DNA of 64,000 nt from a bacterium (GCA_965218795.1 OZ244653.1:32001-96000); one strand, 5' to 3'; numbered from the stretch's first letter, positions 1 to 64,000 are shown. Notes: generated by a model from the sequence alone, not told the origin. Numbers and translations: made by a program.

Positions 1-1
1 A

Positions 2-898
2 GGCGAACGATCGGCCCTGGGCACCGGCTGGCAGCGAATCGTCGGGATCTTTCTCAAGACCAACCTCTTTATCGGGGCCGGGTCTGCGTTGATGACTCTG
101 CTGGCCGTCCAGTTGCAGGGATTTCAGGCGTCGTTGTGGTATTACCTGGTTCCCGCCCTGTACGTCTTTGCGATGCACACGTTCAACTATTACAGCAATG
201 TGGAGTCGAGCCGCTACAACGATCCCTCCCGGGCCCGTTTTTATGAGCGGTTCGGCCGCTGGATGGCCGGGGGCGCGGCGGCCGCGTTGGTCGCGGCCTT
301 GTCTATCCTGGGGTTTCATTCCTGGCCGGCGTTCGCCATCCTGGTTCTGGCGAGCGTGATTGGATCCGTATACTGCCTCCACCTGGAACCGACCCGTTTC
401 AAACACCTGAACCTTTGGCTGGTCCCGGCCTCCAAGTGCATCATGGCCCCGGCGGCGTGGGTTCTTGTGACGGTGGTTCTCCCCCTCTTCGTCGCGCCCG
501 CGGGACCCTTGGCGACGTTCTCAGGCGGAACGCTGGTGGCCGTCCTCTACGTGGTGATGCTCCTCTTCTCCGTCGCGGCCATGGTGGACCTGCGTGACAT
601 CCAGGGGGACAGGATTGTCGGGAAGGAAACCCTCCCCACCCTCATCAGCACGTGGATGACCCGAAAGGCCATTCTCGCTGTCAGCGCGGCGACGGCCGTC
701 CTGCTGCTCGGCGCCACCTGGCTGGATGTGATTCCCCCTCTGGGATACGCGCTCTTGATTTCCCCGGTCTTCACGGCGTGGGTTCTGCATTACACCCACC
801 GGCGCAAAGTGATGAATCTTCTGGTCAGCCAGACCCTGAGTGAGAGTTGCGTCATGCTGCCCGGAATCATCTCGCTGGGATTTTACTTGCTGACGTAA
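2..898 (+). CDS. 5'-truncated membrane protein with UbiA-prenyltransferase-like domain
   Basis: Frame is open from base 2. Multiple TM helices and a DLRDIQGDRIVGKETLP Asp-rich motif typical of the UbiA family. Confidence 0.7.
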   Translation, partial: GERSALGTGWQRIVGIFLKTNLFIGAGSALMTLLAVQLQGFQASLWYYLVPALYVFAMHTFNYYSNVESSRYNDPSRARFYERFGRWMAGGAAAALVAALSILGFHSWPAFAILVLASVIGSVYCLHLEPTRFKHLNLWLVPASKCIMAPAAWVLVTVVLPLFVAPAGPLATFSGGTLVAVLYVVMLLFSVAAMVDLRDIQGDRIVGKETLPTLISTWMTRKAILAVSAATAVLLLGATWLDVIPPLGYALLISPVFTAWVLHYTHRRKVMNLLVSQTLSESCVMLPGIISLGFYLLT

Positions 899-1001
899 GG
901 GCGACCGGCGATCCCGCGCATGTGGTTCCGGTCTCCCGAAGGCCGCCGAAATGGGCGGCCGGATCGCAGTTTTATTGCGACGATCAACCGGGGATCGAAA
1001 T

Positions 1002-1883
1002 TTGCAGCTTCTTCGGACCTTGTTATTCGTTCCTGCAACCACCCCCGAGCGTTTCCCCAAAGCCCTGGGCTCCGGTGCGGATGCCGTGATCATCGATCTG
1101 GAAGACGCCGTTCCGCCGGGTCGGAAAAGCGAAGCCCGGCGCGCGGCAGTCGGATTCCTCGTGGGACGTCCCGAGGGCGGTCACCCGCCGGTTTTTGTTC
1201 GAATCAACGGAGCGGGAACTCCCTGGATGAACGATGACCTGGAAGCCGTCAGCCGTTTCGGATTGGCGGGAATCTTTCTCCCGAAGGCGGAGAAGCCGGA
1301 AGATGTTTCGGCGTTGGGGGAGCGTTGCGTTGCGCTTGCCGGGAAGGGCGGATTTTCACCCCCGGCCCTGGTGCCGATCGTCGAGACGGCGCGGGGCGTT
1401 CTGGATGCGTTCCCCATCGTTTCGGGCGTTCCCTCGTGCGCGGGCCTGGCCCTTGGAGGAGAGGATTTTGCCTGCGACGTCAGCGCGCTCCGGACCCCGG
1501 AAGGCCATGAGCTTTCTCTTGCCCGGATGCAAGTCGTCCTGGCTGCGCGGGCCGTTGGAGCTCTCCCAATCGATACGGTGTATACGGATTTCCGGGACGA
1601 AGCGGGTTTGATGCGCGATGCGGAGTGGGCGCGTCAATTGGGGTTCGCTGGAAAACTCGTCATCCACCCCCGCCAGGTGGGACCGGTCAATCGCGTGTTC
1701 TCCCCGAGTCCGGAAGAGGCTGAACAGGCCGGCGCCGTTGTGTCGGCTTTCGAAACGGCGCAGGGGAGAGGCGAAGCCGTGGCCAGCCTGGAGGGAAAGA
1801 TGTTGGACCCGGCCGTGGTCGATCGGGCCCGCCGTGTCGTTCGGCTGGCGAAGGCGGTCTCGCGGGTGGAGGCGGCTTCCTGA
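1002..1883 (+). CDS. CitE/HpcH-HpaI family CoA-ester lyase
   Basis: RTLLFVP, ADAVIIDLEDAVP, IVETARG, GGEDF and GKLVIHPRQ motifs. TTG start inferred. Confidence 0.9.
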   Translation: MQLLRTLLFVPATTPERFPKALGSGADAVIIDLEDAVPPGRKSEARRAAVGFLVGRPEGGHPPVFVRINGAGTPWMNDDLEAVSRFGLAGIFLPKAEKPEDVSALGERCVALAGKGGFSPPALVPIVETARGVLDAFPIVSGVPSCAGLALGGEDFACDVSALRTPEGHELSLARMQVVLAARAVGALPIDTVYTDFRDEAGLMRDAEWARQLGFAGKLVIHPRQVGPVNRVFSPSPEEAEQAGAVVSAFETAQGRGEAVASLEGKMLDPAVVDRARRVVRLAKAVSRVEAAS

Positions 1884-2788
1884 TGCGGGCCGCTGAATTC
1901 CCGGCGTTCGTATTGATCGTTGTTCTTTTCTCCGGGGTGGCGGGGCCGGCGGTGGTCGGGGCCCAAGGAAAGCCCGGCGTCATCGCCCCTCCCTTGGACA
2001 GTGGCCTCCTGCGGTATTCCCGAAAAATTGATCCAGCCCTGAAGAAGATTCTCGATAAGCGACGCCATGAGCTTATGGATATGGGCTGGCTGGAGTTCTG
2101 GGAGCGGGAGGAGGCCGTGTGGAAGCGCTTACGCCGGCTCATGAAACAGGGCGGAGAGATCGAACAGCGGCTGGTTCCACTCGAAAAGAAGAAAACCGAA
2201 CTGATTGGGAGCCTACGGAAGCTCTACCGCGAAGAACGCCCCCCATCCGATCGTATGGCGGCCCTTGTGCGGCTTCGCCGGCTTTCCTTGTCCATCCTGC
2301 CTCTGGCGGACAAACGGGCGAAGATATCGGGCGAAATGAAGTCTCTTTTTGATGAATGGCTGCTCTTTCAGAATTTGGCGCAGGAGCTCATCAAACGCGA
2401 GTCTGGCCGGGTCCAGGCTGATTTCGCCTCCTCGGTGGTCGACAGCTACGTGGGGGCTTTTCGAAATGGAAATGTCAAGGCAATTCGAGGGCTTCTGTTT
2501 CGGGGGATTAAAGTCAACGGCCGATTCGATCGCCGATCCTACATGGGTCGCCTAGAGGCGTATTTCAAGCGTGTCAAAGTGACCGCCTATGAAGTCGAAA
2601 ACAAGGATTTTCGCGAGGTCAATCCCTTCACGGTTCGTGTGGATGGGAAATACAAGATGGATGAATCCGAAATCGGCCAGGATACCGGGAAATCGCCCCG
2701 AAGCCGGACCCGGCAGGGGAACATATCATTCACCCTCAGGGAAGTGCGGGGAAGGTGGCTGATTGCAGAGATGGACGTTCCCGACTGA
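1883..2788 (+). CDS. Exported hypothetical protein; coiled-coil plus C-terminal NTF2/SnoaL-like domain
   Basis: Signal-like N-terminus, TGATG coupling to the lyase gene, C-terminus FTLREVRGRWLIAEMD. Confidence 0.6.
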   Translation: MRAAEFPAFVLIVVLFSGVAGPAVVGAQGKPGVIAPPLDSGLLRYSRKIDPALKKILDKRRHELMDMGWLEFWEREEAVWKRLRRLMKQGGEIEQRLVPLEKKKTELIGSLRKLYREERPPSDRMAALVRLRRLSLSILPLADKRAKISGEMKSLFDEWLLFQNLAQELIKRESGRVQADFASSVVDSYVGAFRNGNVKAIRGLLFRGIKVNGRFDRRSYMGRLEAYFKRVKVTAYEVENKDFREVNPFTVRVDGKYKMDESEIGQDTGKSPRSRTRQGNISFTLREVRGRWLIAEMDVPD

Positions 2789-2827
2789 GCCGCCATTCCA
2801 AGGCTCTCCCCCTTCACCAAGGGACGT

Positions 2828-3553
2828 CTAGACGTATTCCCACCCGCCGCTCTTTCGCCTCTTGCGACGCCCGATGTCGGTCATCTCTTCCGCAGTCACC
2901 CCGTCGAATACCGGGCCGTCCGTGCAGACGCGGTATCCGTTGCACGTGCATTGACCACATAAACCGATGGCGCACTTCATATACCGCTCCAGGGAATAAA
3001 AGGATTGCTCGGCCGGAAGAAGGGACTTGAGGGCGGCCATCATTTTGTCCGGTCCGCAGACGCAGTAATACTTCCCCTCCTGGGGCAGCAGGTCGGTGAT
3101 CAACCCCTGGGTCCCCAGCGAGCCGTCTTCCGTCGCCACTCGGACGGTGCCGGACTTCTCGAATTCGTCCAGGTAGATGATGTCCTGTGCCGTTCGCCCC
3201 CCCAGGAGGATCGTCGGGTTCTGTGTCCGCTTGGCCAGGACGAGCAGCGCGGCGATTCCGACTCCGCCGCCGAGGAGGACCGGCCCGGCGTCGACGGGAA
3301 AGCTCGTGCCATATGGACCCCGGACCCAGATGGAATCGCCCGGGTTCAGAGCGAGCAGACGCTCGCTGTACCAACCCAGATCCTTTACGGTGATGGCATT
3401 GTCGTACGAAAGAGAAAATGGCTTCTCGCTCTCCCCCGGAACCCACGCCATGACGAATTGTCCCGGCTGGACATCGAACGCGTAGTCGAGGAAGAGTGTG
3501 TGGTTGTTGCCTCCGTCGTTTCTGTTCTGCGTGATTTTGCAGTGAATGTGCAT
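2828..3553 (-). CDS. pyrK: Dihydroorotate dehydrogenase electron-transfer subunit
   Basis: PGQFVM, RGPYG, GGGVGIA, CGP and MKCAIGLCGQC...VCTDGPVF 2Fe-2S motif. Confidence 0.92.
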   Translation of the reverse strand: MHIHCKITQNRNDGGNNHTLFLDYAFDVQPGQFVMAWVPGESEKPFSLSYDNAITVKDLGWYSERLLALNPGDSIWVRGPYGTSFPVDAGPVLLGGGVGIAALLVLAKRTQNPTILLGGRTAQDIIYLDEFEKSGTVRVATEDGSLGTQGLITDLLPQEGKYYCVCGPDKMMAALKSLLPAEQSFYSLERYMKCAIGLCGQCTCNGYRVCTDGPVFDGVTAEEMTDIGRRKRRKSGGWEYV

Positions 3554-3564
3554 AGCGTCGCTTT

Positions 3565-4500
3565 CTAAGGTGCCTTGCCGCTCAGATCAAAGACAGTCCG
3601 GTGTGCGGCGCCGATGACGGACTCGAGCAATTCGTCCTTCAGGTAATCCTTCACGCCGGACCAAAGCGCGCCCGTATCCCGGACGATGTCGGACGTGCTG
3701 CGATGGGCAAAGAACGTCCCAAGCCCGATGACGCAGGCCCCCGCCAACAGGTACTCCACCGCGTCTTCCCAGGTCATGATCCCGCCATAGGCCACAATGG
3801 GACATCCGAGTGCCGCGTAGATGTCGTAGACCATTTTGAGGTTGACGGGTTTCAGGGCGGGTCCGGAGATGCCGCCGGTCCTTCCCGCCAGGACGGGCGC
3901 GCGCGCATGAATGTCGATGGCGATGGCGGGAAGGGTGTTCCCGCAGCCGAGGGCGTCGGCGCCCGCATCGATGCAGGCCCGGCCTACATCGACGTATTTC
4001 GTGTCGGGCGAGAGCTTGGCGATGACCGGCTTGCCGGTGGCCGACTTCGCCGCGCGGACGACGCGGGCGGCGGCTTCCGGGTGACGTCCGACGATCGCCA
4101 TGACGCTTTCCTCGCCGGGCACGAGGTTCGGGCAGCTCAGGTTCAACTCATAGCCGTCCGCAAAAGGGTCTGCCATTTCGATGATTTTTTCGACGCCTTC
4201 GGGACTCACCCCGTTGACCGAAACGATGAGCTTGGATCGCGCGAGGCGGGTTTCCCGGAGCTCATCGAGCCATTCTTCGGGCGTTTGGGAGGGAAGCGCC
4301 AGGGAATTGAGGGTAGGACGGTCGTCGGAGGCGGCTTCTACAATGATTGGATTTTCGTTCCCCAGTCTCTCACGGGGGCCGATGGATTTTGTGATATAGC
4401 CGCCAATGGCGGCGCCTTTGCGGTCCAGCAGTTGGAAGATATCAAGAAAGCTGAGGATTCCGCTTGCGTTGACGATGGGTGGATCGAGATCCAGAAACAT
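3565..4500 (-). CDS. pyrD: Dihydroorotate dehydrogenase, family 1B catalytic subunit
   Basis: NASG, ITKS, ELNLSCPN, AKLSP, GGISGPALKP; adjacent to pyrK. Confidence 0.9.
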   Translation of the reverse strand: MFLDLDPPIVNASGILSFLDIFQLLDRKGAAIGGYITKSIGPRERLGNENPIIVEAASDDRPTLNSLALPSQTPEEWLDELRETRLARSKLIVSVNGVSPEGVEKIIEMADPFADGYELNLSCPNLVPGEESVMAIVGRHPEAAARVVRAAKSATGKPVIAKLSPDTKYVDVGRACIDAGADALGCGNTLPAIAIDIHARAPVLAGRTGGISGPALKPVNLKMVYDIYAALGCPIVAYGGIMTWEDAVEYLLAGACVIGLGTFFAHRSTSDIVRDTGALWSGVKDYLKDELLESVIGAAHRTVFDLSGKAP

Positions 4501-4713
4501 GGGCGCCTCGCTATGGGCGCAGGGGAGGCACTGAGGCTTGGGGTTATCGATTGATCCGGATTTATATCACGGATTGTGTCCGGTGGGATAGGAGGCGGCC
4601 AACATTCAGCCGGAGGGAGATGCGAGGGCTGGCTTCTTGCAATTCTCCGGTGGGCATATAATATTTTTGGGTGGTGTAAAAAGAGACCCCGCATTCGGAG
4701 CAGAGGGACCCGG

Positions 4714-5520
4714 ATGAGTTCTTTGTTCCTCCTGAAGACGATTCTTCTCTCTGTCGCCTTGATAGGTTACTTCGCCGGCGCGCTGGGGCACATCTATTAC
4801 TTCCTCTCCCACCGAAGCCGCATTCTGTGGATGGCCGCCGTGGGCGTAGCCGTCGGCTTCGCCGCACACACCGCAGCCCTAATCACCCGTTTTGTGGACC
4901 TCGGTACGATCCCCGTCACCCAACTGTTTGATTTCCTCATGGTGTTTGCTTGGGCCGCGGCCTTTGCATACGGAATCGCCCAACTTCGCCTGAAAATGGC
5001 CCATCTGGGTCTGTTCGTCGTCCCGGTGATATTTCTCGTGCTGGCGGCCGCATTTCTTCAGCCCAAGACAGGGGTGGAGGCGGTGCCTCCTTTCGACAGC
5101 GTTTGGCTGACCATTCACATCGTTATGGCATTTTTGGGCGCGGCGGCGTTCGTGGTGCTCTTCAGCATGGGCATCATGTACATGATTCAAGAGCGGCAGG
5201 TCAAAAGGAAGCAGTTTGGAGCGTGGTTCTACAGGCTGCCTTCTCTGGATGTCCTGGATGGGGGCAGTTTTTGGGCACTGGTGCTCGGGTTCCCGATGCT
5301 GACCCTCGGATTGGTCTCGGGGTCGGTCTGGGCGGCCTATGTCCGCGGGTCCTACTGGAGCTGGAATTTCGAGCGTACCCTGCCCCTCGTCGTCATCTGG
5401 GGAGCTTACGGGCTCCTGCTGGTGGGACGGTTGGCCGCCGGGTGGCGGGGGCGCAAGGCCGCAATCTGTTCGGTCATCGGGTTCGTGGGCGTATTGATCG
5501 CCTACCTCCTGCACTTGTGA
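4714..5520 (+). CDS. ccsA: Cytochrome c assembly CcsA/HemX-type membrane protein
   Basis: Multi-TM protein with WLTIHI, LPSLDVLD and GSVWA...W...GWRGRK motifs; directly upstream of hemA. Confidence 0.85.
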   Translation: MSSLFLLKTILLSVALIGYFAGALGHIYYFLSHRSRILWMAAVGVAVGFAAHTAALITRFVDLGTIPVTQLFDFLMVFAWAAAFAYGIAQLRLKMAHLGLFVVPVIFLVLAAAFLQPKTGVEAVPPFDSVWLTIHIVMAFLGAAAFVVLFSMGIMYMIQERQVKRKQFGAWFYRLPSLDVLDGGSFWALVLGFPMLTLGLVSGSVWAAYVRGSYWSWNFERTLPLVVIWGAYGLLLVGRLAAGWRGRKAAICSVIGFVGVLIAYLLHL

Positions 5521-5528
5521 GGAACAGC

Positions 5529-6794
5529 GTGGAGCTGCTCGTCACCGGGATCAGTCATAAGCGAACCCCCCTGGAGATCCGCGAACGGCTCTATTTCGAC
5601 GAGAGTGACCTCAGGACGCCCATCCTGGAGTTGTTCGCCCGAAGTCCGATCGAAGAGGCTGTCCTGCTCTCCACCTGCAACCGGATCGAGGTCTACGCGC
5701 GCGCGGAGGAATTCGAACCGGCATGTCAATCGATCCAGGAGTTTTTCGGCCAGTATCACGAGGTCCCGCAATCGGTCTTGAAAGAACACTGCTACGCCAT
5801 GAAGCTCAAGGAGACCGTCCGTCATGCCTTCCGCGTGGCATCCTCCCTGGATTCGATGGTGGTGGGGGAGCCCCAGATATTGGGTCAGGTCAAAGCCGCC
5901 TACCGAACTGCGCTGGAGGCGGGCTGCACGGGGGTTTACCTGAACCAGTTGTTCGAGAAAGGATTCGCTGTCGCCAAGCGGGTCCGCACGGAGACGGACA
6001 TCGGTGAGAATGCCGTGTCGGTTAGCTACGCGGCGGTCGAGCTGGCCCGGAAGATTTTCGGAACACTGAGGGATCAGCGGGTCATGCTGGTGGGGGCCGG
6101 AGAGATGGCCGAGCTCGCCGCGCAACATCTCGTTCAACTTGGAGTGAGGAGCGTCCAGGTCGCCAATCGTTCTGATGACAGGGCCGTCGATCTGGCCGCC
6201 CGATTTGGCGGTCAGGCGATTGAATTCAACCATCTGGAGGCGGAATTGGTAGGCTCGGATATCGTCTTGTGTTCGACTGGCGCGCCCCACCCCATCATCC
6301 ACCGGGAGGCGGTCCAGCGGCTGATGCGTCACCGTCGCAACCGGCCTATGTTCTTTATCGATATCGCTATTCCGCGCGATGTAGCGCCCGAGGTTCAAGA
6401 CATCGATAACGCATTTGTCTATGACATCGATGACCTGGAGCACGTGGTCACCGCGAATATCCAGGAACGGGAGCGGGAGGCCGTGCGGGCCGAGAGCTTG
6501 ATCGAGGAGGAATGCCTGGCGTTCCTGCGCTGGATGGAAACCCTGGAGGCCGTTCCGACGATTGTGTCACTCCGGGAGCAGGCCGAGGCCGTCCGGCGGA
6601 AAGAGCTGGAAGAGCTTCGCTCGAAGTTGAGAACGCTCAGCCCGGAAGAGGAAGAGGCCGTGAACGCCTTGACGACCGCCCTGGTCAACAAGATCCTTCA
6701 CGCGCCCATCACAGAGCTCAAGCGCCGCGCTGCAAGCGAAGATGCCCCGGCCTATCTTCGCGTAGCGCGGAGTCTGTTTGGTCTGGATGAATAG
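5529..6794 (+). CDS. hemA: Glutamyl-tRNA reductase
   Basis: LSTCNRIEVY, SLDSMVVGEPQILGQVK, GAGEM, DIAIPRDV. Confidence 0.97.
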   Translation: MELLVTGISHKRTPLEIRERLYFDESDLRTPILELFARSPIEEAVLLSTCNRIEVYARAEEFEPACQSIQEFFGQYHEVPQSVLKEHCYAMKLKETVRHAFRVASSLDSMVVGEPQILGQVKAAYRTALEAGCTGVYLNQLFEKGFAVAKRVRTETDIGENAVSVSYAAVELARKIFGTLRDQRVMLVGAGEMAELAAQHLVQLGVRSVQVANRSDDRAVDLAARFGGQAIEFNHLEAELVGSDIVLCSTGAPHPIIHREAVQRLMRHRRNRPMFFIDIAIPRDVAPEVQDIDNAFVYDIDDLEHVVTANIQEREREAVRAESLIEEECLAFLRWMETLEAVPTIVSLREQAEAVRRKELEELRSKLRTLSPEEEEAVNALTTALVNKILHAPITELKRRAASEDAPAYLRVARSLFGLDE

Positions 6795-7776
6795 CCCGAT
6801 TTCCGGGGACGCCCCCGAATCCCGCGCGCCGCCAACCTTCAGCGGCTCGTCCCGGACGCTCCGTGTGGGAACTCGCGGCAGCATGTTGGCCCTGCGCCAA
6901 GCCGAATCCGTCCGGGATGCCCTGAAGGCGCTTGGCGTGAACGCCGAAATCGTCGAAATTCGGACAGAAGGGGATCGGATCCTCGACCGCCCACTTCCGG
7001 CCATCGGAGGAAAGGGGGTCTTCACCAAGGAAATTGAAGACGCGTTGCTGGAGGGTCGGATTGATCTGGCGGTCCACAGCCTGAAGGATTTGCCGACCGA
7101 GCTGCCGCAGGGACTGTCCATCGGGGCCGTTACGGTCCGCGAGAATCCCCGGGATGTTTTCATCGGCAGGATCGGCGCGCCGACATTGTCCGACCTCTCC
7201 CAGGGGGCGCGGGTGGGGACCGGAAGCCTTCGCCGAAAGGCCCAGCTTCGAGCCTTTCGGCCCGATCTGGAGATGGTGGATATCCGGGGAAATCTGGATA
7301 CCCGGCTGAGGAAGCTGGAGGAGGGCCAGGTCGACGGCATCGTCCTGGCGGCGGCGGGTTTTCTTCGGCTGGGGTGGACGGAACGGATATCCCAGTACCT
7401 GCCGCCGGAAGTCTGCTTGCCGGCTGTGGGGCAAGGGGCGCTCGCCTTGGAGGCACGAGAGGGCGACCCGGAAAACGGGGTGTGGGCTGCGGGATTGGAT
7501 CACCCGGAAACCCGGCGGGCCGTTGAAGCCGAGCGCGCGTTGCTGAGGCGACTGGAGGGCGGATGCCAGGTTCCCATCGGTGCGTTGGCCGAAGTCGCGA
7601 ACGGTGAGATTTGCCTGAAAGGGGTCATCGCGTCCCTGGACGGCCGCTCGTTGGTACGGGGTGAACAGCGCGGAGCCGATCCGGAAAAAGTCGGGATGGG
7701 GCTGGCCGAGGACCTTCTCGAGCGCGGGGGAGAGGGACTCCTCGAAGAGATTCGTTCGACGGAAGGTCTCCACTAG
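6787..7776 (+). CDS. hemC: Hydroxymethylbilane synthase
   Basis: GTRGSMLA, GKGVFTKEIE, AVHSLKDLP, RGNLDTRL, LEGGCQVPIG. Confidence 0.97.
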   Translation: MNSPISGDAPESRAPPTFSGSSRTLRVGTRGSMLALRQAESVRDALKALGVNAEIVEIRTEGDRILDRPLPAIGGKGVFTKEIEDALLEGRIDLAVHSLKDLPTELPQGLSIGAVTVRENPRDVFIGRIGAPTLSDLSQGARVGTGSLRRKAQLRAFRPDLEMVDIRGNLDTRLRKLEEGQVDGIVLAAAGFLRLGWTERISQYLPPEVCLPAVGQGALALEAREGDPENGVWAAGLDHPETRRAVEAERALLRRLEGGCQVPIGALAEVANGEICLKGVIASLDGRSLVRGEQRGADPEKVGMGLAEDLLERGGEGLLEEIRSTEGLH

Positions 7777-7823
7777 CGCCGGGTGTGCCGCTTGAGTGCG
7801 TCAAGGGGCTGGAGAGGACTCGG

Positions 7824-8597
7824 ATGTCCATCAGCGGGACGCGAATCGTTATCACACGAGCCAAGGAACAGGCGGGAGAGTTCTCCGAGCGGCTTCGGGC
7901 CGAAGGGGCCGAAGTGATCGAATTTCCGACCATTTCCATTCGGCCGCCTGAAAGCTACGCAGCCCTGGACGAGGCGTTTCTCCGTTTGCCGGATTATGAT
8001 TGGGTCATCTTCACGAGCGTCAACGGCGTAAAGGCGTTTTTCGAGAGGTTGGAGGCTCAGGGGGAGGATGCCTCAGCCCTGGCGAACCTGAAGATTTGCG
8101 CCATCGGTCCGGCAACGGCGAAGGTTTTGGGGGACCGGGGGTTTGACGCAGACCTGATTCCCGAAAAATTTCAAGCCGAGGGGATCCTGGAGACTTGGCG
8201 CGGTATTTCGCTGCGGGGCCTGCGCATCCTTCTTCCACGCGCGGCTGTCGCCCGAGAGGTATTGCCCGATGAACTGCGGAAAGCGGGCGCGGGGGTCGAC
8301 GTCGTCCCCGCCTATCGAACCGTTCCCTCGGATGGAGAGGAGACTGTTCGCGAGCACATCCTCTCGGGCGCGATCGATGTGGTGACCTTTACCAGCCCAT
8401 CGACGGTCGAGAACTTTTGCGGCATGTTTTCCGAGGCCGAGCGTTCCCGGTTTGACGGGTTGTTCGACATCGCCGTCATCGGCCCGATCACGCGCGACCG
8501 GGCGGAGTCATTCGGCCTGAAGGTGGCGATTGAGGCCGACCCATTTACCATCCCCGCCCTGACGAATGCCATCGTCCAACACTTCACCGCCGCATAG
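7824..8597 (+). CDS. hemD: Uroporphyrinogen-III synthase
   Basis: VITRAKEQ, FTSVNGV, AIGPAT, FTSPSTV. Confidence 0.93.
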   Translation: MSISGTRIVITRAKEQAGEFSERLRAEGAEVIEFPTISIRPPESYAALDEAFLRLPDYDWVIFTSVNGVKAFFERLEAQGEDASALANLKICAIGPATAKVLGDRGFDADLIPEKFQAEGILETWRGISLRGLRILLPRAAVAREVLPDELRKAGAGVDVVPAYRTVPSDGEETVREHILSGAIDVVTFTSPSTVENFCGMFSEAERSRFDGLFDIAVIGPITRDRAESFGLKVAIEADPFTIPALTNAIVQHFTAA

Positions 8598-8724
8598 CGG
8601 ACTCTCCCCTCCCAGGAGGGCCCCTGATTAGGGGTTGCCCACAGGGCGCTGCGGGCGGGTTGTGCGAACCAAATTTTGCGAAGTATCATCGGGATGTTAG
8701 AAAAGACTGTGAGAAAGGCGCAGC

Positions 8725-9420
8725 ATGTTCGTCTATTTGATCAGGCACGGTGAGACCCACTGGAACGTCGAGCAGCGCATCCTGGGCGCAACGGACATCG
8801 GGCTGACCGAAACCGGCCGGCTCCAGGCCCGGGCGCTTCGGGAAGCGTTCAGCGACCGGCCGATCCATGCCGTTTATTCGAGCGATCTGAGCCGGGCCTA
8901 CCAGACGGCCGAAATTCTGGCTGCGCCTCATCATCTGGAAGTTCGAACGCATACGGGTCTCCGGGAGATGAATCAGGGTGAGCTCGAGGGAATGACCTTC
9001 GAAGAACTCCGTGATCAACGCCCGGAATTTCTCGAATCCTGGCGGCAGGACCCGAGCACGGTCGTCATCCCGGGAGGCGAATCGCTCATCCAGCTTCAAG
9101 AGAGGGCCTGGAGCGCCCTCAAGGAAGTGGTCGAGTCCCATCCGGGCGACACTATCGCTCTGGTCAGCCACAACTTGGCGATCGTAGCCGCCCTGTGCCG
9201 GTTGCTCGGCCTGTCTTTGAGTCGGTTTCGTCAGCTTCGTCAGGGATATACCGGCGTGAGCCTTCTGGAATACGGAAAGCTGGGCTGGGCGGTCCACTCC
9301 ATGAATGTCATGACGCACCTTCACGGCGTCGATGGATATCTGGACCCCACGCTGCGAGCCTTATCTCATTTTTATCGAGAGGGGGAGCCCAGATGGTCGC
9401 CTGACGGGGGTTCGACGTAA
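8725..9420 (+). CDS. Histidine phosphatase family protein
   Basis: RHGETHWN, SSDLSRAYQTA, GGES, VSH. Confidence 0.9.
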   Translation: MFVYLIRHGETHWNVEQRILGATDIGLTETGRLQARALREAFSDRPIHAVYSSDLSRAYQTAEILAAPHHLEVRTHTGLREMNQGELEGMTFEELRDQRPEFLESWRQDPSTVVIPGGESLIQLQERAWSALKEVVESHPGDTIALVSHNLAIVAALCRLLGLSLSRFRQLRQGYTGVSLLEYGKLGWAVHSMNVMTHLHGVDGYLDPTLRALSHFYREGEPRWSPDGGST

Positions 9421-9474
9421 GGCGGGTGGTCGTTCTTCTGCTCGAATTGACGAGCCATCGCAGATAATTTCTTC

Positions 9475-10245
9475 ATGTCCATCTTGGATCATTTCAGTTT
9501 GGCGGGCCGGAAGGCCGTCGTGACGGGAGCCAGCAGCGGGATCGGCCGGGCCATCGCCGTCGGCCTTGCGGACGCGGGTGCGGATATCGTGGCTGCCGGA
9601 AGAGACCGCGATAGGCTCAGCGAGGTGGCCGAAGAAATTGGTTCGCTGGGCCGGCAGTGCCTCGTGGCCACAGTCGACGTGGGAGATGAGTCCTCCGTTC
9701 AGGCCTTCCAGCAAGAGGTGGAAAAGGCGTTCGGCGGGATTCACATTCTTGTGAACAGCGCGGGCGTGACCATCCGGAAAGCGATTGTCGAGTTGGCGTT
9801 GAGTGAGTGGGAGGAGGTTATCCGCACGAACCTGACCGGATGTTTTCTCACGGCGAAAACCTTTGGACCGATGTTGATCCGTCAAGGCGGGGGGAGGCTG
9901 ATCAACCTTTCGTCCATTCGGATCAACGTGTCCTCCCCTGGTTTGAGCGCCTACGCGAGCTCCAAGGGTGGGCTGGTCCCCTTGACCAAGACGCTGGCCC
10001 TGGAGTGGGTGGAGCATGGCGTGACGGCCAACGTCATCGCTCCCGGGTATGTCGATACCCCTTTGGTGGAATATGTGAAAGGACTTCCCGAGGCGTATGC
10101 TGATACGTTGCGGCCCATTCCGATGGGTCGTTGGGGAAAGCCCGAAGAAGTCGCTAGGGTGGCTGTGTTCTTGGCCTCGGAGGCCTCGGCCTATATCACG
10201 GGACAGGTCATCGTCGTGGATGGCGGACGCTTGGCCTGGTCTTGA
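9475..10245 (+). CDS. SDR family oxidoreductase
   Basis: TGASSGIG, NSAG, YASSK, IAPG. Confidence 0.93.
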   Translation: MSILDHFSLAGRKAVVTGASSGIGRAIAVGLADAGADIVAAGRDRDRLSEVAEEIGSLGRQCLVATVDVGDESSVQAFQQEVEKAFGGIHILVNSAGVTIRKAIVELALSEWEEVIRTNLTGCFLTAKTFGPMLIRQGGGRLINLSSIRINVSSPGLSAYASSKGGLVPLTKTLALEWVEHGVTANVIAPGYVDTPLVEYVKGLPEAYADTLRPIPMGRWGKPEEVARVAVFLASEASAYITGQVIVVDGGRLAWS

Positions 10246-10353
10246 ATCCGGAGCCGGATTTTCCTGAGAATGGGCTGATCGGGCGCGAAAGAGGTATGGT
10301 TGGAGGACGGCGGCTTGTTCCCGCGCGGCGGAAACCGCCAGGAGCGGAGAATC

Positions 10354-10560
10354 TCAAATGCCCCGGTCGTCGTACGGATCGGCCTTTTTCTCTTCCTCAA
10401 CCTTCCGGTAGTCATTCTGAAAGTCTTCGACGAGCTGGTCGATCTCGTTCTTCGCGGGGTTTTCACCCGATTGCCTGAAGCGGGTCACGAAGTACGCCAC
10501 AACGAGCGCCAGCAATATCCCGACGGCCAGCCCATCAAGGAAGAGGCGGTAAGAACCCAT
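10354..10560 (-). CDS. Small single-TM hypothetical protein
   Basis: AGGAG-like RBS, hydrophobic N-terminal helix, charged tail. Confidence 0.55.
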   Translation of the reverse strand: MGSYRLFLDGLAVGILLALVVAYFVTRFRQSGENPAKNEIDQLVEDFQNDYRKVEEEKKADPYDDRGI

Positions 10561-11048
10561 CGCTCTCTTCTCCTGCCCTTCAGAGGATTCGAGTCCAAAT
10601 TACTTGTTCGGATCGCGTGTTGTCAACGGGTCCATCCTTCTCATCGATCCCCCGTTTGAGCGGGAGCCGGGGTTCAGAAAAATCCATTCCAGGGCGGCTT
10701 TTGGGGAGGCAACGCGCCCCCGCGATGTAGCGGCACCCCGCGAAAATGGAGCAGGCCGCGCTTGCCGCCTATCGCAAGCAGGATGTCTTAACGAAGTAGC
10801 CGGTTGCCTCAAGGCCAATGCTTCCGAAGAGCAAATTCGCGTGGAATGTCCCCCCCCAGGCCCATTGGCCTTCCCCCGCTCACCAGAGGGATGCGCTTGC
10901 GGTGGGAACGCCCCTCATGCAAGATGTTGCGGAATTTCCGTTCGGCCTTGCAGCCTGATAGAAGATCTTCGGGGAAAGGATGCCATCGGGATTGCATAAG
11001 ACCGGCGCCCCTCGCAAATAGCAGAAGATAATTCGAAACCGGCTTGTC

Positions 11049-12340
11049 ATGTTCTTCCGCACAATCATGGTATGGATTCAGAAGATTTTGTTGTTGCTTG
11101 TTTCATCGGCCCTGGCTCTGGTCGGAGCTGAAGTTTTCGTTCGCTATTACGAGCCGCAGGTTCTGAGCTTTCCGCACTCCCGGAAGAACTTCGCGCCACC
11201 CATCTTTCAGGCAAACGACAAGTGGCTCTTCGAGTTGCGTCCGGGGACCGATTACGACCATAAAAGCCCGTATGGAGACTTCCGGGTCAATGTGCGCGTA
11301 AATCGGGAAGGGTTCCGGGGACGGGAGATATCGGCGCAGAAGCCCGCCGGGACTTTTCGAATCTTCCTTCTAGGGGATTCGTTTACCTTCGGACTCGGTG
11401 TCGAGAATGACGAAACCTATGCGGCCGTATTGGAGGCTGGGTTAAACGAAGACGCCAGGAACGGTCCACGTTACGAGGTTATCAATGGCGGCGTTCGGGG
11501 TACAACTTGGCGCATTATTACCTCGCACTCCAACACAAGGTCTTCCGGTACGATCCGGATTTGATCCTCATCGGAATTCTGCCTTGGAACGATTGGGATC
11601 TGGCCAAACAAGACTGGGTGGCAGAACGGAACGGATTGCCCGACGCCCTGCGTCAAGAATTGTTCGTCGACGCCGAAGGGCGGGTGCGGCTGAAAAATGC
11701 GGATGTCCTTCAGGTCCAATCGACCCGGTTCAATTTCCTGCCCGAGTGGATGAAATGGCTCCTGCGCGAACATTTGCACGTTTACCATTTCCTCGGGGAA
11801 CGTCTGGACCGGTATCGAAATAACCTTCGGGAATCTTCGAAACGAGAGTTTTGGGGAAAGGCGGAAGCCGCGGAGCTTACGGAGGACTCCTTACGATCTC
11901 AGGGGCTGAGCCCCGAAGCCATCCGGGCAAGGCTGAAAGAGCAGAAACGGCAAAATTGGCTGAAGGGGTTGGCTCTCCTGGAGGCAATCGTTCAGCGGGT
12001 CAGAGCTCAGGCCACGCTGTTGGGAGTGATGCTCCTCCCTCACCTTTACGAATCCCATTCTGACATCCTGATCCCGCAATTTACCTATTGGCCCAGTCAA
12101 GACACTGGGAGGCTGCTTCTACAATGGCTGGGGAAACGAAAAGTTCCAGTTCTGAATTTAGTTCGGCTTTTGGATCCACATGACGAAAAACGCCTGTACC
12201 TGCGTTACGATAAACACTTCACCCCGCTCGGAAACCGGTTGGTGGCCCAGGCGCTCATCTCGTTTCTGCGAAATCATCAGCTGCTTCCCGCTCAAGAGGC
12301 TGCGGGAAAGGAACGTATTTCAAGCAAGAAGGAAGTAGAA
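11049..12340 (+). pseudogene. SGNH/GDSL hydrolase family membrane-anchored protein, frameshifted (possible assembly error); 3' end uncertain
   Basis: LGDSFTFG block I. One extra G in the run at 11497-11500 restores NGGVRGYNLAHY. The second half has ND and DKHFTPLGN; that ORF runs to 12517, overlapping the next gene. Confidence 0.8.
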
Positions 12341-12341
12341 A

Positions 12342-12593
12342 ATGAACGTGATCGTCAAACTGGGCAAACTTCTTTACAAGGGATGGATGGCGTTCGCCTA
12401 CGCGTTGGGATGGGTCAACACCCGAATCCTCCTCGTGCTGTTCTTTTTTCTGGTCATCACGCCCGTGTCCCTGGTTCTGCGGATGATTGGCAAGGACCCG
12501 CTCTTGCGGCGCTCTGAGCCTGATTTGAAAAGTTACTGGATTGCCAGGGAGAAGGGGTCCTTCGACCGCGAGTCCTACCTGCGGCAGTTCTAG
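12342..12593 (+). CDS. SxtJ family membrane protein
   Basis: WMAFAYALGWVNTRILL...ITPV...GKDPL...SYW...RQF pattern; RBS AAGGAAG. Confidence 0.85.
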   Translation: MNVIVKLGKLLYKGWMAFAYALGWVNTRILLVLFFFLVITPVSLVLRMIGKDPLLRRSEPDLKSYWIAREKGSFDRESYLRQF

Positions 12594-12627
12594 GGATCCC
12601 ATGAGTTGATGAATGAGAAGGAACTCG

Positions 12628-14376
12628 ATGGCCACTCATATCCTCGGGATCTCCTGCTTCTACCATGACGCGGCCGCCTGCCTGGTCCGGAACGGGGAGA
12701 TCATCGCGGCCGCTTCCGAAGAGCGGTTCACACGAAAGAAGCACGACGCGGACTTTCCCCTGAATGCGGCCCGGTACTGTCTGGAAGAGGGCAAGATCGG
12801 GATGGCCGACTTGGATTACGTGGGCTTTTACGACAAGCCCTTCACGAAGTTCGAACGGATACTGGAGACCTATCTGGCCGTCGCGCCGCGCGGTATCAAG
12901 TCATGGGTCATGGCCGTTCCGCTCTGGCTCAAAGAAAAAATCTTCATGCGGAAGACCATCCATGAAATGCTGCCCGATTACGGAGGGGATGTTCTTTTCT
13001 CAGAGCATCACGAGTCCCACGCGGCCAGCGCCTTCTACTGCTCGCCCTTTGATGAGGCCGCCATCCTGACGCTGGACGGCGTCGGGGAGTGGGCCACGGC
13101 CGCCAAGGGGGTGGGGCGGGGGGAGAGGCTCAAGCTTACCCACGAGATTCGATTCCCCCACTCCCTGGGACTCCTGTACACCGCCTTGACGTATTATCTC
13201 GGTTTCAAGGTCAACAGCGGGGAATACAAGGTCATGGGTCTGGCGCCGTACGGCGAGCCCAAGTACTTCGACCTGATGATGGAGAATCTGGTGGACGTCA
13301 AGCCGGATGGAAGCTTCCGGCTGAACATGGATTACTTTGCCTACACGCATGACCTGAAAATGATCAACCAGCGGTTCAATCAACTGTTCGGAGGCCCTCC
13401 GCGCGTTCCCGAAACATGGCTCGAACAACGGGAATTCGATATCGCCGCGTCGATTCAGAAGGTGACCGAAGAAATCGTTTTGCGCCTCTGCCGGAGTCTT
13501 CACGCCGAAACCGGGCTCGACAACATCTGTCTGGCCGGCGGCGTGGCGCTCAACTGCGTGGCCAACGGAAAGATCCTGAAAGAGACACCGTTCAAGGACA
13601 TCTATGTCCAACCAGCCGCGGGAGACGCCGGGGGCGCGGTCGGGGTGGCGAAGCTCATCTGGCACCGCTATTTGGGGAAGGAGCGGCAGCGTCCGCTGCC
13701 CAACGCCTACCTGGGGCCCGAATATTCCAATGAGGAGATTCGCAGGTTCCTCGACGACAAGGCCGTTCCCTATCGGGAGGTGACGTCGGAGGATCTGACC
13801 GACGAAGTGGCCCGCCTGATTGAAGAGAAGAACGTCATCGGGTGGTTCCAGGGCCGCATGGAGTTCGGCCCGCGCGCCCTTGGCAGCCGGAGCATCTTGG
13901 GCGATGCCAGGGACCCGGAGATGCGAAGCACCGTGAACATGCGCATCAAGTTCCGAGAGGGTTTTCGGCCCTTTGCCCCCTCAGTGACGATGGAGGGCTG
14001 CTCGGAATGGTTCGATCTGGAGCACCCGAGCCCCTATATGTTGTTGGTGGCCGACGTACGCGAAGGAAAGCGGGAAATTCCCTCGGTGACCCATGTGGAT
14101 AATTCCGCCAGGATTCAGACCGTCACCGAAGAGGAGAACCCCCTCTACTACCGCCTGCTCAAGGCGTTCGAGGCGCGGACTGGGGTTCCGGTGATCATCA
14201 ACACGTCGTTCAACGTGCGAGGCGAGCCGATCGTTCGTACCCCGGCGGACGCCTACCTCTGTTTCATGCGGACGGACATGGATTTTCTGGCGATCGGGAA
14301 CTTCCTGCTCGACAAGAAATCGCAGCCGGAACTGAAGGACGATGTGGACTGGCGGTCGCAGTTTGAGTTGGATTAG
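12628..14376 (+). CDS. O-carbamoyltransferase (NodU/CmcH family)
   Basis: YHDAAA, EERFTRKKH, HHESHAASAF, GEYKVMGLAPYG, GPRALGSRS, NTSFNVRGEP. Confidence 0.96.
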   Translation: MATHILGISCFYHDAAACLVRNGEIIAAASEERFTRKKHDADFPLNAARYCLEEGKIGMADLDYVGFYDKPFTKFERILETYLAVAPRGIKSWVMAVPLWLKEKIFMRKTIHEMLPDYGGDVLFSEHHESHAASAFYCSPFDEAAILTLDGVGEWATAAKGVGRGERLKLTHEIRFPHSLGLLYTALTYYLGFKVNSGEYKVMGLAPYGEPKYFDLMMENLVDVKPDGSFRLNMDYFAYTHDLKMINQRFNQLFGGPPRVPETWLEQREFDIAASIQKVTEEIVLRLCRSLHAETGLDNICLAGGVALNCVANGKILKETPFKDIYVQPAAGDAGGAVGVAKLIWHRYLGKERQRPLPNAYLGPEYSNEEIRRFLDDKAVPYREVTSEDLTDEVARLIEEKNVIGWFQGRMEFGPRALGSRSILGDARDPEMRSTVNMRIKFREGFRPFAPSVTMEGCSEWFDLEHPSPYMLLVADVREGKREIPSVTHVDNSARIQTVTEEENPLYYRLLKAFEARTGVPVIINTSFNVRGEPIVRTPADAYLCFMRTDMDFLAIGNFLLDKKSQPELKDDVDWRSQFELD

Positions 14377-14412
14377 ATCCGAACGAGGCCGGGGAACGCT
14401 GGGATTCAACAG

Positions 14413-14451
14413 AAAAAGAGCCGGGAGTCCGTCGTCTGACTCCCGGCTCTT
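14413..14451. terminator. Hairpin terminator between convergent genes
   Basis: Perfect 14-bp stem AAGAGCCGGGAGTC / GACTCCCGGCTCTT with an A-run on the left (U-tract on the minus strand). Confidence 0.8.
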
Positions 14452-14509
14452 AGTTCGATCGCCGCGTTGGGTCCCGGCGGCGCGGGCCGCGGGAACCTGC
14501 TCTCACCGG

Positions 14510-14668
14510 CTAGAAAATCGCATAAATAAACGGCGCCAGCGCCGACCCTTCCGTGAAGATAATCAGGAAGCTTAAAAGCACCAACATGAGCAGAATCGGG
14601 GTAAGCCACCATTTCTTGCGGTGCTTGAGAAAGTCCCAGAACTCAACCATCAAGCTCACGTTGCCCAT
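14510..14668 (-). CDS. DUF5989 (SxtK-like) small membrane protein
   Basis: EFWDFLKHRKKWWLTPI...GSALAPFIYAIF, 52 aa, GGAAG RBS. Confidence 0.88.
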   Translation of the reverse strand: MGNVSLMVEFWDFLKHRKKWWLTPILLMLVLLSFLIIFTEGSALAPFIYAIF

Positions 14669-14868
14669 GCTTCCAACTCCTGTGATATCAAAAATGTGAC
14701 CGGGGGGAGCCTCCGACCTGGAACCGCCGCCCCAACGCGGGCCTATATATAGCACACAGGCATCCGGGACGCCAAGGGAATCGTTGATCATCGGAAGATG
14801 GCTGTGATAGGTTGATTTCGTACACGATTTCGGGAAGCGTCTCGCCTCACCCTCCCTTGAATGACCCC

Positions 14869-15255
14869 ATGATTCGTCTGAAGAGTATCTACGCCGAAGC
14901 CGAACCTGAGGACGGTACGCGTATCCTCGTCATGCGCCGGTGGCCGAGGGGTGTCAAGAAGGAGCGGATCGATGAGTGGGTCCGGGGCGTGAGCCCCAGC
15001 TGGGCACTATTGCAGGCCCGCCAGTCCAAGGAAATCGCCGCTTCCCGTTTTTTCGAGAAATACCGGCGGGAAATGTCCGCTCAGACGGAGGTTCTGGAAG
15101 AGCTCGCCCGACGGGAAAAAGCGGAGACCCTGACCTTGCTCTGTTGGGAAGCGAAGGATGAGGATTGCCACAGACATGTGCTGAAGGCCCTCATCGAAGA
15201 AACCGGAAGCCGGTCCGAGCAGCCCTTGAAGACCCGGAGGAAGCGATCCAGGTGA
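14869..15255 (+). CDS. DUF488/YeaO family protein
   Basis: DGTRILVMRRWPRGVKKE, LTLLCWE...CHR. Confidence 0.88.
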   Translation: MIRLKSIYAEAEPEDGTRILVMRRWPRGVKKERIDEWVRGVSPSWALLQARQSKEIAASRFFEKYRREMSAQTEVLEELARREKAETLTLLCWEAKDEDCHRHVLKALIEETGSRSEQPLKTRRKRSR

Positions 15256-17372
15256 GCGCCCGCCGTTACAAACTGGCCGTCCCGACCGGCCCGAGCTCCT
15301 CTTCTATCGATTATGCCGTCGAACTGAACGATCAACAGTTGGAGGTCGTCATGGCGGAGAGCGGCCCGATGCTCGTCATCGCCGGAGCGGGAAGTGGGAA
15401 GACCCGCACGGTGACCTACCGGCTGGCCCGCCTCATCGAATCGGGCGAAAACCCCGGGCGGATCCTGCTGCTGACGTTTACCAACAAGGCCGCCGGCGAG
15501 ATGCTCCGGCGAGCGGAGGGCTTGGTCCGGGCCAATGTCCGCCACGTCTGGGGGGGGACCTTCCATCACGTCGGCAACCTCATTCTGCGCCGGCATGCGA
15601 AAGCAATCGGCCACCGCGGAAACTATTCCATCCAGGATCGGGAGGATTCCGCCGACCTGATCGATACCTGCGCGGCAGAGTCCGGGATCAACCCGAAAGA
15701 GCGCTTTTTCCCCAAAGGGGCTGTTCTGCGGGACATTTTGAGCTATTCCCTCAACACCGACAGGCCCGTTGAGGAAATCGTCCTTCAGCGTTACGGGGGG
15801 TTCCAGGACTGTCTCCCGAAGATGAAGGAGGTCTATGGCCGGTATGCTGAACGCAAGATCGAGATGAACGTCCTGGATTTCGATGATTTGCTCACCCTTT
15901 GGCTTCGTTTGCTGGAGGATCAGCCGGATATCCGGTCCCAGTACCAGGAGCAGTTTCGCCACATTCTTGTCGACGAGTACCAGGACACCAATCACCTGCA
16001 AGGGCGGCTGATCGATCTGCTGGCCGACGGACATCGGAACCTCATGGTGGTCGGCGACGACGCGCAGAGCATCTATTCGTTTCGCGGTGCGGACTTCACG
16101 AACATTCTCGAGTTCCCCAAACGGTATCCCGACGCGGCCATCCATCGGTTGGAATTCAATTACCGGAGCAGTCCGGAAATCCTTCAGCTGGCCAACGCCA
16201 GCATCTCGGTGAACGCTCACCAGTTTGAAAAGCGGCTCCGGGCCGAGCAGCCGCCGGGCGAGCGTCCCGCCGTGATTCCGGTTCGGGACGTCCTCCAGCA
16301 GGCCGACTTCGTTTGTCAGCGGGTGTTGGAGCTGCGCGACGAGGATGTTCCGCTGGAAGAGATTGGGGTTCTCTACCGGGCGCATTTCCATTCCATGGAA
16401 TTGCAGATGGAGCTGACGCGGCGCGGGGTTCCTTTCCAGGTTCGATCGGGTCTCCGGTTTTTCGAACAGCGTCACGTCAAAGACGCAACCGCTCATCTGA
16501 AGGTGGTCGTGAATCCAAGGGATGAGATCGCCTGGAAGCGCGTATTGCAGCTGCTCCCCGGCGTTGGAAAGGCGACGGCCCACAGGTTTTGGCGCGCCGT
16601 CTGCGCATCCTCCGATCCACTCGGGGAACTGGGGAGCGAGGGGTTCCAGGCCATTTTCCCCAAGCGCGCCAAGGGTGAATGGCGGCGGCTGGCCGAGACC
16701 CTCCAGGACATGCGCGGGGAGGCTAGAGAGGACGGTCCGGCAGAAATGATTCGCCTCGTCCTGGACCACGGCTACCGGGACTACCTGAGCCGCCATTTTC
16801 CAAATGCCGCCGCGCGGATGGAGGATCTGGAGCAGTTGGCACGTTTCGCGGAGCAATTCGAGGCGACGGATGCCTTCTTGAGCGAGCTGGCCCTGATGAC
16901 GACGGTGGGCGAGGATACCGCGGAGGAAGAGGATCCGGACGGGTTGCTGGTCCTCAGCTCGGTCCACCAGGCGAAGGGGCTGGAGTGGAAGGTGGTGTTC
17001 GTGTTGTGGCTTGTCGAGGAGCGCTTCCCTTCGGGGCTCGCCCTCCGGGAAAGCGGGGAGGACGAGGAGGAGCGCAGGCTCTTTTACGTCGCTGTGACGC
17101 GCGCGAAGAAAAACCTGTACCTATGCTATCCGTTGCTGGAGATGGGCCGACACCGAACGGGCACCCTGACCAAACCCTCCCGCTTTCTGAAAGAACTGCC
17201 GGAAACGGTCTACGAGCAGTGGACCATAGAGGAGGATTCCTTCGGTCGCCCGGAAGAGCCGGAAGGCGGAGAAGGGGGAAACGGGCGTCCGGCCGGGTCG
17301 CATTCCAGGGCCGGGGGAGACGATCGTTGGGTGGATGAACATTTTGAACAGAGGGACCCTGCGGATTTTTAG
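15252..17372 (+). CDS. UvrD/Rep/PcrA family ATP-dependent helicase
   Basis: AGAGSGKT, TFTNKAA, VDEYQD, GDDAQSIYSFRGA, HQAKGLEW, EERRLFYVAVTRAK. Confidence 0.96.
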   Translation: MSARRYKLAVPTGPSSSSIDYAVELNDQQLEVVMAESGPMLVIAGAGSGKTRTVTYRLARLIESGENPGRILLLTFTNKAAGEMLRRAEGLVRANVRHVWGGTFHHVGNLILRRHAKAIGHRGNYSIQDREDSADLIDTCAAESGINPKERFFPKGAVLRDILSYSLNTDRPVEEIVLQRYGGFQDCLPKMKEVYGRYAERKIEMNVLDFDDLLTLWLRLLEDQPDIRSQYQEQFRHILVDEYQDTNHLQGRLIDLLADGHRNLMVVGDDAQSIYSFRGADFTNILEFPKRYPDAAIHRLEFNYRSSPEILQLANASISVNAHQFEKRLRAEQPPGERPAVIPVRDVLQQADFVCQRVLELRDEDVPLEEIGVLYRAHFHSMELQMELTRRGVPFQVRSGLRFFEQRHVKDATAHLKVVVNPRDEIAWKRVLQLLPGVGKATAHRFWRAVCASSDPLGELGSEGFQAIFPKRAKGEWRRLAETLQDMRGEAREDGPAEMIRLVLDHGYRDYLSRHFPNAAARMEDLEQLARFAEQFEATDAFLSELALMTTVGEDTAEEEDPDGLLVLSSVHQAKGLEWKVVFVLWLVEERFPSGLALRESGEDEEERRLFYVAVTRAKKNLYLCYPLLEMGRHRTGTLTKPSRFLKELPETVYEQWTIEEDSFGRPEEPEGGEGGNGRPAGSHSRAGGDDRWVDEHFEQRDPADF

Positions 17373-17446
17373 CCGAGGCGGATTCCGGGCGGTGGGCAGG
17401 GTACTCAGGCCCTGAAGCCCTCCGGATGATGCGCCGCCGGAGGTTG

Positions 17447-17474
17447 TTGACATTCTCGATGGGCCTATTAGATT
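17447..17474 (+). promoter_or_regulatory. Candidate sigma70 promoter for trkAH
   Basis: TTGACA-N16-TAGATT. Confidence 0.5.
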
Positions 17475-17475
17475 G

Positions 17476-17614
17476 GAAGCGTTCTGTGGTGGGCATGTGG
17501 CGAATCCGCCAGGAAGGGGTTTCCCTTGCTCCTGAGCGGGCAGGGAATACGGACGGCGGCAACGTCGAGACCCGAATCCAGTCCGGAATTGCTTCATTCG
17601 ATACGGGGGATTCC
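17476..17614 (+). ncRNA. Candidate structured 5' leader resembling the 3' half of a c-di-AMP (ydaO) riboswitch
   Basis: GGCGAATCC-hairpin-GCAGGG-N25-CCCGAATCC, closed by a GAAGC/GCTTC stem, upstream of trkA. Confidence 0.35.
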
Positions 17615-18958
17615 GTGCGAATCATCGTCATAGGGGCGGGCGAGGTCGGTTTTCATATCACACGGCGTCTCGTTCAGGAGCATCAGGACGTGGTGCTCGT
17701 CGATCAAGACCCGGAAGTGATCCAGCAGGTCTCCGACAAGCTGGACGCCCTGACGATTTTGGGAAACGGCGCGAATCCCCGCGTCTTGGCCGAGGCGGGC
17801 TTGAAGGATGCGGAGATGCTGATTGCCGTCAGCAACGATGATTCCATCAACCTTTCGGCCTGCCACCTGGCGGCGGCCAACGGTGTCACCATGAAGATCG
17901 CGCGCGTGGGGGACCCCGCCTATTTCCGGGAGGATGTGGAGATCGAAGGCCGGGATTTCGGGGCGGACCTGCTGATCAACCCCGCCCAGGAGGTGGCCAA
18001 CAACATCGATCGCCTGCTGAGCACCCCGGGTGCGACGGAGGTCGCCGATTTCTTTGACGGGCGCCTTCAGATGATCGGCCTGCGGGTCGGGGAGGACTCG
18101 CCCATCAGCGGACGGTCGCTCAAATCCCTCGGTGATACCATTCGGGAATCGGGGTTTATCGTTTTGGGTCTCAGCCGGGACGGGGAGGTGTCCATACCGC
18201 GGGGGAACACGGTCATCAAGTCGCACGAGTACCTGGTGGCGATGGTCCGGACCGAAAGCGTCCCCGCGCTCATGGAGTTTTGCGGCGTCGTACGGGAAAC
18301 CATCGAGCGGGTGTTGATCGTGGGAGGCGGACGGGTGGGATACGCCTTGGCCGAGCTTCTCTCACAGAGGCACCTGAAGGTGAAGGTGGTCGAGACCAGC
18401 GACAAGCGGGCGAAGGTGCTGGCCGAAAATCTACCCAATGTGCTGGTGCTCCACGGGGACGGAACCGATATCGGATTCCTCCGCTCGGAAGGGATCGAGG
18501 ATACCGATGTCGTCGTCACGGTCTCGGATGATGAAGAGACAAACCTCTTTGCCGCTCTCTTGGCCAAGCGCAACGGGTGCCGGAAGACAGTGACCCTCCT
18601 CAACCGTCCGGATTACATCTCTCTGGTCTACTCGCTGGGCATCGATGCCGCCGTGAGCCCCCGGCTCGTCACGGCCAGCGTGATCCTGCGGTACCTCAAG
18701 GGGCCGAACATCCTGGCCCAGTTCACCAGCGCCTTCAACGAAGCGGAAGTAGTCGCGCTGGAAGTCGGCTCCAAGGCCAAGGCCGAAGGGAAGACCCTGG
18801 CCAAGCTGGACCTTCCCCGAAACGCCGTCCTCGCCGGGCTCTGCCGCGGGGATGAGGTGGCGATTCCCCACGGCGGAACGTCCATTCACGGAGGCGACCG
18901 CGTGCTCATGTTCGCCCTCCCGGAGGCCTGGGCGGAGGCCGAACGGCTTTTCGAATAA
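17615..18958 (+). CDS. trkA: Trk potassium uptake NAD-binding subunit
   Basis: Two RCK units (GAGEVG; GGGRVG), GDGTD; upstream of trkH. Confidence 0.95.
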   Translation: MRIIVIGAGEVGFHITRRLVQEHQDVVLVDQDPEVIQQVSDKLDALTILGNGANPRVLAEAGLKDAEMLIAVSNDDSINLSACHLAAANGVTMKIARVGDPAYFREDVEIEGRDFGADLLINPAQEVANNIDRLLSTPGATEVADFFDGRLQMIGLRVGEDSPISGRSLKSLGDTIRESGFIVLGLSRDGEVSIPRGNTVIKSHEYLVAMVRTESVPALMEFCGVVRETIERVLIVGGGRVGYALAELLSQRHLKVKVVETSDKRAKVLAENLPNVLVLHGDGTDIGFLRSEGIEDTDVVVTVSDDEETNLFAALLAKRNGCRKTVTLLNRPDYISLVYSLGIDAAVSPRLVTASVILRYLKGPNILAQFTSAFNEAEVVALEVGSKAKAEGKTLAKLDLPRNAVLAGLCRGDEVAIPHGGTSIHGGDRVLMFALPEAWAEAERLFE

Positions 18959-18979
18959 ACCGCCTATGTTCTCCCGACC

Positions 18980-20422
18980 ATGAAAATCCGGTCCGTTCTT
19001 CGAATCCTGGGTTTCATCGCCCTCCTGCTGGGGGGCGTTTTCCTGATCCCGACGGTGATCGCGGTCATTCGCGGAGGCGGGGATATGGTCTCCTTCGCTG
19101 CTTCCGCCGTTATCTCCGTCGTCGCCGGGGCCTTCCTGATTTTTATGGGCAAGAAGGAGGAGCTGGGCATCCGGGACGGGTTCGCCTTGGTCACCGGAAC
19201 CTGGCTCTTCATCGCCATTCTCGGCGCATTTCCCTACTGGCTGTCCGGTATCCTTCCTTCCTATACCGACGCCTTTTTCGAGGCCATGTCGGGCGTGACG
19301 ACCACTGGGGCGACCGTGCTCCGGGATATCGAGTCGCTTCCGGATGGAATCATGTTCTGGAGAAGTTTCAGCCAGTGGCTGGGGGGGATGGGGATCATCG
19401 TATTGACCGCGGCCCTTCTCCCGTTGTTCGGGGTGGGTGGGCTTCAGATCTTGAACGCCGAAGCTCCGGGCCCCACGTTCGAACGCCTGGTGCCGCGGAT
19501 TCAGGAAACAGCCATGCTGTTGTGGGGGGTCTACGTCCTGCTGTCCGCCGCGGAATTTCTCCTGCTGTTCGCGGGAGGGATGCCCGTCTTCGAGGCCGTT
19601 CTGCATACCTTCACGACGATGGCCACGGGCGGATTCTCGCCCAAAAACACCGGCGTTGCCGCCTACGCGAGCCCGTACATCCAGTGGGTCATCATCGTCT
19701 TCATGTTCCTCGCCGGAACCAGCTTCAGTCTTCATTTCTTCGCCCTCCGCGGGAAGTCGCTCAAAGGGTATTGGAAGAACACGGAGTTCCGATTTTACCT
19801 GACGGTGATATGCGTCGCGATCGTTTTCACTGCGGGGATTCTGATCTGGAAGGTGCCGGGAGATATCGAGCGGTCCATCCGGGACGCGGCCTTTCAGGTG
19901 GTCGCCATCGTGACTACCACCGGGTTCGTCACGGCCGACTTTGAGCACTGGCCGATGGTTCTCCAAGGGCTTCTGCTGTTCCTGATGTTCTTTGGGGGTT
20001 GCGCCGGCTCGACGGGCGGCGGGATGAAGCACATGCGGCTGCTCTTGCTGGTCCGGCACTCGGGCGTCCAGATGGTGAAGCTCATCCATCCGAGGGCGGT
20101 GAAGGGGCTGTTTCTGGGCGAGCACACGGTCACCGACGAAGTGATCCAGGGCGTCCAGTCCTTTTTCTTCCTGTACCTGTCGCTCTGGGCCGGAGGGACG
20201 ATCGTGCTGGCGGCGACGGGGCTGGATCTGCTGACCGGGATATCCGCGGCAGCATCGGCCCTGGGCAACGTGGGTCCGGGATTGGGCGAGGTCGGTCCGG
20301 TCGAGAACTATGCCGGCCTGCCCGGTACGGCGAAATGGGTCCTTTCCGCCTTGATGCTCATGGGGAGGCTGGAAATCTTCCCGGTGCTCGTCCTCTTGAG
20401 CCCGGAAATCCGGCGTCGCTAG
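18980..20422 (+). CDS. trkH: Trk potassium uptake membrane subunit
   Basis: SGVTTTGAT, QWLGGMGII, TGGFS, GGCAGSTGGGMK, GNVGPG, GRLE. Confidence 0.96.
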   Translation: MKIRSVLRILGFIALLLGGVFLIPTVIAVIRGGGDMVSFAASAVISVVAGAFLIFMGKKEELGIRDGFALVTGTWLFIAILGAFPYWLSGILPSYTDAFFEAMSGVTTTGATVLRDIESLPDGIMFWRSFSQWLGGMGIIVLTAALLPLFGVGGLQILNAEAPGPTFERLVPRIQETAMLLWGVYVLLSAAEFLLLFAGGMPVFEAVLHTFTTMATGGFSPKNTGVAAYASPYIQWVIIVFMFLAGTSFSLHFFALRGKSLKGYWKNTEFRFYLTVICVAIVFTAGILIWKVPGDIERSIRDAAFQVVAIVTTTGFVTADFEHWPMVLQGLLLFLMFFGGCAGSTGGGMKHMRLLLLVRHSGVQMVKLIHPRAVKGLFLGEHTVTDEVIQGVQSFFFLYLSLWAGGTIVLAATGLDLLTGISAAASALGNVGPGLGEVGPVENYAGLPGTAKWVLSALMLMGRLEIFPVLVLLSPEIRRR

Positions 20423-20464
20423 GACGCGAAGGCAGGGGGCGGTTCGGCAGCATCCAAGCCGCCT

Positions 20465-20686
20465 TCCCCCCGCCCCTTCTCATACGATCCAGGTCTCCCT
20501 CCGAGTGCTCACCTTCGGGTTCGGGGGCATGACGAGATAGGTCTTTTCCCGGGTGCTTTCGACCCCTTCGATCTCCACCCGGCGCGTCCATGCCCGCTTC
20601 GACCAGGGCAGCCGTGAAAAGTCCTCATCCGTCCAGACCTTGGCGATGAGTTGCCCGTGCTGCTTCCCTTACTCTTCCTGGTTCAC
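20465..20686 (-). pseudogene. Degenerate NHLP (nitrile-hydratase-like leader) RiPP precursor
   Basis: Read across frames: VNQEE*GKQHGQLIAKVWTDEDF / TAALVEAGMDAPG / VEIEGVESTREKTYLVMPP / PEGEHSEGDLDRMRRGG. Confidence 0.7.
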
Positions 20687-20829
20687 ATCTGTTTCCCTTG
20701 GACTGCCTGTTTTGCGGTTTTGACGAGTCGGAAGTCACAAGGCTTTATGGGCCAGGGTAGCCGATGCCCCTTTCCCCGTTGACGAATTGCAAAACGGGGG
20801 AGGCAGAGGGGGGCGGGGACAATGCAGGC

Positions 20830-21408
20830 TCAGGACGGGTTCTCCCGGCACCATTGCTCGAACTGGAGGCGGACCTCCGGAGGCCGGAGGGTATACGGGA
20901 CGCCGGGTTTTTGCCGGGTCGGCTCGACGGCCGCACAGACGAAGGAGAGACGGTCCTGGGCCAGGAATTCGCTGACCTTTTCCTCGAACGCTTCCACCGT
21001 ATCGACCGTCGCCGTCAGCTCGATTCCGGCTCCGCGGGCCATCCCCTCATAGTGGAGTTTCGATTTCGCCAGTGGCTGACCGCCGCTCGATTGGTAGATG
21101 TCGTTGTTGAGAATGATGATCATGAGATTCCTGGGTGACTGGATGGCCGCGGTGACCAAGGAGCCCAGGTTCATCAGGACGCCGCCGTCTCCCTCCATGG
21201 CCACGACCCGGTCGTTCGGGCGACTGAGCGCGATGCCCAGCGCGGTGGGTATCACCATCCCCATGGAGTCCTGGACGTAGAAGTTCGACGGCTTCCCGTT
21301 CAGCTCCGCCCAGTGCTCGGTGGTTTCCTCCATGCAGCAGACAGCAACGCCGTCCTGGAAAACCTCGTGCAGTCTCTCGATGCAGGACCGTCTCGAAGGG
21401 CGGCTCAT
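20830..21408 (-). CDS. TPP-dependent decarboxylase beta subunit (ComE / phosphonopyruvate decarboxylase-like)
   Basis: SMG...ALGIAL, GDGGVLMNLG...NN TPP-binding motif, SGGQP. Confidence 0.85.
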   Translation of the reverse strand: MSRPSRRSCIERLHEVFQDGVAVCCMEETTEHWAELNGKPSNFYVQDSMGMVIPTALGIALSRPNDRVVAMEGDGGVLMNLGSLVTAAIQSPRNLMIIILNNDIYQSSGGQPLAKSKLHYEGMARGAGIELTATVDTVEAFEEKVSEFLAQDRLSFVCAAVEPTRQKPGVPYTLRPPEVRLQFEQWCRENPS

Positions 21409-21424
21409 CTCGCTGACTCCCCGA

Positions 21425-21931
21425 TCACTCGACCAAGTGCTCCTTTTTGAGGAGAAGGGCGAAGGGGTGGCTCGATGCCTCGGCATACCGCCCGGCGTCC
21501 ACCACCTGCTCGGCGAGGCCCCGCTTCGCGTCCGGGATGCGGTAGTGAACCCGCAAGCTGTCCAGGGCGGGTTCGGTCGCGTCCCCCTTGAGGACGTGGT
21601 AATGGAGCGTTTCCTCGGTGTTGCCTCGGTAGCTGATCAGCATCAGAAGGGGCACCTGATACATCTTGGCGAAGTTGATCCCCGTACCGCTGCTGAGAAA
21701 CCCCGCGTTCTGCATGACCATGACCGCCTTGGTCCCCGTGGCCAGAGCGCCGACGCACAGGGCGACGCCCTCCTCCTCCCGGCAGACGTTGACGGCGATC
21801 AGGTCGGGGTCCGCCTCGACGTCCATGCAGAGGGCGCCGATCCAGCGGTCGGGGACGTACGCCACGATCTTGGCGCCCCATTGCTTGAGGCCCAGGATGA
21901 TTTCCTTGTGCGGGCCGTTACGGTCGGACAT
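21425..21931 (-). CDS. TPP-dependent decarboxylase alpha subunit (ComD-like)
   Basis: VPD, REEEGVALCVG, MQNAG, LLMLISYRG. Confidence 0.85.
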   Translation of the reverse strand: MSDRNGPHKEIILGLKQWGAKIVAYVPDRWIGALCMDVEADPDLIAVNVCREEEGVALCVGALATGTKAVMVMQNAGFLSSGTGINFAKMYQVPLLMLISYRGNTEETLHYHVLKGDATEPALDSLRVHYRIPDAKRGLAEQVVDAGRYAEASSHPFALLLKKEHLVE

Positions 21932-22094
21932 CCGGTTGTCTTTTCAGTGGGTGACTGGATCGGGATTGGATGGATGCATCCGGGCTTGCGCCGAATTCCA
22001 CATATCCTACAACGGATATCCGGGCGGAGACAGTGTTCGGAGAAAGCGGCCGGAGGGTACGGGACGGGACGTTCAAGCCTTCCCTCCCAGCCCC

Positions 22095-22251
22095 CGCCGC
22101 AGCTCGCCTCCGTCTGGCGGAGCGCTTCTTCCCCCCGGGCGCATATCACCACGTTGACCCCTTCGCGCACGAGAGCGGCCGCTGTGGCCTTCCCCAGCCC
22201 CTTGCTCGATGCGGTGATGAGCGCCGCTTGGCCTGACAGTCCTAGGTCCAT
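22095..22251 (-). pseudogene. N-terminal fragment of an SDR oxidoreductase
   Basis: MDLGLSGQAALITASSKGLGKATA...VVICARGEEAL; similarity ends after about 50 codons. Confidence 0.75.
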
Positions 22252-22305
22252 GAAAGCCCCTCGATTCCTCTGAGCGGTATTGATGCGGCTCCGGGCAACC
22301 CGAGC

Positions 22306-22653
22306 TTACCCCGCTCCGCCCCCTTCTCCCTGGAGAGCCTGAAGGGTCGCGGTCAGTTCGTTTCTCAGGTCGGCGTGCTTATGGTGCACGGCGTTCATGA
22401 TACCCCGCCGGTACGCCTGGACGGCGTCTTCGCTCCGCCCAATCTTTTCATACGCTTCGGCGAGTCTTCCAAGACAGGATCCGACGTCGCCGCCCCGGGC
22501 CTCTTCAGTCTCCAGATATTTTTCGAGCTCGGCGACGGCTTCGTCGTACTGCGCGGATTCGAAATATTCCAGGCCAAGCATATAGTGGAGCGTGTGGTCT
22601 TCGGGGTCCATTTCAATCAGTGATTTCAGTTGATCAATCCTTGATTTCGCCAT
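22306..22653 (-). CDS. Tetratricopeptide repeat protein
   Basis: DPEDHTLHYMLGLEY...LAEAYEKIGRSEDAVQAYRRG TPR-like helices. Confidence 0.8.
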   Translation of the reverse strand: MAKSRIDQLKSLIEMDPEDHTLHYMLGLEYFESAQYDEAVAELEKYLETEEARGGDVGSCLGRLAEAYEKIGRSEDAVQAYRRGIMNAVHHKHADLRNELTATLQALQGEGGGAG

Positions 22654-23153
22654 GTTCTTTCCTGTTCCGGCTTATGAAGGGAAGGCTCCAAATCACATGG
22701 AGAAAAGACAGATAACGCTTGCGATTCAATCATTCTAGCCCAACTTCAGTGCCTGAAGTGGAAGGAATCCGGGGTGCATGGAGCAGGGATTTCCCTTTTT
22801 CCAAAAAGGAAAATCTAATTTTCTGGAAAAAGTTTGTGGTCAAATCGGTTTGAACCTGCTACATTTAATCTGTATTGAGTAGCAAGAGAGTATCTGAACC
22901 ATCTAAAGGATTTGCTTGAACTTGTTGTCATAACATGATTGAAATATAAGCAGTTAGTATGTTGATATGATTTGGATTTCGGCCCGGGACCTGTCTGCTG
23001 AGGCACTGAAGAGGTTTGATGACTTCTTCGTGTGGCGGGTTCCGGGCTGTTTTCTTGTTTGCCTGCCGTCCCCTCACATGCACAACAATGTTCCGCCAAA
23101 TATTGTAGAATATCAATACATTTCCTAAACAACGAACTATGGAGGATTCAGCA

Positions 23154-24437
23154 ATGGGACGCAAGAAGGCTCGCCTCATCAAAAGGCGCACGTTTCTGAA
23201 GGGAGCCGCAGCAGGCGCGGCTGGATTCACTCTCTATCAGTTCCCAATGAAGGCGCCCCGGGCGGCAAAGCCGATCGTCATCGGACACCAGGCGGAGTTG
23301 ACGGGTGTGTCCGCCATTTTCGGTTTCTGGAATGACCGCTCGGCCAAGGCCGCCGCCAAGCGGATCAACGACGAGGGAGGGATCGCCGGCAGGAAGCTCA
23401 AGTTGGTGACCGGGGATACCGCCTCCGACCCCAAGACGGGCGCCCGCGCCATGCGGAGAATGGTACTTCGGGAAGGGGCGGACTTCGTGCTGGGGACGAT
23501 TCAGACCGGAATCACGGGAGTCAGCGGCGCGTTGGCCAAGAGCCTGAACGTTCTCTACTTCCCCTCCGACGATGTCCCGCTGAATCCCAAGTCGCCGGAG
23601 GCGAACCGTTACGTGTTCCGTCTCGGGCACAACACGCGGGTCAAGGCGCAGGTCTCCTACCGCTGGGCCATGAAAAACCTTGGCACGAAGTGGTCGTTTG
23701 TCGGCTATGAATCGGGTTGGGGTCACGGGCACGTCGACGACCTGAAGTCCCGGATCGAGGCTTCCGGCGGAAAGAGCCTGGGCGAATTCTACGTTCCCAT
23801 CGGCACAAACGATTTCGTTCCGGCTCTGGGCAAGGTCAGCCGGGACACCGAGGTGCTCTTTCACCACGCCTGGGGCCCGGCAGTTCCGCGGCTTATCGGC
23901 CAGGTCGCGGAATTGGGGTTCCTGAAGAAAGCGAAGCTCTTCGCCAGCATCGGCGCCGTCGAGGGAATGAACCCGAAGGACCTGGGGCCGGCCGCCCAGG
24001 GGTCGCATTACGTGAGCGAGCTGCCCCGGGAGCTGGAACAGGTACCCGAACCCCTGCGGGCGTACAACGCCGAAATCCGCAAGCTTTGCGAAATCGACCC
24101 CAGAGGCATGGACGTGGGCGGCAAATGGGCCACGACCGGCGAGCACTACTGGGTTCCCTGGACCAACATGCACGTGATCAAGGCGGGCGTGGAGGCCTCG
24201 GGGTGGAAGAGCCGGGACGACAACGCCAAGCTGATAAAAACCCTGGAGGGGATGTCGTTCAAGTCCGGGCCCGGGTTCCCGGCGGGCGACATGGTCATCC
24301 GCGCGGAAGACCACAGGGCGTTCCGCGATTACTATATCGAACAGGTCAAGGGCGACCATTACATCGTGGTCAAGGTCTTCAAGAAGGAGGAAGGGATATA
24401 TCCTCCTCCAATAGATCTTCGCAAGCAGAGCATCTGA
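23154..24437 (+). CDS. Liv-type ABC transporter substrate-binding protein (Tat signal)
   Basis: RRTFLKG Tat motif, INDEGGIAGRK; heads a livHMGF-like operon. Confidence 0.9.
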   Translation: MGRKKARLIKRRTFLKGAAAGAAGFTLYQFPMKAPRAAKPIVIGHQAELTGVSAIFGFWNDRSAKAAAKRINDEGGIAGRKLKLVTGDTASDPKTGARAMRRMVLREGADFVLGTIQTGITGVSGALAKSLNVLYFPSDDVPLNPKSPEANRYVFRLGHNTRVKAQVSYRWAMKNLGTKWSFVGYESGWGHGHVDDLKSRIEASGGKSLGEFYVPIGTNDFVPALGKVSRDTEVLFHHAWGPAVPRLIGQVAELGFLKKAKLFASIGAVEGMNPKDLGPAAQGSHYVSELPRELEQVPEPLRAYNAEIRKLCEIDPRGMDVGGKWATTGEHYWVPWTNMHVIKAGVEASGWKSRDDNAKLIKTLEGMSFKSGPGFPAGDMVIRAEDHRAFRDYYIEQVKGDHYIVVKVFKKEEGIYPPPIDLRKQSI

Positions 24438-24452
24438 CCTTCACGGCTTGAA

Positions 24453-24493
24453 GGCGGGTTCCGCCCCGGGGGGCGGAACCCGCCCTTCCTTTT
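24453..24493 (+). terminator. Hairpin after the substrate-binding gene
   Basis: 14-bp stem GGCGGGTTCCGCCC / GGGCGGAACCCGCC followed by a pyrimidine tract. Confidence 0.7.
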
Positions 24494-24528
24494 CATCCTC
24501 CACCAGAACCACCCTGGGGGCAGCGCCC

Positions 24529-25383
24529 GTGGCGGGACAGGTGTTTCTTCAAGTTCTGAACGGCTTTGTCTGGGGCTGGATTCTGGCCCTCATCTCTCTG
24601 GGTCTCTCTCTCATCTTCGGACTGCTTCAAATCATCAACATCGCGCACGGCACGCTGTACATGCTGGGCGCCGTCTTCTCCTGGTATCTCCTTCAGTGGA
24701 CCGGGAGTTTCTGGGTCACCCTGATCGGCGCTCCTCTCCTGGTCGGACTGCTCGGGATGGCTCTGGAGCGAACGTTGCTGCGGCCGGTCGAGAAAAATCC
24801 GGTGATGACCATCATCGCGACCTTCGCGCTTCTTCTGATTTTTCAGCAGACCGTTCTTCTCACCTTCGGCGGGTCCGCGCGGTGGATTCCGGAGCCGTTC
24901 GGATTTCAGGTCTCGCTGGGACAGTTCGGGTATTCGGGGTACCGGCTGGTAGTCGCCGGCATCGCCGTGGTCGTGCTGGCCGGGGTGTGGATATTCCTGC
25001 ACAAGACGCGCGCCGGACTTTGGATCCGTGCAGTGAAACAAGACAAGGAAATGGCCCTGGCGCTGGGGATTCCGGTTTCGACGGTGTATACCCTGACCTT
25101 CGGGCTGGGGGCCTGCCTGGCCGCGCTGAGCGGGGTGCTGGCCGCGCCGATCGTCGCGGTCGATTTCCGCATGGGTATCGACATCATCATCTCGGCCTTT
25201 ATCGTCGTCATCATCGGGGGGGTCGGGAGCCTGAAGGGGTCGGTCATCTCGGCCCTCCTGGTCGGGGAGCTCATCGGAATCGCCAGCATATTCCTGGCTC
25301 CGACGATGGCGCAGATCGTGGCCCTCCTGGTGATGGCCGTCATTCTGCTCTTTCGTCCCCAGGGCCTCTTCCAGGAGGTCTGA
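24529..25383 (+). CDS. Branched-chain amino acid ABC permease (LivH-like)
   Basis: GLSLIFG...NIAHG, IRAVKQDKEMA, IIGGVGS. Confidence 0.92.
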   Translation: MAGQVFLQVLNGFVWGWILALISLGLSLIFGLLQIINIAHGTLYMLGAVFSWYLLQWTGSFWVTLIGAPLLVGLLGMALERTLLRPVEKNPVMTIIATFALLLIFQQTVLLTFGGSARWIPEPFGFQVSLGQFGYSGYRLVVAGIAVVVLAGVWIFLHKTRAGLWIRAVKQDKEMALALGIPVSTVYTLTFGLGACLAALSGVLAAPIVAVDFRMGIDIIISAFIVVIIGGVGSLKGSVISALLVGELIGIASIFLAPTMAQIVALLVMAVILLFRPQGLFQEV

Positions 25384-26402
25384 TGAGCGGCTCTCCCCGG
25401 GGGGCGCAGGACGGACCCCATCCGGCGCAGACGCAGCGGGACATCGCGGGCAGGAGAGTTTTTCACGGGATCCTCGCGGGCGTGTTTCTGATCCTCATGG
25501 TCCTGCCTCCCTACCTGAGCCTGTTCTGGCAGACCCTGCTGACGGAAATTCTGGTCTGGGGCTTGTTCGCGATGGCCTTCGACCTCTTGTACGGCTATGT
25601 GGGTCTTCTGAGCTTCGGGCATTCCGTGTTTTTCGGACTCGGGATGTACGGTGTGGCGCTTTCCGTCCATTGGTTCGAATCCGGCCTCTGGGTCGCCCTG
25701 GCGGCGGGGTGGCTACTGGCCCTGTTCTTCGCGTGGGTGATCGGGTTTTTCGCGGTCCGCGTGGGGATGGCGGGATTTATCATCCTCACGGCGCTCATGT
25801 CCGTTATCTTCCACCTTATTGCCAACAATTGGGTGAGCGTTACCGGCGGCGACGCCGGGATTCCGTTCAACGCCCCGTCGCTGAGCCTGGGCTTCGCCGC
25901 TTTCTCTCTGGAGCGTCCGATCACGGCTTATTACTTCGCCTTGGCCGTCGTCTCGGCGGCTTTTTTGATCCTCCGCCGGCTGGTCGGGTCGAGGCGGGGC
26001 CGGGTGTTCGAGGCGATCCGGGAAAACGAAGACCGCGCGATTTTGCTCGGTTATAACATCCGAAAAGAGAAACTCCGGGCCTTTGTTCTGTCCGGACTGT
26101 TCGCCGGGATCGCCGGATCGCTCTACTCGACGGCGGTGGACCGCTTTGCCAACCAGGACTACTTTCACTGGTTCCTCTCGGGAGACGTGGTGATTTGGAC
26201 GCTCCTGGGCGGCGTTGGGACCCTGGTCGGTCCGGCCCTGGGCGCGGGCGTCCTCCTGGTCTTGAAGGATTACCTGTCGGTTTGGTGGCCGAAGGGTTTT
26301 CCCATCGTGGTCGGAGTACTCATGCTGCTTCTCGTCATTTTCGCCCCGCAGGGCATGCTGGGATTCGCCCGCCGCAAGATTCGGGGGCATTGGAGGTTTT
26401 GA
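25383..26402 (+). CDS. Branched-chain amino acid ABC permease (LivM-like)
   Basis: GYVGLLSFGHS, TGG, AIRENE, LLGGVGT. Confidence 0.92.
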   Translation: MSGSPRGAQDGPHPAQTQRDIAGRRVFHGILAGVFLILMVLPPYLSLFWQTLLTEILVWGLFAMAFDLLYGYVGLLSFGHSVFFGLGMYGVALSVHWFESGLWVALAAGWLLALFFAWVIGFFAVRVGMAGFIILTALMSVIFHLIANNWVSVTGGDAGIPFNAPSLSLGFAAFSLERPITAYYFALAVVSAAFLILRRLVGSRRGRVFEAIRENEDRAILLGYNIRKEKLRAFVLSGLFAGIAGSLYSTAVDRFANQDYFHWFLSGDVVIWTLLGGVGTLVGPALGAGVLLVLKDYLSVWWPKGFPIVVGVLMLLLVIFAPQGMLGFARRKIRGHWRF

Positions 26403-26460
26403 ATCCTCCTCCGGCGCGTCTTGGCCGGAATGTGGTTGATTTCGCTAAAGGGGCAGGGTT

Positions 26461-27183
26461 TTGATCGGCGATTCGCCAATCCTGGAAACGCGGGGCCTGT
26501 CCAAACGGTTCGGCGGGCTGGTCGCCCTCGACCGAATGGACTTCCGGGTTGAGGCGGGCGACCTGCGGGCCATTATCGGACCCAACGGCGCCGGCAAGAC
26601 AACGTTCTTCAACCTCATCAGCGGCCTGCTGCCCCCCGATCGGGGAGAGGTCTTCTTCCGGGGCGAGCCCGTGACCGGACTTCCCGCCTACCGAATGGCC
26701 CGTCTGGGCATCGGCCGGACGCTTCAGGTCACGAGTATTTTCCCCGGCTTGTCGGTGGAGGAAAATCTCTGGGTCGGAGCGAATTCCGCGCAAGGGGAGG
26801 GGACCGTCCGGGAGCGGGTGGAACGCGTCCTGGACTGGATGGGCCTGTACCGACTGCGGCGGACGCCCGCATCGGACCTGTCACACGGAGACCAGCGGCT
26901 TTTGGAGATCGGCCTCGCCCTGACGACCAGTCCCGACGTTCTGCTGATGGATGAGCCGACGGCCGGTCTCAGCGCCGGCGAGACCCAGGGGTTGATTCCG
27001 CTGATTGGCCGGCTCGGTGAAGCCTTGACGATCGTCATCATCGAGCACGACATTAAATTCCTCATGGAGGTGGCCCGCACCCTGACCGTCTTTCACCAGG
27101 GCCGCAAGCTCGCCGAAGGGGGGCCGGAAGAAATCCGAGCCAACGAAGAGGTTCAGGAAGTGTATCTGCGAGGCACCGGATGA
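26461..27183 (+). CDS. ABC ATP-binding protein (LivG-like)
   Basis: GPNGAGKTT, LSHG, MDEPTAG, IEHD. Confidence 0.93.
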   Translation: MIGDSPILETRGLSKRFGGLVALDRMDFRVEAGDLRAIIGPNGAGKTTFFNLISGLLPPDRGEVFFRGEPVTGLPAYRMARLGIGRTLQVTSIFPGLSVEENLWVGANSAQGEGTVRERVERVLDWMGLYRLRRTPASDLSHGDQRLLEIGLALTTSPDVLLMDEPTAGLSAGETQGLIPLIGRLGEALTIVIIEHDIKFLMEVARTLTVFHQGRKLAEGGPEEIRANEEVQEVYLRGTG

Positions 27184-27881
27184 TCCGTCTGGACGGCATC
27201 CATACGCTCTACGGGAAGAGCCATATTCTTCATGGCGTGTCCCTTCACGTCGGTCCCGGCGAGACGGTTTGCATCCTCGGAAGAAACGGGGTGGGGAAGA
27301 CCACGACCCTCAGAACTTTGATGAAGCTGGTGCAGCCCGCTTCGGGCAGGATCGAGTTCGAGAAACGGGACGTCACGCGACTGCCATCCCATCGGATGCC
27401 CCGCCTGGGAATCGGATACGTCCCCCAGGGCCGCCGGATCTTTCCGAGGCTCACGGTACGGGAGAACCTCGAAGTGGCCGTACTGAAAGGGAGGATTCCA
27501 CGGGACCGCATGAGGGCCGTCCTGTCGTACTTCCCGGTTCTGGAGAATCGGTTCGCGCAAATGGGCGGCACACTGAGCGGAGGAGAGCAGCAGATGCTGG
27601 CCATCGGCCGGGCCTTGATGTCCGGACCCAAGCTGTTGGTGCTGGACGAGCCGGCCGAGGGTTTGGCCCCCGCCATCGTCGAGATGCTGAAGGACGCGGT
27701 CCACTCGCTGAATCGCGACGGGATGACCATCCTCCTGGTCGAGCAACAGGTGGAGACCGCCCTGGCCGTGGCCGGACGAGTCTATCTTATGGAAAAGGGA
27801 CGGATTGTTCACGAGGACACGCCCGAATCGTTGCAGGCGGACCCATCGGTGCTGGTGCGCTACCTGGGCGTGGACGTCTAG
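27180..27881 (+). CDS. ABC ATP-binding protein (LivF-like)
   Basis: GRNGVGKTT, LSGGEQQMLAIGRAL, LDEP, VEQ. Confidence 0.93.
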   Translation: MIRLDGIHTLYGKSHILHGVSLHVGPGETVCILGRNGVGKTTTLRTLMKLVQPASGRIEFEKRDVTRLPSHRMPRLGIGYVPQGRRIFPRLTVRENLEVAVLKGRIPRDRMRAVLSYFPVLENRFAQMGGTLSGGEQQMLAIGRALMSGPKLLVLDEPAEGLAPAIVEMLKDAVHSLNRDGMTILLVEQQVETALAVAGRVYLMEKGRIVHEDTPESLQADPSVLVRYLGVDV

Positions 27882-28055
27882 ATTACGCAAAGGGGCCGGG
27901 ACGGGCCTGGGGCTGGATTTCGCTTTCGCCGGTTTTGTCTGATCCTGAAGTAAGTTGTGTAATGGGTCGCTTCGGGGGAGGGGTGGCATCGACTCCCCCA
28001 ATTTGCCCAAGGAAGCCTGGGCAGTCATATTTTCTTGGGGGAGCAAGACAGCTTT

Positions 28056-28613
28056 ATGAAGATTCTCGCTTTTGCCGCCTCGGTCAGAACAGGCTCGGTC
28101 AACCGGAAGCTCATCCAACTTGCGGCCGAGAGCGCTCGCGGGAAGGAGGCGGCGGTGGACCTGGCGGAGTACCGTGAATTCGATATGCCCCTTTATGACG
28201 GCGATTTGGAGGCCGAGTCCGGCGTTCCGGACGGCGCCGTCGAGTTCAAACGGCGGCTGGAGGCCGCGGACGGCCTGATGATCTCCCTGCCGGAATACAA
28301 CCATTCCATTCCGGGAACGCTCAAGAACACCATCGATTGGGTGTCGAGGCTTAAGCCCCCGCCCTTTTCGGGCCGGGTTGGTTTCCTGATGTCGGCGTCT
28401 CCCTCCCCCTTCGGCGGTCTCCGGGCGCTTGAGGTGAGCCGTGCGCCCCTGGAGGGCCTCGGGATGATTGTCCACCCGGAGATGTTCTCTCTGATGAAGG
28501 CCCCGGATGCATTTGACGACCGGGGCCAATGGGTGGATCCGATGAACGCCCAGGTCCTCGATGAGCTGATTGCAGGATTCATCGGCCTGACACGGTCCCT
28601 GAGGGGTTTGTAG
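28056..28613 (+). CDS. NADPH-dependent FMN reductase family protein
   Basis: PEYNHSIPGTLKNTIDWVSR. Confidence 0.92.
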   Translation: MKILAFAASVRTGSVNRKLIQLAAESARGKEAAVDLAEYREFDMPLYDGDLEAESGVPDGAVEFKRRLEAADGLMISLPEYNHSIPGTLKNTIDWVSRLKPPPFSGRVGFLMSASPSPFGGLRALEVSRAPLEGLGMIVHPEMFSLMKAPDAFDDRGQWVDPMNAQVLDELIAGFIGLTRSLRGL

Positions 28614-28885
28614 TCGGTCAGCGCCCGATCTGGCTTCAATACGGCACCCCTCCTCCGTGCGGGAGACGGTTCAGGGATTGAATCTTTCGGTTAAGAATGG
28701 GGCGGACTTGGATATAATGGAAAGGAAGGGAAGCCGCTCTTGATTCCTCTCATAGACTTGGAAAATGCGGGTTCAAACCCCATGGGACGATATAAGGCCG
28801 GTAAGTTCCGGTAAGTTGTAGATGGGATATATCCAATACCCCTAAACCCAATGGTATGAACAGGTTGTCATTCCTCAATTCAATC

Positions 28886-28914
28886 TTGACAATAAGTTTC
28901 TCGGGCTTTACAAT
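28886..28914 (+). promoter_or_regulatory. Sigma70 promoter upstream of the amidase-der genes
   Basis: TTGACA-N17-TACAAT. Confidence 0.75.
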
Positions 28915-28950
28915 TCCTCCTGCAATGATCATGGAGGGAGTGGATTCGCC

Positions 28951-30294
28951 GTGAGATTTGGCGACACCAAATTCCTGCCGGGCGGGTTTCTTATCGTCCC
29001 GTGCCTCGTTCTGGCTCTGGCGGCTTCGGCCGATTCGGGTCCTCGTCCCGTATCCGTGACAGACGTTCGGGTGTGGTCAAACCCCGGGTTCGCCCGGGTT
29101 GTGATCCACCTGGATGGACCCGTTCGATTTAAGTATAACCGCTTGAAATCGTCGACTCGAATCTACGTCGACATTCTAGGCGCGAGTATTCGGCTGAGAA
29201 ATTCCAAGAGAAACATCAAGGCGATCGGGGTTCTCAAAGGCGTGAGAATCGGAAAGAACAGGCCGTTGATCCCGCGAGTCGTTCTGGATCTGAACACCGT
29301 CAAGACCTTCAAGGTATTCGCCCTCTCAGGACCCAACCGGATAGTCGTGGACGTGAAGGGTGTTGCCGACCCGACGCCTTCGAATCTTTCGGCTTCCTTT
29401 CCCGACGCGGCGAATCTGCGGAGGAAGTCGGCAGGCCCGCTGATCATCAGAGCCCCCAAGAGAAAGACCCCTAGCGTTCCGGGCCGAACGCCTTTGAGGG
29501 GACGGGATGAAAAGCGCTGGAGGCCCTCGAGCCGGGCGGCATCGCGGCGCACGCCCATTGGGATTTCGATAGGGGAGTTGAGCCTGTCCGAGAGGTTCCG
29601 TCGCGGGCTGGGGAAGGTGGTCATCGACCCCGGTCACGGCGGAAAGGATCCCGGCGCGATCGGCCGAACCGGCATCTACGAAAAAGACATCGTGCTGGGC
29701 TTGTCGAGACGAATGGCGCGGATCCTCCGACGTAAGCTCAGGTCCAGGGTGTACCTGACCCGGAACCGGGATGTGTTCGTCTCGCTCAAATCGCGTACTG
29801 CATCCGCCAATCGCAAAAAGGCGGACCTGTTCGTGTCCGTTCACGCCAATTCGGCCGAAAACCGGAGACTCTCCGGTATTGAAACCTACCTGTTGAGCGA
29901 AGTCTCGGGCCCGCGGGCCATGAAGGTCGCCGCGCGGGAAAACGGGGTCTCGTCCGAAAAGCTGAGCGACCTTCAGATCATCAAGACCGACCTTCGGATA
30001 AGGGACGTGATCAATCGCTCCTTCCCCCTGGCGGAATCCGTGCAGAAGTCGATGTTCTCTTCGCTGTCCCGGAGATACTCCCGAGTTCGGAACCTGGGCG
30101 TGAAGCAAGCCCCCTTCCATGTGTTGAGCGGTACCGAGATGCCCAGCATCCTGATTGAAACGGGGTTCGTCAGCAACCGGAGAGAGGAGCGGCGTCTGGC
30201 CTCTCCGAGATACCGGCAAACCCTTGCGGAATCCATTGTCCGCGGGCTCCAGAACTTCATCGAGCGTACCGAACTTGCCCGCCAAATCGATTGA
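28951..30294 (+). CDS. amiC: N-acetylmuramoyl-L-alanine amidase with AMIN domains
   Basis: Signal peptide, AMIN-like repeats, IDPGHGGKDPGA, SVHAN, ILIETGFVSN. Confidence 0.92.
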   Translation: MRFGDTKFLPGGFLIVPCLVLALAASADSGPRPVSVTDVRVWSNPGFARVVIHLDGPVRFKYNRLKSSTRIYVDILGASIRLRNSKRNIKAIGVLKGVRIGKNRPLIPRVVLDLNTVKTFKVFALSGPNRIVVDVKGVADPTPSNLSASFPDAANLRRKSAGPLIIRAPKRKTPSVPGRTPLRGRDEKRWRPSSRAASRRTPIGISIGELSLSERFRRGLGKVVIDPGHGGKDPGAIGRTGIYEKDIVLGLSRRMARILRRKLRSRVYLTRNRDVFVSLKSRTASANRKKADLFVSVHANSAENRRLSGIETYLLSEVSGPRAMKVAARENGVSSEKLSDLQIIKTDLRIRDVINRSFPLAESVQKSMFSSLSRRYSRVRNLGVKQAPFHVLSGTEMPSILIETGFVSNRREERRLASPRYRQTLAESIVRGLQNFIERTELARQID

Positions 30295-30300
30295 ATCGCC

Positions 30301-31656
30301 GTGAATCCTCTGGTCGCCATCGTCGGCCGACCCAATGTGGGTAAATCCACCCTGTTCAACCGAATCGTCGGCCGCCGAGCCGCCATCGTCGAGCCGACCC
30401 CCGGCGTCACGCGCGACCGGCATTTCGCTGATGCCTCATGGAACGGGTGCGATTTCATGCTGATTGATACCGGCGGGATTGGTCCCTCCAGTCTCGACGA
30501 TCCACTCCATCAATTGGTGCGGGAACAGACGGACCTCGCCGTGTCGGCGGCGGACGTGGTCCTCCTCTTGCTGGACGGCCGGGAGGGTCTCGTACCGGGG
30601 GACGAGGAGGTGATTGGCGACCTGCGCCGTTCGGGGATCCCCTTCATGGTGGCGATCAACAAGATCGACGCGGAGCGGCTGGAAGCGGAATCCGCCGAAT
30701 TCCACCGCCTCGGGGTCGAGCCGTTGTGCTTGATTTCGGCCGAACACGGGCGCGGCGTCGGCGATCTCCTGGACGCCGTGGTCGAGGCCTTTCCGGAGCC
30801 CGAGACTCCGCAGGAGCAGACGGACCGGGTGGCGATGGCCATCGTCGGGCGTCCCAACGTGGGCAAGTCCTCCCTTGCCAACCGCCTGCTTCGGGAGGAG
30901 CGGCTGGTTGTCAGCGAGCTCCCCGGCACCACGCGGGACGCCATCGATACACCCGTACGCGCGGGCGACCGGGATTACACCTTGATTGACACGGCGGGGA
31001 TTCGCCGCAGGGGGAAGGTCAGCGGACGGGTAGAATACCTCAGTGTCCACTCGGCTCGGAAGAGTCTCGACAGATCGGACGTGGCGGTTCTTCTGATCGA
31101 CGGCGTCGAAGGCGTGACCGCGCAGGATGCGCACATCGCCGGGGATATCGTGGAAGCCGGAGCGGGCTGCGTGGTGGCCGTCAACAAATGGGACGCGGTT
31201 CCGCCCGAGCGGAAGGACGCCGACGCCATGACACGGAAGGTCAGGGAGCGGCTGAAGCACGTCTCATTCTGTCCGGCGGTGACGGTTTCCGCTCTCACGG
31301 GACTGCGCGTCGGGCGGATTTTCGATCTTGTGGATCGGGTGGCGTCGGAGCGTGGGAAGCGGGTGGATACGGCCGACTTGAACCGGTTTCTTCAGGATGT
31401 CACGGATCGGACGCCCCCGCCGCCGGTCCGGGGCCGGGACATCAAGATTTACTACGCCACGCAAAGTTCGGCTTTCCCGCCGACGTTCGTATTATTTACC
31501 AATCGGACCGGAGCGTTTCACTTTTCTTATCAGCGTTTTTTGGTTAATCAGCTCCGAAAGCGGTACGGCTTCGAGGGGACGCCGCTGCGCCTGTATTTTC
31601 GCCACCGTTCGGGCCGAAAGGCCGCATCGGAGGACGTTTCCGTCTTCAAGCGGTAA
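30301..31656 (+). CDS. der: Ribosome biogenesis GTPase Der
   Basis: Two GRPNVGKS G-domains, GVTRD / GTTRD, KH-like C-terminus FGFEGTP-like. Confidence 0.97.
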   Translation: MNPLVAIVGRPNVGKSTLFNRIVGRRAAIVEPTPGVTRDRHFADASWNGCDFMLIDTGGIGPSSLDDPLHQLVREQTDLAVSAADVVLLLLDGREGLVPGDEEVIGDLRRSGIPFMVAINKIDAERLEAESAEFHRLGVEPLCLISAEHGRGVGDLLDAVVEAFPEPETPQEQTDRVAMAIVGRPNVGKSSLANRLLREERLVVSELPGTTRDAIDTPVRAGDRDYTLIDTAGIRRRGKVSGRVEYLSVHSARKSLDRSDVAVLLIDGVEGVTAQDAHIAGDIVEAGAGCVVAVNKWDAVPPERKDADAMTRKVRERLKHVSFCPAVTVSALTGLRVGRIFDLVDRVASERGKRVDTADLNRFLQDVTDRTPPPPVRGRDIKIYYATQSSAFPPTFVLFTNRTGAFHFSYQRFLVNQLRKRYGFEGTPLRLYFRHRSGRKAASEDVSVFKR

Positions 31657-31771
31657 GTGAAGGATCATGGGGCATCTAGTTGACTCCTTGATTTTGAACG
31701 CTAATGGCTTATCATACAGGAAAACCCAATCGAATTTTGATCTGAATGTCCGCACGGAGGCGCCTTAGCGC

Positions 31772-33859
31772 ATGAAGACTTATAACACCGATCTCCTTCG
31801 GAACGTGGGCTTGGTGGGCCACGGAGGGGTGGGTAAGACCTCCCTCGCGGAGGCCATGTTGTTCGTCTCGGGCGCTACGAATCGCCTGGGAAAGGTTGAA
31901 AACGGGTCCTCGATATTCGATTACGAGCCCGAGGAGGTGAAGCGGCAGTTCAGCATCGGCGCGATGATTGGATTCTGCGAGTGGCAGAAGCACAAGATCA
32001 ACGCCATTGATACGCCCGGTTATTCCAACTTTGCGGGTGACGCCAAGGGTTGCATGAACGTGATGGACGGCGCGGTGGTCGTCATTCACGCTGAAGAGGG
32101 CGTACAGACCCAGACGGAAAAGGTCTGGAACTGGGCGGAGGAGGCCGCTGTCCGCCGGGTCGTCTTCGTCAACGGAATGGACCGGGAGCGGGCCGACTTC
32201 AACGCGGCGCTCGAAAGCGCGAAGGACGTATTGTCGCCTCTGCCCGTCGCCCTTCAGGTTCCGATCGGAGCAGGCCCGGATTTCAAGGGCGTGGCGGATA
32301 TCCTGAGCGGAAAGGCGTTTGTCTTCGCAACCGATGGCAGCGGCAAGATGGAAGAAGGGGAGATCCCGGCGGAATTGACGGATACGGTTTCCCAAGCGCG
32401 GGACGGCTTGATGGAGGCCGCGGCGGAAGGCGAGGACGAGTTGCTCGAGAAATACCTTGAAAGCGGTGAGTTGACTGCGGAAGAAATGGTGCAAGGGCTC
32501 TCGATCGGCGTTCGCGAAGGGAAAATCGTTCCCGCATTGTGCGGGGTAGCGGACAGAGTGATGGGCGTCCAGCCGCTCCTGGATGCCGTAGTGGGATTGT
32601 TCCCTTCGCCGAAATCCCGGCCCGTGGTGTCTGGAAGCAATCAGGAAAACGGTGAATCCGTTCTTTTACAAGCGGACGAAAGCGGGCCGGTTCTTGCCCA
32701 GGTATTCAAGACCGTCTCGGATCCCTACGCGGGGCGGCTGACGTTCTTCCGGGTATATTCAGGAAAGGTAAGCTCGGATTCGAGTATCTTCAACGTCACC
32801 CAGAGCGAGCGGGAGCGGGTCGGGCAACTGTTCAACATCCAGGGAAAGGAACAAATCCCGGTCGATTCGATCTCCGCCGGGGACCTGGGCGCGGTCGCGA
32901 AGCTGAAGATCACGAAGACCGGGGATACATTGGGCGAGGACAAGTCAACGGTGATCCTCGCGCCCATCGAGTTCCCCAAGCCGGCCATCTCCTTCTCGGT
33001 GGCTCCGAAGTCAAAAGGGGACGAAGAGAAGGTGAGCACCTCCATCCAGCGGCTCATGGAGGAAGACCCGACCCTGACGCTTTCCCGGGATGCCCAGACC
33101 AAGGAAATGATTCTCTCCGGAATGGGCGACCTTCACCTGGAAGTCGCGAACGAGAAGATGAAGCGGAAGTTCGGGGTGGAGGTCGAGTTCAATACCCCTC
33201 GGGTACCTTATCAGGAGACGATTCGAGGCACGGCCCAGGCCCAGGGACGGTACAAGAAGCAAACCGGCGGACGGGGCCAGTTCGGCGACACCTGGATCGA
33301 GCTCAAGCCGCTGCAACGCGGAGGCGGGTTCGAGTTCGTCAATAACATCGTCGGGGGGGTCATTCCGAGACAGTTCATCCCCGCCGTGGAGAAGGGGATC
33401 CTCGAAACCATGGAAGCGGGGCCGATGGCTGGTTATCCCGTCACCGACATCGAGGTCCGGCTGTACGACGGAAGCTGCCATACGGTCGACTCGTCTGAAA
33501 TGGCGTTCAAGATTGCGGGCTCCATGGGGTTCAAGAAGGCGTTCATGGATGCCCGTCCCGTCATCCTGGAGCCGATCATGACGATGGAGATCACGGTGCC
33601 GAGCGACATGGTCGGAGACGTGATCGGGGACTTGAACTCCCGCAGGGGCAAAGTGCTCGGGATGAAGCCGATGGGGGCCAGTCAGGTGGTTCAGGCCCAG
33701 GTGCCGCTGGCGGAAGTCTTGTCGTACGCCATTGTGCTTCGCTCCATCACGGCCGATCGCGGCAGCTTCACGATGGAGTTTTCCCATTACGAGGAGCTGC
33801 CCTCCCACATGGCGGACAAGGTGATCGCAGAATCCGCGGTGGGCGAAAAGGAAGAATGA
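31772..33859 (+). CDS. fusA: Elongation factor G (EF-G2-type paralog)
   Basis: GHGGVGKTS, DTPG, GMGDLHLE, KKQTGGRGQFG, DSSEMAFKIA; not in a str operon. Confidence 0.93.
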   Translation: MKTYNTDLLRNVGLVGHGGVGKTSLAEAMLFVSGATNRLGKVENGSSIFDYEPEEVKRQFSIGAMIGFCEWQKHKINAIDTPGYSNFAGDAKGCMNVMDGAVVVIHAEEGVQTQTEKVWNWAEEAAVRRVVFVNGMDRERADFNAALESAKDVLSPLPVALQVPIGAGPDFKGVADILSGKAFVFATDGSGKMEEGEIPAELTDTVSQARDGLMEAAAEGEDELLEKYLESGELTAEEMVQGLSIGVREGKIVPALCGVADRVMGVQPLLDAVVGLFPSPKSRPVVSGSNQENGESVLLQADESGPVLAQVFKTVSDPYAGRLTFFRVYSGKVSSDSSIFNVTQSERERVGQLFNIQGKEQIPVDSISAGDLGAVAKLKITKTGDTLGEDKSTVILAPIEFPKPAISFSVAPKSKGDEEKVSTSIQRLMEEDPTLTLSRDAQTKEMILSGMGDLHLEVANEKMKRKFGVEVEFNTPRVPYQETIRGTAQAQGRYKKQTGGRGQFGDTWIELKPLQRGGGFEFVNNIVGGVIPRQFIPAVEKGILETMEAGPMAGYPVTDIEVRLYDGSCHTVDSSEMAFKIAGSMGFKKAFMDARPVILEPIMTMEITVPSDMVGDVIGDLNSRRGKVLGMKPMGASQVVQAQVPLAEVLSYAIVLRSITADRGSFTMEFSHYEELPSHMADKVIAESAVGEKEE

Positions 33860-33863
33860 TTCC

Positions 33864-34832
33864 TTGAAGTCGATCAACCTGATTCAATCGAGGCTTGCGC
33901 TTCCGGCGGAGGGGTTGCCGCACGATACTTTCGTGGAGGTCCCCGAGAAGGAAGAATCCCAGAAGGTCGTTGAGCGAAGACGGCTGCCGTTCTTTCTCCG
34001 CGGAAGCATCATCCTGACCTTCCTGACGTTAGGAGTTGTACTGTTGGCGGCGGCCGTTTATTACACGCTGATTCGGCCTGTGGATTTATCGGGCAAGCCC
34101 CAGCCGATAGGTCCCGGCGAGCGTGCCGTTATGGCTCAGACCGCGAAAGTCCCCGAACCGGCGCGGAAACCCGCCGCCCGCCCGTCCGAATCCATACCCG
34201 GGAAAACGACCTCCCCGATTTTCATCGACTGGCTGAATTCGGCCCCGCCCTCCGGACCGCTTTCGCCTTCCGCGCGCCGGCCTATCGGGGAGCCGCCTCC
34301 CGTAAAGAAGTCCTCGATGCCCGCCATCTCCATGTCCGAGAAAAAGAAGGAAGAAGAGAAGGCGGCGGAATCAAAGCCTGAGACCACCCCACCTTCCGCC
34401 GAGATAAAGACGGCCAAGAAGCCCGTGGACGAATCGCCGTTGAAAAAACCCGTGGCGCCGGAGAAGGCTGAACCGAAGAAGTCGCCGTCGGCCGAGGCCA
34501 AGCCGCCCGCGAAGCCCACGAAGGTCGCCAAGGTCCTTCCTGCGGAAGCTTCCCCCAGGAAAAAGGTGCCTGAGCCGGGGCCTGAAAAAACCGCCGCAGT
34601 GCCCAAAGGCCGGTACAGCATCCAGGTGGGTGCTTGTCGCAGGCCCAAATGCGTGTCCAGCCTGACGGCTCGTCTGAAAAAGGCGGAGTTCGAGCCGATC
34701 ACCGAGACGTCCAGAAACGGGAAGCTGACACTGATCTTGACAGGGGAATATCAGACCTTGCGGGCCACGAGGTCCGATCTCGAAAAACTGCAAGAGAGGG
34801 GGTTCAAAGGGTCATATGCCATCGAGCGGTAG
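33864..34832 (+). CDS. SPOR domain membrane protein
   Basis: One TM helix, Pro/Lys/Glu-rich linker, C-terminal YSIQVGA SPOR-like domain. Confidence 0.8.
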
Positions 34833-34845
34833 AGACAGGGCTCCC

Positions 34846-35280
34846 GTGAGCCACCCGCCGGAGACGCCGAAGATTCCGGACAAGCTTTTTTTCAAGATCG
34901 GAGAAGTGGCGGCGATTGCGGAGACCAAGCCCCACGTTCTCCGGTATTGGGAGACGGAGTTCGGCATCCTTCGACCGGTCAAGAACGCCTCCGGCCAGCG
35001 GGTCTATCGAAGGCGCGATGTGGAAGTCGTTTTGGAAATCAAGCGGCTGCTGCATCAGGAGCGGTTCACGATCTCGGGCGCGAAGAAGCGTCTGTCCGGT
35101 CGCCGGGGGGCAAAGCCCCGGGTTCATCTGGAAGCACAGCCCGAGCTGACCCCCGTGCAAGAAGCCGAGCCGTCCGCCGAACCCGAGGATCTGCAGGATC
35201 TCTTGAATGAGGTGGAGAGCGGCCTGCGCGGGATCCTGTCGATTCTGGAAGAAACCGATAGGCAGCTTGAGAAGCGGTAA
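34846..35280 (+). CDS. MerR family transcriptional regulator
   Basis: FKIGEVA...[10 protein letters not shown]...GQRVY...[10 protein letters not shown]. Confidence 0.93.
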
Positions 35281-35447
35281 GTTCGCTCCTATCGGCCCGA
35301 CGGCCGATCCTCTTCGAGTCAAGCCAGCCCTTTGAGCGAGGGTATTGTGAGATTGTACGCCCGCCGGACCGGATGAGGTGAAGGGGCGAGAGACTGGTGT
35401 AAGGCGTTCTTTCGATCAGTGCGAGTCGTTAAAGGAGCTCTTGAAAG

Positions 35448-37382
35448 ATGAGTGTTTTTCGAAAAATCGTCTCGGAGCATCTCCGGGAGGGGGAGATGAA
35501 GCCGGGAGAGGAGATTGGAATCAGTATTGATCAGGTGCTGATTCAGGACATCACGGGCACAGTGGTCATGCTCAATTTCGAGGCCATGGGACTTCCGAGG
35601 GTTCGCTGCGAGGTCGCGGCGGCTTATGGCGACCACAATGTCCTGCAGGTGGACAGCCGGAACACCGAGGATCACCACTATCTGGCCAGCGCCGGCAGGA
35701 AATACGGCATCTGGTGGGGAAAACCTTCCAGCGGTATCGGGCATCAGATCCACCAGGAGCATTTCGCGAGACCGGGGGTGACGGCCCTGGGCGCCGATTC
35801 CCACACCCCCCATTGCGGCGGCATGGGAATGGTGGCCATCGGAGCGGGGGGGCTCGATGTGGCCGTGGCCCTGGCCGGCGGCCTCTATTACGTCAAGATG
35901 CCCCAGGTGGTGAACGTTCATCTGACCGGAGCGCTTCCGGCCTGGTGCACGGCCAAGGATGTGATCCTCGAAATGCTCCGGAGACTGACCGTCCGCGGCG
36001 GGGTGGGCAAGGTCCTCGAGTACACCGGACCGGGCATCAAGACTCTGAACGCCCAGCAGCGCTGCACGATCACGAACATGGGCGCCGAGCTTGGAGCGTC
36101 CACGTCCATCTTTCCGTCCGACGAGGTGACGCGCGATTTCCTCCGCCGGGTGGGACGGGAGGACGCTTGGAAGGAAGTCCTCCCGGAGGAGGGCGCCGAT
36201 TACGACGAGCGTGTCGATGTGGACCTGAGCGGTATCGAGCCTCTGGTCGCGCTCCCCAGTCTGCCGGACAAGGTGGTGCCGGTGACCGAGGCCAAGGGTA
36301 CCCCGGTTCATCAGGTCTTTGTCGGAAGCTGCACGAACGGCTCGTATATGGACCTGAAGGCCGTCGCCGAGATCATGAAGGGGAGGAAGGTCCATCCCCA
36401 GGTGGACTTCCTCATCCACGCCTCCAGCAAGAAGGATCTGGAGCTCATCGCCCGAGAGGGCCACCTGACCGACCTGCTCGAGGCGGGCGTCAACGTGGCC
36501 GAGCCCACCTGCGGGGCGTGCATCGGCAGCGGGCACGTTCCGGCCTCCGGAACCAACTCGCTTCGGGTGGCCAACCGGAACTTCCAGGGGCGCAGCGGTC
36601 TCAAGGAGGACCAGGTGTACCTGTCGAGCGCGGAGGTGGGGGCGGCATCCGCGATTGCCGGGGCGATCGCCGATCCGAGAGAACTGGGCATGGATGCCCC
36701 GGGACAGGACATCCCCGGGCAACTCACCCAGGAGAACCCCAACCTCGTCCCTCCGGCTTCGGAAGGAGAGGCCAAGGGGCTCGATGTGCAGCGCGGGCCC
36801 AACATTCAACCCGTGCCCGCCAAGGAGCCCATGGAGGATCGGATCGCCGCTGAGGTGCTTCTCAAGGTGGGCGATGACATCACCACCGATCACATCATGC
36901 CGGCCGCATCGAACATCCTCATTTTCCGCTCGAATATCCCAAAGCTGGCCGAGTTCGTGTATCACCGGGTGGATGACACGTTCGCCGAGCGTGCAAAAGG
37001 GAAGGGGACGGGATTCATCGTTGGCGGTCTCAATTACGGTCAGGGGAGCTCACGCGAGCATGCGGCCCTGGCGCCCATGTTCCTGGGAATTCGCGGGGTC
37101 ATCGCCAAGTCCTTTGCGCGTATCCATATGGCGAACCTGATCAATTGGGGGTTGATCCCCCTCCAGTTCGTCGAGGCCGAGGATTACGACAACATCGACC
37201 AGGGGGACGATCTGGAGTTGTCCGGGGTCATCGATTTCGTCAAGGAGCGCGATACCATCGAGCTGGTCAACAAGACCAGGAACACGCAGTATCAGGTCCG
37301 ACTCGTCGCCACGCCGAGGGAGCGCCGGGTGCTCATCGCGGGCGGAAGACTTTCCGAGGCCAAGGCCATGGGTTCGAAATAG
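35448..37382 (+). CDS. Aconitate hydratase (short ~640 aa type)
   Basis: DHN, GADSHT, GSCTN, CGAC, NRNFQGR, TTDHI, GSSREHAA. Confidence 0.95.
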   Translation: MSVFRKIVSEHLREGEMKPGEEIGISIDQVLIQDITGTVVMLNFEAMGLPRVRCEVAAAYGDHNVLQVDSRNTEDHHYLASAGRKYGIWWGKPSSGIGHQIHQEHFARPGVTALGADSHTPHCGGMGMVAIGAGGLDVAVALAGGLYYVKMPQVVNVHLTGALPAWCTAKDVILEMLRRLTVRGGVGKVLEYTGPGIKTLNAQQRCTITNMGAELGASTSIFPSDEVTRDFLRRVGREDAWKEVLPEEGADYDERVDVDLSGIEPLVALPSLPDKVVPVTEAKGTPVHQVFVGSCTNGSYMDLKAVAEIMKGRKVHPQVDFLIHASSKKDLELIAREGHLTDLLEAGVNVAEPTCGACIGSGHVPASGTNSLRVANRNFQGRSGLKEDQVYLSSAEVGAASAIAGAIADPRELGMDAPGQDIPGQLTQENPNLVPPASEGEAKGLDVQRGPNIQPVPAKEPMEDRIAAEVLLKVGDDITTDHIMPAASNILIFRSNIPKLAEFVYHRVDDTFAERAKGKGTGFIVGGLNYGQGSSREHAALAPMFLGIRGVIAKSFARIHMANLINWGLIPLQFVEAEDYDNIDQGDDLELSGVIDFVKERDTIELVNKTRNTQYQVRLVATPRERRVLIAGGRLSEAKAMGSK

Positions 37383-37397
37383 CATTCAGAGATTGTG

Positions 37398-37432
37398 GGG
37401 GCCGCTTCCACCGGGGGCGGCCCCTTCTTTTT
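37398..37432 (+). terminator. Intrinsic terminator
   Basis: GGGGCCGC...GCGGCCCC stem followed by TTCTTTTT. Confidence 0.8.
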
Positions 37433-37503
37433 GGAGTTGGGGCAAATTGCGAAAACCCGATCGCCGACGACGGGCGGCGGCTGCAAAGTGAAGGAGCGGG
37501 TAG

Positions 37504-38895
37504 ATGGAGACGAGAATCGAAAGGGATTCAATGGGTGAAATGGAGGTTCCGGGCGACTCGCTCTACGGCGCGTCCACCCGGCGGGCCGTTCTGAACTTTC
37601 CCGTCAGCGACAAGCGGTTTCCCCGGGCCTTCCTGGAGGCGCTGGGTGCGATCAAGGCGGGGGCGGCCGCGGCGAACATGAAACTGGGGAAGCTGGACCC
37701 GAAGCTGGGCGAGCCGATCCGCAAGGCGGCGGAGGCGGTCCGCGACGGGGAACACGATGACCATTTCGTGGTGGATATCTATCAGACCGGCTCCGGGACT
37801 TCCACCAACACCAACGCGAATGAAGTCATCGCCAACGTGGCCAATGTCGGCCTGGGGGAACCCATCGGCAAGAAGGCGCCCGTCCACCCCAACGACCATG
37901 TGAACATGGGGCAGTCCAGCAATGACGTGATTCCCACGACAATCCACGTCTCGGCCCTGATCGGAATCGAGCGGGATCTGCTCCCCGCCCTGGAGGGCTT
38001 GAGGGAAAGTCTGACGGCGAAGGCCGAAGCGTTCAAGGACATCGTCAAGACGGGCCGGACTCACCTTCAGGACGCCACGCCGGTGACACTGGGTCAAGAG
38101 TTTTCCGGGTACGCCACACAGATCAGAAACTGCCATGGCCGTATTGAGAGCTGCCTGGCGAACCTTCGTGAGCTCGCCATTGGCGGAACCGCCGTCGGCA
38201 CCGGCATCAACACGCACCCCCGGTTCGCGAATCTGGTGTGCGAAAGCCTGAGCGAGCAGCTGAAGACCGAGTTTCGCAAGGCGTCCAACCACTTTGAGTC
38301 CCTCGCCGCCAAAGATACCTGCGTGGAGGTGAGCGGGGCCCTCAAGGTGCTGGCGGCGGCCCTGACGAAGATTGCCAACGACATCCGTTGGCTCTCCTCG
38401 GGGCCCCGCACGGGCTTCGGCGAGATCGCGATCCCTGAAACCCAGCCGGGATCGTCCATCATGCCGGGCAAGGTGAACCCGGTCATCGCCGAATCGGTCT
38501 TACAGGTGGCCGCCCAGGTCGTCGGAAACGACGCGGTCGTCACATGGGGGGGGGCGGCCGGCAATTTCGAGCTGAACGTAATGATGCCCGTCGTCGCCCT
38601 GAACCTGCTGGATTCCATCTCCCTGCTGGCGAACGTCTGCGGAATCTTCAGGGAAAAATGCGTGGACGGTGTAGAGGCCAATGTCGACCGGATGAGCGAG
38701 ACCATCGAGCGGGGCCTCTCTCTGGTGACGGCCCTGGCGCCCGTGATCGGATATGACAAGGCGGCCACGCTTTCCCAACAGGCCTTTCGGGAGAACAAGA
38801 CCATTCGAGAGGTCGTTCGGGAGCATGATATGATCTCGGATGACGAGCTGGACAAACTGCTGGACCCGACGACCATGCTCCATCCCAGCGAATAA
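37504..38895 (+). CDS. fumC: Class II fumarate hydratase
   Basis: QTGSGTS, GRTHLQDATP, PGSSIMPGKVNP. Confidence 0.95.
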   Translation: METRIERDSMGEMEVPGDSLYGASTRRAVLNFPVSDKRFPRAFLEALGAIKAGAAAANMKLGKLDPKLGEPIRKAAEAVRDGEHDDHFVVDIYQTGSGTSTNTNANEVIANVANVGLGEPIGKKAPVHPNDHVNMGQSSNDVIPTTIHVSALIGIERDLLPALEGLRESLTAKAEAFKDIVKTGRTHLQDATPVTLGQEFSGYATQIRNCHGRIESCLANLRELAIGGTAVGTGINTHPRFANLVCESLSEQLKTEFRKASNHFESLAAKDTCVEVSGALKVLAAALTKIANDIRWLSSGPRTGFGEIAIPETQPGSSIMPGKVNPVIAESVLQVAAQVVGNDAVVTWGGAAGNFELNVMMPVVALNLLDSISLLANVCGIFREKCVDGVEANVDRMSETIERGLSLVTALAPVIGYDKAATLSQQAFRENKTIREVVREHDMISDDELDKLLDPTTMLHPSE

Positions 38896-38932
38896 ACGAG
38901 CCCCGTTTCATCGGGTGCGTCCATCGAAACCG

Positions 38933-38972
38933 AAAAGGGCGGAACCGCACACGGCGGCTCCGCCCTTTGTTT
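38933..38972. terminator. Bidirectional terminator between fumC and the nitroreductase gene
   Basis: AAAGGGCGGA / TCCGCCCTTT stem with A and T flanks. Confidence 0.8.
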
Positions 38973-38998
38973 GTTCGAACCGATTGCGACCCGCCGCC

Positions 38999-39565
38999 TC
39001 AGGCAAACGGGTCGCCGAACCGCTCCCGAAAAACGAAGTCCTTGACCTCTTTTCGCTGAGGCGGTCTCCTCTCGGCCGTTTGCACCTCTTTCGGCATGTC
39101 TTCCAACTTGCCCGGATGGCCGACGGCAATCAGGGCGACGACCCGAAAGGGGTCCGGCACACCCAGGATTCCTTTGACCTTCTCCTCACTCCAGCCGATG
39201 ATGGCGTGAATGGCCAAGTCCATCGCGCATCCCGTCAGGAGCATGTTCCCGATGGCCAGGCCGCAATCCATCATGTACTGGGGCCGGCCGTCGGGCTCGT
39301 CCTGCTCATCGGGATTGCCGAGGACGGCGATCAGGACCGGCGCGCGCGTGACCCAGCTCCGGTTCCAGGCCGACATCACCTCGTGCATCTGCTGGAGCTG
39401 CTCTTTCCTCTCGACGACGACAAGGCGCCACGGTTGCTTGTTGAAGGAGGAAGGCGCCCACCGGAAGGCCTCGATGATGTCCCGGAGCATTTTCCCGGTG
39501 ACCGGCCGATATGGATCGAAGGCGCGGGGACTCTTCCGGTTTTGAAGAAATAGCAGAGCTTCCAT
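38999..39565 (-). CDS. Nitroreductase family protein
   Basis: RKSPRAF, WAPSSFNKQPWR, IAVGHP. Confidence 0.92.
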   Translation of the reverse strand: MEALLFLQNRKSPRAFDPYRPVTGKMLRDIIEAFRWAPSSFNKQPWRLVVVERKEQLQQMHEVMSAWNRSWVTRAPVLIAVLGNPDEQDEPDGRPQYMMDCGLAIGNMLLTGCAMDLAIHAIIGWSEEKVKGILGVPDPFRVVALIAVGHPGKLEDMPKEVQTAERRPPQRKEVKDFVFRERFGDPFA

Positions 39566-39727
39566 TTTCCGGCCTCACCTACAAGGATGCTTTAACTTCG
39601 ATTCACCGGAAATCGTATGGCCGAACGCCGGTTCGGCACGTTCGTCTCGGCTGTGAATTGTGGGCGAATGCAAGATGATTTTCCCACCAAGCGCAATCAT
39701 CAACAAGCCTTCGGCGGATGAACCCGT

Positions 39728-40070
39728 TCATTCGGCCAGATGCCCTTCGACGGCGTCGAGCAGCGGGCGGGGTGACAGTGTGCGGCCGTCTTTCCCGTTC
39801 AATAAGGCGAGGATGCCTTCGGCGTTCTCTTTCTGCCCGTCGGCTCGAAGGGCTTTGAGCAGATCGCCCGCGCCGGTGCCGTAGTACCATCCCTCCCCGA
39901 ACCGGTTGCTCAGCTCCTCCGCCAGGGAGGATTGAAGCATCCAGGCTCTTAGGTAGTTGGCGCAGTAGGAGCGGGCGTCCACGGCGCCTCGAACCGCTGC
40001 TCCGGAAAGCGTGCGCCGTTTCTCAATGCGTTGAGTCGCACGCAACAGCCGGGCGCATTCGGAAGGGAGG
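39728..40070 (-). pseudogene. C-terminal remnant of a zincin/M3-peptidase-like protein
   Basis: YCANYLRAWML...RFGEGWY...AGDLLKAL..DGQ resembles the C-terminus of a conserved M3-like family (recalled, not searched). No start or HExxH present. Confidence 0.5.
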
Positions 40071-40097
40071 GTCGCCCATGCCTGCCGGCGCGGGGTA

Positions 40098-40547
40098 TCA
40101 GGACCCGGGAAGACGGGCGCGGCCGGCCCTTTCGCCCTCCATTTCTTCCCTGAGCTTTTCCAGCGCACCCTGAAACAGACCGGATATGGCGCCGATCGCT
40201 TCTTCCTCCGGGATGCCGACGGCCTCGAAATCGGCCGTGTAATCAACAGTCGTTCCACCTCCGTCCGCGCTCACCTTGATCCGTGCGTGGTAGTCCGCGA
40301 TGGGAAGCGGCGACTCGATGATCGTGTAGCCGTATTCCATGCTTGAGGAGTCCAGGAACTCCAGGCGCTCCAAAAGCTCTTTCCCGTCCTCGAGCGTCAG
40401 GAACCGATCCACGCCGCCCGGGCCGGGCCTGAGCTCGGAGGACGCGATGCCCGGCACCCATTCGGGCAGGCTGTTGAAATCTCCCACCAGGTCCCAGACG
40501 TCCCCCGGCGATGCGTTCAAATTCGTCGATTCCGCGACATGCGACAT
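40098..40547 (-). CDS. SRPBCC family protein
   Basis: VWDLVGDFNSLPEWVPGI...ERLE...YTIIESPLP. Confidence 0.9.
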   Translation of the reverse strand: MSHVAESTNLNASPGDVWDLVGDFNSLPEWVPGIASSELRPGPGGVDRFLTLEDGKELLERLEFLDSSSMEYGYTIIESPLPIADYHARIKVSADGGGTTVDYTADFEAVGIPEEEAIGAISGLFQGALEKLREEMEGERAGRARLPGS

Positions 40548-40615
40548 TGATTTCTCTTCTCCGTTTGCGGATGGTCGAAAGATGTTCCCCGGCGAACCTG
40601 CAAGACCCGCCTGAT

Positions 40616-41068
40616 TTACCCCGTATGCCCGAACCCGCCGCCGCCCCGCGCCGTTCCGGGAAGCTCATCCACTTCCTGCCAGACCGTCCTTGGGACAGGC
40701 TTGACGAGAAGCTGTGCGATGCGCATCCCCCGCTCGACGACGAACGTCTCAGTGCCAAGGTTCACCAGAGGGATTCGAACCTCCCCCCGGTAATCAGCGT
40801 CAATCGTCGCGGGCGTGTTGGGAATCGAAAGCCCCCGCTTGGAGGCCAGGCCCGATCTCGGACGAATCTGCGCTTCATACCCCAGGGGCAGCGCGATTGC
40901 AAACCCGCCGGGAATGACGCGGATCCCGCCCGGGGGGATCTCCACCTGATCCTCCACGGCCGCGTGAATGTCCATCGCCGCGGCGTGGTCGGTCTGATAG
41001 GCGGGGAGGGGGATGTCCTCCGCCCCCGGCAGGCGCTTGATGGCGACCGTGACTTGTTCCTGAGGCAT
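40616..41068 (-). CDS. dut: dUTP diphosphatase
   Basis: RPRSGLA, TIDADYRGE, RIAQL, RGGGGFGHTG. Confidence 0.96.
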   Translation of the reverse strand: MPQEQVTVAIKRLPGAEDIPLPAYQTDHAAAMDIHAAVEDQVEIPPGGIRVIPGGFAIALPLGYEAQIRPRSGLASKRGLSIPNTPATIDADYRGEVRIPLVNLGTETFVVERGMRIAQLLVKPVPRTVWQEVDELPGTARGGGGFGHTG

Positions 41069-41074
41069 CAATGG

Positions 41075-41101
41075 ATCCACAGATTACACAGATAACGCAG
41101 A
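41075..41101. repeat. Left arm of 27-bp imperfect inverted repeat (three ~9-bp units)
   Basis: ATCCACAGATTACACAGATAACGCAGA matches the reverse complement of 41589-41615 at 24/27 positions. Confidence 0.85.
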
Positions 41102-41484
41102 TTAAAAGACAAATCTCTCGTGCTGAAGTCTTTGCGTGCCAAAGTTGAGCAGCAATCCGACTTTGCAGCCTGAGCCTTCAGGTAGTTGATCATTTGTGAT
41201 TCTTCCGTGCCGCTCAATCCAGCGAGCGCTTTGACTTCGACGATTACGGGATCAAAACAAGCAAAATCGGCTCGATAGGGACTCTTGAGTTTCTGCGCTT
41301 TGTTGAAAACCGGCAACTCAACCTCCCAGCGGTAAGGCACTTCACGAACCGCCAATTCCAAAGCAGGCGCTTCGTGATAAACGGCTTCAAGAAATCCGCT
41401 TCCCAGCTGTTGATGAACCTCCATTGCCGCGCCAATGATGGCATACGTTCTGCGGTCTCTTTCTTTGGATTCGGAGCGGATCAT
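41102..41484 (-). pseudogene. GxxExxY (PD-(D/E)xK) protein, frameshifted near the C-terminus
   Basis: GFLEAVY, RADF...IVEVKA. One added base near 41171 restores YLKAxGCKVGLLLNFG...RFVF* with stop at 41102-41104. Confidence 0.9.
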
Positions 41485-41588
41485 GAAGTGATTCGCATAT
41501 CCTACAAACCGTAGGAGGGGGATTCCAGCGCAACTCCCAACGCGCTTGAAACTTTTTTCCCTTCCCAATATTTTCCTTTATTTCTTGC

Positions 41589-41615
41589 TCTGCGTAATCT
41601 GTGAAATCCGTGGAT
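41589..41615. repeat. Right arm of 27-bp inverted repeat
   Basis: TCTGCGTAATCTGTGAAATCCGTGGAT, abutting the permease stop codon. Confidence 0.85.
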
Positions 41616-42553
41616 TATCTCGATCGTTCTTCGCGGGCGTAGGGGATGCCGAGGGCTGCGGGGGCGCCGAGCCGCCGTCGGACGGACTCGCGCGTCGCTA
41701 TGATGAGGATGCCGATGGTGAGGATGTAGGGCAGCATCATCAGGAAGTGGGCGGGAACCGCGGAGCCCACCGCCTGGATACGAAGCTGAAGGGCGTCCGC
41801 CCCGCCGAAGACGTAGGCGCCCAGGAACGCGCGGAGCGGATTCCAGCCGGCGAAAATGACGAGTGCAATGGCGATCCACCCGCGGCCCGCGGTCATGTGT
41901 TCGATCCACATGGTCGTGTAGGCCAGCGACAAGTACGCTCCGCCGATGCCCGCGAACGCGCCGCCCACCATGACGCAGCCGTAGCGAATCGAGTTCACCC
42001 GGACGCCCAGCGAATCCGCGCAGTCCGGGCTCTCTCCCACCGAACGGATGGAGAGTCCCAGGTGCGTCCGAAACAGCGTCCACCACGCCGCCGGGACGAT
42101 GAGGTAGGAAAAATAGACGAGCGCATCCTGCTGGAAGAAGATCGGACCCAGCCATGGGATCTCCGAAAGTCCGGGCAGGGGCCATTTGTCGATCCCGGGC
42201 GCCACCCGTCCAATCATGGACTGGCCGAAGAACCCGCTCAGCCCCGTCCCGAGGAGGGTCAGGGTCAGGCCGCTCACGATCTGATCGGCGCGCAGGGTGA
42301 TGGTCACATAGGCGTGGACCAGCGAGATGAGCGCTCCCAGGGCCGCGGCGGCGATGACGCCCGCGAGCGGGCTTTTCGTAACGAAGGTGGCGAAGAACCC
42401 CGCAATGGCCCCGATGAGCATCATGCCCTCGACGCCCAGATTCAGATTCCCGGACCGTTCTGCGAAGATCTCTCCGACGCAGGCGAAGAGGATGGGCGTG
42501 CCGGACCGGATCGTGGCCTGCAGGATCGCGAGGGTCAGATCACCGTAGTCCAA
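41615..42553 (-). CDS. Nucleoside/simple-sugar ABC permease
   Basis: ERSGNLNLGVEGMML, VGESP, GRGWIAIALV, PAALGIPY. Confidence 0.93.
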   Translation of the reverse strand: MDYGDLTLAILQATIRSGTPILFACVGEIFAERSGNLNLGVEGMMLIGAIAGFFATFVTKSPLAGVIAAAALGALISLVHAYVTITLRADQIVSGLTLTLLGTGLSGFFGQSMIGRVAPGIDKWPLPGLSEIPWLGPIFFQQDALVYFSYLIVPAAWWTLFRTHLGLSIRSVGESPDCADSLGVRVNSIRYGCVMVGGAFAGIGGAYLSLAYTTMWIEHMTAGRGWIAIALVIFAGWNPLRAFLGAYVFGGADALQLRIQAVGSAVPAHFLMMLPYILTIGILIIATRESVRRRLGAPAALGIPYAREERSR

Positions 42554-43631
42554 TGGCCGCCTCCGTTCGTTTCAGAACGATTCGGTAGCGGGCGAGGATA
42601 TCCCCTCCCAAAACGAAAAACAGGATCAAGGCCTGAATGATCAGGACGATGTTCACCGGGAGGCGCATAGTGATCTGAAGGGCCTCGCCCCCGACATAGA
42701 GCCCTCCCATCAGGAGCGAGACGAGGACCACCCCCCAGGGGTTTCGTCGGGCCAGCCAGGCAACGATGATAGCGGTGTATCCGTACGGCGCGGAGGCCGG
42801 GGAAATGCCGTGAAGCAGCCGCAGTTGAATCCCCGTTACCTCGGCCATGCCGGCCAGTCCCGAAAGCCCGCCGCTGATGAGCATCACCAGGACGATGTTG
42901 CGGCCGGTATTCATCCCCGCATATTGGGCGGCCTTGGGGTTCTCGCCCATGACCGAAATCTCGTACCCCCATCGGCTGCGCTCCTGGAGGAAATACAGGA
43001 TGATCGCCGCCACGACCGCGAAGATGATCCCCAGGTGGACTCGGCTGTCGCCGAACCGGAAGAGCTGCGCGCCCTCGGGGAACTGCCTCGTCAGGGGAAA
43101 GTTGAGCGTCCCGGGGTCCTTCCAGGGGCCGTACACGAGAAAGTCGACCCAGAGGATGGCCACGTAGTTCATCAACAGGGTCGTGATGATTTCGTTGACG
43201 CCCAGCCTGACCTTCAGGAGGGCGGGGATAAGCGCCCAGATGGCCCCGGCGATCATCGCTACGGCCATCATCGTCGGGATCATCGCCCAGGCAGAGCCTT
43301 CCCAACCCGTGAGGACGATCCAGGTGGCCGCGAACGCGCCCATGTGAAGCTGGCCCTCGGCGCCGATGTTCCAGAAGAGCATCTTGAACGTCAGCATCAC
43401 GCCGAGCCCGCAAAGCATCAAGGGCGTCGCCTTGACCAGGGTCTCTGAGAGCCCGTAGCCCGTACCGAAGGCCTCGCCGAACATTTCCGAGTAGGCGGCG
43501 ATCGGGTTGGTTCCCGTCCCAAGGAGAATGAACCCGCCGACGATCAGCGCCAATAACACCGAGCCGACGGGGATCATGTACTCCAGCCCTTTGGACCGCT
43601 CGAGCCGCATCTCCAGACGGATGGCCGCCAT
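42540..43631 (-). CDS. Nucleoside/simple-sugar ABC permease
   Basis: WNIGAEGQ, NEIITTLLMNY, GENPKAA, YGYTAIIVAWL. Confidence 0.93.
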   Translation of the reverse strand: MAAIRLEMRLERSKGLEYMIPVGSVLLALIVGGFILLGTGTNPIAAYSEMFGEAFGTGYGLSETLVKATPLMLCGLGVMLTFKMLFWNIGAEGQLHMGAFAATWIVLTGWEGSAWAMIPTMMAVAMIAGAIWALIPALLKVRLGVNEIITTLLMNYVAILWVDFLVYGPWKDPGTLNFPLTRQFPEGAQLFRFGDSRVHLGIIFAVVAAIILYFLQERSRWGYEISVMGENPKAAQYAGMNTGRNIVLVMLISGGLSGLAGMAEVTGIQLRLLHGISPASAPYGYTAIIVAWLARRNPWGVVLVSLLMGGLYVGGEALQITMRLPVNIVLIIQALILFFVLGGDILARYRIVLKRTEAAIGLR

Positions 43632-45207
43632 CAGTGAGCCTCTTCCGGAACGGAATCCGAGGAACCCTGCGAACCCGCGGGAGATTCATCGGTGAACCGC
43701 TTGGCCCCCGCCATCATGAGACCGACGGTTTCAACGTCTGCGTCGATGAGCGGAAGGATCCCCATGATCTCTCCCGAGAACAGGACCCCAATGCGGTCGC
43801 TGAGCGAGAACAGCTCTTCCAGGTCTTCGGAGATGAGCAGGACAGCCGTTCCTTCCTGGCGATGCTGGTCGAGGGTTTTTCGGATGAAATCGGTCGCTCC
43901 GACGTCGAGTCCCCGGGTCGGGGACATGACAACCAGGAGCCTGTGGTGAGAGGATATCTCCCGCGCCAGGATCACCTTCTGCAAATTGCCGCCGGAAAGC
44001 AGGCGCACGGCGACCTCATGACCGGGGGCGGCAATGTTGAACCGATTGATCAGTTCATCGGCGAAACCGTCGATCAAATCAAAATTGAGGAACGGTCCGT
44101 TGGCGAACTTGCCCTCACGGTACTGCTTGAGAACGACATTTTCGGACAAGGACAGGTTCCCCACCGAGGCGACCCCGTTGCGGTCGGCCGGCACGTAGGC
44201 AACGCCCGCTTCGATGTAGTCCCGCGCTCGGGCCCCCGTCATCTCACGGCCGTCCAGCCGGATCATCCCGCCCGTCTGGGGCCGCATGCCCGTGATCGCT
44301 TCGGCCAGCTCCTCCTGGCCGTTGCCCGCCACGCCGGCGATGCCCAGGATCTCTCCCGCCGCCACCGTCAGGCTGACGCCCTTCAGGGCGGGGAGGCGGC
44401 GATCGTTGAGCACGCTGAGGTCCTGGACCTCCAGGACCTGTTCTCCCAACCGCGGCTCCTTGTGCTCGACGTCGAACAACACTTCCCGACCCACCATCAT
44501 CTTGGAGATCTCCCGCTGATCGGTCCGATTGGGTGTGGCCGATCCCACCACCCGTCCTCCTCGGAGGACCGTAATCCGCGTGGAGATCTCCATGACTTCG
44601 TCGAGTTTATGGGAAATGAAGACGATGGAATGCCCTTCCGCCGTCATAGCGCGAAGGGTGACGAATAATTCCCGGGATTCCTGCGGGGTTAACACGGCCG
44701 TGGGTTCGTCGAGAATGAGAATTTTGGCGCCCCTGAAGAGCGTCTTGAGGATCTCCACCCGTTGCTGCTCGCCGATGGACAGCTGCCAAATGTACGCCTT
44801 GGGATCCACCTTGAGGCCGTATTGCTCGGTGAGTTGGGTGGTCTGCGCTTCCACGTCCTTCAAATTGAGCCGCCCGAACCCGCCCTCCATCCCCAGGATG
44901 ATGTTCTCGGCGACGGTGTGGGAGGAAACCAGCTTGAAGTGCTGGTGGACCATTCCGATCCCCTTGGCGATGGCATCCCGCGGCGAGCGGAAGTGGACCG
45001 GTTCCCCCTCGATATAGATGTTTCCGGCGTCGGCGCGGTAGATGCCCGTCAGGATGTTCATGAGCGTGCTTTTTCCGGCGCCGTTTTCGCCGAGAAGGGT
45101 ATGCACCTCCCCCCCAGGATGTCCAGGTTCACATCTTCGTTGGCGACAACGCCGGGGAACCGTTTGGTGATCCCTTTCATCGAGACAGCGGCGTTGTGTC
45201 CAGTCAA
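43631..45207 (-). CDS. Nucleoside ABC ATPase (two ABC domains), 1-nt frameshift in a G7 run
   Basis: MKGITKRFPGVVAN...ILGG/EVHTLLGENGAGKST. The C7 at 45109-45115 needs to be C8. LSGGNLQK in the second domain. Confidence 0.9.
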
Positions 45208-45327
45208 GGTGTGGAGTCTCCCGGTTGGATGCGGTGCCTTTGAGCGGGCTGTACGGATTCGGCTGGAGAAAAAGTTCCGCCTCCCGGAATTTGGGCCATG
45301 CCGATCGGAGCCGTCATGCCCGAAGAC

Positions 45328-45359
45328 AGGCGGGGGCGGCCCTGGGCCGCCACCCGTCC
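45328..45359 (-). terminator. Hairpin after the BMP gene
   Basis: GGCGGGGGCGGCCC / GGGCCGCCACCCGTCC imperfect stem; weak U-tract. Confidence 0.5.
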
Positions 45360-45397
45360 ATCTTAGGATAAGCGAAATGGAGCGGAAGGAACAGAGA

Positions 45398-46489
45398 CTA
45401 CTTGGGAATCTTACCCACGACGCCTTCAACAAAGAAGCTCATGCCGAGCATATCCTTGTCGGACATCTTGCCGGAGCTCTGACGGACCTTGCCCGTCTGG
45501 TCCTTGATGACCCCTTCGAAGACGTCGAACTTGCCCGCGATGATTTCGGCCTTCTTCTTGTTGACCCGGTCGCGAAGGGCCTGTGGAACCATGTTGCCGA
45601 AACTTGCGATTTTGATGATCCCCTCCTTCATGCTGCCCCAGTACTGGGTGGTCTTCCAGGTACCCTGACGGACCTGGTCGGCGACCAGTTTGTAGACGAC
45701 GCCCCAATCCCAGATGGGCGCTGTCAGGTGGGCCTTCGGCGCGAAGGAGGACATGTCGGAGTTGTAACCGATACTGTAGCGTCCCCGCTTCTGCGCAGCC
45801 TGCTGCGGCGCAGGGGTATCCTGGTGCTGGGCGATGACGTCCGCGTTGACGTCGAGCAGGCTCTCGGCTGCTTCCCGCTCCTTCGCCGGGTCATACCAGG
45901 TCTGCGTCCAGACCACCCGGACCTTCGCGGCGGGGTTGGCCGCACGCACGCCCAGCGCAAAGGCGTTGATGCCGCGGATGACTTCCGGAATCGGGTGCGC
46001 CGCCACATAGCCGACCACGTTGGATTTCGTCATCTTTCCCGCGACAATACCGGTCAGATACCGGGGCTGATACATCCGTCCGAAATACGTGCCCACGTTC
46101 TTGGCTGTCTTGAACCCTCCGCAGTGCATGAACACCACGTTGGGCGCCCGCTTTGCCACGTTGATCGTGGGGTCCATGTAGCCGAAGCTCGTGGTGAAGA
46201 TCAGGTTGTAGCCGCGGCGAACGTATTGTCGGATGACCCGTTCGGATTCGGCTCCCTCGGGGACGGATTCCGTAAAAGCCGTCGGGAGCACGAAGGGAAG
46301 CTTTTCCAAGGCCTTCCGCCCATTGTCGTGGGCAAGCGTCCATCCCGCGTCCCCCACCGGGCTCACGTAGACGAACGCCGCCTTGATTTTGGCCTGAGGC
46401 TTCAGGGCCTGAGCGCCGGGCGTCGGCGTCAGGGCCGCCAGAACGAGTCCGAGACTCAGAATGCCTAGAAGCTTCCATCGATGACTCAT
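45398..46489 (-). CDS. BMP family ABC substrate-binding protein
   Basis: Signal peptide, GDAGWTLAH, TSFGY, IPEVIRGINAF, WYDP, DVIAQH. Confidence 0.93.
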   Translation of the reverse strand: MSHRWKLLGILSLGLVLAALTPTPGAQALKPQAKIKAAFVYVSPVGDAGWTLAHDNGRKALEKLPFVLPTAFTESVPEGAESERVIRQYVRRGYNLIFTTSFGYMDPTINVAKRAPNVVFMHCGGFKTAKNVGTYFGRMYQPRYLTGIVAGKMTKSNVVGYVAAHPIPEVIRGINAFALGVRAANPAAKVRVVWTQTWYDPAKEREAAESLLDVNADVIAQHQDTPAPQQAAQKRGRYSIGYNSDMSSFAPKAHLTAPIWDWGVVYKLVADQVRQGTWKTTQYWGSMKEGIIKIASFGNMVPQALRDRVNKKKAEIIAGKFDVFEGVIKDQTGKVRQSSGKMSDKDMLGMSFFVEGVVGKIPK

Positions 46490-46914
46490 CGCTTTCTCCT
46501 CTCTGGAACAGGTGTTCGTTCCAATGGGGGCCGCTTTGAATCCGACCCCCGCTCTCCTCTGACTCGAGGATTCGAATGCTCCACCGGACGCCCCGGAGGG
46601 CACGATTCCGGCGGCAGCGTCCGATATCTTGGTGTCTCCTGATTTTTCACATATTAACATTATCCGGATGACGACAATTTCCGATGGGCGGGCCTCCGGA
46701 TAGGGACTCTTGAGGAAATCATGCCCGGGTCCGTTCCGTTACGCGGGGACTCCCGGATAGCTGGATGACCGCTTGTTGTCGAAAGCCGCCGCTCCAGGTC
46801 CGGGAATGAACGAGCTAAGGATTTGCGGTATTCTTGCGCGGACGGCGGACCACAAGTACAGGAGCATTGCTCCGGCTATCCGGTAGAAAACTGCCGAGAA
46901 GGACAGGTCGTCCA

Positions 46915-48600
46915 ATGAGCACGGCGACAACAGCGCGTGCACCCACCCTGATGGCTTCACCGCGGCGTCGGCTGTCCGCCTGGACGGTCACGCTATGGTG
47001 CCTCGGGGGGGGCATCGCCCTGGGGATTGTGCTTCCCACGGTATACTTGTTCGTCCGGTCCATGGACGGACCTCCGGCCGAATTCATTCATACCTTGTGG
47101 CGGCCCGTCGTCGGCCGTTACATGTTGAACACGCTCGGATTGACCGCCGTGACGACGTTTTGCGCCTGCGCTCTGGGGACGGTGGCGGCTTGGGTGATCG
47201 CCCGCTCGGACATTCCGGGGGCCAAAGGATGGACGGTCCTGTTGAGTCTTCCGCTGGCCGTTCCCTCCTACATCGGGGCCTATGCATACCTGGCGGCCTT
47301 CGGCCCGAATACGTTGATCGGCAAAACCTTGTTGACGCCACTGGGATTGACTCTCCGGGAAAGCTTCTGGGGCGCGGCCCTGCTGCTGACTTCCCTGACG
47401 TACCCTTATGTCATGCTGCCGGTTCGCACTCAGCTCTTGCGGATGGACCCCGGGCTGGTCGAGGCCTCCCGAAGCCTCGGCGTGGAAGGCTGGAAGACCT
47501 TTATCCGGGTGACGGTGCCTCTGCTGCGCCCCGCGATTGTGGCCGGGGGTCTGCTTGTTGCCCTCTATGTGATCAGCGATTTCGGGGCCGTGGCGATGCT
47601 GGAGTTCCGGTCGTTCACGTATGTGATCTTTCTTGAGCAGGAATCGCTGTTCAATCGGCAGCGGGCGGCTATCCTGGCGTTGCTTTTGGTCGCCCTCACC
47701 CTGGTCATCCTGGCGGTGGAGATGATGTGGCGGACTCGCGGGCGATACGAAGTGCGCGGGGTTCGCACCCTACTCTCCAGGCCGCGTATCCCTCTGGGGG
47801 TCTGGAAGGGTCCCGCAATCGCCCTCTGCGCTCTCATGGCGACGCTGGGGCTCCTGGTGCCGGCGGGGACGGTGGCCTATTGGTTCATTCAGGGCCTGGG
47901 AGACCCGACGCTTGACCTGAGCTGGGTCTGGAGGTCCACGTGGGATTCGGTTCAGGCCGCGATCCTTGCGGCTTCCGCCTGCGCCTTGGCGGCGATTCCG
48001 GTTGCGGTTTTGAGCGTCCGGCATCCGGGGAAGGGGAGTCTCCTGGTCGAGCGGGCGACCTATGCCGGTTTCGCCATCCCGGGAATCGTGGTCGCGCTGG
48101 CGCTGGTCTATTTCTCCCTTTTCCTTCCCCGGCAGGTGGAGTCTTTCGCCCGGTGGTGGGGATGGTCTCCTGAAACCGCGACGACCGTCTCGGGGGTTTT
48201 TCACTACTACCAGACCCTTCCGGTCCTCATTTTCGCTTATGTGGTTCTCTTCCTCCCGCAGGCCGTGGGCTCCACCCGCGCCTCCCTTCTTCAGGTTCCG
48301 AAGAACCTGGAGGAAGCCGGGCGCAGCCTGGGGCGGTCCAGCTGTACTGTGTTCAGGACCATCACGTTGCCTCTGGTGTTTCCCGGCGTATTGTCCGGGG
48401 GCGCCTTGGTCTTCCTGACCACGATCAAGGAATTGCCCGCGACCCTGTTGCTGAGCCCGATTGAATTCCGTCCGCTGGCCGCGATGGTCTTTGACCGGAT
48501 GGAGGATGCCTTTTTCGCAGAGGCGGCGGCACCCGCGCTGATTCTGCTTCTCTTCTCGATGTTGGCGATGATCGTCATCGTCAAACGGGAAGGCGTATGA
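46915..48600 (+). CDS. Fe(III) ABC transporter permease (FbpB/FutB-like)
   Basis: Duplicated permease with LPLAVPSY, EASRSLG, SDFGAV, KELPATLLL. Confidence 0.92.
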   Translation: MSTATTARAPTLMASPRRRLSAWTVTLWCLGGGIALGIVLPTVYLFVRSMDGPPAEFIHTLWRPVVGRYMLNTLGLTAVTTFCACALGTVAAWVIARSDIPGAKGWTVLLSLPLAVPSYIGAYAYLAAFGPNTLIGKTLLTPLGLTLRESFWGAALLLTSLTYPYVMLPVRTQLLRMDPGLVEASRSLGVEGWKTFIRVTVPLLRPAIVAGGLLVALYVISDFGAVAMLEFRSFTYVIFLEQESLFNRQRAAILALLLVALTLVILAVEMMWRTRGRYEVRGVRTLLSRPRIPLGVWKGPAIALCALMATLGLLVPAGTVAYWFIQGLGDPTLDLSWVWRSTWDSVQAAILAASACALAAIPVAVLSVRHPGKGSLLVERATYAGFAIPGIVVALALVYFSLFLPRQVESFARWWGWSPETATTVSGVFHYYQTLPVLIFAYVVLFLPQAVGSTRASLLQVPKNLEEAGRSLGRSSCTVFRTITLPLVFPGVLSGGALVFLTTIKELPATLLLSPIEFRPLAAMVFDRMEDAFFAEAAAPALILLLFSMLAMIVIVKREGV

Positions 48601-48688
48601 CGCCTGCTGCCATCCGATTCCAGCGAATTGTCCTGTCTTCATTCATGCGTGCGCATTCCTTATGAAAGATTCCCCGACAGACTGAGCC

Positions 48689-49792
48689 ATGAACTCATCT
48701 GCACGACAGACCGGGAAGGCCATCGTCCAGATGGAAAACGTCTGGATGCGATACGCCAGAGGTCAACCCTGGGCGGTGGAGGACTTGAGTCTCGAGGTCA
48801 CTCAAGGGGAGACCCTGACGCTGCTGGGTCCCAGCGGTTGCGGCAAGACATCTGTCTTGCGCCTGATTGCGGGATTTGAAGCCCCCCAGCAAGGCGTCAT
48901 CCGGATTGGCGGCAGGACCGTGGTCGGCGGAACGGAATGGCAGCCTCCCGAGCGGCGGGAGGTGGGCATGGTGTTCCAGGATTTGGCCCTCTTTCCCCAT
49001 CTCACGGTCGAGAAGAACGTGGCCTTCGGGCTGTACCGATGGACGGGGGAAAATCGCGAGGAACGCGTTCGCGAGGTTTTGCAACTGGTCAACCTGAACG
49101 GATTGCGGGGCCGGTATCCTCACGAACTTTCGGGCGGCCAACAGCAGAGGGTCGCTCTGGCGAGGGCCCTGGCGCCGAGCCCCCAGTTGATTTTGTTGGA
49201 TGAGCCGTTCAGCGGGTTGGACGCCGACATGCGCCGTCAGGTCCGCCGTGAGGTCAAGGAAATTCTCGCCCGATCGGGATTGACCGCCATCTTCGTGACC
49301 CACGATCAGGTCGAAGCGTTTGATTTGTCCGACAAGATTGCGGTCATGAATCGTGGGCGGATCGACCAGGTGGACAATCCGGAAAATCTGTACCATCACC
49401 CGGAGTCTCTTTTTGTCGCGCGATTTCTCGGCTTGGCGGATTTGATTCCGGGAAAGATTCGGGGAGAGCGGGTCGAGACGGCCCTGGGGAACTTCCTGTT
49501 CGTTCCGGTGGAAGATCCGCTGATCGAAGGCGCGCCGGTCGAGGTGATCATTCGACCGGCCGACGTGGATGTCATTCCCTCCGCGGACGGGGAGGCCTCG
49601 GTCGTCGCGAGGCACTTTCGGGGGTCGGACAACCTGTATACCATCACGCTCCCGTCCGGCGGGAGCGTCCGGAGTCAGACCCCATGGGATTTTATTCTCG
49701 ATCTCGGCACCCGGGTGACCATTACGGTCGAGCCCATGCGTGTGGTGATCTTCCCTTCGCTCCCGGAGGATGCGGGAGAGACGGGACCTTAG
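48689..49792 (+). CDS. Fe(III) ABC ATPase (FbpC/FutC-like)
   Basis: GPSGCGKT, MVFQDLALFPHL, LSGGQQQRVALARAL, C-terminal TOBE-like region. Confidence 0.92.
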   Translation: MNSSARQTGKAIVQMENVWMRYARGQPWAVEDLSLEVTQGETLTLLGPSGCGKTSVLRLIAGFEAPQQGVIRIGGRTVVGGTEWQPPERREVGMVFQDLALFPHLTVEKNVAFGLYRWTGENREERVREVLQLVNLNGLRGRYPHELSGGQQQRVALARALAPSPQLILLDEPFSGLDADMRRQVRREVKEILARSGLTAIFVTHDQVEAFDLSDKIAVMNRGRIDQVDNPENLYHHPESLFVARFLGLADLIPGKIRGERVETALGNFLFVPVEDPLIEGAPVEVIIRPADVDVIPSADGEASVVARHFRGSDNLYTITLPSGGSVRSQTPWDFILDLGTRVTITVEPMRVVIFPSLPEDAGETGP

Positions 49793-49991
49793 GAGAGCGT
49801 GCCTCCGCCCTTGCGCAGCCGGCCTGCTCGGAGCAAATCAACGACGCTCGCCTCGCGCATGAAGGCCATGGATATCAAAAAAACCGCCATCGTAACCCAC
49901 GGGTTCTCGATGGATCTTGAATCGATTCTGCGCCGGGGACACGCTGAATACGCCTTTTCGGGAAAGAGTTCAGTTTTTGCGATTTTTTTGT

Positions 49992-50023
49992 TTGACATGG
50001 CGCATTAAGTTAACTATAGTTAA
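49992..50023 (+). promoter_or_regulatory. Sigma70 promoter overlapped by a perfect palindrome (candidate DtxR-family operator)
   Basis: TTGACA (49992-97)-N17-TATAGT (50015-20); TTAACTATAGTTAA at 50010-50023. Confidence 0.8.
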
Positions 50024-50053
50024 TAAAATTGGATCAAGAGAAAAGGATTCGAA

Positions 50054-50602
50054 ATGTCTAACTCCCACAAGCGGTCCCCTGAAGTGCTCAGCCCGAGCCA
50101 GGAGCATTACCTCCGGGCGATCTGGTTGATTCAGTCCGAGAAGGGTTACGCCCGGGTCACGGATATCGGGAACGAATTGGGCGTCGCCAAGGCGGCTGTA
50201 TCAAACGCCGTCAAGACGCTCAGGAAAGAAGGTCTTGTCGATCACCGGCATTACGAACAGGTGTCGCTCACGGAGAAGGGGGTCCGTCACGCGCAGGAGA
50301 TCTCGAGTCGGTATGCAATCATCCATACCTTCCTGGAGGAAGTGCTGGGGGTGGAACAGGAGGCGGCGGTGCTGGATGCATGCCTGTTGGAACACTACGT
50401 CTCCGCCCCCACGATCGATCGTCTGATTGACCTCATTCGCTTTTTCGAAGTGGATAAAGAAAAGAAAGTTCTCGAACGATTCCGGGAATACCGGCGGGAG
50501 TGCGAAAGCGATGATTCCTGTCGCATCTGCAGTTTTCATTGTGACGTCCTCCTCTCGCCGGATGAATTGATTTCACCGGAGCTGCCGGGAGGTTCCAAGT
50601 GA
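50054..50602 (+). CDS. DtxR/MntR family metal-dependent regulator with Cys-rich C-terminus
   Basis: SQEHYLRAI, ARVTDIG..LGV, LTEKG, DACLLEH; tail CESDDSCRICSFHC. Confidence 0.92.
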   Translation: MSNSHKRSPEVLSPSQEHYLRAIWLIQSEKGYARVTDIGNELGVAKAAVSNAVKTLRKEGLVDHRHYEQVSLTEKGVRHAQEISSRYAIIHTFLEEVLGVEQEAAVLDACLLEHYVSAPTIDRLIDLIRFFEVDKEKKVLERFREYRRECESDDSCRICSFHCDVLLSPDELISPELPGGSK

Positions 50603-50808
50603 AGCGGGCGGAGGAGGAGGACTTGAAATTCCGGGCCGTCCTTCCGCCGAAGGGATCCGGGAAGCCGGAACCTGTTGGAAAAGACGCCCCGGAGAGCCTC
50701 GACGTAGCGGAAATTCTTCGGGGCAGGAGACGGATCAACCTGCTCCACGGAGGCGAAGTGTACCGCCTCCAGGTGACGAGACAGGGGAAACTGCTCCTGA
50801 CCAAATAG
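50599..50808 (+). CDS. hemP: Hemin uptake protein HemP/HmuP
   Basis: HGGEVYRLQVTRQGKLLLTK* C-terminal signature; GTGA overlap with the regulator. Confidence 0.92.
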   Translation: MKRAEEEDLKFRAVLPPKGSGKPEPVGKDAPESLDVAEILRGRRRINLLHGGEVYRLQVTRQGKLLLTK

Positions 50809-50836
50809 CCGGCGGAACCTGGAGCCGAACGAACCC

Positions 50837-50889
50837 AGCAAGCCACTTCAGCCTGAGTCGCGCCGATTCGGGATTGAGGAAGCAAGCCA
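50837..50889 (+). repeat. AGCAAGCCA direct repeats flanking a hairpin
   Basis: Copies at 50837-50845 and 50881-50889; intervening stem 50846-50879. Confidence 0.75.
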
Positions 50890-50925
50890 GGGAGATGTCC
50901 CGAGGGATATTCCCTGGCTTTTTTT
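50884..50925 (+). terminator. Intrinsic terminator/attenuator inside the iron operon
   Basis: AAGCCAGGGA.ATGTCC-CGAG-GGATAT.TCCCTGGCTT ending in a T7 run. Confidence 0.85.
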
Positions 50926-50988
50926 GTCCGTGGACTCCCGGAAGGACGGGGTAATCGGATTCGGGATGGGAAACAGGGGAGGGCCGCA

Positions 50989-51605
50989 GTGTCCGGTCAG
51001 ATCGAAGTTTCTTTGAAAAAGCTGGCCCTCTGCCCGAGAACCTCCCTCCCGATTCTGATTCTGGAATCGCTGGACGGAGCGAGGTTTCTCCCCGTGTGGG
51101 TGACGTACCCGGAGTGGGCGGTTTTTGCTCAGCAGCCGATGCAGGAGGTTGCCCTGGAGCCCGCGTTCTGGCCGATTGTCGTAGGGCTCCTGCGGGCCGG
51201 CAAGGCCAGCTTCGGGACGTGAGCATCGAGCGGGAGGGTTCGCGTTACATCGCCTGGCTCACCATCGAGGACGTCCAGGGGGAAAGGAAGCTCAAGACGC
51301 GGGCGGGCGAGGCCGTCGCACTGGCGGGGAAAGCGAATGCGCCCATTCGCGCACGCGTGGATCAACTCGTCGTCAGGGGTGTGATATTCCGGCGGGAACG
51401 GACGGAGACGGCCGCGAGTGGTCCGATTGGCTCAAGAAAGTCCGCCCAGCGGATTTCTCGGAATCCGGATGAAGGGAGGGAGGATAGACATCGGATTGGA
51501 AATGGCTTAGGGCGCAATAAAAAGGGGCTATCGGCAGCAGAACTGGGGAGTTCGGCCGATAGCCCCGGCACCGACACTTCGGGTCCGCCCCTCCGCGCCG
51601 GATGA
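50989..51605 (+). CDS. Divergent DUF151 (bifunctional nuclease-like) protein, 1-nt frameshift near 51204
   Basis: PILILESLDGARFLPVWV...LRDVSI...YIAWLTI...KTRAGEAVALA..ANAPI follows the DUF151 layout. Confidence 0.7.
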
Positions 51606-51680
51606 GTCCATTCTACCGGGCGTAGAACAAAAGGCCAACCGTCGCCGGGGCAGGCCCGCCTTTCAAGGGAGGTGGGTAGC

Positions 51681-53060
51681 ATGCACAGAGGGATCGTCGT
51701 AGGGATCGCGGTTGTTTGGCTCCTCAGCGGGATGGTGACGCCCCTACGGGCGCAGCAGAACGCGGAACTTTCAAAGCGCATCGAGACCCTGGAGAAGCAG
51801 CTTCAGGAACTCAAGAGCGAGTTGAAGAAACAGGCGGGGGCCGCCAGCAAGAAGGAAGCGGAAAGCCAGGAAAGAACCAAGACCCTCGGGGAGGAATTGG
51901 AATCGCTGAAACTCAAGGTGGCCCTGCCCGAGACCAAGGAGCTGAAAGGCCAATACGGTTTGGGTCCCGCGGCCTCCAAGGTTTATGGAGTCGAACGGGG
52001 TTTATCCATCGGTGGTTACGGGCAGGCATGGCTTCAAACCTATGTCGCGGACAACGAGGAGGCGAAGAAGGAGGACGTCTTCGATTACAAACGGTTCGTG
52101 CTTTATGTCGGTTACAAGTTCACGGACCGAATCATTCTGAACTCGGAGCTCGAATTCGAGCACGCGTCGACAAGTAATACAGGAGCCGGATCCGGCTCGG
52201 TCTCCGTGGAGTTCGCGTCTTTGGATTTCCTGTTGACTGACATATTCAATGTCCGGGCGGGAATGCTCCTTGTGCCCATGGGCTTTCTCAATGAACTCCA
52301 CGAGCCTCCGTTCTACCTGGGCAACGAGCGTCCGGAAGTCGAGCGCCAGATCATCCCAAGCACCTGGCGTGAGAACGGAGCCGGGATCTTCGGTACTTTG
52401 GCTCCGGGCCTGGAGTATCGCTCCTACCTTGTGACGAGTCTGGATGCGGCGGATTTCAAAAACAGCAACATCCGAAGCGCGCGTCAAAAGGGGAATCGGG
52501 CCAAGGCGGAGGACTTCTCCTGGGTCACCCGCGTTGATTACAGCCCACCGCAGATCCCGGGCCTCCTGGTCGGGACCTCTGTCTACTGGGGAGATCAAGG
52601 GCATTCTCTCAAGCACAATGGAAAAGAGCTTGATGTAGACATGCTCTTCTACGACTTCCACGCCCAGTATCAGCTTCACGGGCTTTATCTGCGGGGTCTG
52701 TTTACCCAGGCGCACATTGGCGACGCCGAACTTCTCAGCCGATTCAGGGGAAGTAACGGACCGATCAGCGAAAGAATTCAGGGATGGTACGTGGAGGCGG
52801 GTTATGACATTATGCCGCTCTTTGACCCCTCATCCAAACATGCCTTGATCCCGTTTTACAGGCATGAGGAGTACGATACCCAAGCGTCCGTCCCCTCCGG
52901 CTTCGTCCCCAAGGCGGGCAGGCACAAGATCGTCAACACGTTTGGGGTCAATTACAAGCCTCACCCGAATGTCGTCATCAAAGTCGATATGCGGCTCTTC
53001 GAGTCGAATAAAGGCACCGAGCCCGATGATTTCAACATCGGTGTCGGCTTCGCTTTCTAG
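51681..53060 (+). CDS. Outer-membrane beta-barrel (porin-like) with N-terminal coiled coil
   Basis: Signal peptide, heptad coiled coil, RFVLYVGYKF..SELEFEH, NELHEPP, C-terminal GVGFAF. Confidence 0.85.
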   Translation: MHRGIVVGIAVVWLLSGMVTPLRAQQNAELSKRIETLEKQLQELKSELKKQAGAASKKEAESQERTKTLGEELESLKLKVALPETKELKGQYGLGPAASKVYGVERGLSIGGYGQAWLQTYVADNEEAKKEDVFDYKRFVLYVGYKFTDRIILNSELEFEHASTSNTGAGSGSVSVEFASLDFLLTDIFNVRAGMLLVPMGFLNELHEPPFYLGNERPEVERQIIPSTWRENGAGIFGTLAPGLEYRSYLVTSLDAADFKNSNIRSARQKGNRAKAEDFSWVTRVDYSPPQIPGLLVGTSVYWGDQGHSLKHNGKELDVDMLFYDFHAQYQLHGLYLRGLFTQAHIGDAELLSRFRGSNGPISERIQGWYVEAGYDIMPLFDPSSKHALIPFYRHEEYDTQASVPSGFVPKAGRHKIVNTFGVNYKPHPNVVIKVDMRLFESNKGTEPDDFNIGVGFAF

Positions 53061-53075
53061 CGTTCCGGCGCCGAC

Positions 53076-53130
53076 AACGGGCTCCGGCCCGAGCCCCCTG
53101 GTTCATTCACGCCAAGGGCCGGAGCCCGTT
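53076..53130. repeat. 15-bp perfect inverted repeat after the porin gene
   Basis: AACGGGCTCCGGCCC / GGGCCGGAGCCCGTT; no U-tract. Confidence 0.75.
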
Positions 53131-53159
53131 CCACATTCCGGAAGAGAGAGGTCAACGGG

Positions 53160-53750
53160 ATGGAGCAACTGAAACTGACACACTTTTACTTCTGCAAGAA
53201 ATGTCCGGCCTATGAGGCCGTCTTCCAGCAGGTCGAGGGGGAAGGTGTGCTCCGAATCCCTCTGTCGATGCGCGAGCTAAACTTCGTCTGCCGGAGACCT
53301 TGTGAGGTGAGCGCTCCGCCGCCTCCGCTGGTTCGGACGGTCGGAGCCTTGCTGGACGGCGTCGGCCTTTCGCCCGACCGGGTGAGCCTGGACATTCGCG
53401 AGAGGGATATTCTGAGCGCCTATCTCCATCTGAATCGTCAGGCCAAAGGGGCAAGCGGTGGGCCGGGAACAGAGGAATCGATGGTTCCATTGCCGCCGGG
53501 CGATGGGGTTGTGATGAGCGTTTATTTCGGGGTGCCGTTCTACGCCCCCCGGGAATCACTCGTGAGTGCGGATGAGCTGGAAGAAAGACATGGGCTTCCG
53601 AAGGACTCCCTGAGGCCGGGAATGGAGGATGAGATCGTCTTTCACGAGGATGGGCGCCTCCATCCGAATGAGGAAGAGTTTCCGGCGGAGGGTCGAATCC
53701 GGGCGTGGCTCGACAAGCTTCGACCCGAAGATTTCCGATCCTCTCTTTGA
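53160..53750 (+). CDS. Second divergent DUF151-like protein with N-terminal CxxC
   Basis: CKKC, LRIPL, PPPLVRTV, SAYLHL, PPGDGVVMS...VPFY, tail WLDKLRPEDF. Confidence 0.65.
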   Translation: MEQLKLTHFYFCKKCPAYEAVFQQVEGEGVLRIPLSMRELNFVCRRPCEVSAPPPPLVRTVGALLDGVGLSPDRVSLDIRERDILSAYLHLNRQAKGASGGPGTEESMVPLPPGDGVVMSVYFGVPFYAPRESLVSADELEERHGLPKDSLRPGMEDEIVFHEDGRLHPNEEEFPAEGRIRAWLDKLRPEDFRSSL

Positions 53751-53791
53751 CGGCTCGGTTTTCCCCACTCCTTCATCAAGGGGGCGAAGAA

Positions 53792-54361
53792 GTGGCGGGA
53801 CGGTTGGGTGTATGCGTGACGCAAGGGGTGATTGCGGTGGGCCTGGTCCTGTCGTTTGGAGCCGGGACTGTCCGATCGGGCGTCATTCTGTCGAAAGAGG
53901 AGGCCTTGGAACTGGCCTTTCCCGGCGCCCACCGGGTCGAAAAGAAGACCTTTTTCCTCAACGCCGATCAGGTCAGACAGGTGGAAAAACTGTCCGGCGC
54001 AAAGTTGGATTCCAAGCTCTTCACGTTCTATGTGGGCATGAAGGGCGAACGAAGAATCGGTTATGCGGCCTTCGATGTTCATATCGTCCGCACTTTGCCG
54101 GAGGCCTTCCTGATCCTTCTCGCGCCGGACGGGAGCGTGAAGAATACGCTGTTGCTGGCCTTCTACGAGCCGAAGGAATACGAGCCGCCGGATCACTGGC
54201 TCCGTCAGTTCCGTGGCCGAACGCTTTCGCCGGAACTCCAGGTCGGTCGTCGGGTCCACGGCATTGCGGGCTCCACGCTGACCGCCTGGGCGGTCGCCCG
54301 CGCGGTCCGTAAGGTTCTGGCCCTCTATCAGGTCCTGATCGCCGGAGGCGAGGCACCATGA
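53792..54361 (+). CDS. Periplasmic FMN-binding domain protein
   Basis: Signal peptide, EALELAFPGA, HIVRT, AFYEPKEY, WLRQF, HGIAGSTLT (variant of the SGAT flavinylation motif). Confidence 0.85.
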   Translation: MAGRLGVCVTQGVIAVGLVLSFGAGTVRSGVILSKEEALELAFPGAHRVEKKTFFLNADQVRQVEKLSGAKLDSKLFTFYVGMKGERRIGYAAFDVHIVRTLPEAFLILLAPDGSVKNTLLLAFYEPKEYEPPDHWLRQFRGRTLSPELQVGRRVHGIAGSTLTAWAVARAVRKVLALYQVLIAGGEAP

Positions 54362-54873
54362 GGTTTGTCGTCACCGGCGAATGGAAGACCAACAGCCTGC
54401 TTCGACTCGTCATCGTATTGTTCCTGGGGTTTGCGGCGTTTCTCTGGCTGACGAACGCGCTCCTCTACTTCGCCAAGATGGGCCTGACGCCGGAATCCGT
54501 TGCGCAATATTACCGGGGAAACGAAGAGCGCTACCTCCGCCCGCGCAGCTATCTCATCCTGTTGGAAATTTCTCATTTCCACCTGTTCGCCATGTCCATA
54601 TTGCTTCTGACCTTGGGGCATTTGGTGCTTTTCGTGCCGATCCGCCCCCAATGGAAGGCGTGCTTGATCGTCGTCTCGTTCGGCTCCGCCTTTTCCGATG
54701 AAGCGATGGGGTGGCTCACGCGTTATGTCCATGCGGGTTTCGCCCTCGGAAAGATCATGTCCTTCCTTCTCCTGCAGGTTTCCCTGGCCGCCATGATCGG
54801 GATGATTTTCTACGGAACGATCAAGCCCCGCCGCAATGCGTATTCGGACCCATGGAAGGGGGAGAAACCCTGA
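54358..54873 (+). CDS. His-containing ~4-TM inner membrane protein
   Basis: Hydrophobic helices, EISHFHLF and LGHL; ATGA and TGATG overlaps with both neighbours. Confidence 0.8.
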   Translation: MRFVVTGEWKTNSLLRLVIVLFLGFAAFLWLTNALLYFAKMGLTPESVAQYYRGNEERYLRPRSYLILLEISHFHLFAMSILLLTLGHLVLFVPIRPQWKACLIVVSFGSAFSDEAMGWLTRYVHAGFALGKIMSFLLLQVSLAAMIGMIFYGTIKPRRNAYSDPWKGEKP

Positions 54874-55967
54874 TGGGATTCGCTGACGGAAAGAACATGC
54901 GGAGGCTTTCGAGGGTCTGTCTCCTGTTTCTCATGGCCGCGATCCCGGTCTCGGCTGCGGGGTCGGATGCCGCGCGGGGGCGCGTCCAGACGCAAGGCCG
55001 TATCGTCATGGGGACCGTCCTACGGATCACGCTGACCGAGCCCCGGCCGGGGAAGAGCGAGGCGATCTTCGAACGGGCCTTTCGCGAAGCGCGAAATCTG
55101 GACCTCATGCTGAGCCACTACCGCACCGACAGCGTACTTTCTCAATTGAACGCTTTGGCCGGGCAAAGGTCCGCCGAAGTGCCGGACGAGCTCTACCGGG
55201 TTCTACAGATGTCGGCGCGATTCAGCCGCCTGACGGAAGGGGCCTTCGACGTGACGCTCGGGCCTTTGTTTCGGGCATGGGAGCGCGCGGGCCGGTCCGG
55301 ACGCCTCCCGCAAGACCTGACGCGGACATTGCGGCGGGTCGGATGGCGCCACCTGGAATTTCAAGACAAGAACCGTGTCGGCCTGAGAAGGCGCGGAATG
55401 AGGCTGAACCTGGGCGCCGTCGGAAAGGGATTCGCGGTGGACAAGGTGATTGATGTCCTGCGCCGATCCGGAGTCTGCTGCGCCCTGGTTGATTTCGGGG
55501 GGAGCGCCTTCTTCGCCCTGGGCGCGCCTGACGGGGACCGGGCCTGGAACTTGTGGGTGCCCGGCATCGACGCGCAATCTCCCATCGGTGTGGTTTCGCT
55601 TCGGGATCAGGCCCTCTCCGTATCGTCCGCGTTCGGCAACAAATTCGTCATTCAAGGAAGGGTGTACGGGCATATCCTCGATCCCCGGACGGGCCGGCCG
55701 CTCACTCGGCCCGCTGTGGCCGCTGTCATCGCCCCGAGCGGGGCGGAAGCCGATGCCCTCTCGACCGCATTGCTGGTTCTCGGGCCCCGTCGTGGCCCTG
55801 CGGTTCTTGAGCGGTTCAAGGGCGTCCGCGCCCTGTATGACTCGGAGGCGGTCTCCTGGATCTCCCGTCCGATCACCCTATCGCCGGGGGCCGCCCCCGC
55901 TTGGCGCCCGGCAAAGGAGGACAACCCGGGACGACGGCCACCGCCCGATGTCCGATCGGAATCTTGA
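54873..55967 (+). CDS. apbE: FAD:protein FMN transferase
   Basis: MGT, S.LSQLN, GAFDVT, LGAVGKGFAVD, HILDPRTG, ADALSTA. Confidence 0.93.
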   Translation: MGFADGKNMRRLSRVCLLFLMAAIPVSAAGSDAARGRVQTQGRIVMGTVLRITLTEPRPGKSEAIFERAFREARNLDLMLSHYRTDSVLSQLNALAGQRSAEVPDELYRVLQMSARFSRLTEGAFDVTLGPLFRAWERAGRSGRLPQDLTRTLRRVGWRHLEFQDKNRVGLRRRGMRLNLGAVGKGFAVDKVIDVLRRSGVCCALVDFGGSAFFALGAPDGDRAWNLWVPGIDAQSPIGVVSLRDQALSVSSAFGNKFVIQGRVYGHILDPRTGRPLTRPAVAAVIAPSGAEADALSTALLVLGPRRGPAVLERFKGVRALYDSEAVSWISRPITLSPGAAPAWRPAKEDNPGRRPPPDVRSES

Positions 55968-56057
55968 GTCTTCCTGAAGGGGGCGACCCCACACCCGGTT
56001 TCCACTGTTGAAGTGGATACTCCAGAGAGCAACCGAACCCAAAAAGGAGAATGAGCG

Positions 56058-57116
56058 GTGAATCCTTGGAAGAACGCTCGACCGTTCGTCACATTGATTT
56101 CCCGACGGCATTCCTTTGCCGCGATTTTGGCCGCGGTCTGTATTCTGGCCGTCGGACCAAGTTCGGCCGGGTCCGAAGAAACCCTGACGATCTATTCCGG
56201 TCGCTCCCAGAAGCTGGTGAGCGGGCTCTTCAAGTCCTTTTCGGAAAAGACCGGCATCCGCGTGAAGGTCCGGTACGCGAAGACGGCGGCCCTGGCCAAT
56301 CAGCTCATGGAGGAGCGGTCCCAGAGCCCGGCCGATCTCTTCTTCGCGCAGGATTCCGGCGCATTGGGCGCCGTGGCCGGGCAGGGGCTGTTTCGACCCC
56401 TCCCCACGGACATCCTGAGTCAGGCGCCTCCCTCCTTCCGGTCCGAAAAAGGGGACTGGGTGGGTCTTTCGGGCAGGGCCCGTGTCCTTGCCTATTCCAC
56501 CAAACGTCTCAGCGATGGTGACCTGCCGAAGTCCATTTTCGACCTGACCGACCCCAAATGGAAAGGCAGAATTGGACTTCCGCCCACGAACGCTTCGTTC
56601 CAGGCCTTTGTGTCGGCGATGCGGATTCGCGTCGGCGATAAGAAGACCTTGGCCTGGCTGAAGGGAATCGTGGCGAATCAACCGAAGTATTACGTGAAAA
56701 ACACCCCCACAGTGAAAGCCATTGCAGACGGTGAAATCGATGTCGGACTCGTCAATCATTATTACCTGTATCGATTCATCCGAAAGGAGGGGCCGAAGTT
56801 CCCGGTCCGTAATTACTATTTTCCGAATGGAGACATCGGAGCCCTGATCAATGTCGCCGGAGCCGGGATCCTCAAGTCTTCCAGGAAGCCCTCCCAGGCG
56901 GAAAGATTCATCCGCTTCGTGCTGTCCCGGACCGGTCAGAAGATTCTGGTCGAGGGGAACAACGAATACCCCGTGGTCAAGGGGTTCCCGTTGAACCCCA
57001 AGCGGGGGCTTCGTGACGTTCGTGAGATCAAGACGCCCGGAATCGACCTCGGCAAGCTGACCGACGTGCGGGGAACCGTCCGTCTCCTCCAGCAGGCCGG
57101 GATGCTGCCCGAGTAG
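56058..57116 (+). CDS. Fe(III) ABC substrate-binding protein (FbpA/FutA-like)
   Basis: LTIYSGR, SPADLF, GRARV, NASFQ, VNHYYL Tyr pair, EYP. Confidence 0.92.
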   Translation: MNPWKNARPFVTLISRRHSFAAILAAVCILAVGPSSAGSEETLTIYSGRSQKLVSGLFKSFSEKTGIRVKVRYAKTAALANQLMEERSQSPADLFFAQDSGALGAVAGQGLFRPLPTDILSQAPPSFRSEKGDWVGLSGRARVLAYSTKRLSDGDLPKSIFDLTDPKWKGRIGLPPTNASFQAFVSAMRIRVGDKKTLAWLKGIVANQPKYYVKNTPTVKAIADGEIDVGLVNHYYLYRFIRKEGPKFPVRNYYFPNGDIGALINVAGAGILKSSRKPSQAERFIRFVLSRTGQKILVEGNNEYPVVKGFPLNPKRGLRDVREIKTPGIDLGKLTDVRGTVRLLQQAGMLPE

Positions 57117-57277
57117 AGGGCCCCTACCTTTCACCCAGTTGCACATCGGCTTCCAAGAGAGGGAGGCCATTGGTAAGAATCCAAAAGATAAACAGGAGAT
57201 CAAATGAGCGTTTGTATTCACGCCAACGCTTTGGGACCGGGTTCGTACGGTTGGCAGAACGAGAAAGGAGAGCACGC

Positions 57278-58537
57278 ATGAGAACCCTGACGAGAACCCT
57301 GATCGTGGCGGGCATCGCTGCCATGTTGGCCACCCCTGCCGCCGCCGTCGCGCCGGAGGCGGTCGTTACAACCTACGCCAATATCGCGGCGGCCGGATAC
57401 GCTGACTCGCTGGCGGCGGCGCGCGATCTGCGCGCGGCCGTCGGCGCCCTGGTCAAGGCCCCCTCGCCGGAGACGCTGGAAACGGCGAAGAAGGCGTGGG
57501 TGCGCGCCCGCGTCCCCTATCAGCAGACCGAGGTATTTCGTTTCGGCAACCCGATTGTTGACGACTGGGAAGGCAAGGTGAACGCTTGGCCGCTCGACGA
57601 GGGACTCATTGACTATGTCGATGCCGATCACGGCGGAAACGATGAAAACCCGTATGCGCGGGTGAACGTGATCGCGAACTCGACCTTCACCGTTTCGGGC
57701 CGCGAGATCGACGCGCGCGAGATCACCCCGGCGTTGCTTGAATCGCTGCATGAGATCGACGGGGTCGAGGCGAACGTCGCTACCGGCTACCACGCCATCG
57801 AGTTTCTACTGTGGGGGCAAGACCTGAACGGCACCGGCCCGGGCGCGGGCGCACGGCCCTACACCGATTTCGACGCTGCCAATTGCCCCAGCGGCAATTG
57901 CGATCGGCGCGCCGCCTATTTGATTGCGGCGACGGACCTGCTGGTCTCCGACCTCGAGAGCATGGTCGCGGCGTGGAAGCCGGAAGGCGCCGCGCGCAAA
58001 GCGGTCACCAAAAGTCCCCGGGAAGGCGTCGTCGCCGCCTTCACCGGCATGGGTTCGCTCTCCTACGGTGAGCAGGCGGGCGAGCGCATGAAGCTCGGAC
58101 TGATGCTCCACGACCCGGAGGAAGAGCACGACTGCTTCTCCGACAATACGCACAACTCGCACTACTACGACGGGGTGGGGGTCCGAAACGTCTATCTCGG
58201 CCGTTATGTGCGGATCGATGGGTCACTGGTGCGCGGGCCGTCGCTTTCGAACCTCGTCGCCGCCGCGGCCCCCGACGTCGACAGGGCGCTCCGCGCTGAT
58301 CTCGATGCCACGATGGCAGCGCTTGGAGCGATCAAGGCCACAGCGGAGGCGGGAACCGCCTATGACCAGATGCTGGGTGCAGGAAACACGGCAGGAGAAG
58401 CGCTGATCATGGCGGCCATTAACGCGCTGGTCGCGCAGACCCGTAACATCGAACGCGCGGTGGAGGCGCTGAGCATCCCGTCGATCGAATTCGAAGGCTC
58501 CGATAGTCTCGATAATCCAAGCGCGGTCTTCCAGTAG
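57278..58537 (+). CDS. Imelysin family iron-regulated protein (IrpA/IcmP-like)
   Basis: NAWPLDEGLIDYV, GYHAIEFLLWGQD, EEEHDCFSDNT. Confidence 0.93.
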   Translation: MRTLTRTLIVAGIAAMLATPAAAVAPEAVVTTYANIAAAGYADSLAAARDLRAAVGALVKAPSPETLETAKKAWVRARVPYQQTEVFRFGNPIVDDWEGKVNAWPLDEGLIDYVDADHGGNDENPYARVNVIANSTFTVSGREIDAREITPALLESLHEIDGVEANVATGYHAIEFLLWGQDLNGTGPGAGARPYTDFDAANCPSGNCDRRAAYLIAATDLLVSDLESMVAAWKPEGAARKAVTKSPREGVVAAFTGMGSLSYGEQAGERMKLGLMLHDPEEEHDCFSDNTHNSHYYDGVGVRNVYLGRYVRIDGSLVRGPSLSNLVAAAAPDVDRALRADLDATMAALGAIKATAEAGTAYDQMLGAGNTAGEALIMAAINALVAQTRNIERAVEALSIPSIEFEGSDSLDNPSAVFQ

Positions 58538-58611
58538 GGCTGCGAACGGTGAACCAAGGGTTGGGAACGGACGACCGGCACATGCCTTCTGACAACGACA
58601 GGGAGGTCGAA

Positions 58612-59679
58612 TTGCGTAAAAAGCTATTCTTTCCGCTCGTGATGGTGATGCTGTGGGTCGCTGTGCAGGCGCCTGCTTTGGCCCAAGAGACGGCCCAAAA
58701 GACGGCATTCCCACGCCTGGAGTGGTCCTTCGCGGCGGAGATCGAAAACGATTTCACCACTTCGGCGGATGATCCGGAGGCTGAGATAAACGATCTTTTT
58801 CCGACGATTGAACCCGCTTTGTCCCTGCGCTTGAACGAAGCGTTCAGTGTGAACGTGAGCGCCGTTATCGAGCCGGTGCTGGATCCGGTGGATGACCGTA
58901 CCTTCAAGGATATCGGCGGCTATGTCGATACGCTGTTCATGCAATACGAAAGCTCTATAGCGTCCATCGCCCTTGGAAAGCTCGGTGTCCCGTTCGGCGT
59001 TGCCTGGGACATCGCCCCCGGGATTTACGGTACCGGTTTCCCCGAGGATTACGAAACCGCCGAACAGATCGGCAGCGTCATCTCTGCTCCGATCCCGGTG
59101 TTGCCCGGTGTGCCGACGCTCTCTGTCTCGGCGTTCTTCGCCGATACGACGGCCTTGAGCGAATCGGTCGGGGAGAATCGCGGCCGGACGCGTAAGTCCG
59201 ACGGCGGAGTGGGCAACACGGAAAGCCTCGAGAACTTTGCGGTCTCGCTCGACGGCGGCCTTGCCGGTACGACCTATTCGCTCGGCTTCCGCCGTCTTGC
59301 CGCGGGCGAGGGCGATCCGGAAGACGAGTACGGCGTTGCATTCGGGCTCGCCCGTACCATCGACCTGGGCGAAGACATGAGCCTGGAGGCGCTTGGCGAG
59401 ATCGTCCATTTCATCAACACCGGAGGCGCCGCCGAGGAGAACTCCCTATATCTGACGCTCGGTGCTGCGCTTACGAAGGGAGATTGGACGGGATCGGCCG
59501 TCTATGCGCTGCGCAGCTTCGAAGACGCCAACACCGATCGCATGGCGACGGTCGGGCTCGAATACGCAATCGCGGAGGGCGTGAGCTTCGGCGTCGCCTA
59601 TCGCTACGGGCGCGAGGACGAGGAAATCTCACATATCCAGGGCGCGCTGCTGGCGGTGGAGTTCGAAGGTATCCTGTGA
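58612..59679 (+). CDS. Acidic outer-membrane beta-barrel (porin-like)
   Basis: GGGAGG RBS plus TTG, signal peptide, GK...FGVAWD, alternating amphipathic strands. Confidence 0.7.
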   Translation: MRKKLFFPLVMVMLWVAVQAPALAQETAQKTAFPRLEWSFAAEIENDFTTSADDPEAEINDLFPTIEPALSLRLNEAFSVNVSAVIEPVLDPVDDRTFKDIGGYVDTLFMQYESSIASIALGKLGVPFGVAWDIAPGIYGTGFPEDYETAEQIGSVISAPIPVLPGVPTLSVSAFFADTTALSESVGENRGRTRKSDGGVGNTESLENFAVSLDGGLAGTTYSLGFRRLAAGEGDPEDEYGVAFGLARTIDLGEDMSLEALGEIVHFINTGGAAEENSLYLTLGAALTKGDWTGSAVYALRSFEDANTDRMATVGLEYAIAEGVSFGVAYRYGREDEEISHIQGALLAVEFEGIL

Positions 59680-59817
59680 CATGAAGGGCGGTCGGCGGTC
59701 CTGAGACAGGGCCGCTGGGACGCCCTCCGCCGTCGCTCATGGCGCATCGCGCGGTATGCGATCCGTCGAGAAATTGAATTCCCTTACGGCGCGGTGGTGG
59801 TCTTCGGAGGCGTGCGC

Positions 59818-59990
59818 ATGCTCGTTTGCTCTTGCACTCTCATAGACGACCGGGCCATTCGCGCCACGGCGAAAACAGCGGGTTTGCGGGCGAGCCGCTC
59901 ACCTGCGGTGTCCTCTATTGCCGCTTGGGCAAGCGGATCCGTTGCGGCAATTGCCGGCTGCTAATGATAAGGATCATCGATAAGTTTCAC
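59818..59990 (+). pseudogene. Bfd-like [2Fe-2S] ferredoxin, frameshifted and reading into the di-heme gene
   Basis: GGAGG RBS, MLVCSCTLIDDRAIR. One added G at 59888-90 gives GEPLTCGVLYCRLGKRIRCGNCR. Confidence 0.75.
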
Positions 59991-61517
59991 GTACGCAGCT
60001 TAGCCTACCCGAGTGTCGCATTCACGCTCATCCTCGGAGTTGCGGCCGCATCCGTCGCCGCGCCTTTGGAGGATCCGCATCTTATTACGGTCCCGCGCAC
60101 CGAGGCGGAGGCCGATCGCATCGCGGCGGTCGTCGCTCCGACGGAAGACTTTACCAAGCCCGAACGCTACGAGAAGCGTCCGGGGGGCGCCGCGACCAGC
60201 TTCAAGCGCGTCAACAGCGACGTGTTTTCCCATGCCTCTGCCAACATGCCGTTCGAACGGGAGTTGCGGTTCCAGGTCGGCAACGGATTCTTCAGAAAGC
60301 TCTGGGTCACTGCCCCGGCCTCGACGCAGGCCAGCGACGGCCTGGGTCCGCTCTACAACGCGCGCGCCTGTCAGCGCTGCCACATCAAGGATGGCCGCGG
60401 CCATCCGTCGGACGGCGATGTGAACAGCGTCTCCATGCTCTTGCGCCTGTCGATTCCGAGGGGCGAGAGTGATCTATCGACGGAGCGCCTCGCCCGTCTC
60501 GGCGCGGTGCCGGAACCGACCTACGGAACCCAGCTTCAAGACCGCTCCATCCCCGGTGTGCCTGCCGAGGGACGTATGGCGATGGAGTATGAGGAGTTCA
60601 CGGTCGAGCTCGGCGGAGGGGAGCGCGCGACGCTGCGCCGCCCGACCTATCGAGTCATGGACCTGGGCTATGGGCCGCTCCATCCCGAGACCATGCTCTC
60701 ACCCCGCGTCGCGCCGCCGATGATTGGACTCGGCCTTATCGAGGCGGTACCAGAAACGGACATCCTCGCCGCCGCCGATCCAGAGGACGCCGACGGAGAC
60801 GGGATCTCGGGACGACCCAACCGTGTTTGGAGCGCCGAGTTCGGACAGTGGATGCTCGGGCGCTTTGGCTGGAAAGCCGGGGCACCGACCGTGCGCGCGC
60901 AGTCCGCTGGCGCGTTCTCGGCCGACATCGGGCTGGCGACTTCGCTCCATCCTGACGGCTGGGGCGAATGCACACCGGCGCAGGCGGCCTGCCGCGCCGC
61001 ACCGCATGGCGGCTCGCCGCAATACGCCGGTCTTGAAGTGCATGACGAAGTGCTCGACCTGGTGACCTTCTATGCGCGCAATCTCGCGGTTCCGGCACGG
61101 CGAGACGTGGGCGGCGCACGGGTGTTACGGGGCAAGACGTTGTTCTACCGATCCGGGTGTGCGCAATGCCATCGTCCGAAATTTGTGACCCATCGCCTCG
61201 CCGACCGACCAGAGCAGAGCTTCCAGCTCATCTGGCCATATTCGGATTTTCTGCTGCACGACATGGGCGAGAGGCTTGCCGACGGCCGGCCGGAATGGAG
61301 CGCCACTGGCCGCGAATGGCGCACCGCGCCACTTTGGGGAATCGGACTGACCGAGACCGTCAACGGCCACAGCTTTTTCCTGCATGACGGCCGGGCGCGC
61401 TCGTTGCTTGAGGCGGTCCTCTGGCATGGCGGCGAGGCGGAGGACGCGAAGGAGCGAGTGCGGCGGATGGAGCCCGAGGATCGCAACGCGCTCATCACTT
61501 TTCTGGAGTCGCTGTGA
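59964..61517 (+). CDS. Di-heme oxidoreductase family protein (DUF1111/IrpB-like); start uncertain
   Basis: DGLGPLYNARACQRCH, GRFGWKA, CAQCH, EWRTAPLWG, LHDGRAR, WHGGEA. Confidence 0.93.
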   Translation: MIRIIDKFHVRSLAYPSVAFTLILGVAAASVAAPLEDPHLITVPRTEAEADRIAAVVAPTEDFTKPERYEKRPGGAATSFKRVNSDVFSHASANMPFERELRFQVGNGFFRKLWVTAPASTQASDGLGPLYNARACQRCHIKDGRGHPSDGDVNSVSMLLRLSIPRGESDLSTERLARLGAVPEPTYGTQLQDRSIPGVPAEGRMAMEYEEFTVELGGGERATLRRPTYRVMDLGYGPLHPETMLSPRVAPPMIGLGLIEAVPETDILAAADPEDADGDGISGRPNRVWSAEFGQWMLGRFGWKAGAPTVRAQSAGAFSADIGLATSLHPDGWGECTPAQAACRAAPHGGSPQYAGLEVHDEVLDLVTFYARNLAVPARRDVGGARVLRGKTLFYRSGCAQCHRPKFVTHRLADRPEQSFQLIWPYSDFLLHDMGERLADGRPEWSATGREWRTAPLWGIGLTETVNGHSFFLHDGRARSLLEAVLWHGGEAEDAKERVRRMEPEDRNALITFLESL

Positions 61518-61860
61518 ATACACGTCCGGTGTTCGCGCTCCTGCTCCTGTTGTCCGCGAGCGGCGCAGCGGCTGAGTCATGTGCGGACATCGCTGTGATC
61601 GTCGACCGGACCGCTGTGAGTGTCGTGCTTCCAGCCTTCGGCGGGTTCAAGCGCGCCGCGTCGGACCCTTACACGTACTGACCCCATAAGGTGCGAGAGA
61701 CGGCTCGGCGGACGCCGCGCGGGCCGCTTACGCCGCAGCCTATGACGCCTGGATGCGAGTGGAGGTCTATCGCTTCGACCCGGTCGAGGACCAGAACGCC
61801 GTGTCGCGCGTCAACTTCTGGCCGGTCGCGATGAACTATGTCGGCCGCGCACTGGGGGGT
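61514..61860 (+). pseudogene. Truncated second imelysin-family gene (IrpC-like)
   Basis: GTGA overlap, signal peptide, stop at 61679-81, then ARAAYAAAYDAWMRVEVYRFDP...VNFWP; similarity is lost after ~61860. Confidence 0.75.
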
Positions 61861-62116
61861 GACGAAGGCGCAGGCGTTGATAACATGGTTGGTCAGACCC
61901 TTATGCGTCTATGGATTCGGTTAGAACGACTGACCAATCCCGGAGGTCCAGATCTTGGTGAACGACCCTGTATTCGACTTTGATCAACCGCTGCCTAATC
62001 CAGACGGCGAAGTTCCCCTGAAACCGTTTGATTTGAATGACCTTCCGTCAGGTTTTCATGTAGAATCCCACTGATAGCCAACAAACCTCCATCCATTGTC
62101 GTTTGCAGGTAATCCT

Positions 62117-63598
62117 GTGCGTTGCATCCTCATCTCCTTGATTGCGTTTGCGCTTGTCATCGTCTTTCCCCGGTGGGGAGAGTCGGCCCGCCTGACCGTA
62201 TCCGCTGCGGCCAGTCTGGAGGAAGCCTTTCAGGAAATTACGAGGAGATTTCAAGACGCTCATCCGGAGCATCGGGTCTCGCTCAATCTGGCGTCCTCCG
62301 GGCATTTGCAGCGACAAATCGAGCGCGGCGCTCCGGTTGACGTTTTTGCTTCCGCCAGCCCACGTCCGATGGACGCCTTGGAGAAAGAGGGACTGATTCA
62401 ACCCGCTTCGCGAAACGTGATGGCAAGGAACCGTTTGGTCCTGATTGCCTCGAAGGGCGCTGCCATCCGGTCGTTCTCCGACCTTGGGAAGAATTTTCAA
62501 GGGTGGCTCGCAGTCGGCAATCCGCGGCACGTACCGGCCGGATTCTATTCAAAAGAGGTGTTGGAGTGGCTCGGCTACTGGGCGCGTCTCTCGTCCAATC
62601 GGGTTCTGGCGGAAAATGTCCTCCAGGTATTGGAATATGTGGCCACCGGAGAGGCGGACGCGGGCCTCGTTTACAGAACGGATGCCCTCCGGGGTCGCTA
62701 TCAGGTCAAGCTGATCGCTGAGGCGCCGGCTGGAAGCCATGCCCCGATCGAGTATCCCATCGCCGTCGTCGCAGGGTCACGAAGCCCGGAGGCTTCGAAG
62801 GTATTTGTCGATTTCGTGCTGAGCTCGCCAGCCCAGGCGGCTCTGGCGCAGGCGGGGTTCGAGCCGGTCCGATCGACCGGGACGGGGCGGGCGACAGAGA
62901 GCCGGTCCGGCAGCGAGGGTGTCGGAAACCGCGCCTGGTTTTCCACCTGGTTGTCCATTTGGGTTGCGCTGGTCTCGACCTTTATTGTCGCGGTCGTCGG
63001 TACGACCCTCGCTTACCTGCTGGCCCGAAGAAATTTCTTCGGCAAGAATATTCTCCATATCCTCCTGACCCTGCCTTTGGTCCTCCCCCCAACGGTGACA
63101 GGCTATTACCTGATCAATATCCTCGGGCGGTACGGGGTTTTGGGCGGTCCCCTGTATGAATGGACGGGTTGGACCGTTGCCTTCACCTGGTGGGCGGCCG
63201 TCCTGGCCTCCACGGTTGTGTCCCTTCCTTTTATGTTGCAGACCGGCCGGGCGGCCATCGAGTCGGTGGACCGCAACGTCGAGTACGCCTCTCAACTGCT
63301 CGGGAAGGGTGAATGGCGGACGGCATTGACCATCACGATTCCCTTGGCCCGGCGGGGGCTGATTGCGGGCTTGGTGCTTTCCTTCGCGCGCGCCATGGGC
63401 GAGTTCGGGGCGACCTTGATGCTGGCCGGCAATATCCCGGGCCGGACGAACACCATGCCTCTGGAAATCTACTCGGCGTTCCTGGCGGGCGACCTGGAGC
63501 AGGCTCAATGGCTGGTGGTGGCCCATACGAGCATCTCGTTTCTGGCGCTTTTCTTCGCCACCCGGTGGAGCCGCGAGCGCGTGAAGGTGGGTTGCTGA
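62117..63598 (+). CDS. Fused molybdate ABC binding protein and permease (ModA-ModB)
   Basis: SAAASL, ASSG.L..QIERGAPVDVFASA, VPAGFY, then LPLVLPPTVTGY, FARAMGEFGAT in one frame. Confidence 0.9.
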   Translation: MRCILISLIAFALVIVFPRWGESARLTVSAAASLEEAFQEITRRFQDAHPEHRVSLNLASSGHLQRQIERGAPVDVFASASPRPMDALEKEGLIQPASRNVMARNRLVLIASKGAAIRSFSDLGKNFQGWLAVGNPRHVPAGFYSKEVLEWLGYWARLSSNRVLAENVLQVLEYVATGEADAGLVYRTDALRGRYQVKLIAEAPAGSHAPIEYPIAVVAGSRSPEASKVFVDFVLSSPAQAALAQAGFEPVRSTGTGRATESRSGSEGVGNRAWFSTWLSIWVALVSTFIVAVVGTTLAYLLARRNFFGKNILHILLTLPLVLPPTVTGYYLINILGRYGVLGGPLYEWTGWTVAFTWWAAVLASTVVSLPFMLQTGRAAIESVDRNVEYASQLLGKGEWRTALTITIPLARRGLIAGLVLSFARAMGEFGATLMLAGNIPGRTNTMPLEIYSAFLAGDLEQAQWLVVAHTSISFLALFFATRWSRERVKVGC

Positions 63599-63871
63599 GA
63601 CCCGGGAACAGCCCCGGTCGCCACCCGGAGTGGGCGAATATTCTCTAAAGCATTTCTGAGAAATGCCCGATAGTTGAAATGTACGCGGCGAAAAGGCTTC
63701 GCCGCCGGAAAACAGGATTCTGTAGTCCGAATCGCGGAAGCATTGCTGGAACAAGGGAAAAGCGCTGGTGCAATTGGCCGAGAATATCGATGAGGATCAG
63801 GACGCTCAGGAGAACAGGACAGGTCCGCGGGCCGGGAAGGTCTCTCGTGGGCAGCGTAGCCCCGGCCGGCC

Positions 63872-64000
63872 TTACTCGTGACAGAGAAACAGATCGGATT
63901 TGGAGAGGGAAACATAAACGGTTGATCCGCTCTTCAATCCCCACCTGGGAAAGACGTGTTTTCTCAGGTCCGCCACCATCCTTGGACCGTTGGGCGCAAT
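63872..64000 (-). CDS. 3' end of a gene entering from the right edge; TOBE-like C-terminus (possible ModC-type ATPase)
   Basis: IAPNGPRMVADLRKHVFPRWGLKSGSTVYVSLSKSDLFLCHE*. Confidence 0.5.
   Translation of the reverse strand: MAPNGPRMVADLRKHVFPRWGLKSGSTVYVSLSKSDLFLCHE

Follow-up and report, generated by a model that had tools for sequence, protein, structure and literature searches.

A conserved flavin module within a candidate iron-starvation operon carrying dtxR, hemP and fbpA

Iron-linked systems with ApbE-flavinylated proteins have been described in several forms, namely, PepSY-like, MsrQ-like, DsbD/DUF3570, NQR/RNF-like and P19-FTR1 (Meheust et al. 2021, PMC8238504). Haem b has been shown for both DUF4405 and FezC, the latter of which was modelled with haem sites formed by homodimerisation (Huang et al. 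2024, PMC11334425), and in RnfG, it is Thr185 that bears covalent FMN (PMC11889175). As for regulation, HemP acts in other species as a DNA-binding activator or repressor (PMC9241770), and the published HPRE is the chuR element, with direct repeats (PMC9131926). The locus described here, known from sequence alone, appears to be a variant of ApbE-linked iron assimilation.

We analysed a stretch of 64,000 nucleotides of bacterial DNA (GCA_965218795.1 OZ244653.1:32001-96000; here called the window). Gene calling and a Pfam scan revealed eight co-oriented genes in the block from 49992 to 57116; all genes named below lie on the plus strand. An earlier note on this DNA had described coupled FMN-protein, membrane-protein and apbE genes, and stop/start overlaps were indeed seen: dtxR and hemP share GTGA, the FMN-protein and membrane-protein genes ATGA, and the membrane-protein gene and apbE TGATG. 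Upstream, outside the span of that note, lies fbpB (46834 to 48600; start codon uncertain), encoding a ferric ABC permease with two PF00528 repeats, and then fbpC (48689 to 49792), encoding the ATPase (PF00005 and TOBE_2). Genes for an imelysin, a second porin, a Bfd-like protein and a DHOR di-haem protein (Pfam; 57278 to 61517) directly follow the block within the same iron island, their co-transcription being putative. Neither hmuTUV nor a haem TonB-dependent receptor was present among the genes scanned from 45398 to 61517; as the note had stated, the block has no TonB receptor, but four are encoded elsewhere in the genome. No Rfam family was found between 46000 and 62000, and there was no plasmid match.

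The note had also listed a pair of DUF151-like genes. One is intact (53160 to 53750), but the other copy is a divergent DUF151/BFN-like pseudogene (50989 to 51472) with two 1-nt frameshifts, near 51210 and 51375, in three-frame translation. Assembly errors were rejected as their cause, since the breaks recur in contigs of three of four sequencing runs (X5 and X6 came from other studies, whereas X2 may be the source study); the fourth run has one extra base at both places. The middle piece of the pseudogene matched PF02577 below the cut-off (E 0.02). The intact, likewise divergent, protein had no Pfam match itself and is linked by BLAST (E 2e-8) to a homologue at locus L073 that matches PF02577 at E 1e-11; a shared C-terminal WL..(V/L)(K/R)P.DF was also seen.

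The neighbourhood analysis suggested by the earlier note showed a conserved module, linked to iron uptake, that is made up of the porin, the FMN_bind protein, the four-transmembrane (4-TM) His protein and ApbE. In 76 of 77 loci, the genes for the FMN protein and the membrane protein are direct neighbours; the porin gene lies upstream of this core in 31 of 37, and apbE is present in 27 of the 28 loci with enough flank. Of 34 long loci, 27 have genes for iron uptake, storage or regulation near the module (17 of 21 when the loci are clustered at 85% identity), and 7 showed none. The importers and oxidases adjoining the core in these 34 loci were FbpABC (7 loci), FTR1 (5), P19 (5) and multicopper oxidase (3), and imelysin/DHOR genes followed it on the 3' side in 4. 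Elsewhere, the core is preceded by Fur boxes, Fur or IdeR: Fur-box-like palindromes were seen in 14 of 53 module loci of at least 3 kb, a count made without a shuffle control. In the window itself, a Fur-box matrix derived from other loci gave at best 8.2 bits, which is not a strong site. The module is widely spread, with profile matches to 842 proteins in a library clustered at 50% identity and presence in 41 of 201 genomes of one other phylum, and within the host phylum, it occurs in only 2 of 49 genomes. A distant paralogous module, which adjoins Mo/W or Zn ABC genes (ModA/TupA-like or ZnuA), keeps His73 and His75 of the membrane protein but lost His88 along with apbE and the flavinylation motif; thus, these three go together. 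Our literature search, which most subscription papers lay outside, found no description of the module (including aq_1261-1265 and PF27139); the large gene-cluster tables of Meheust 2021, likewise outside the search, may list module loci as unassigned.

Judged by gene distribution, the block is composed of two layers of different origin, the flavin module and the phylum's own dtxR-(hemP)-fbpA locus. The latter was found across the phylum without the core, and one genome of the same family has the locus and not the module. A dtxR orthologue is present in 48 of 51 phylum genomes, with fbpA on its 3' side in 28 of 31 other phylum genomes and feoB in that place in genome G015. DtxR and HemP were therefore rejected as defining parts of the module, and of the single system of DtxR, HemP, DUF151 and core proposed in the earlier note, the core stands as conserved, with the others not integral to it. 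The fbpC product is 71-82% identical to those of neighbours of dtxR orthologues in same-family genomes, and fbpB is syntenic there with dtxR and fbpA. FbpABC is complete, with permease, ATPase and a binding protein (fbpA, 56058 to 57116) that keeps the tandem Tyr. The label FutA given to the latter did not hold: Vibrio/Thermus/Pseudomonas FbpA is the nearer match (7W3W, phmmer E 6e-96), cyanobacterial FutA being more distant (E 2e-47). FeoB_C, FTR1 and Nramp had no match in the 98.9%-complete genome, and a relative's FeoB as the query gave no match in the genome or in 84 core loci; FeoB_N matches were weak, had no FeoB_C partner and were read as other GTPases. ZIP-family matches are the only remaining candidates for an Fe2+ importer. 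A plain scheme of reduction followed by Fe2+ import is weakened because no FeoB, FTR1 or Nramp was found.

The repressor gene (50054 to 50602) encodes a short protein of the DtxR/MntR family (PF01325/PF02742) that could be aligned to MntR. All 39 rows compared, from 32 genomes, keep His18, Cys110, Glu113, His114 and the C-terminal cluster of Cys150/156/159/163. His18 stands at the first primary-site position in place of Met, the ancillary site is degenerate, and Pfam gave no match to a FeoA domain. A sigma-70-type promoter (TTGACA-17-TATAGT, 49992 to 50020, 11 of 12 consensus matches) precedes the gene, and the palindrome described by the earlier note does cover it, with a site at 50008 to 50025 that spans the -10 box. 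All 29 orthologue promoters tested have the consensus TGTTAA-N6-TTAACA (shuffled mean, 0.57), and the site in the window, which lay outside the training set, ranks first or second in the genome depending on the background used. Its 14-bp palindrome (50010 to 50023) is the only site within two mismatches in the 5.17-Mb genome. By these data, the palindrome is the conserved predicted operator of the DtxR-family repressor, for which we infer iron, probably Fe2+, as the co-repressor. With the operator matrix, no other iron-related target in the genome was convincing, and among five relatives, the exact pattern occurred once in three and was absent from two; a global regulon was rejected on these grounds. 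In genomes G002 and G005, the operator is absent by the matrix.

The coupled hemP/hmuP-family gene (50599 to 50808; PF10636, E 1.6e-13) is followed by a leader RNA (50834 to 50925) with two HPRE-like repeats, at 50834 to 50846 and 50882 to 50893, a linker hairpin between them and an intrinsic terminator. The latter (50884 to 50925) confirms the internal terminator of the earlier note, and repeat 2 is its 5' arm. The 92-nt leader fold has a z of -4.2, and the layout is the same in the relative G003. The HPRE was reportedly defined by Amarelle in 2019. With a pattern drawn from the published element and the same loci, the motif was found 3' of hemP in 9 loci of a first set of 13 (Markov mean, 0.8) and in 22 loci of a second set of 30 (mean, 2.5; reverse strand, 1), the two sets having one identical locus in common. 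The overlap of repeat and terminator was observed in the host family alone; of 30 hemP loci of the phylum Methylomirabilota, none had it. In two same-family genomes, inspected by eye, hemP is decayed and the terminator is interrupted as well, and G002 and G005 keep the terminator with its repeat, though hemP was not found there. Since the HPRE-like repeat 2 is the 5' arm of the terminator, HemP probably overrides the terminator as an RNA-binding antiterminator. The operator and the HemP element overlapping the terminator thus lend sequence support to the two-tier control that had been suggested. Antitermination by HemP was not found in the literature searched: "terminator" and "antitermination" are absent from the available text of PMC9131926, and a term search did not find HemP in a 2025 review of antiterminators (PMC12591593), while Amarelle 2019 may discuss terminators. 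Such a leader bears on the unsettled mode of action of HemP/HmuP proteins.

The first product of the module is an outer-membrane porin (51672 to 53060; likely start, ATG 51681) with a signal peptide, a coiled coil and a barrel with a terminal Phe, assigned through Porin_O_P-like clusters of the Atlas (score, 0.97). Glu159/161/163, His164, His210 and Glu211 are conserved in at least 95% of rows. The periplasmic RnfG/NqrC-like protein (53792 to 54361; signal peptide judged by eye) is a weak FMN_bind match by Pfam alone (E 0.094), and its family profile matches A. woodii RnfG (9ERI) with an E of 7.9e-10. The Thr of AGST had been proposed as the flavinylation site; indeed, AGST aligns with the TGST of the FMN-bearing Thr185 of RnfG, and the motif is present in 119 of 120 homologues. 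We infer that Thr162 (codon 54275 to 54277) is flavinylated by ApbE (54873 to 55967; PF02424, E 1.8e-64).

The 4-TM inner-membrane protein (54358 to 54873) belongs to PF27139 (Aq_1264_TM) by precomputed and Atlas annotation. In single-domain rows, His73 is conserved in 90 of 102, His75 in 95 of 101 and His88 in 94 of 101. Eighteen homologues are tandem duplications, in which the N half keeps His73 (18/18) and the C half keeps His75 (18/18) and His88 (18/18), with His73 in only 2 of 18. This complementary loss suggests haem between subunits and makes the protein a candidate oligomeric cytochrome b. Fusions to ApbE (P0124-6, P0156), to PilZ and to DtxR-C/FeoA were found. The four-helix model was predicted with a pLDDT of 81. 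Complex prediction of the flavoprotein with two membrane subunits and haem gave weak support, with a score of 0.33 (best control, 0.00). Of 157 solved complexes, 116 attained the mark, as did 2 of 215 mismatches, but at 0.60 or below, only 18 of the solved ones did so, along with both mismatches; the runs agreed in at least 80% of contacts, with a partner pLDDT of at least 82. Fold searches with the monomer and the natural tandem returned generic helical bundles only, and no haem-bearing structural relative rose above background. The best membrane redox match, the quinol-dependent NO reductase 8zgp (Z 8.1, rmsd 4.2, 202 residues), lay within background, as did haem A synthase (Foldseek E 0.14), both being leads only. 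A tandem profile found no relative among solved structures, and at E 0.1, the Pfam-A library scanned gave no match to NapH-, MsrQ-, PepSY-, DsbD-, NQR/RNF-like or DUF4405 classes (PF12801, PF01794, PF03929/PF16357, PF02683, NqrB/RnfD, DUF4405).

We lean, if not strongly, towards a reading in which the module most likely helps to free iron for import, as part of an iron-starvation operon of two layers. The metal-loaded DtxR-family protein, probably with Fe2+, would repress the operon from the palindrome that covers the -10 box of its own promoter. Under iron starvation, dtxR and hemP would be transcribed, and HemP, bound to both repeats of the emerging RNA, would block the 5' arm of the terminator and so give read-through to fbpA. 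In the cassette between leader and fbpA, the dedicated porin would let iron or small iron chelates through the outer membrane independently of TonB. ApbE would attach FMN to Thr162, and the 4-TM protein would oligomerise, with haem b bound by His73 of one subunit and His75 of its neighbour, and would exchange electrons with the flavoprotein on one side and the membrane pool on the other. The flavoprotein would alter the redox state of iron, most likely by reducing Fe3+, and so release it from chelates or colloids; FbpA would catch the iron, after re-oxidation or as Fe2+, for import by FbpBC. Several results count against parts of this scheme: the search for FeoB, FTR1 and Nramp found none, the importers adjoining the core would also suit oxidation, the fold searches gave no haem-bearing relative of the 4-TM protein, and 7 long loci showed no iron gene. 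The same holds for the restriction of the repeat-terminator overlap to one family, the terminators of G002 and G005, where neither hemP nor the operator was found, the DNA-binding role of HemP in other species and the His and degenerate ancillary site of the repressor.

If electrons ran the other way, Fe2+ admitted to the periplasm by the porin would be oxidised by the module, which would supply FbpA or FTR1 with Fe3+ and the quinone pool with electrons and so take the place of Ftr/Efe oxidases without needing oxygen. The neighbouring importers are of the ferric type or oxidase-linked, no Fe2+ importer other than the ZIP candidates was found in the genome, and the conserved acidic and His residues of the porin would suit a cation; however, the ApbE-bound FMN of RnfG/NqrC-type proteins is low-potential and a poor oxidant of Fe2+, and three module loci carry a separate multicopper oxidase, so that we regard oxidation as unlikely. 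We also think it improbable that the 4-TM protein is no cytochrome and that His73/His75 form a metal site by which it senses, chaperones or transports metal with its FMN_bind-fold partner, the flavin being secondary. Such a role would fit the paralogous module, which has this His pair beside ModA/TupA-like or ZnuA genes and neither apbE nor the motif, and the outcome of the fold searches, but the main family almost always keeps apbE and the motif, and the partition of His in tandem forms fits a two-ligand cofactor between subunits.

The periplasmic redox system might also be iron-regulated alongside import and serve another purpose without feeding it, be it to repair or mature envelope proteins, to spare iron by a flavin route in place of cytochromes or to reduce another small solute. 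The long loci without iron genes, the freely varying importer partner and the fact that most relatives in the phylum have FbpABC and lack the module speak for this; we give it a small chance, since a dedicated porin implies an external solute and the module lies repeatedly inside FbpABC, FTR1 and P19 importer operons. Very unlikely, finally, is a response to manganese or another metal instead of iron. By sequence, the repressor is most similar to short MntR proteins, but its Cys110 aligns to MntR Glu99, a ligand position at which manganese sensors carry Glu (PMC10317159), the downstream genes are those for FbpA, FeoB and HemP, and a second, longer DtxR-family gene lies elsewhere in the genome. 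The only Fur-family match in the genome sits between znuA and znuCB-like genes.

The reading of iron release by the module can be carried further, though only speculatively: PF27139 would be a new class of membrane cytochrome, a free-standing four-helix unit that would oligomerise with haem between subunits, possibly akin to one repeat of subunit I of haem-copper oxidases/NO reductases, and with covalent flavoprotein and porin would form a widespread TonB-independent system of reductive iron mobilisation that plugs into each lineage's importer and regulator, here gated by a Cys-tailed DtxR iron sensor and an RNA-binding HemP antiterminator. If this were true, the HemP/HmuP family would gain a concrete mechanism. 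A module working as proposed would be a common TonB-independent iron route in many environmental Gram-negative lineages and give ApbE-flavinylated proteins a membrane electron carrier of a new kind, with His73/His75 as a specific prediction for its cofactor site.

Among described systems, those of Meheust 2021 share with this locus ApbE, a secreted FMN_bind substrate and a His-bearing membrane protein near iron importers and under iron regulators. In contrast, the 4-TM PF27139 protein, with HxH-x12-H, matches none of the Pfam families given there, the importer here is a ferric ABC system, and the module has a dedicated porin, a word absent from the available text (PMC8238504). DUF4405 and FezC are likewise small membrane proteins beside apbE with conserved His, but the protein here has no DUF4405 match and three conserved His on a single helix instead of four central ones, and its haem is putative (PMC11334425). 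Like HemP/HmuP/ChuP (PMC9131926), the small regulator heads an iron-repressed operon with direct repeats resembling the chuR element; unlike them, as far as the available texts describe (PMC9131926, PMC9241770), it precedes ferric ABC and flavin-module genes instead of a haem receptor, stands under a DtxR-family repressor and has one repeat as an intrinsic terminator arm. The repressor has the winged helix, the dimerisation domain, the primary-site Cys/Glu/His and the palindromic operator over the promoter of DtxR/IdeR and MntR, its Cys110 matching Cys102 of DtxR/IdeR (Glu in MntR). It differs from the proteins described in PMC10317159 in that it lacks an SH3/FeoA domain, carries His where they have Met10/Asp8, has a tail with four invariant Cys and seems to have a single strong operator in each genome. 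Finally, the cyanobacterial model of a porin and FutABC has in common with the scheme proposed here TonB-independent entry through a porin, a periplasmic redox change and capture by a Fut/Fbp ABC system; its reductant is attributed to a respiratory oxidase, whereas the present locus would use an ApbE-dependent flavoprotein and a dedicated membrane partner, neither of which features in the available part of that account (PMC7676907).

The nine plus-strand genes that the earlier note had read in 49992-57116 were all present, encoding a DtxR-family repressor, HemP, a DUF151-like protein, a porin, a second DUF151-like protein, an FMN_bind-like protein, a four-transmembrane-helix (4-TM) protein, ApbE and a ferric-binding protein. 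A strong sigma-70 promoter lies on the same strand within the block, and the positions given for the palindrome and the terminator were correct. Two neighbours had been overlooked: ABC permease and ATPase genes directly upstream, and a cluster with imelysin, porin, Bfd and DHOR genes directly downstream. The latter (57278-61517; imelysin, second porin, Bfd-like and DHOR genes straight after fbpA) has a GC3 above that of the cassette and is a second iron-uptake unit within the same island. Further on, a ModA-like binding protein and a permease are fused in a single reading frame (62096-63598). Perfect inverted repeats flank the porin gene: one of 12 bp on its 5' side (51524-51566), preceded by an A run, may be a terminator for the opposite strand, and one of 15 bp without a U tract, in the gap before the second DUF151-like gene (53076-53130), may stabilise the porin transcript.

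The 4-TM protein is a member of PF27139 (Aq_1264_TM), and the core was surveyed in 84 loci anchored on this protein or on the FMN protein. The FMN gene adjoined the membrane gene in 76 of 77 loci with flanks, a porin gene lay upstream of the core in 31/37, and apbE was found in 27/28 core loci; four membrane-protein homologues were fused to ApbE. Of 34 long loci, 27 (17 of the 21 clusters at 85% identity) had iron genes within about 7 kb of the core: ferritin/bacterioferritin (9), FbpABC (7), FTR1, P19, Fur, DtxR/IdeR and TonB receptor (5 each), imelysin/DHOR (4) and multicopper oxidase (3). Palindromes resembling the Fur-box consensus occurred in 14 of 53 loci of at least 3 kb, as a raw count with no shuffle control. 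Since the neighbouring iron regulators and importers vary so widely, the module is a portable unit, set under differing regulators and beside differing importers. The barrel, FMN, membrane and apbE genes are conserved together as had been proposed, but DtxR and HemP are not integral to the set. The claim of one new system combining them with the core is not supported as stated: the layer formed by DtxR and HemP is grafted on locally and is not a defining part, and the cassette is absent from G003, a genome of the same family.

The periplasmic flavoprotein on its own scored under the Pfam cut-off. A profile built from the query and 73 of the 120 homologues listed, 74 rows in all, matched RnfG of A. 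woodii with an E value of 7.9e-10, aligning AGST with the TGST of RnfG, whose Thr185 bears covalent FMN (PMC11889175). The motif is kept in 119 of the 120 homologues listed, and Thr162 is strongly predicted to be flavinylated.

The PF27139 protein was modelled as four helices. Its C terminus is placed in the cytoplasm by C-terminal fusions to DtxR metal-binding and FeoA domains (P0164) or to PilZ (P0148), which would put His73 and His75 on the periplasmic side of helix 2 and His88 on its cytoplasmic side. Single-domain homologues kept His73 in 90/102, His75 in 95/101 and His88 in 94/101 rows. Among 18 homologues with a tandem duplication, His73 alone was kept in the first half (18/18), and the second half kept His75 (18/18) and His88 (18/18), with His73 in only 2/18. 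Such a pattern would be expected if His73 and His75 of neighbouring units shared one cofactor, which would most simply be haem b. The tandem homologue was modelled confidently (pLDDT 91). Fold searches with the membrane protein gave no significant relative; a weak match, spanning both halves, to a quinol-dependent NO reductase (Z 8.1, rmsd 4.2, 202 residues) brings to mind the His-x-His motif in helix 2 of the haem-copper oxidase repeat and is no more than a lead. Modelled together, the flavoprotein, two membrane subunits and haem scored 0.33 versus 0.00 for the best control, with contacts agreeing to at least 80% and a partner pLDDT of at least 82. In the calibration, only 18 of the 157 solved complexes passed with a score of at most 0.60, as did both of the passing mismatches among 215, and the predicted complex lends weak support to the pairing.

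An orthologue of the repressor was found in 48 of 51 phylum genomes, and fbpA adjoined it in 28 of the 31 other genomes examined. The membrane gene turned up in only 2 of 49. G003 has the order fbpB-fbpC-dtxR-hemP-fbpA. Since its leader directly adjoins fbpA with nothing inserted, the cassette was either gained here or lost in G003. In G002 the module follows dtxR-fbpABC-P19, and in G015 feoB lies downstream of hemP. TGTTAA-N6-TTAACA, with at least 10 of 12 positions matching, preceded 29/29 orthologues tested (shuffled mean 0.57, maximum 5), the seed having been picked by eye from these very sequences. Excluded from training, the window operator still ranked 1 in the genome against a genomic background and 2 against an AT-rich one; G002 and G005, outside the 29, gave no match. 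One operator per genome seems to be controlled by this short, nearly phylum-wide repressor (50054-50602; L105-L133), whose invariant tail of four cysteines, C-x5-C-x2-C-x3-C, is possibly a Zn or Fe-S site. In L104 (5873-7831), the second DtxR-family gene of the genome, with a FeoA domain, precedes a gene for a 653-aa di-haem peroxidase-like protein.

How might the module work? We slightly favour a route in which iron would cross the outer membrane through the porin without TonB, a periplasmic flavin/haem redox step would free it, and FbpABC would import it. The main difficulty is that FeoB, FTR1 and Nramp were not found in this genome, so that reduced iron would have to be re-oxidised, bound by FbpA as Fe2+ or taken by a ZIP protein. 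That the module instead runs in the oxidising direction is unlikely, and a non-haem metal role is no more probable. The latter, with His73/His75 binding metal, is kept alive by a distant paralogous module (L179-L182 and L186; e.g., L182:3459-6313), which uses a BBP2 porin and a degenerate FMN_bind protein and adjoins Mo/W or Zn ABC genes in 2 of 5 loci examined (ModA/TupA-like genes in L179, ZnuA in L182). From this module apbE has been lost together with the flavinylation motif and with His88 of the PF27139-like protein, which ties His88 to the redox version.

An iron-regulated redox role unrelated to uptake is less probable still, and manganese control is very improbable. The repressor has Cys at the position of MntR Glu99, an iron-sensor trait (PMC10317159), and His replaces Met10/Asp8; the sole Fur-family match in the genome resembles Zur. 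The repressor likely senses iron.

The graft is of testable interest in its own right. Two repeats directly 3' of hemP (50834-50846 and 50882-50893) resemble the HmuP-responsive element published in PMC9131926. Such repeats followed hemP in 9/13 loci (Markov mean 0.8) and in 22/30 loci of another phylum (mean 2.5; 1 on the reverse strand), one of the 30 being identical to a locus of the 13. In the window and G003, an intrinsic terminator has the second repeat as its 5' arm, with a hairpin between the repeats; HemP bound there would prevent termination. Against generality, this overlap occurred in 0/30 outside loci, and G002 and G005 keep a similar terminator, yet no hemP was found in either. 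Between dtxR and fbpA, G004 and G006 (L107, L108) show by eye the remnant of a hemP-like gene and a terminator that is interrupted, suggesting that the protein and the RNA element decayed together. HemP regulons reach beyond haem receptors: in L145-L174 (same phylum as the Methylomirabilota record), hemP adjoins FTR1 or bacterioferritin genes, and repeat-hairpin-repeat leaders stand between it and varied genes, some ExbB-like by eye. Near the core, hemP was found in three other genomes (L073 = L176, L177, L178).

The order hemP-repeat-DUF151-like recurs in L073, L151 and L159, and five loci of the first set have a DUF151-like gene ahead of apbE; a role of their products in operon RNA turnover is a guess. 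Of the pair described earlier, the second gene is intact and the first is broken by two 1-nt frameshifts. Contigs from 3 of 4 sequencing runs carry identical breaks, and a diverged strain (X9) carries one additional base at each of the two sites; the gene is a real strain-level pseudogene. A second copy of its N-terminal piece, with 63% identity, lies elsewhere in the genome (C1:2651713-2651907).

The module is real and uncharacterised. Searches of the openly available literature, including PMC12052999 by term, gave no paper on it and none on HemP antitermination. In its working it would resemble the iron-assimilation systems linked to flavinylation in Meheust 2021 (PMC8238504) and Huang 2024 (PMC11334425), as well as the cyanobacterial porin/FutABC model (PMC7676907), but its membrane subunit falls outside the named classes compared.
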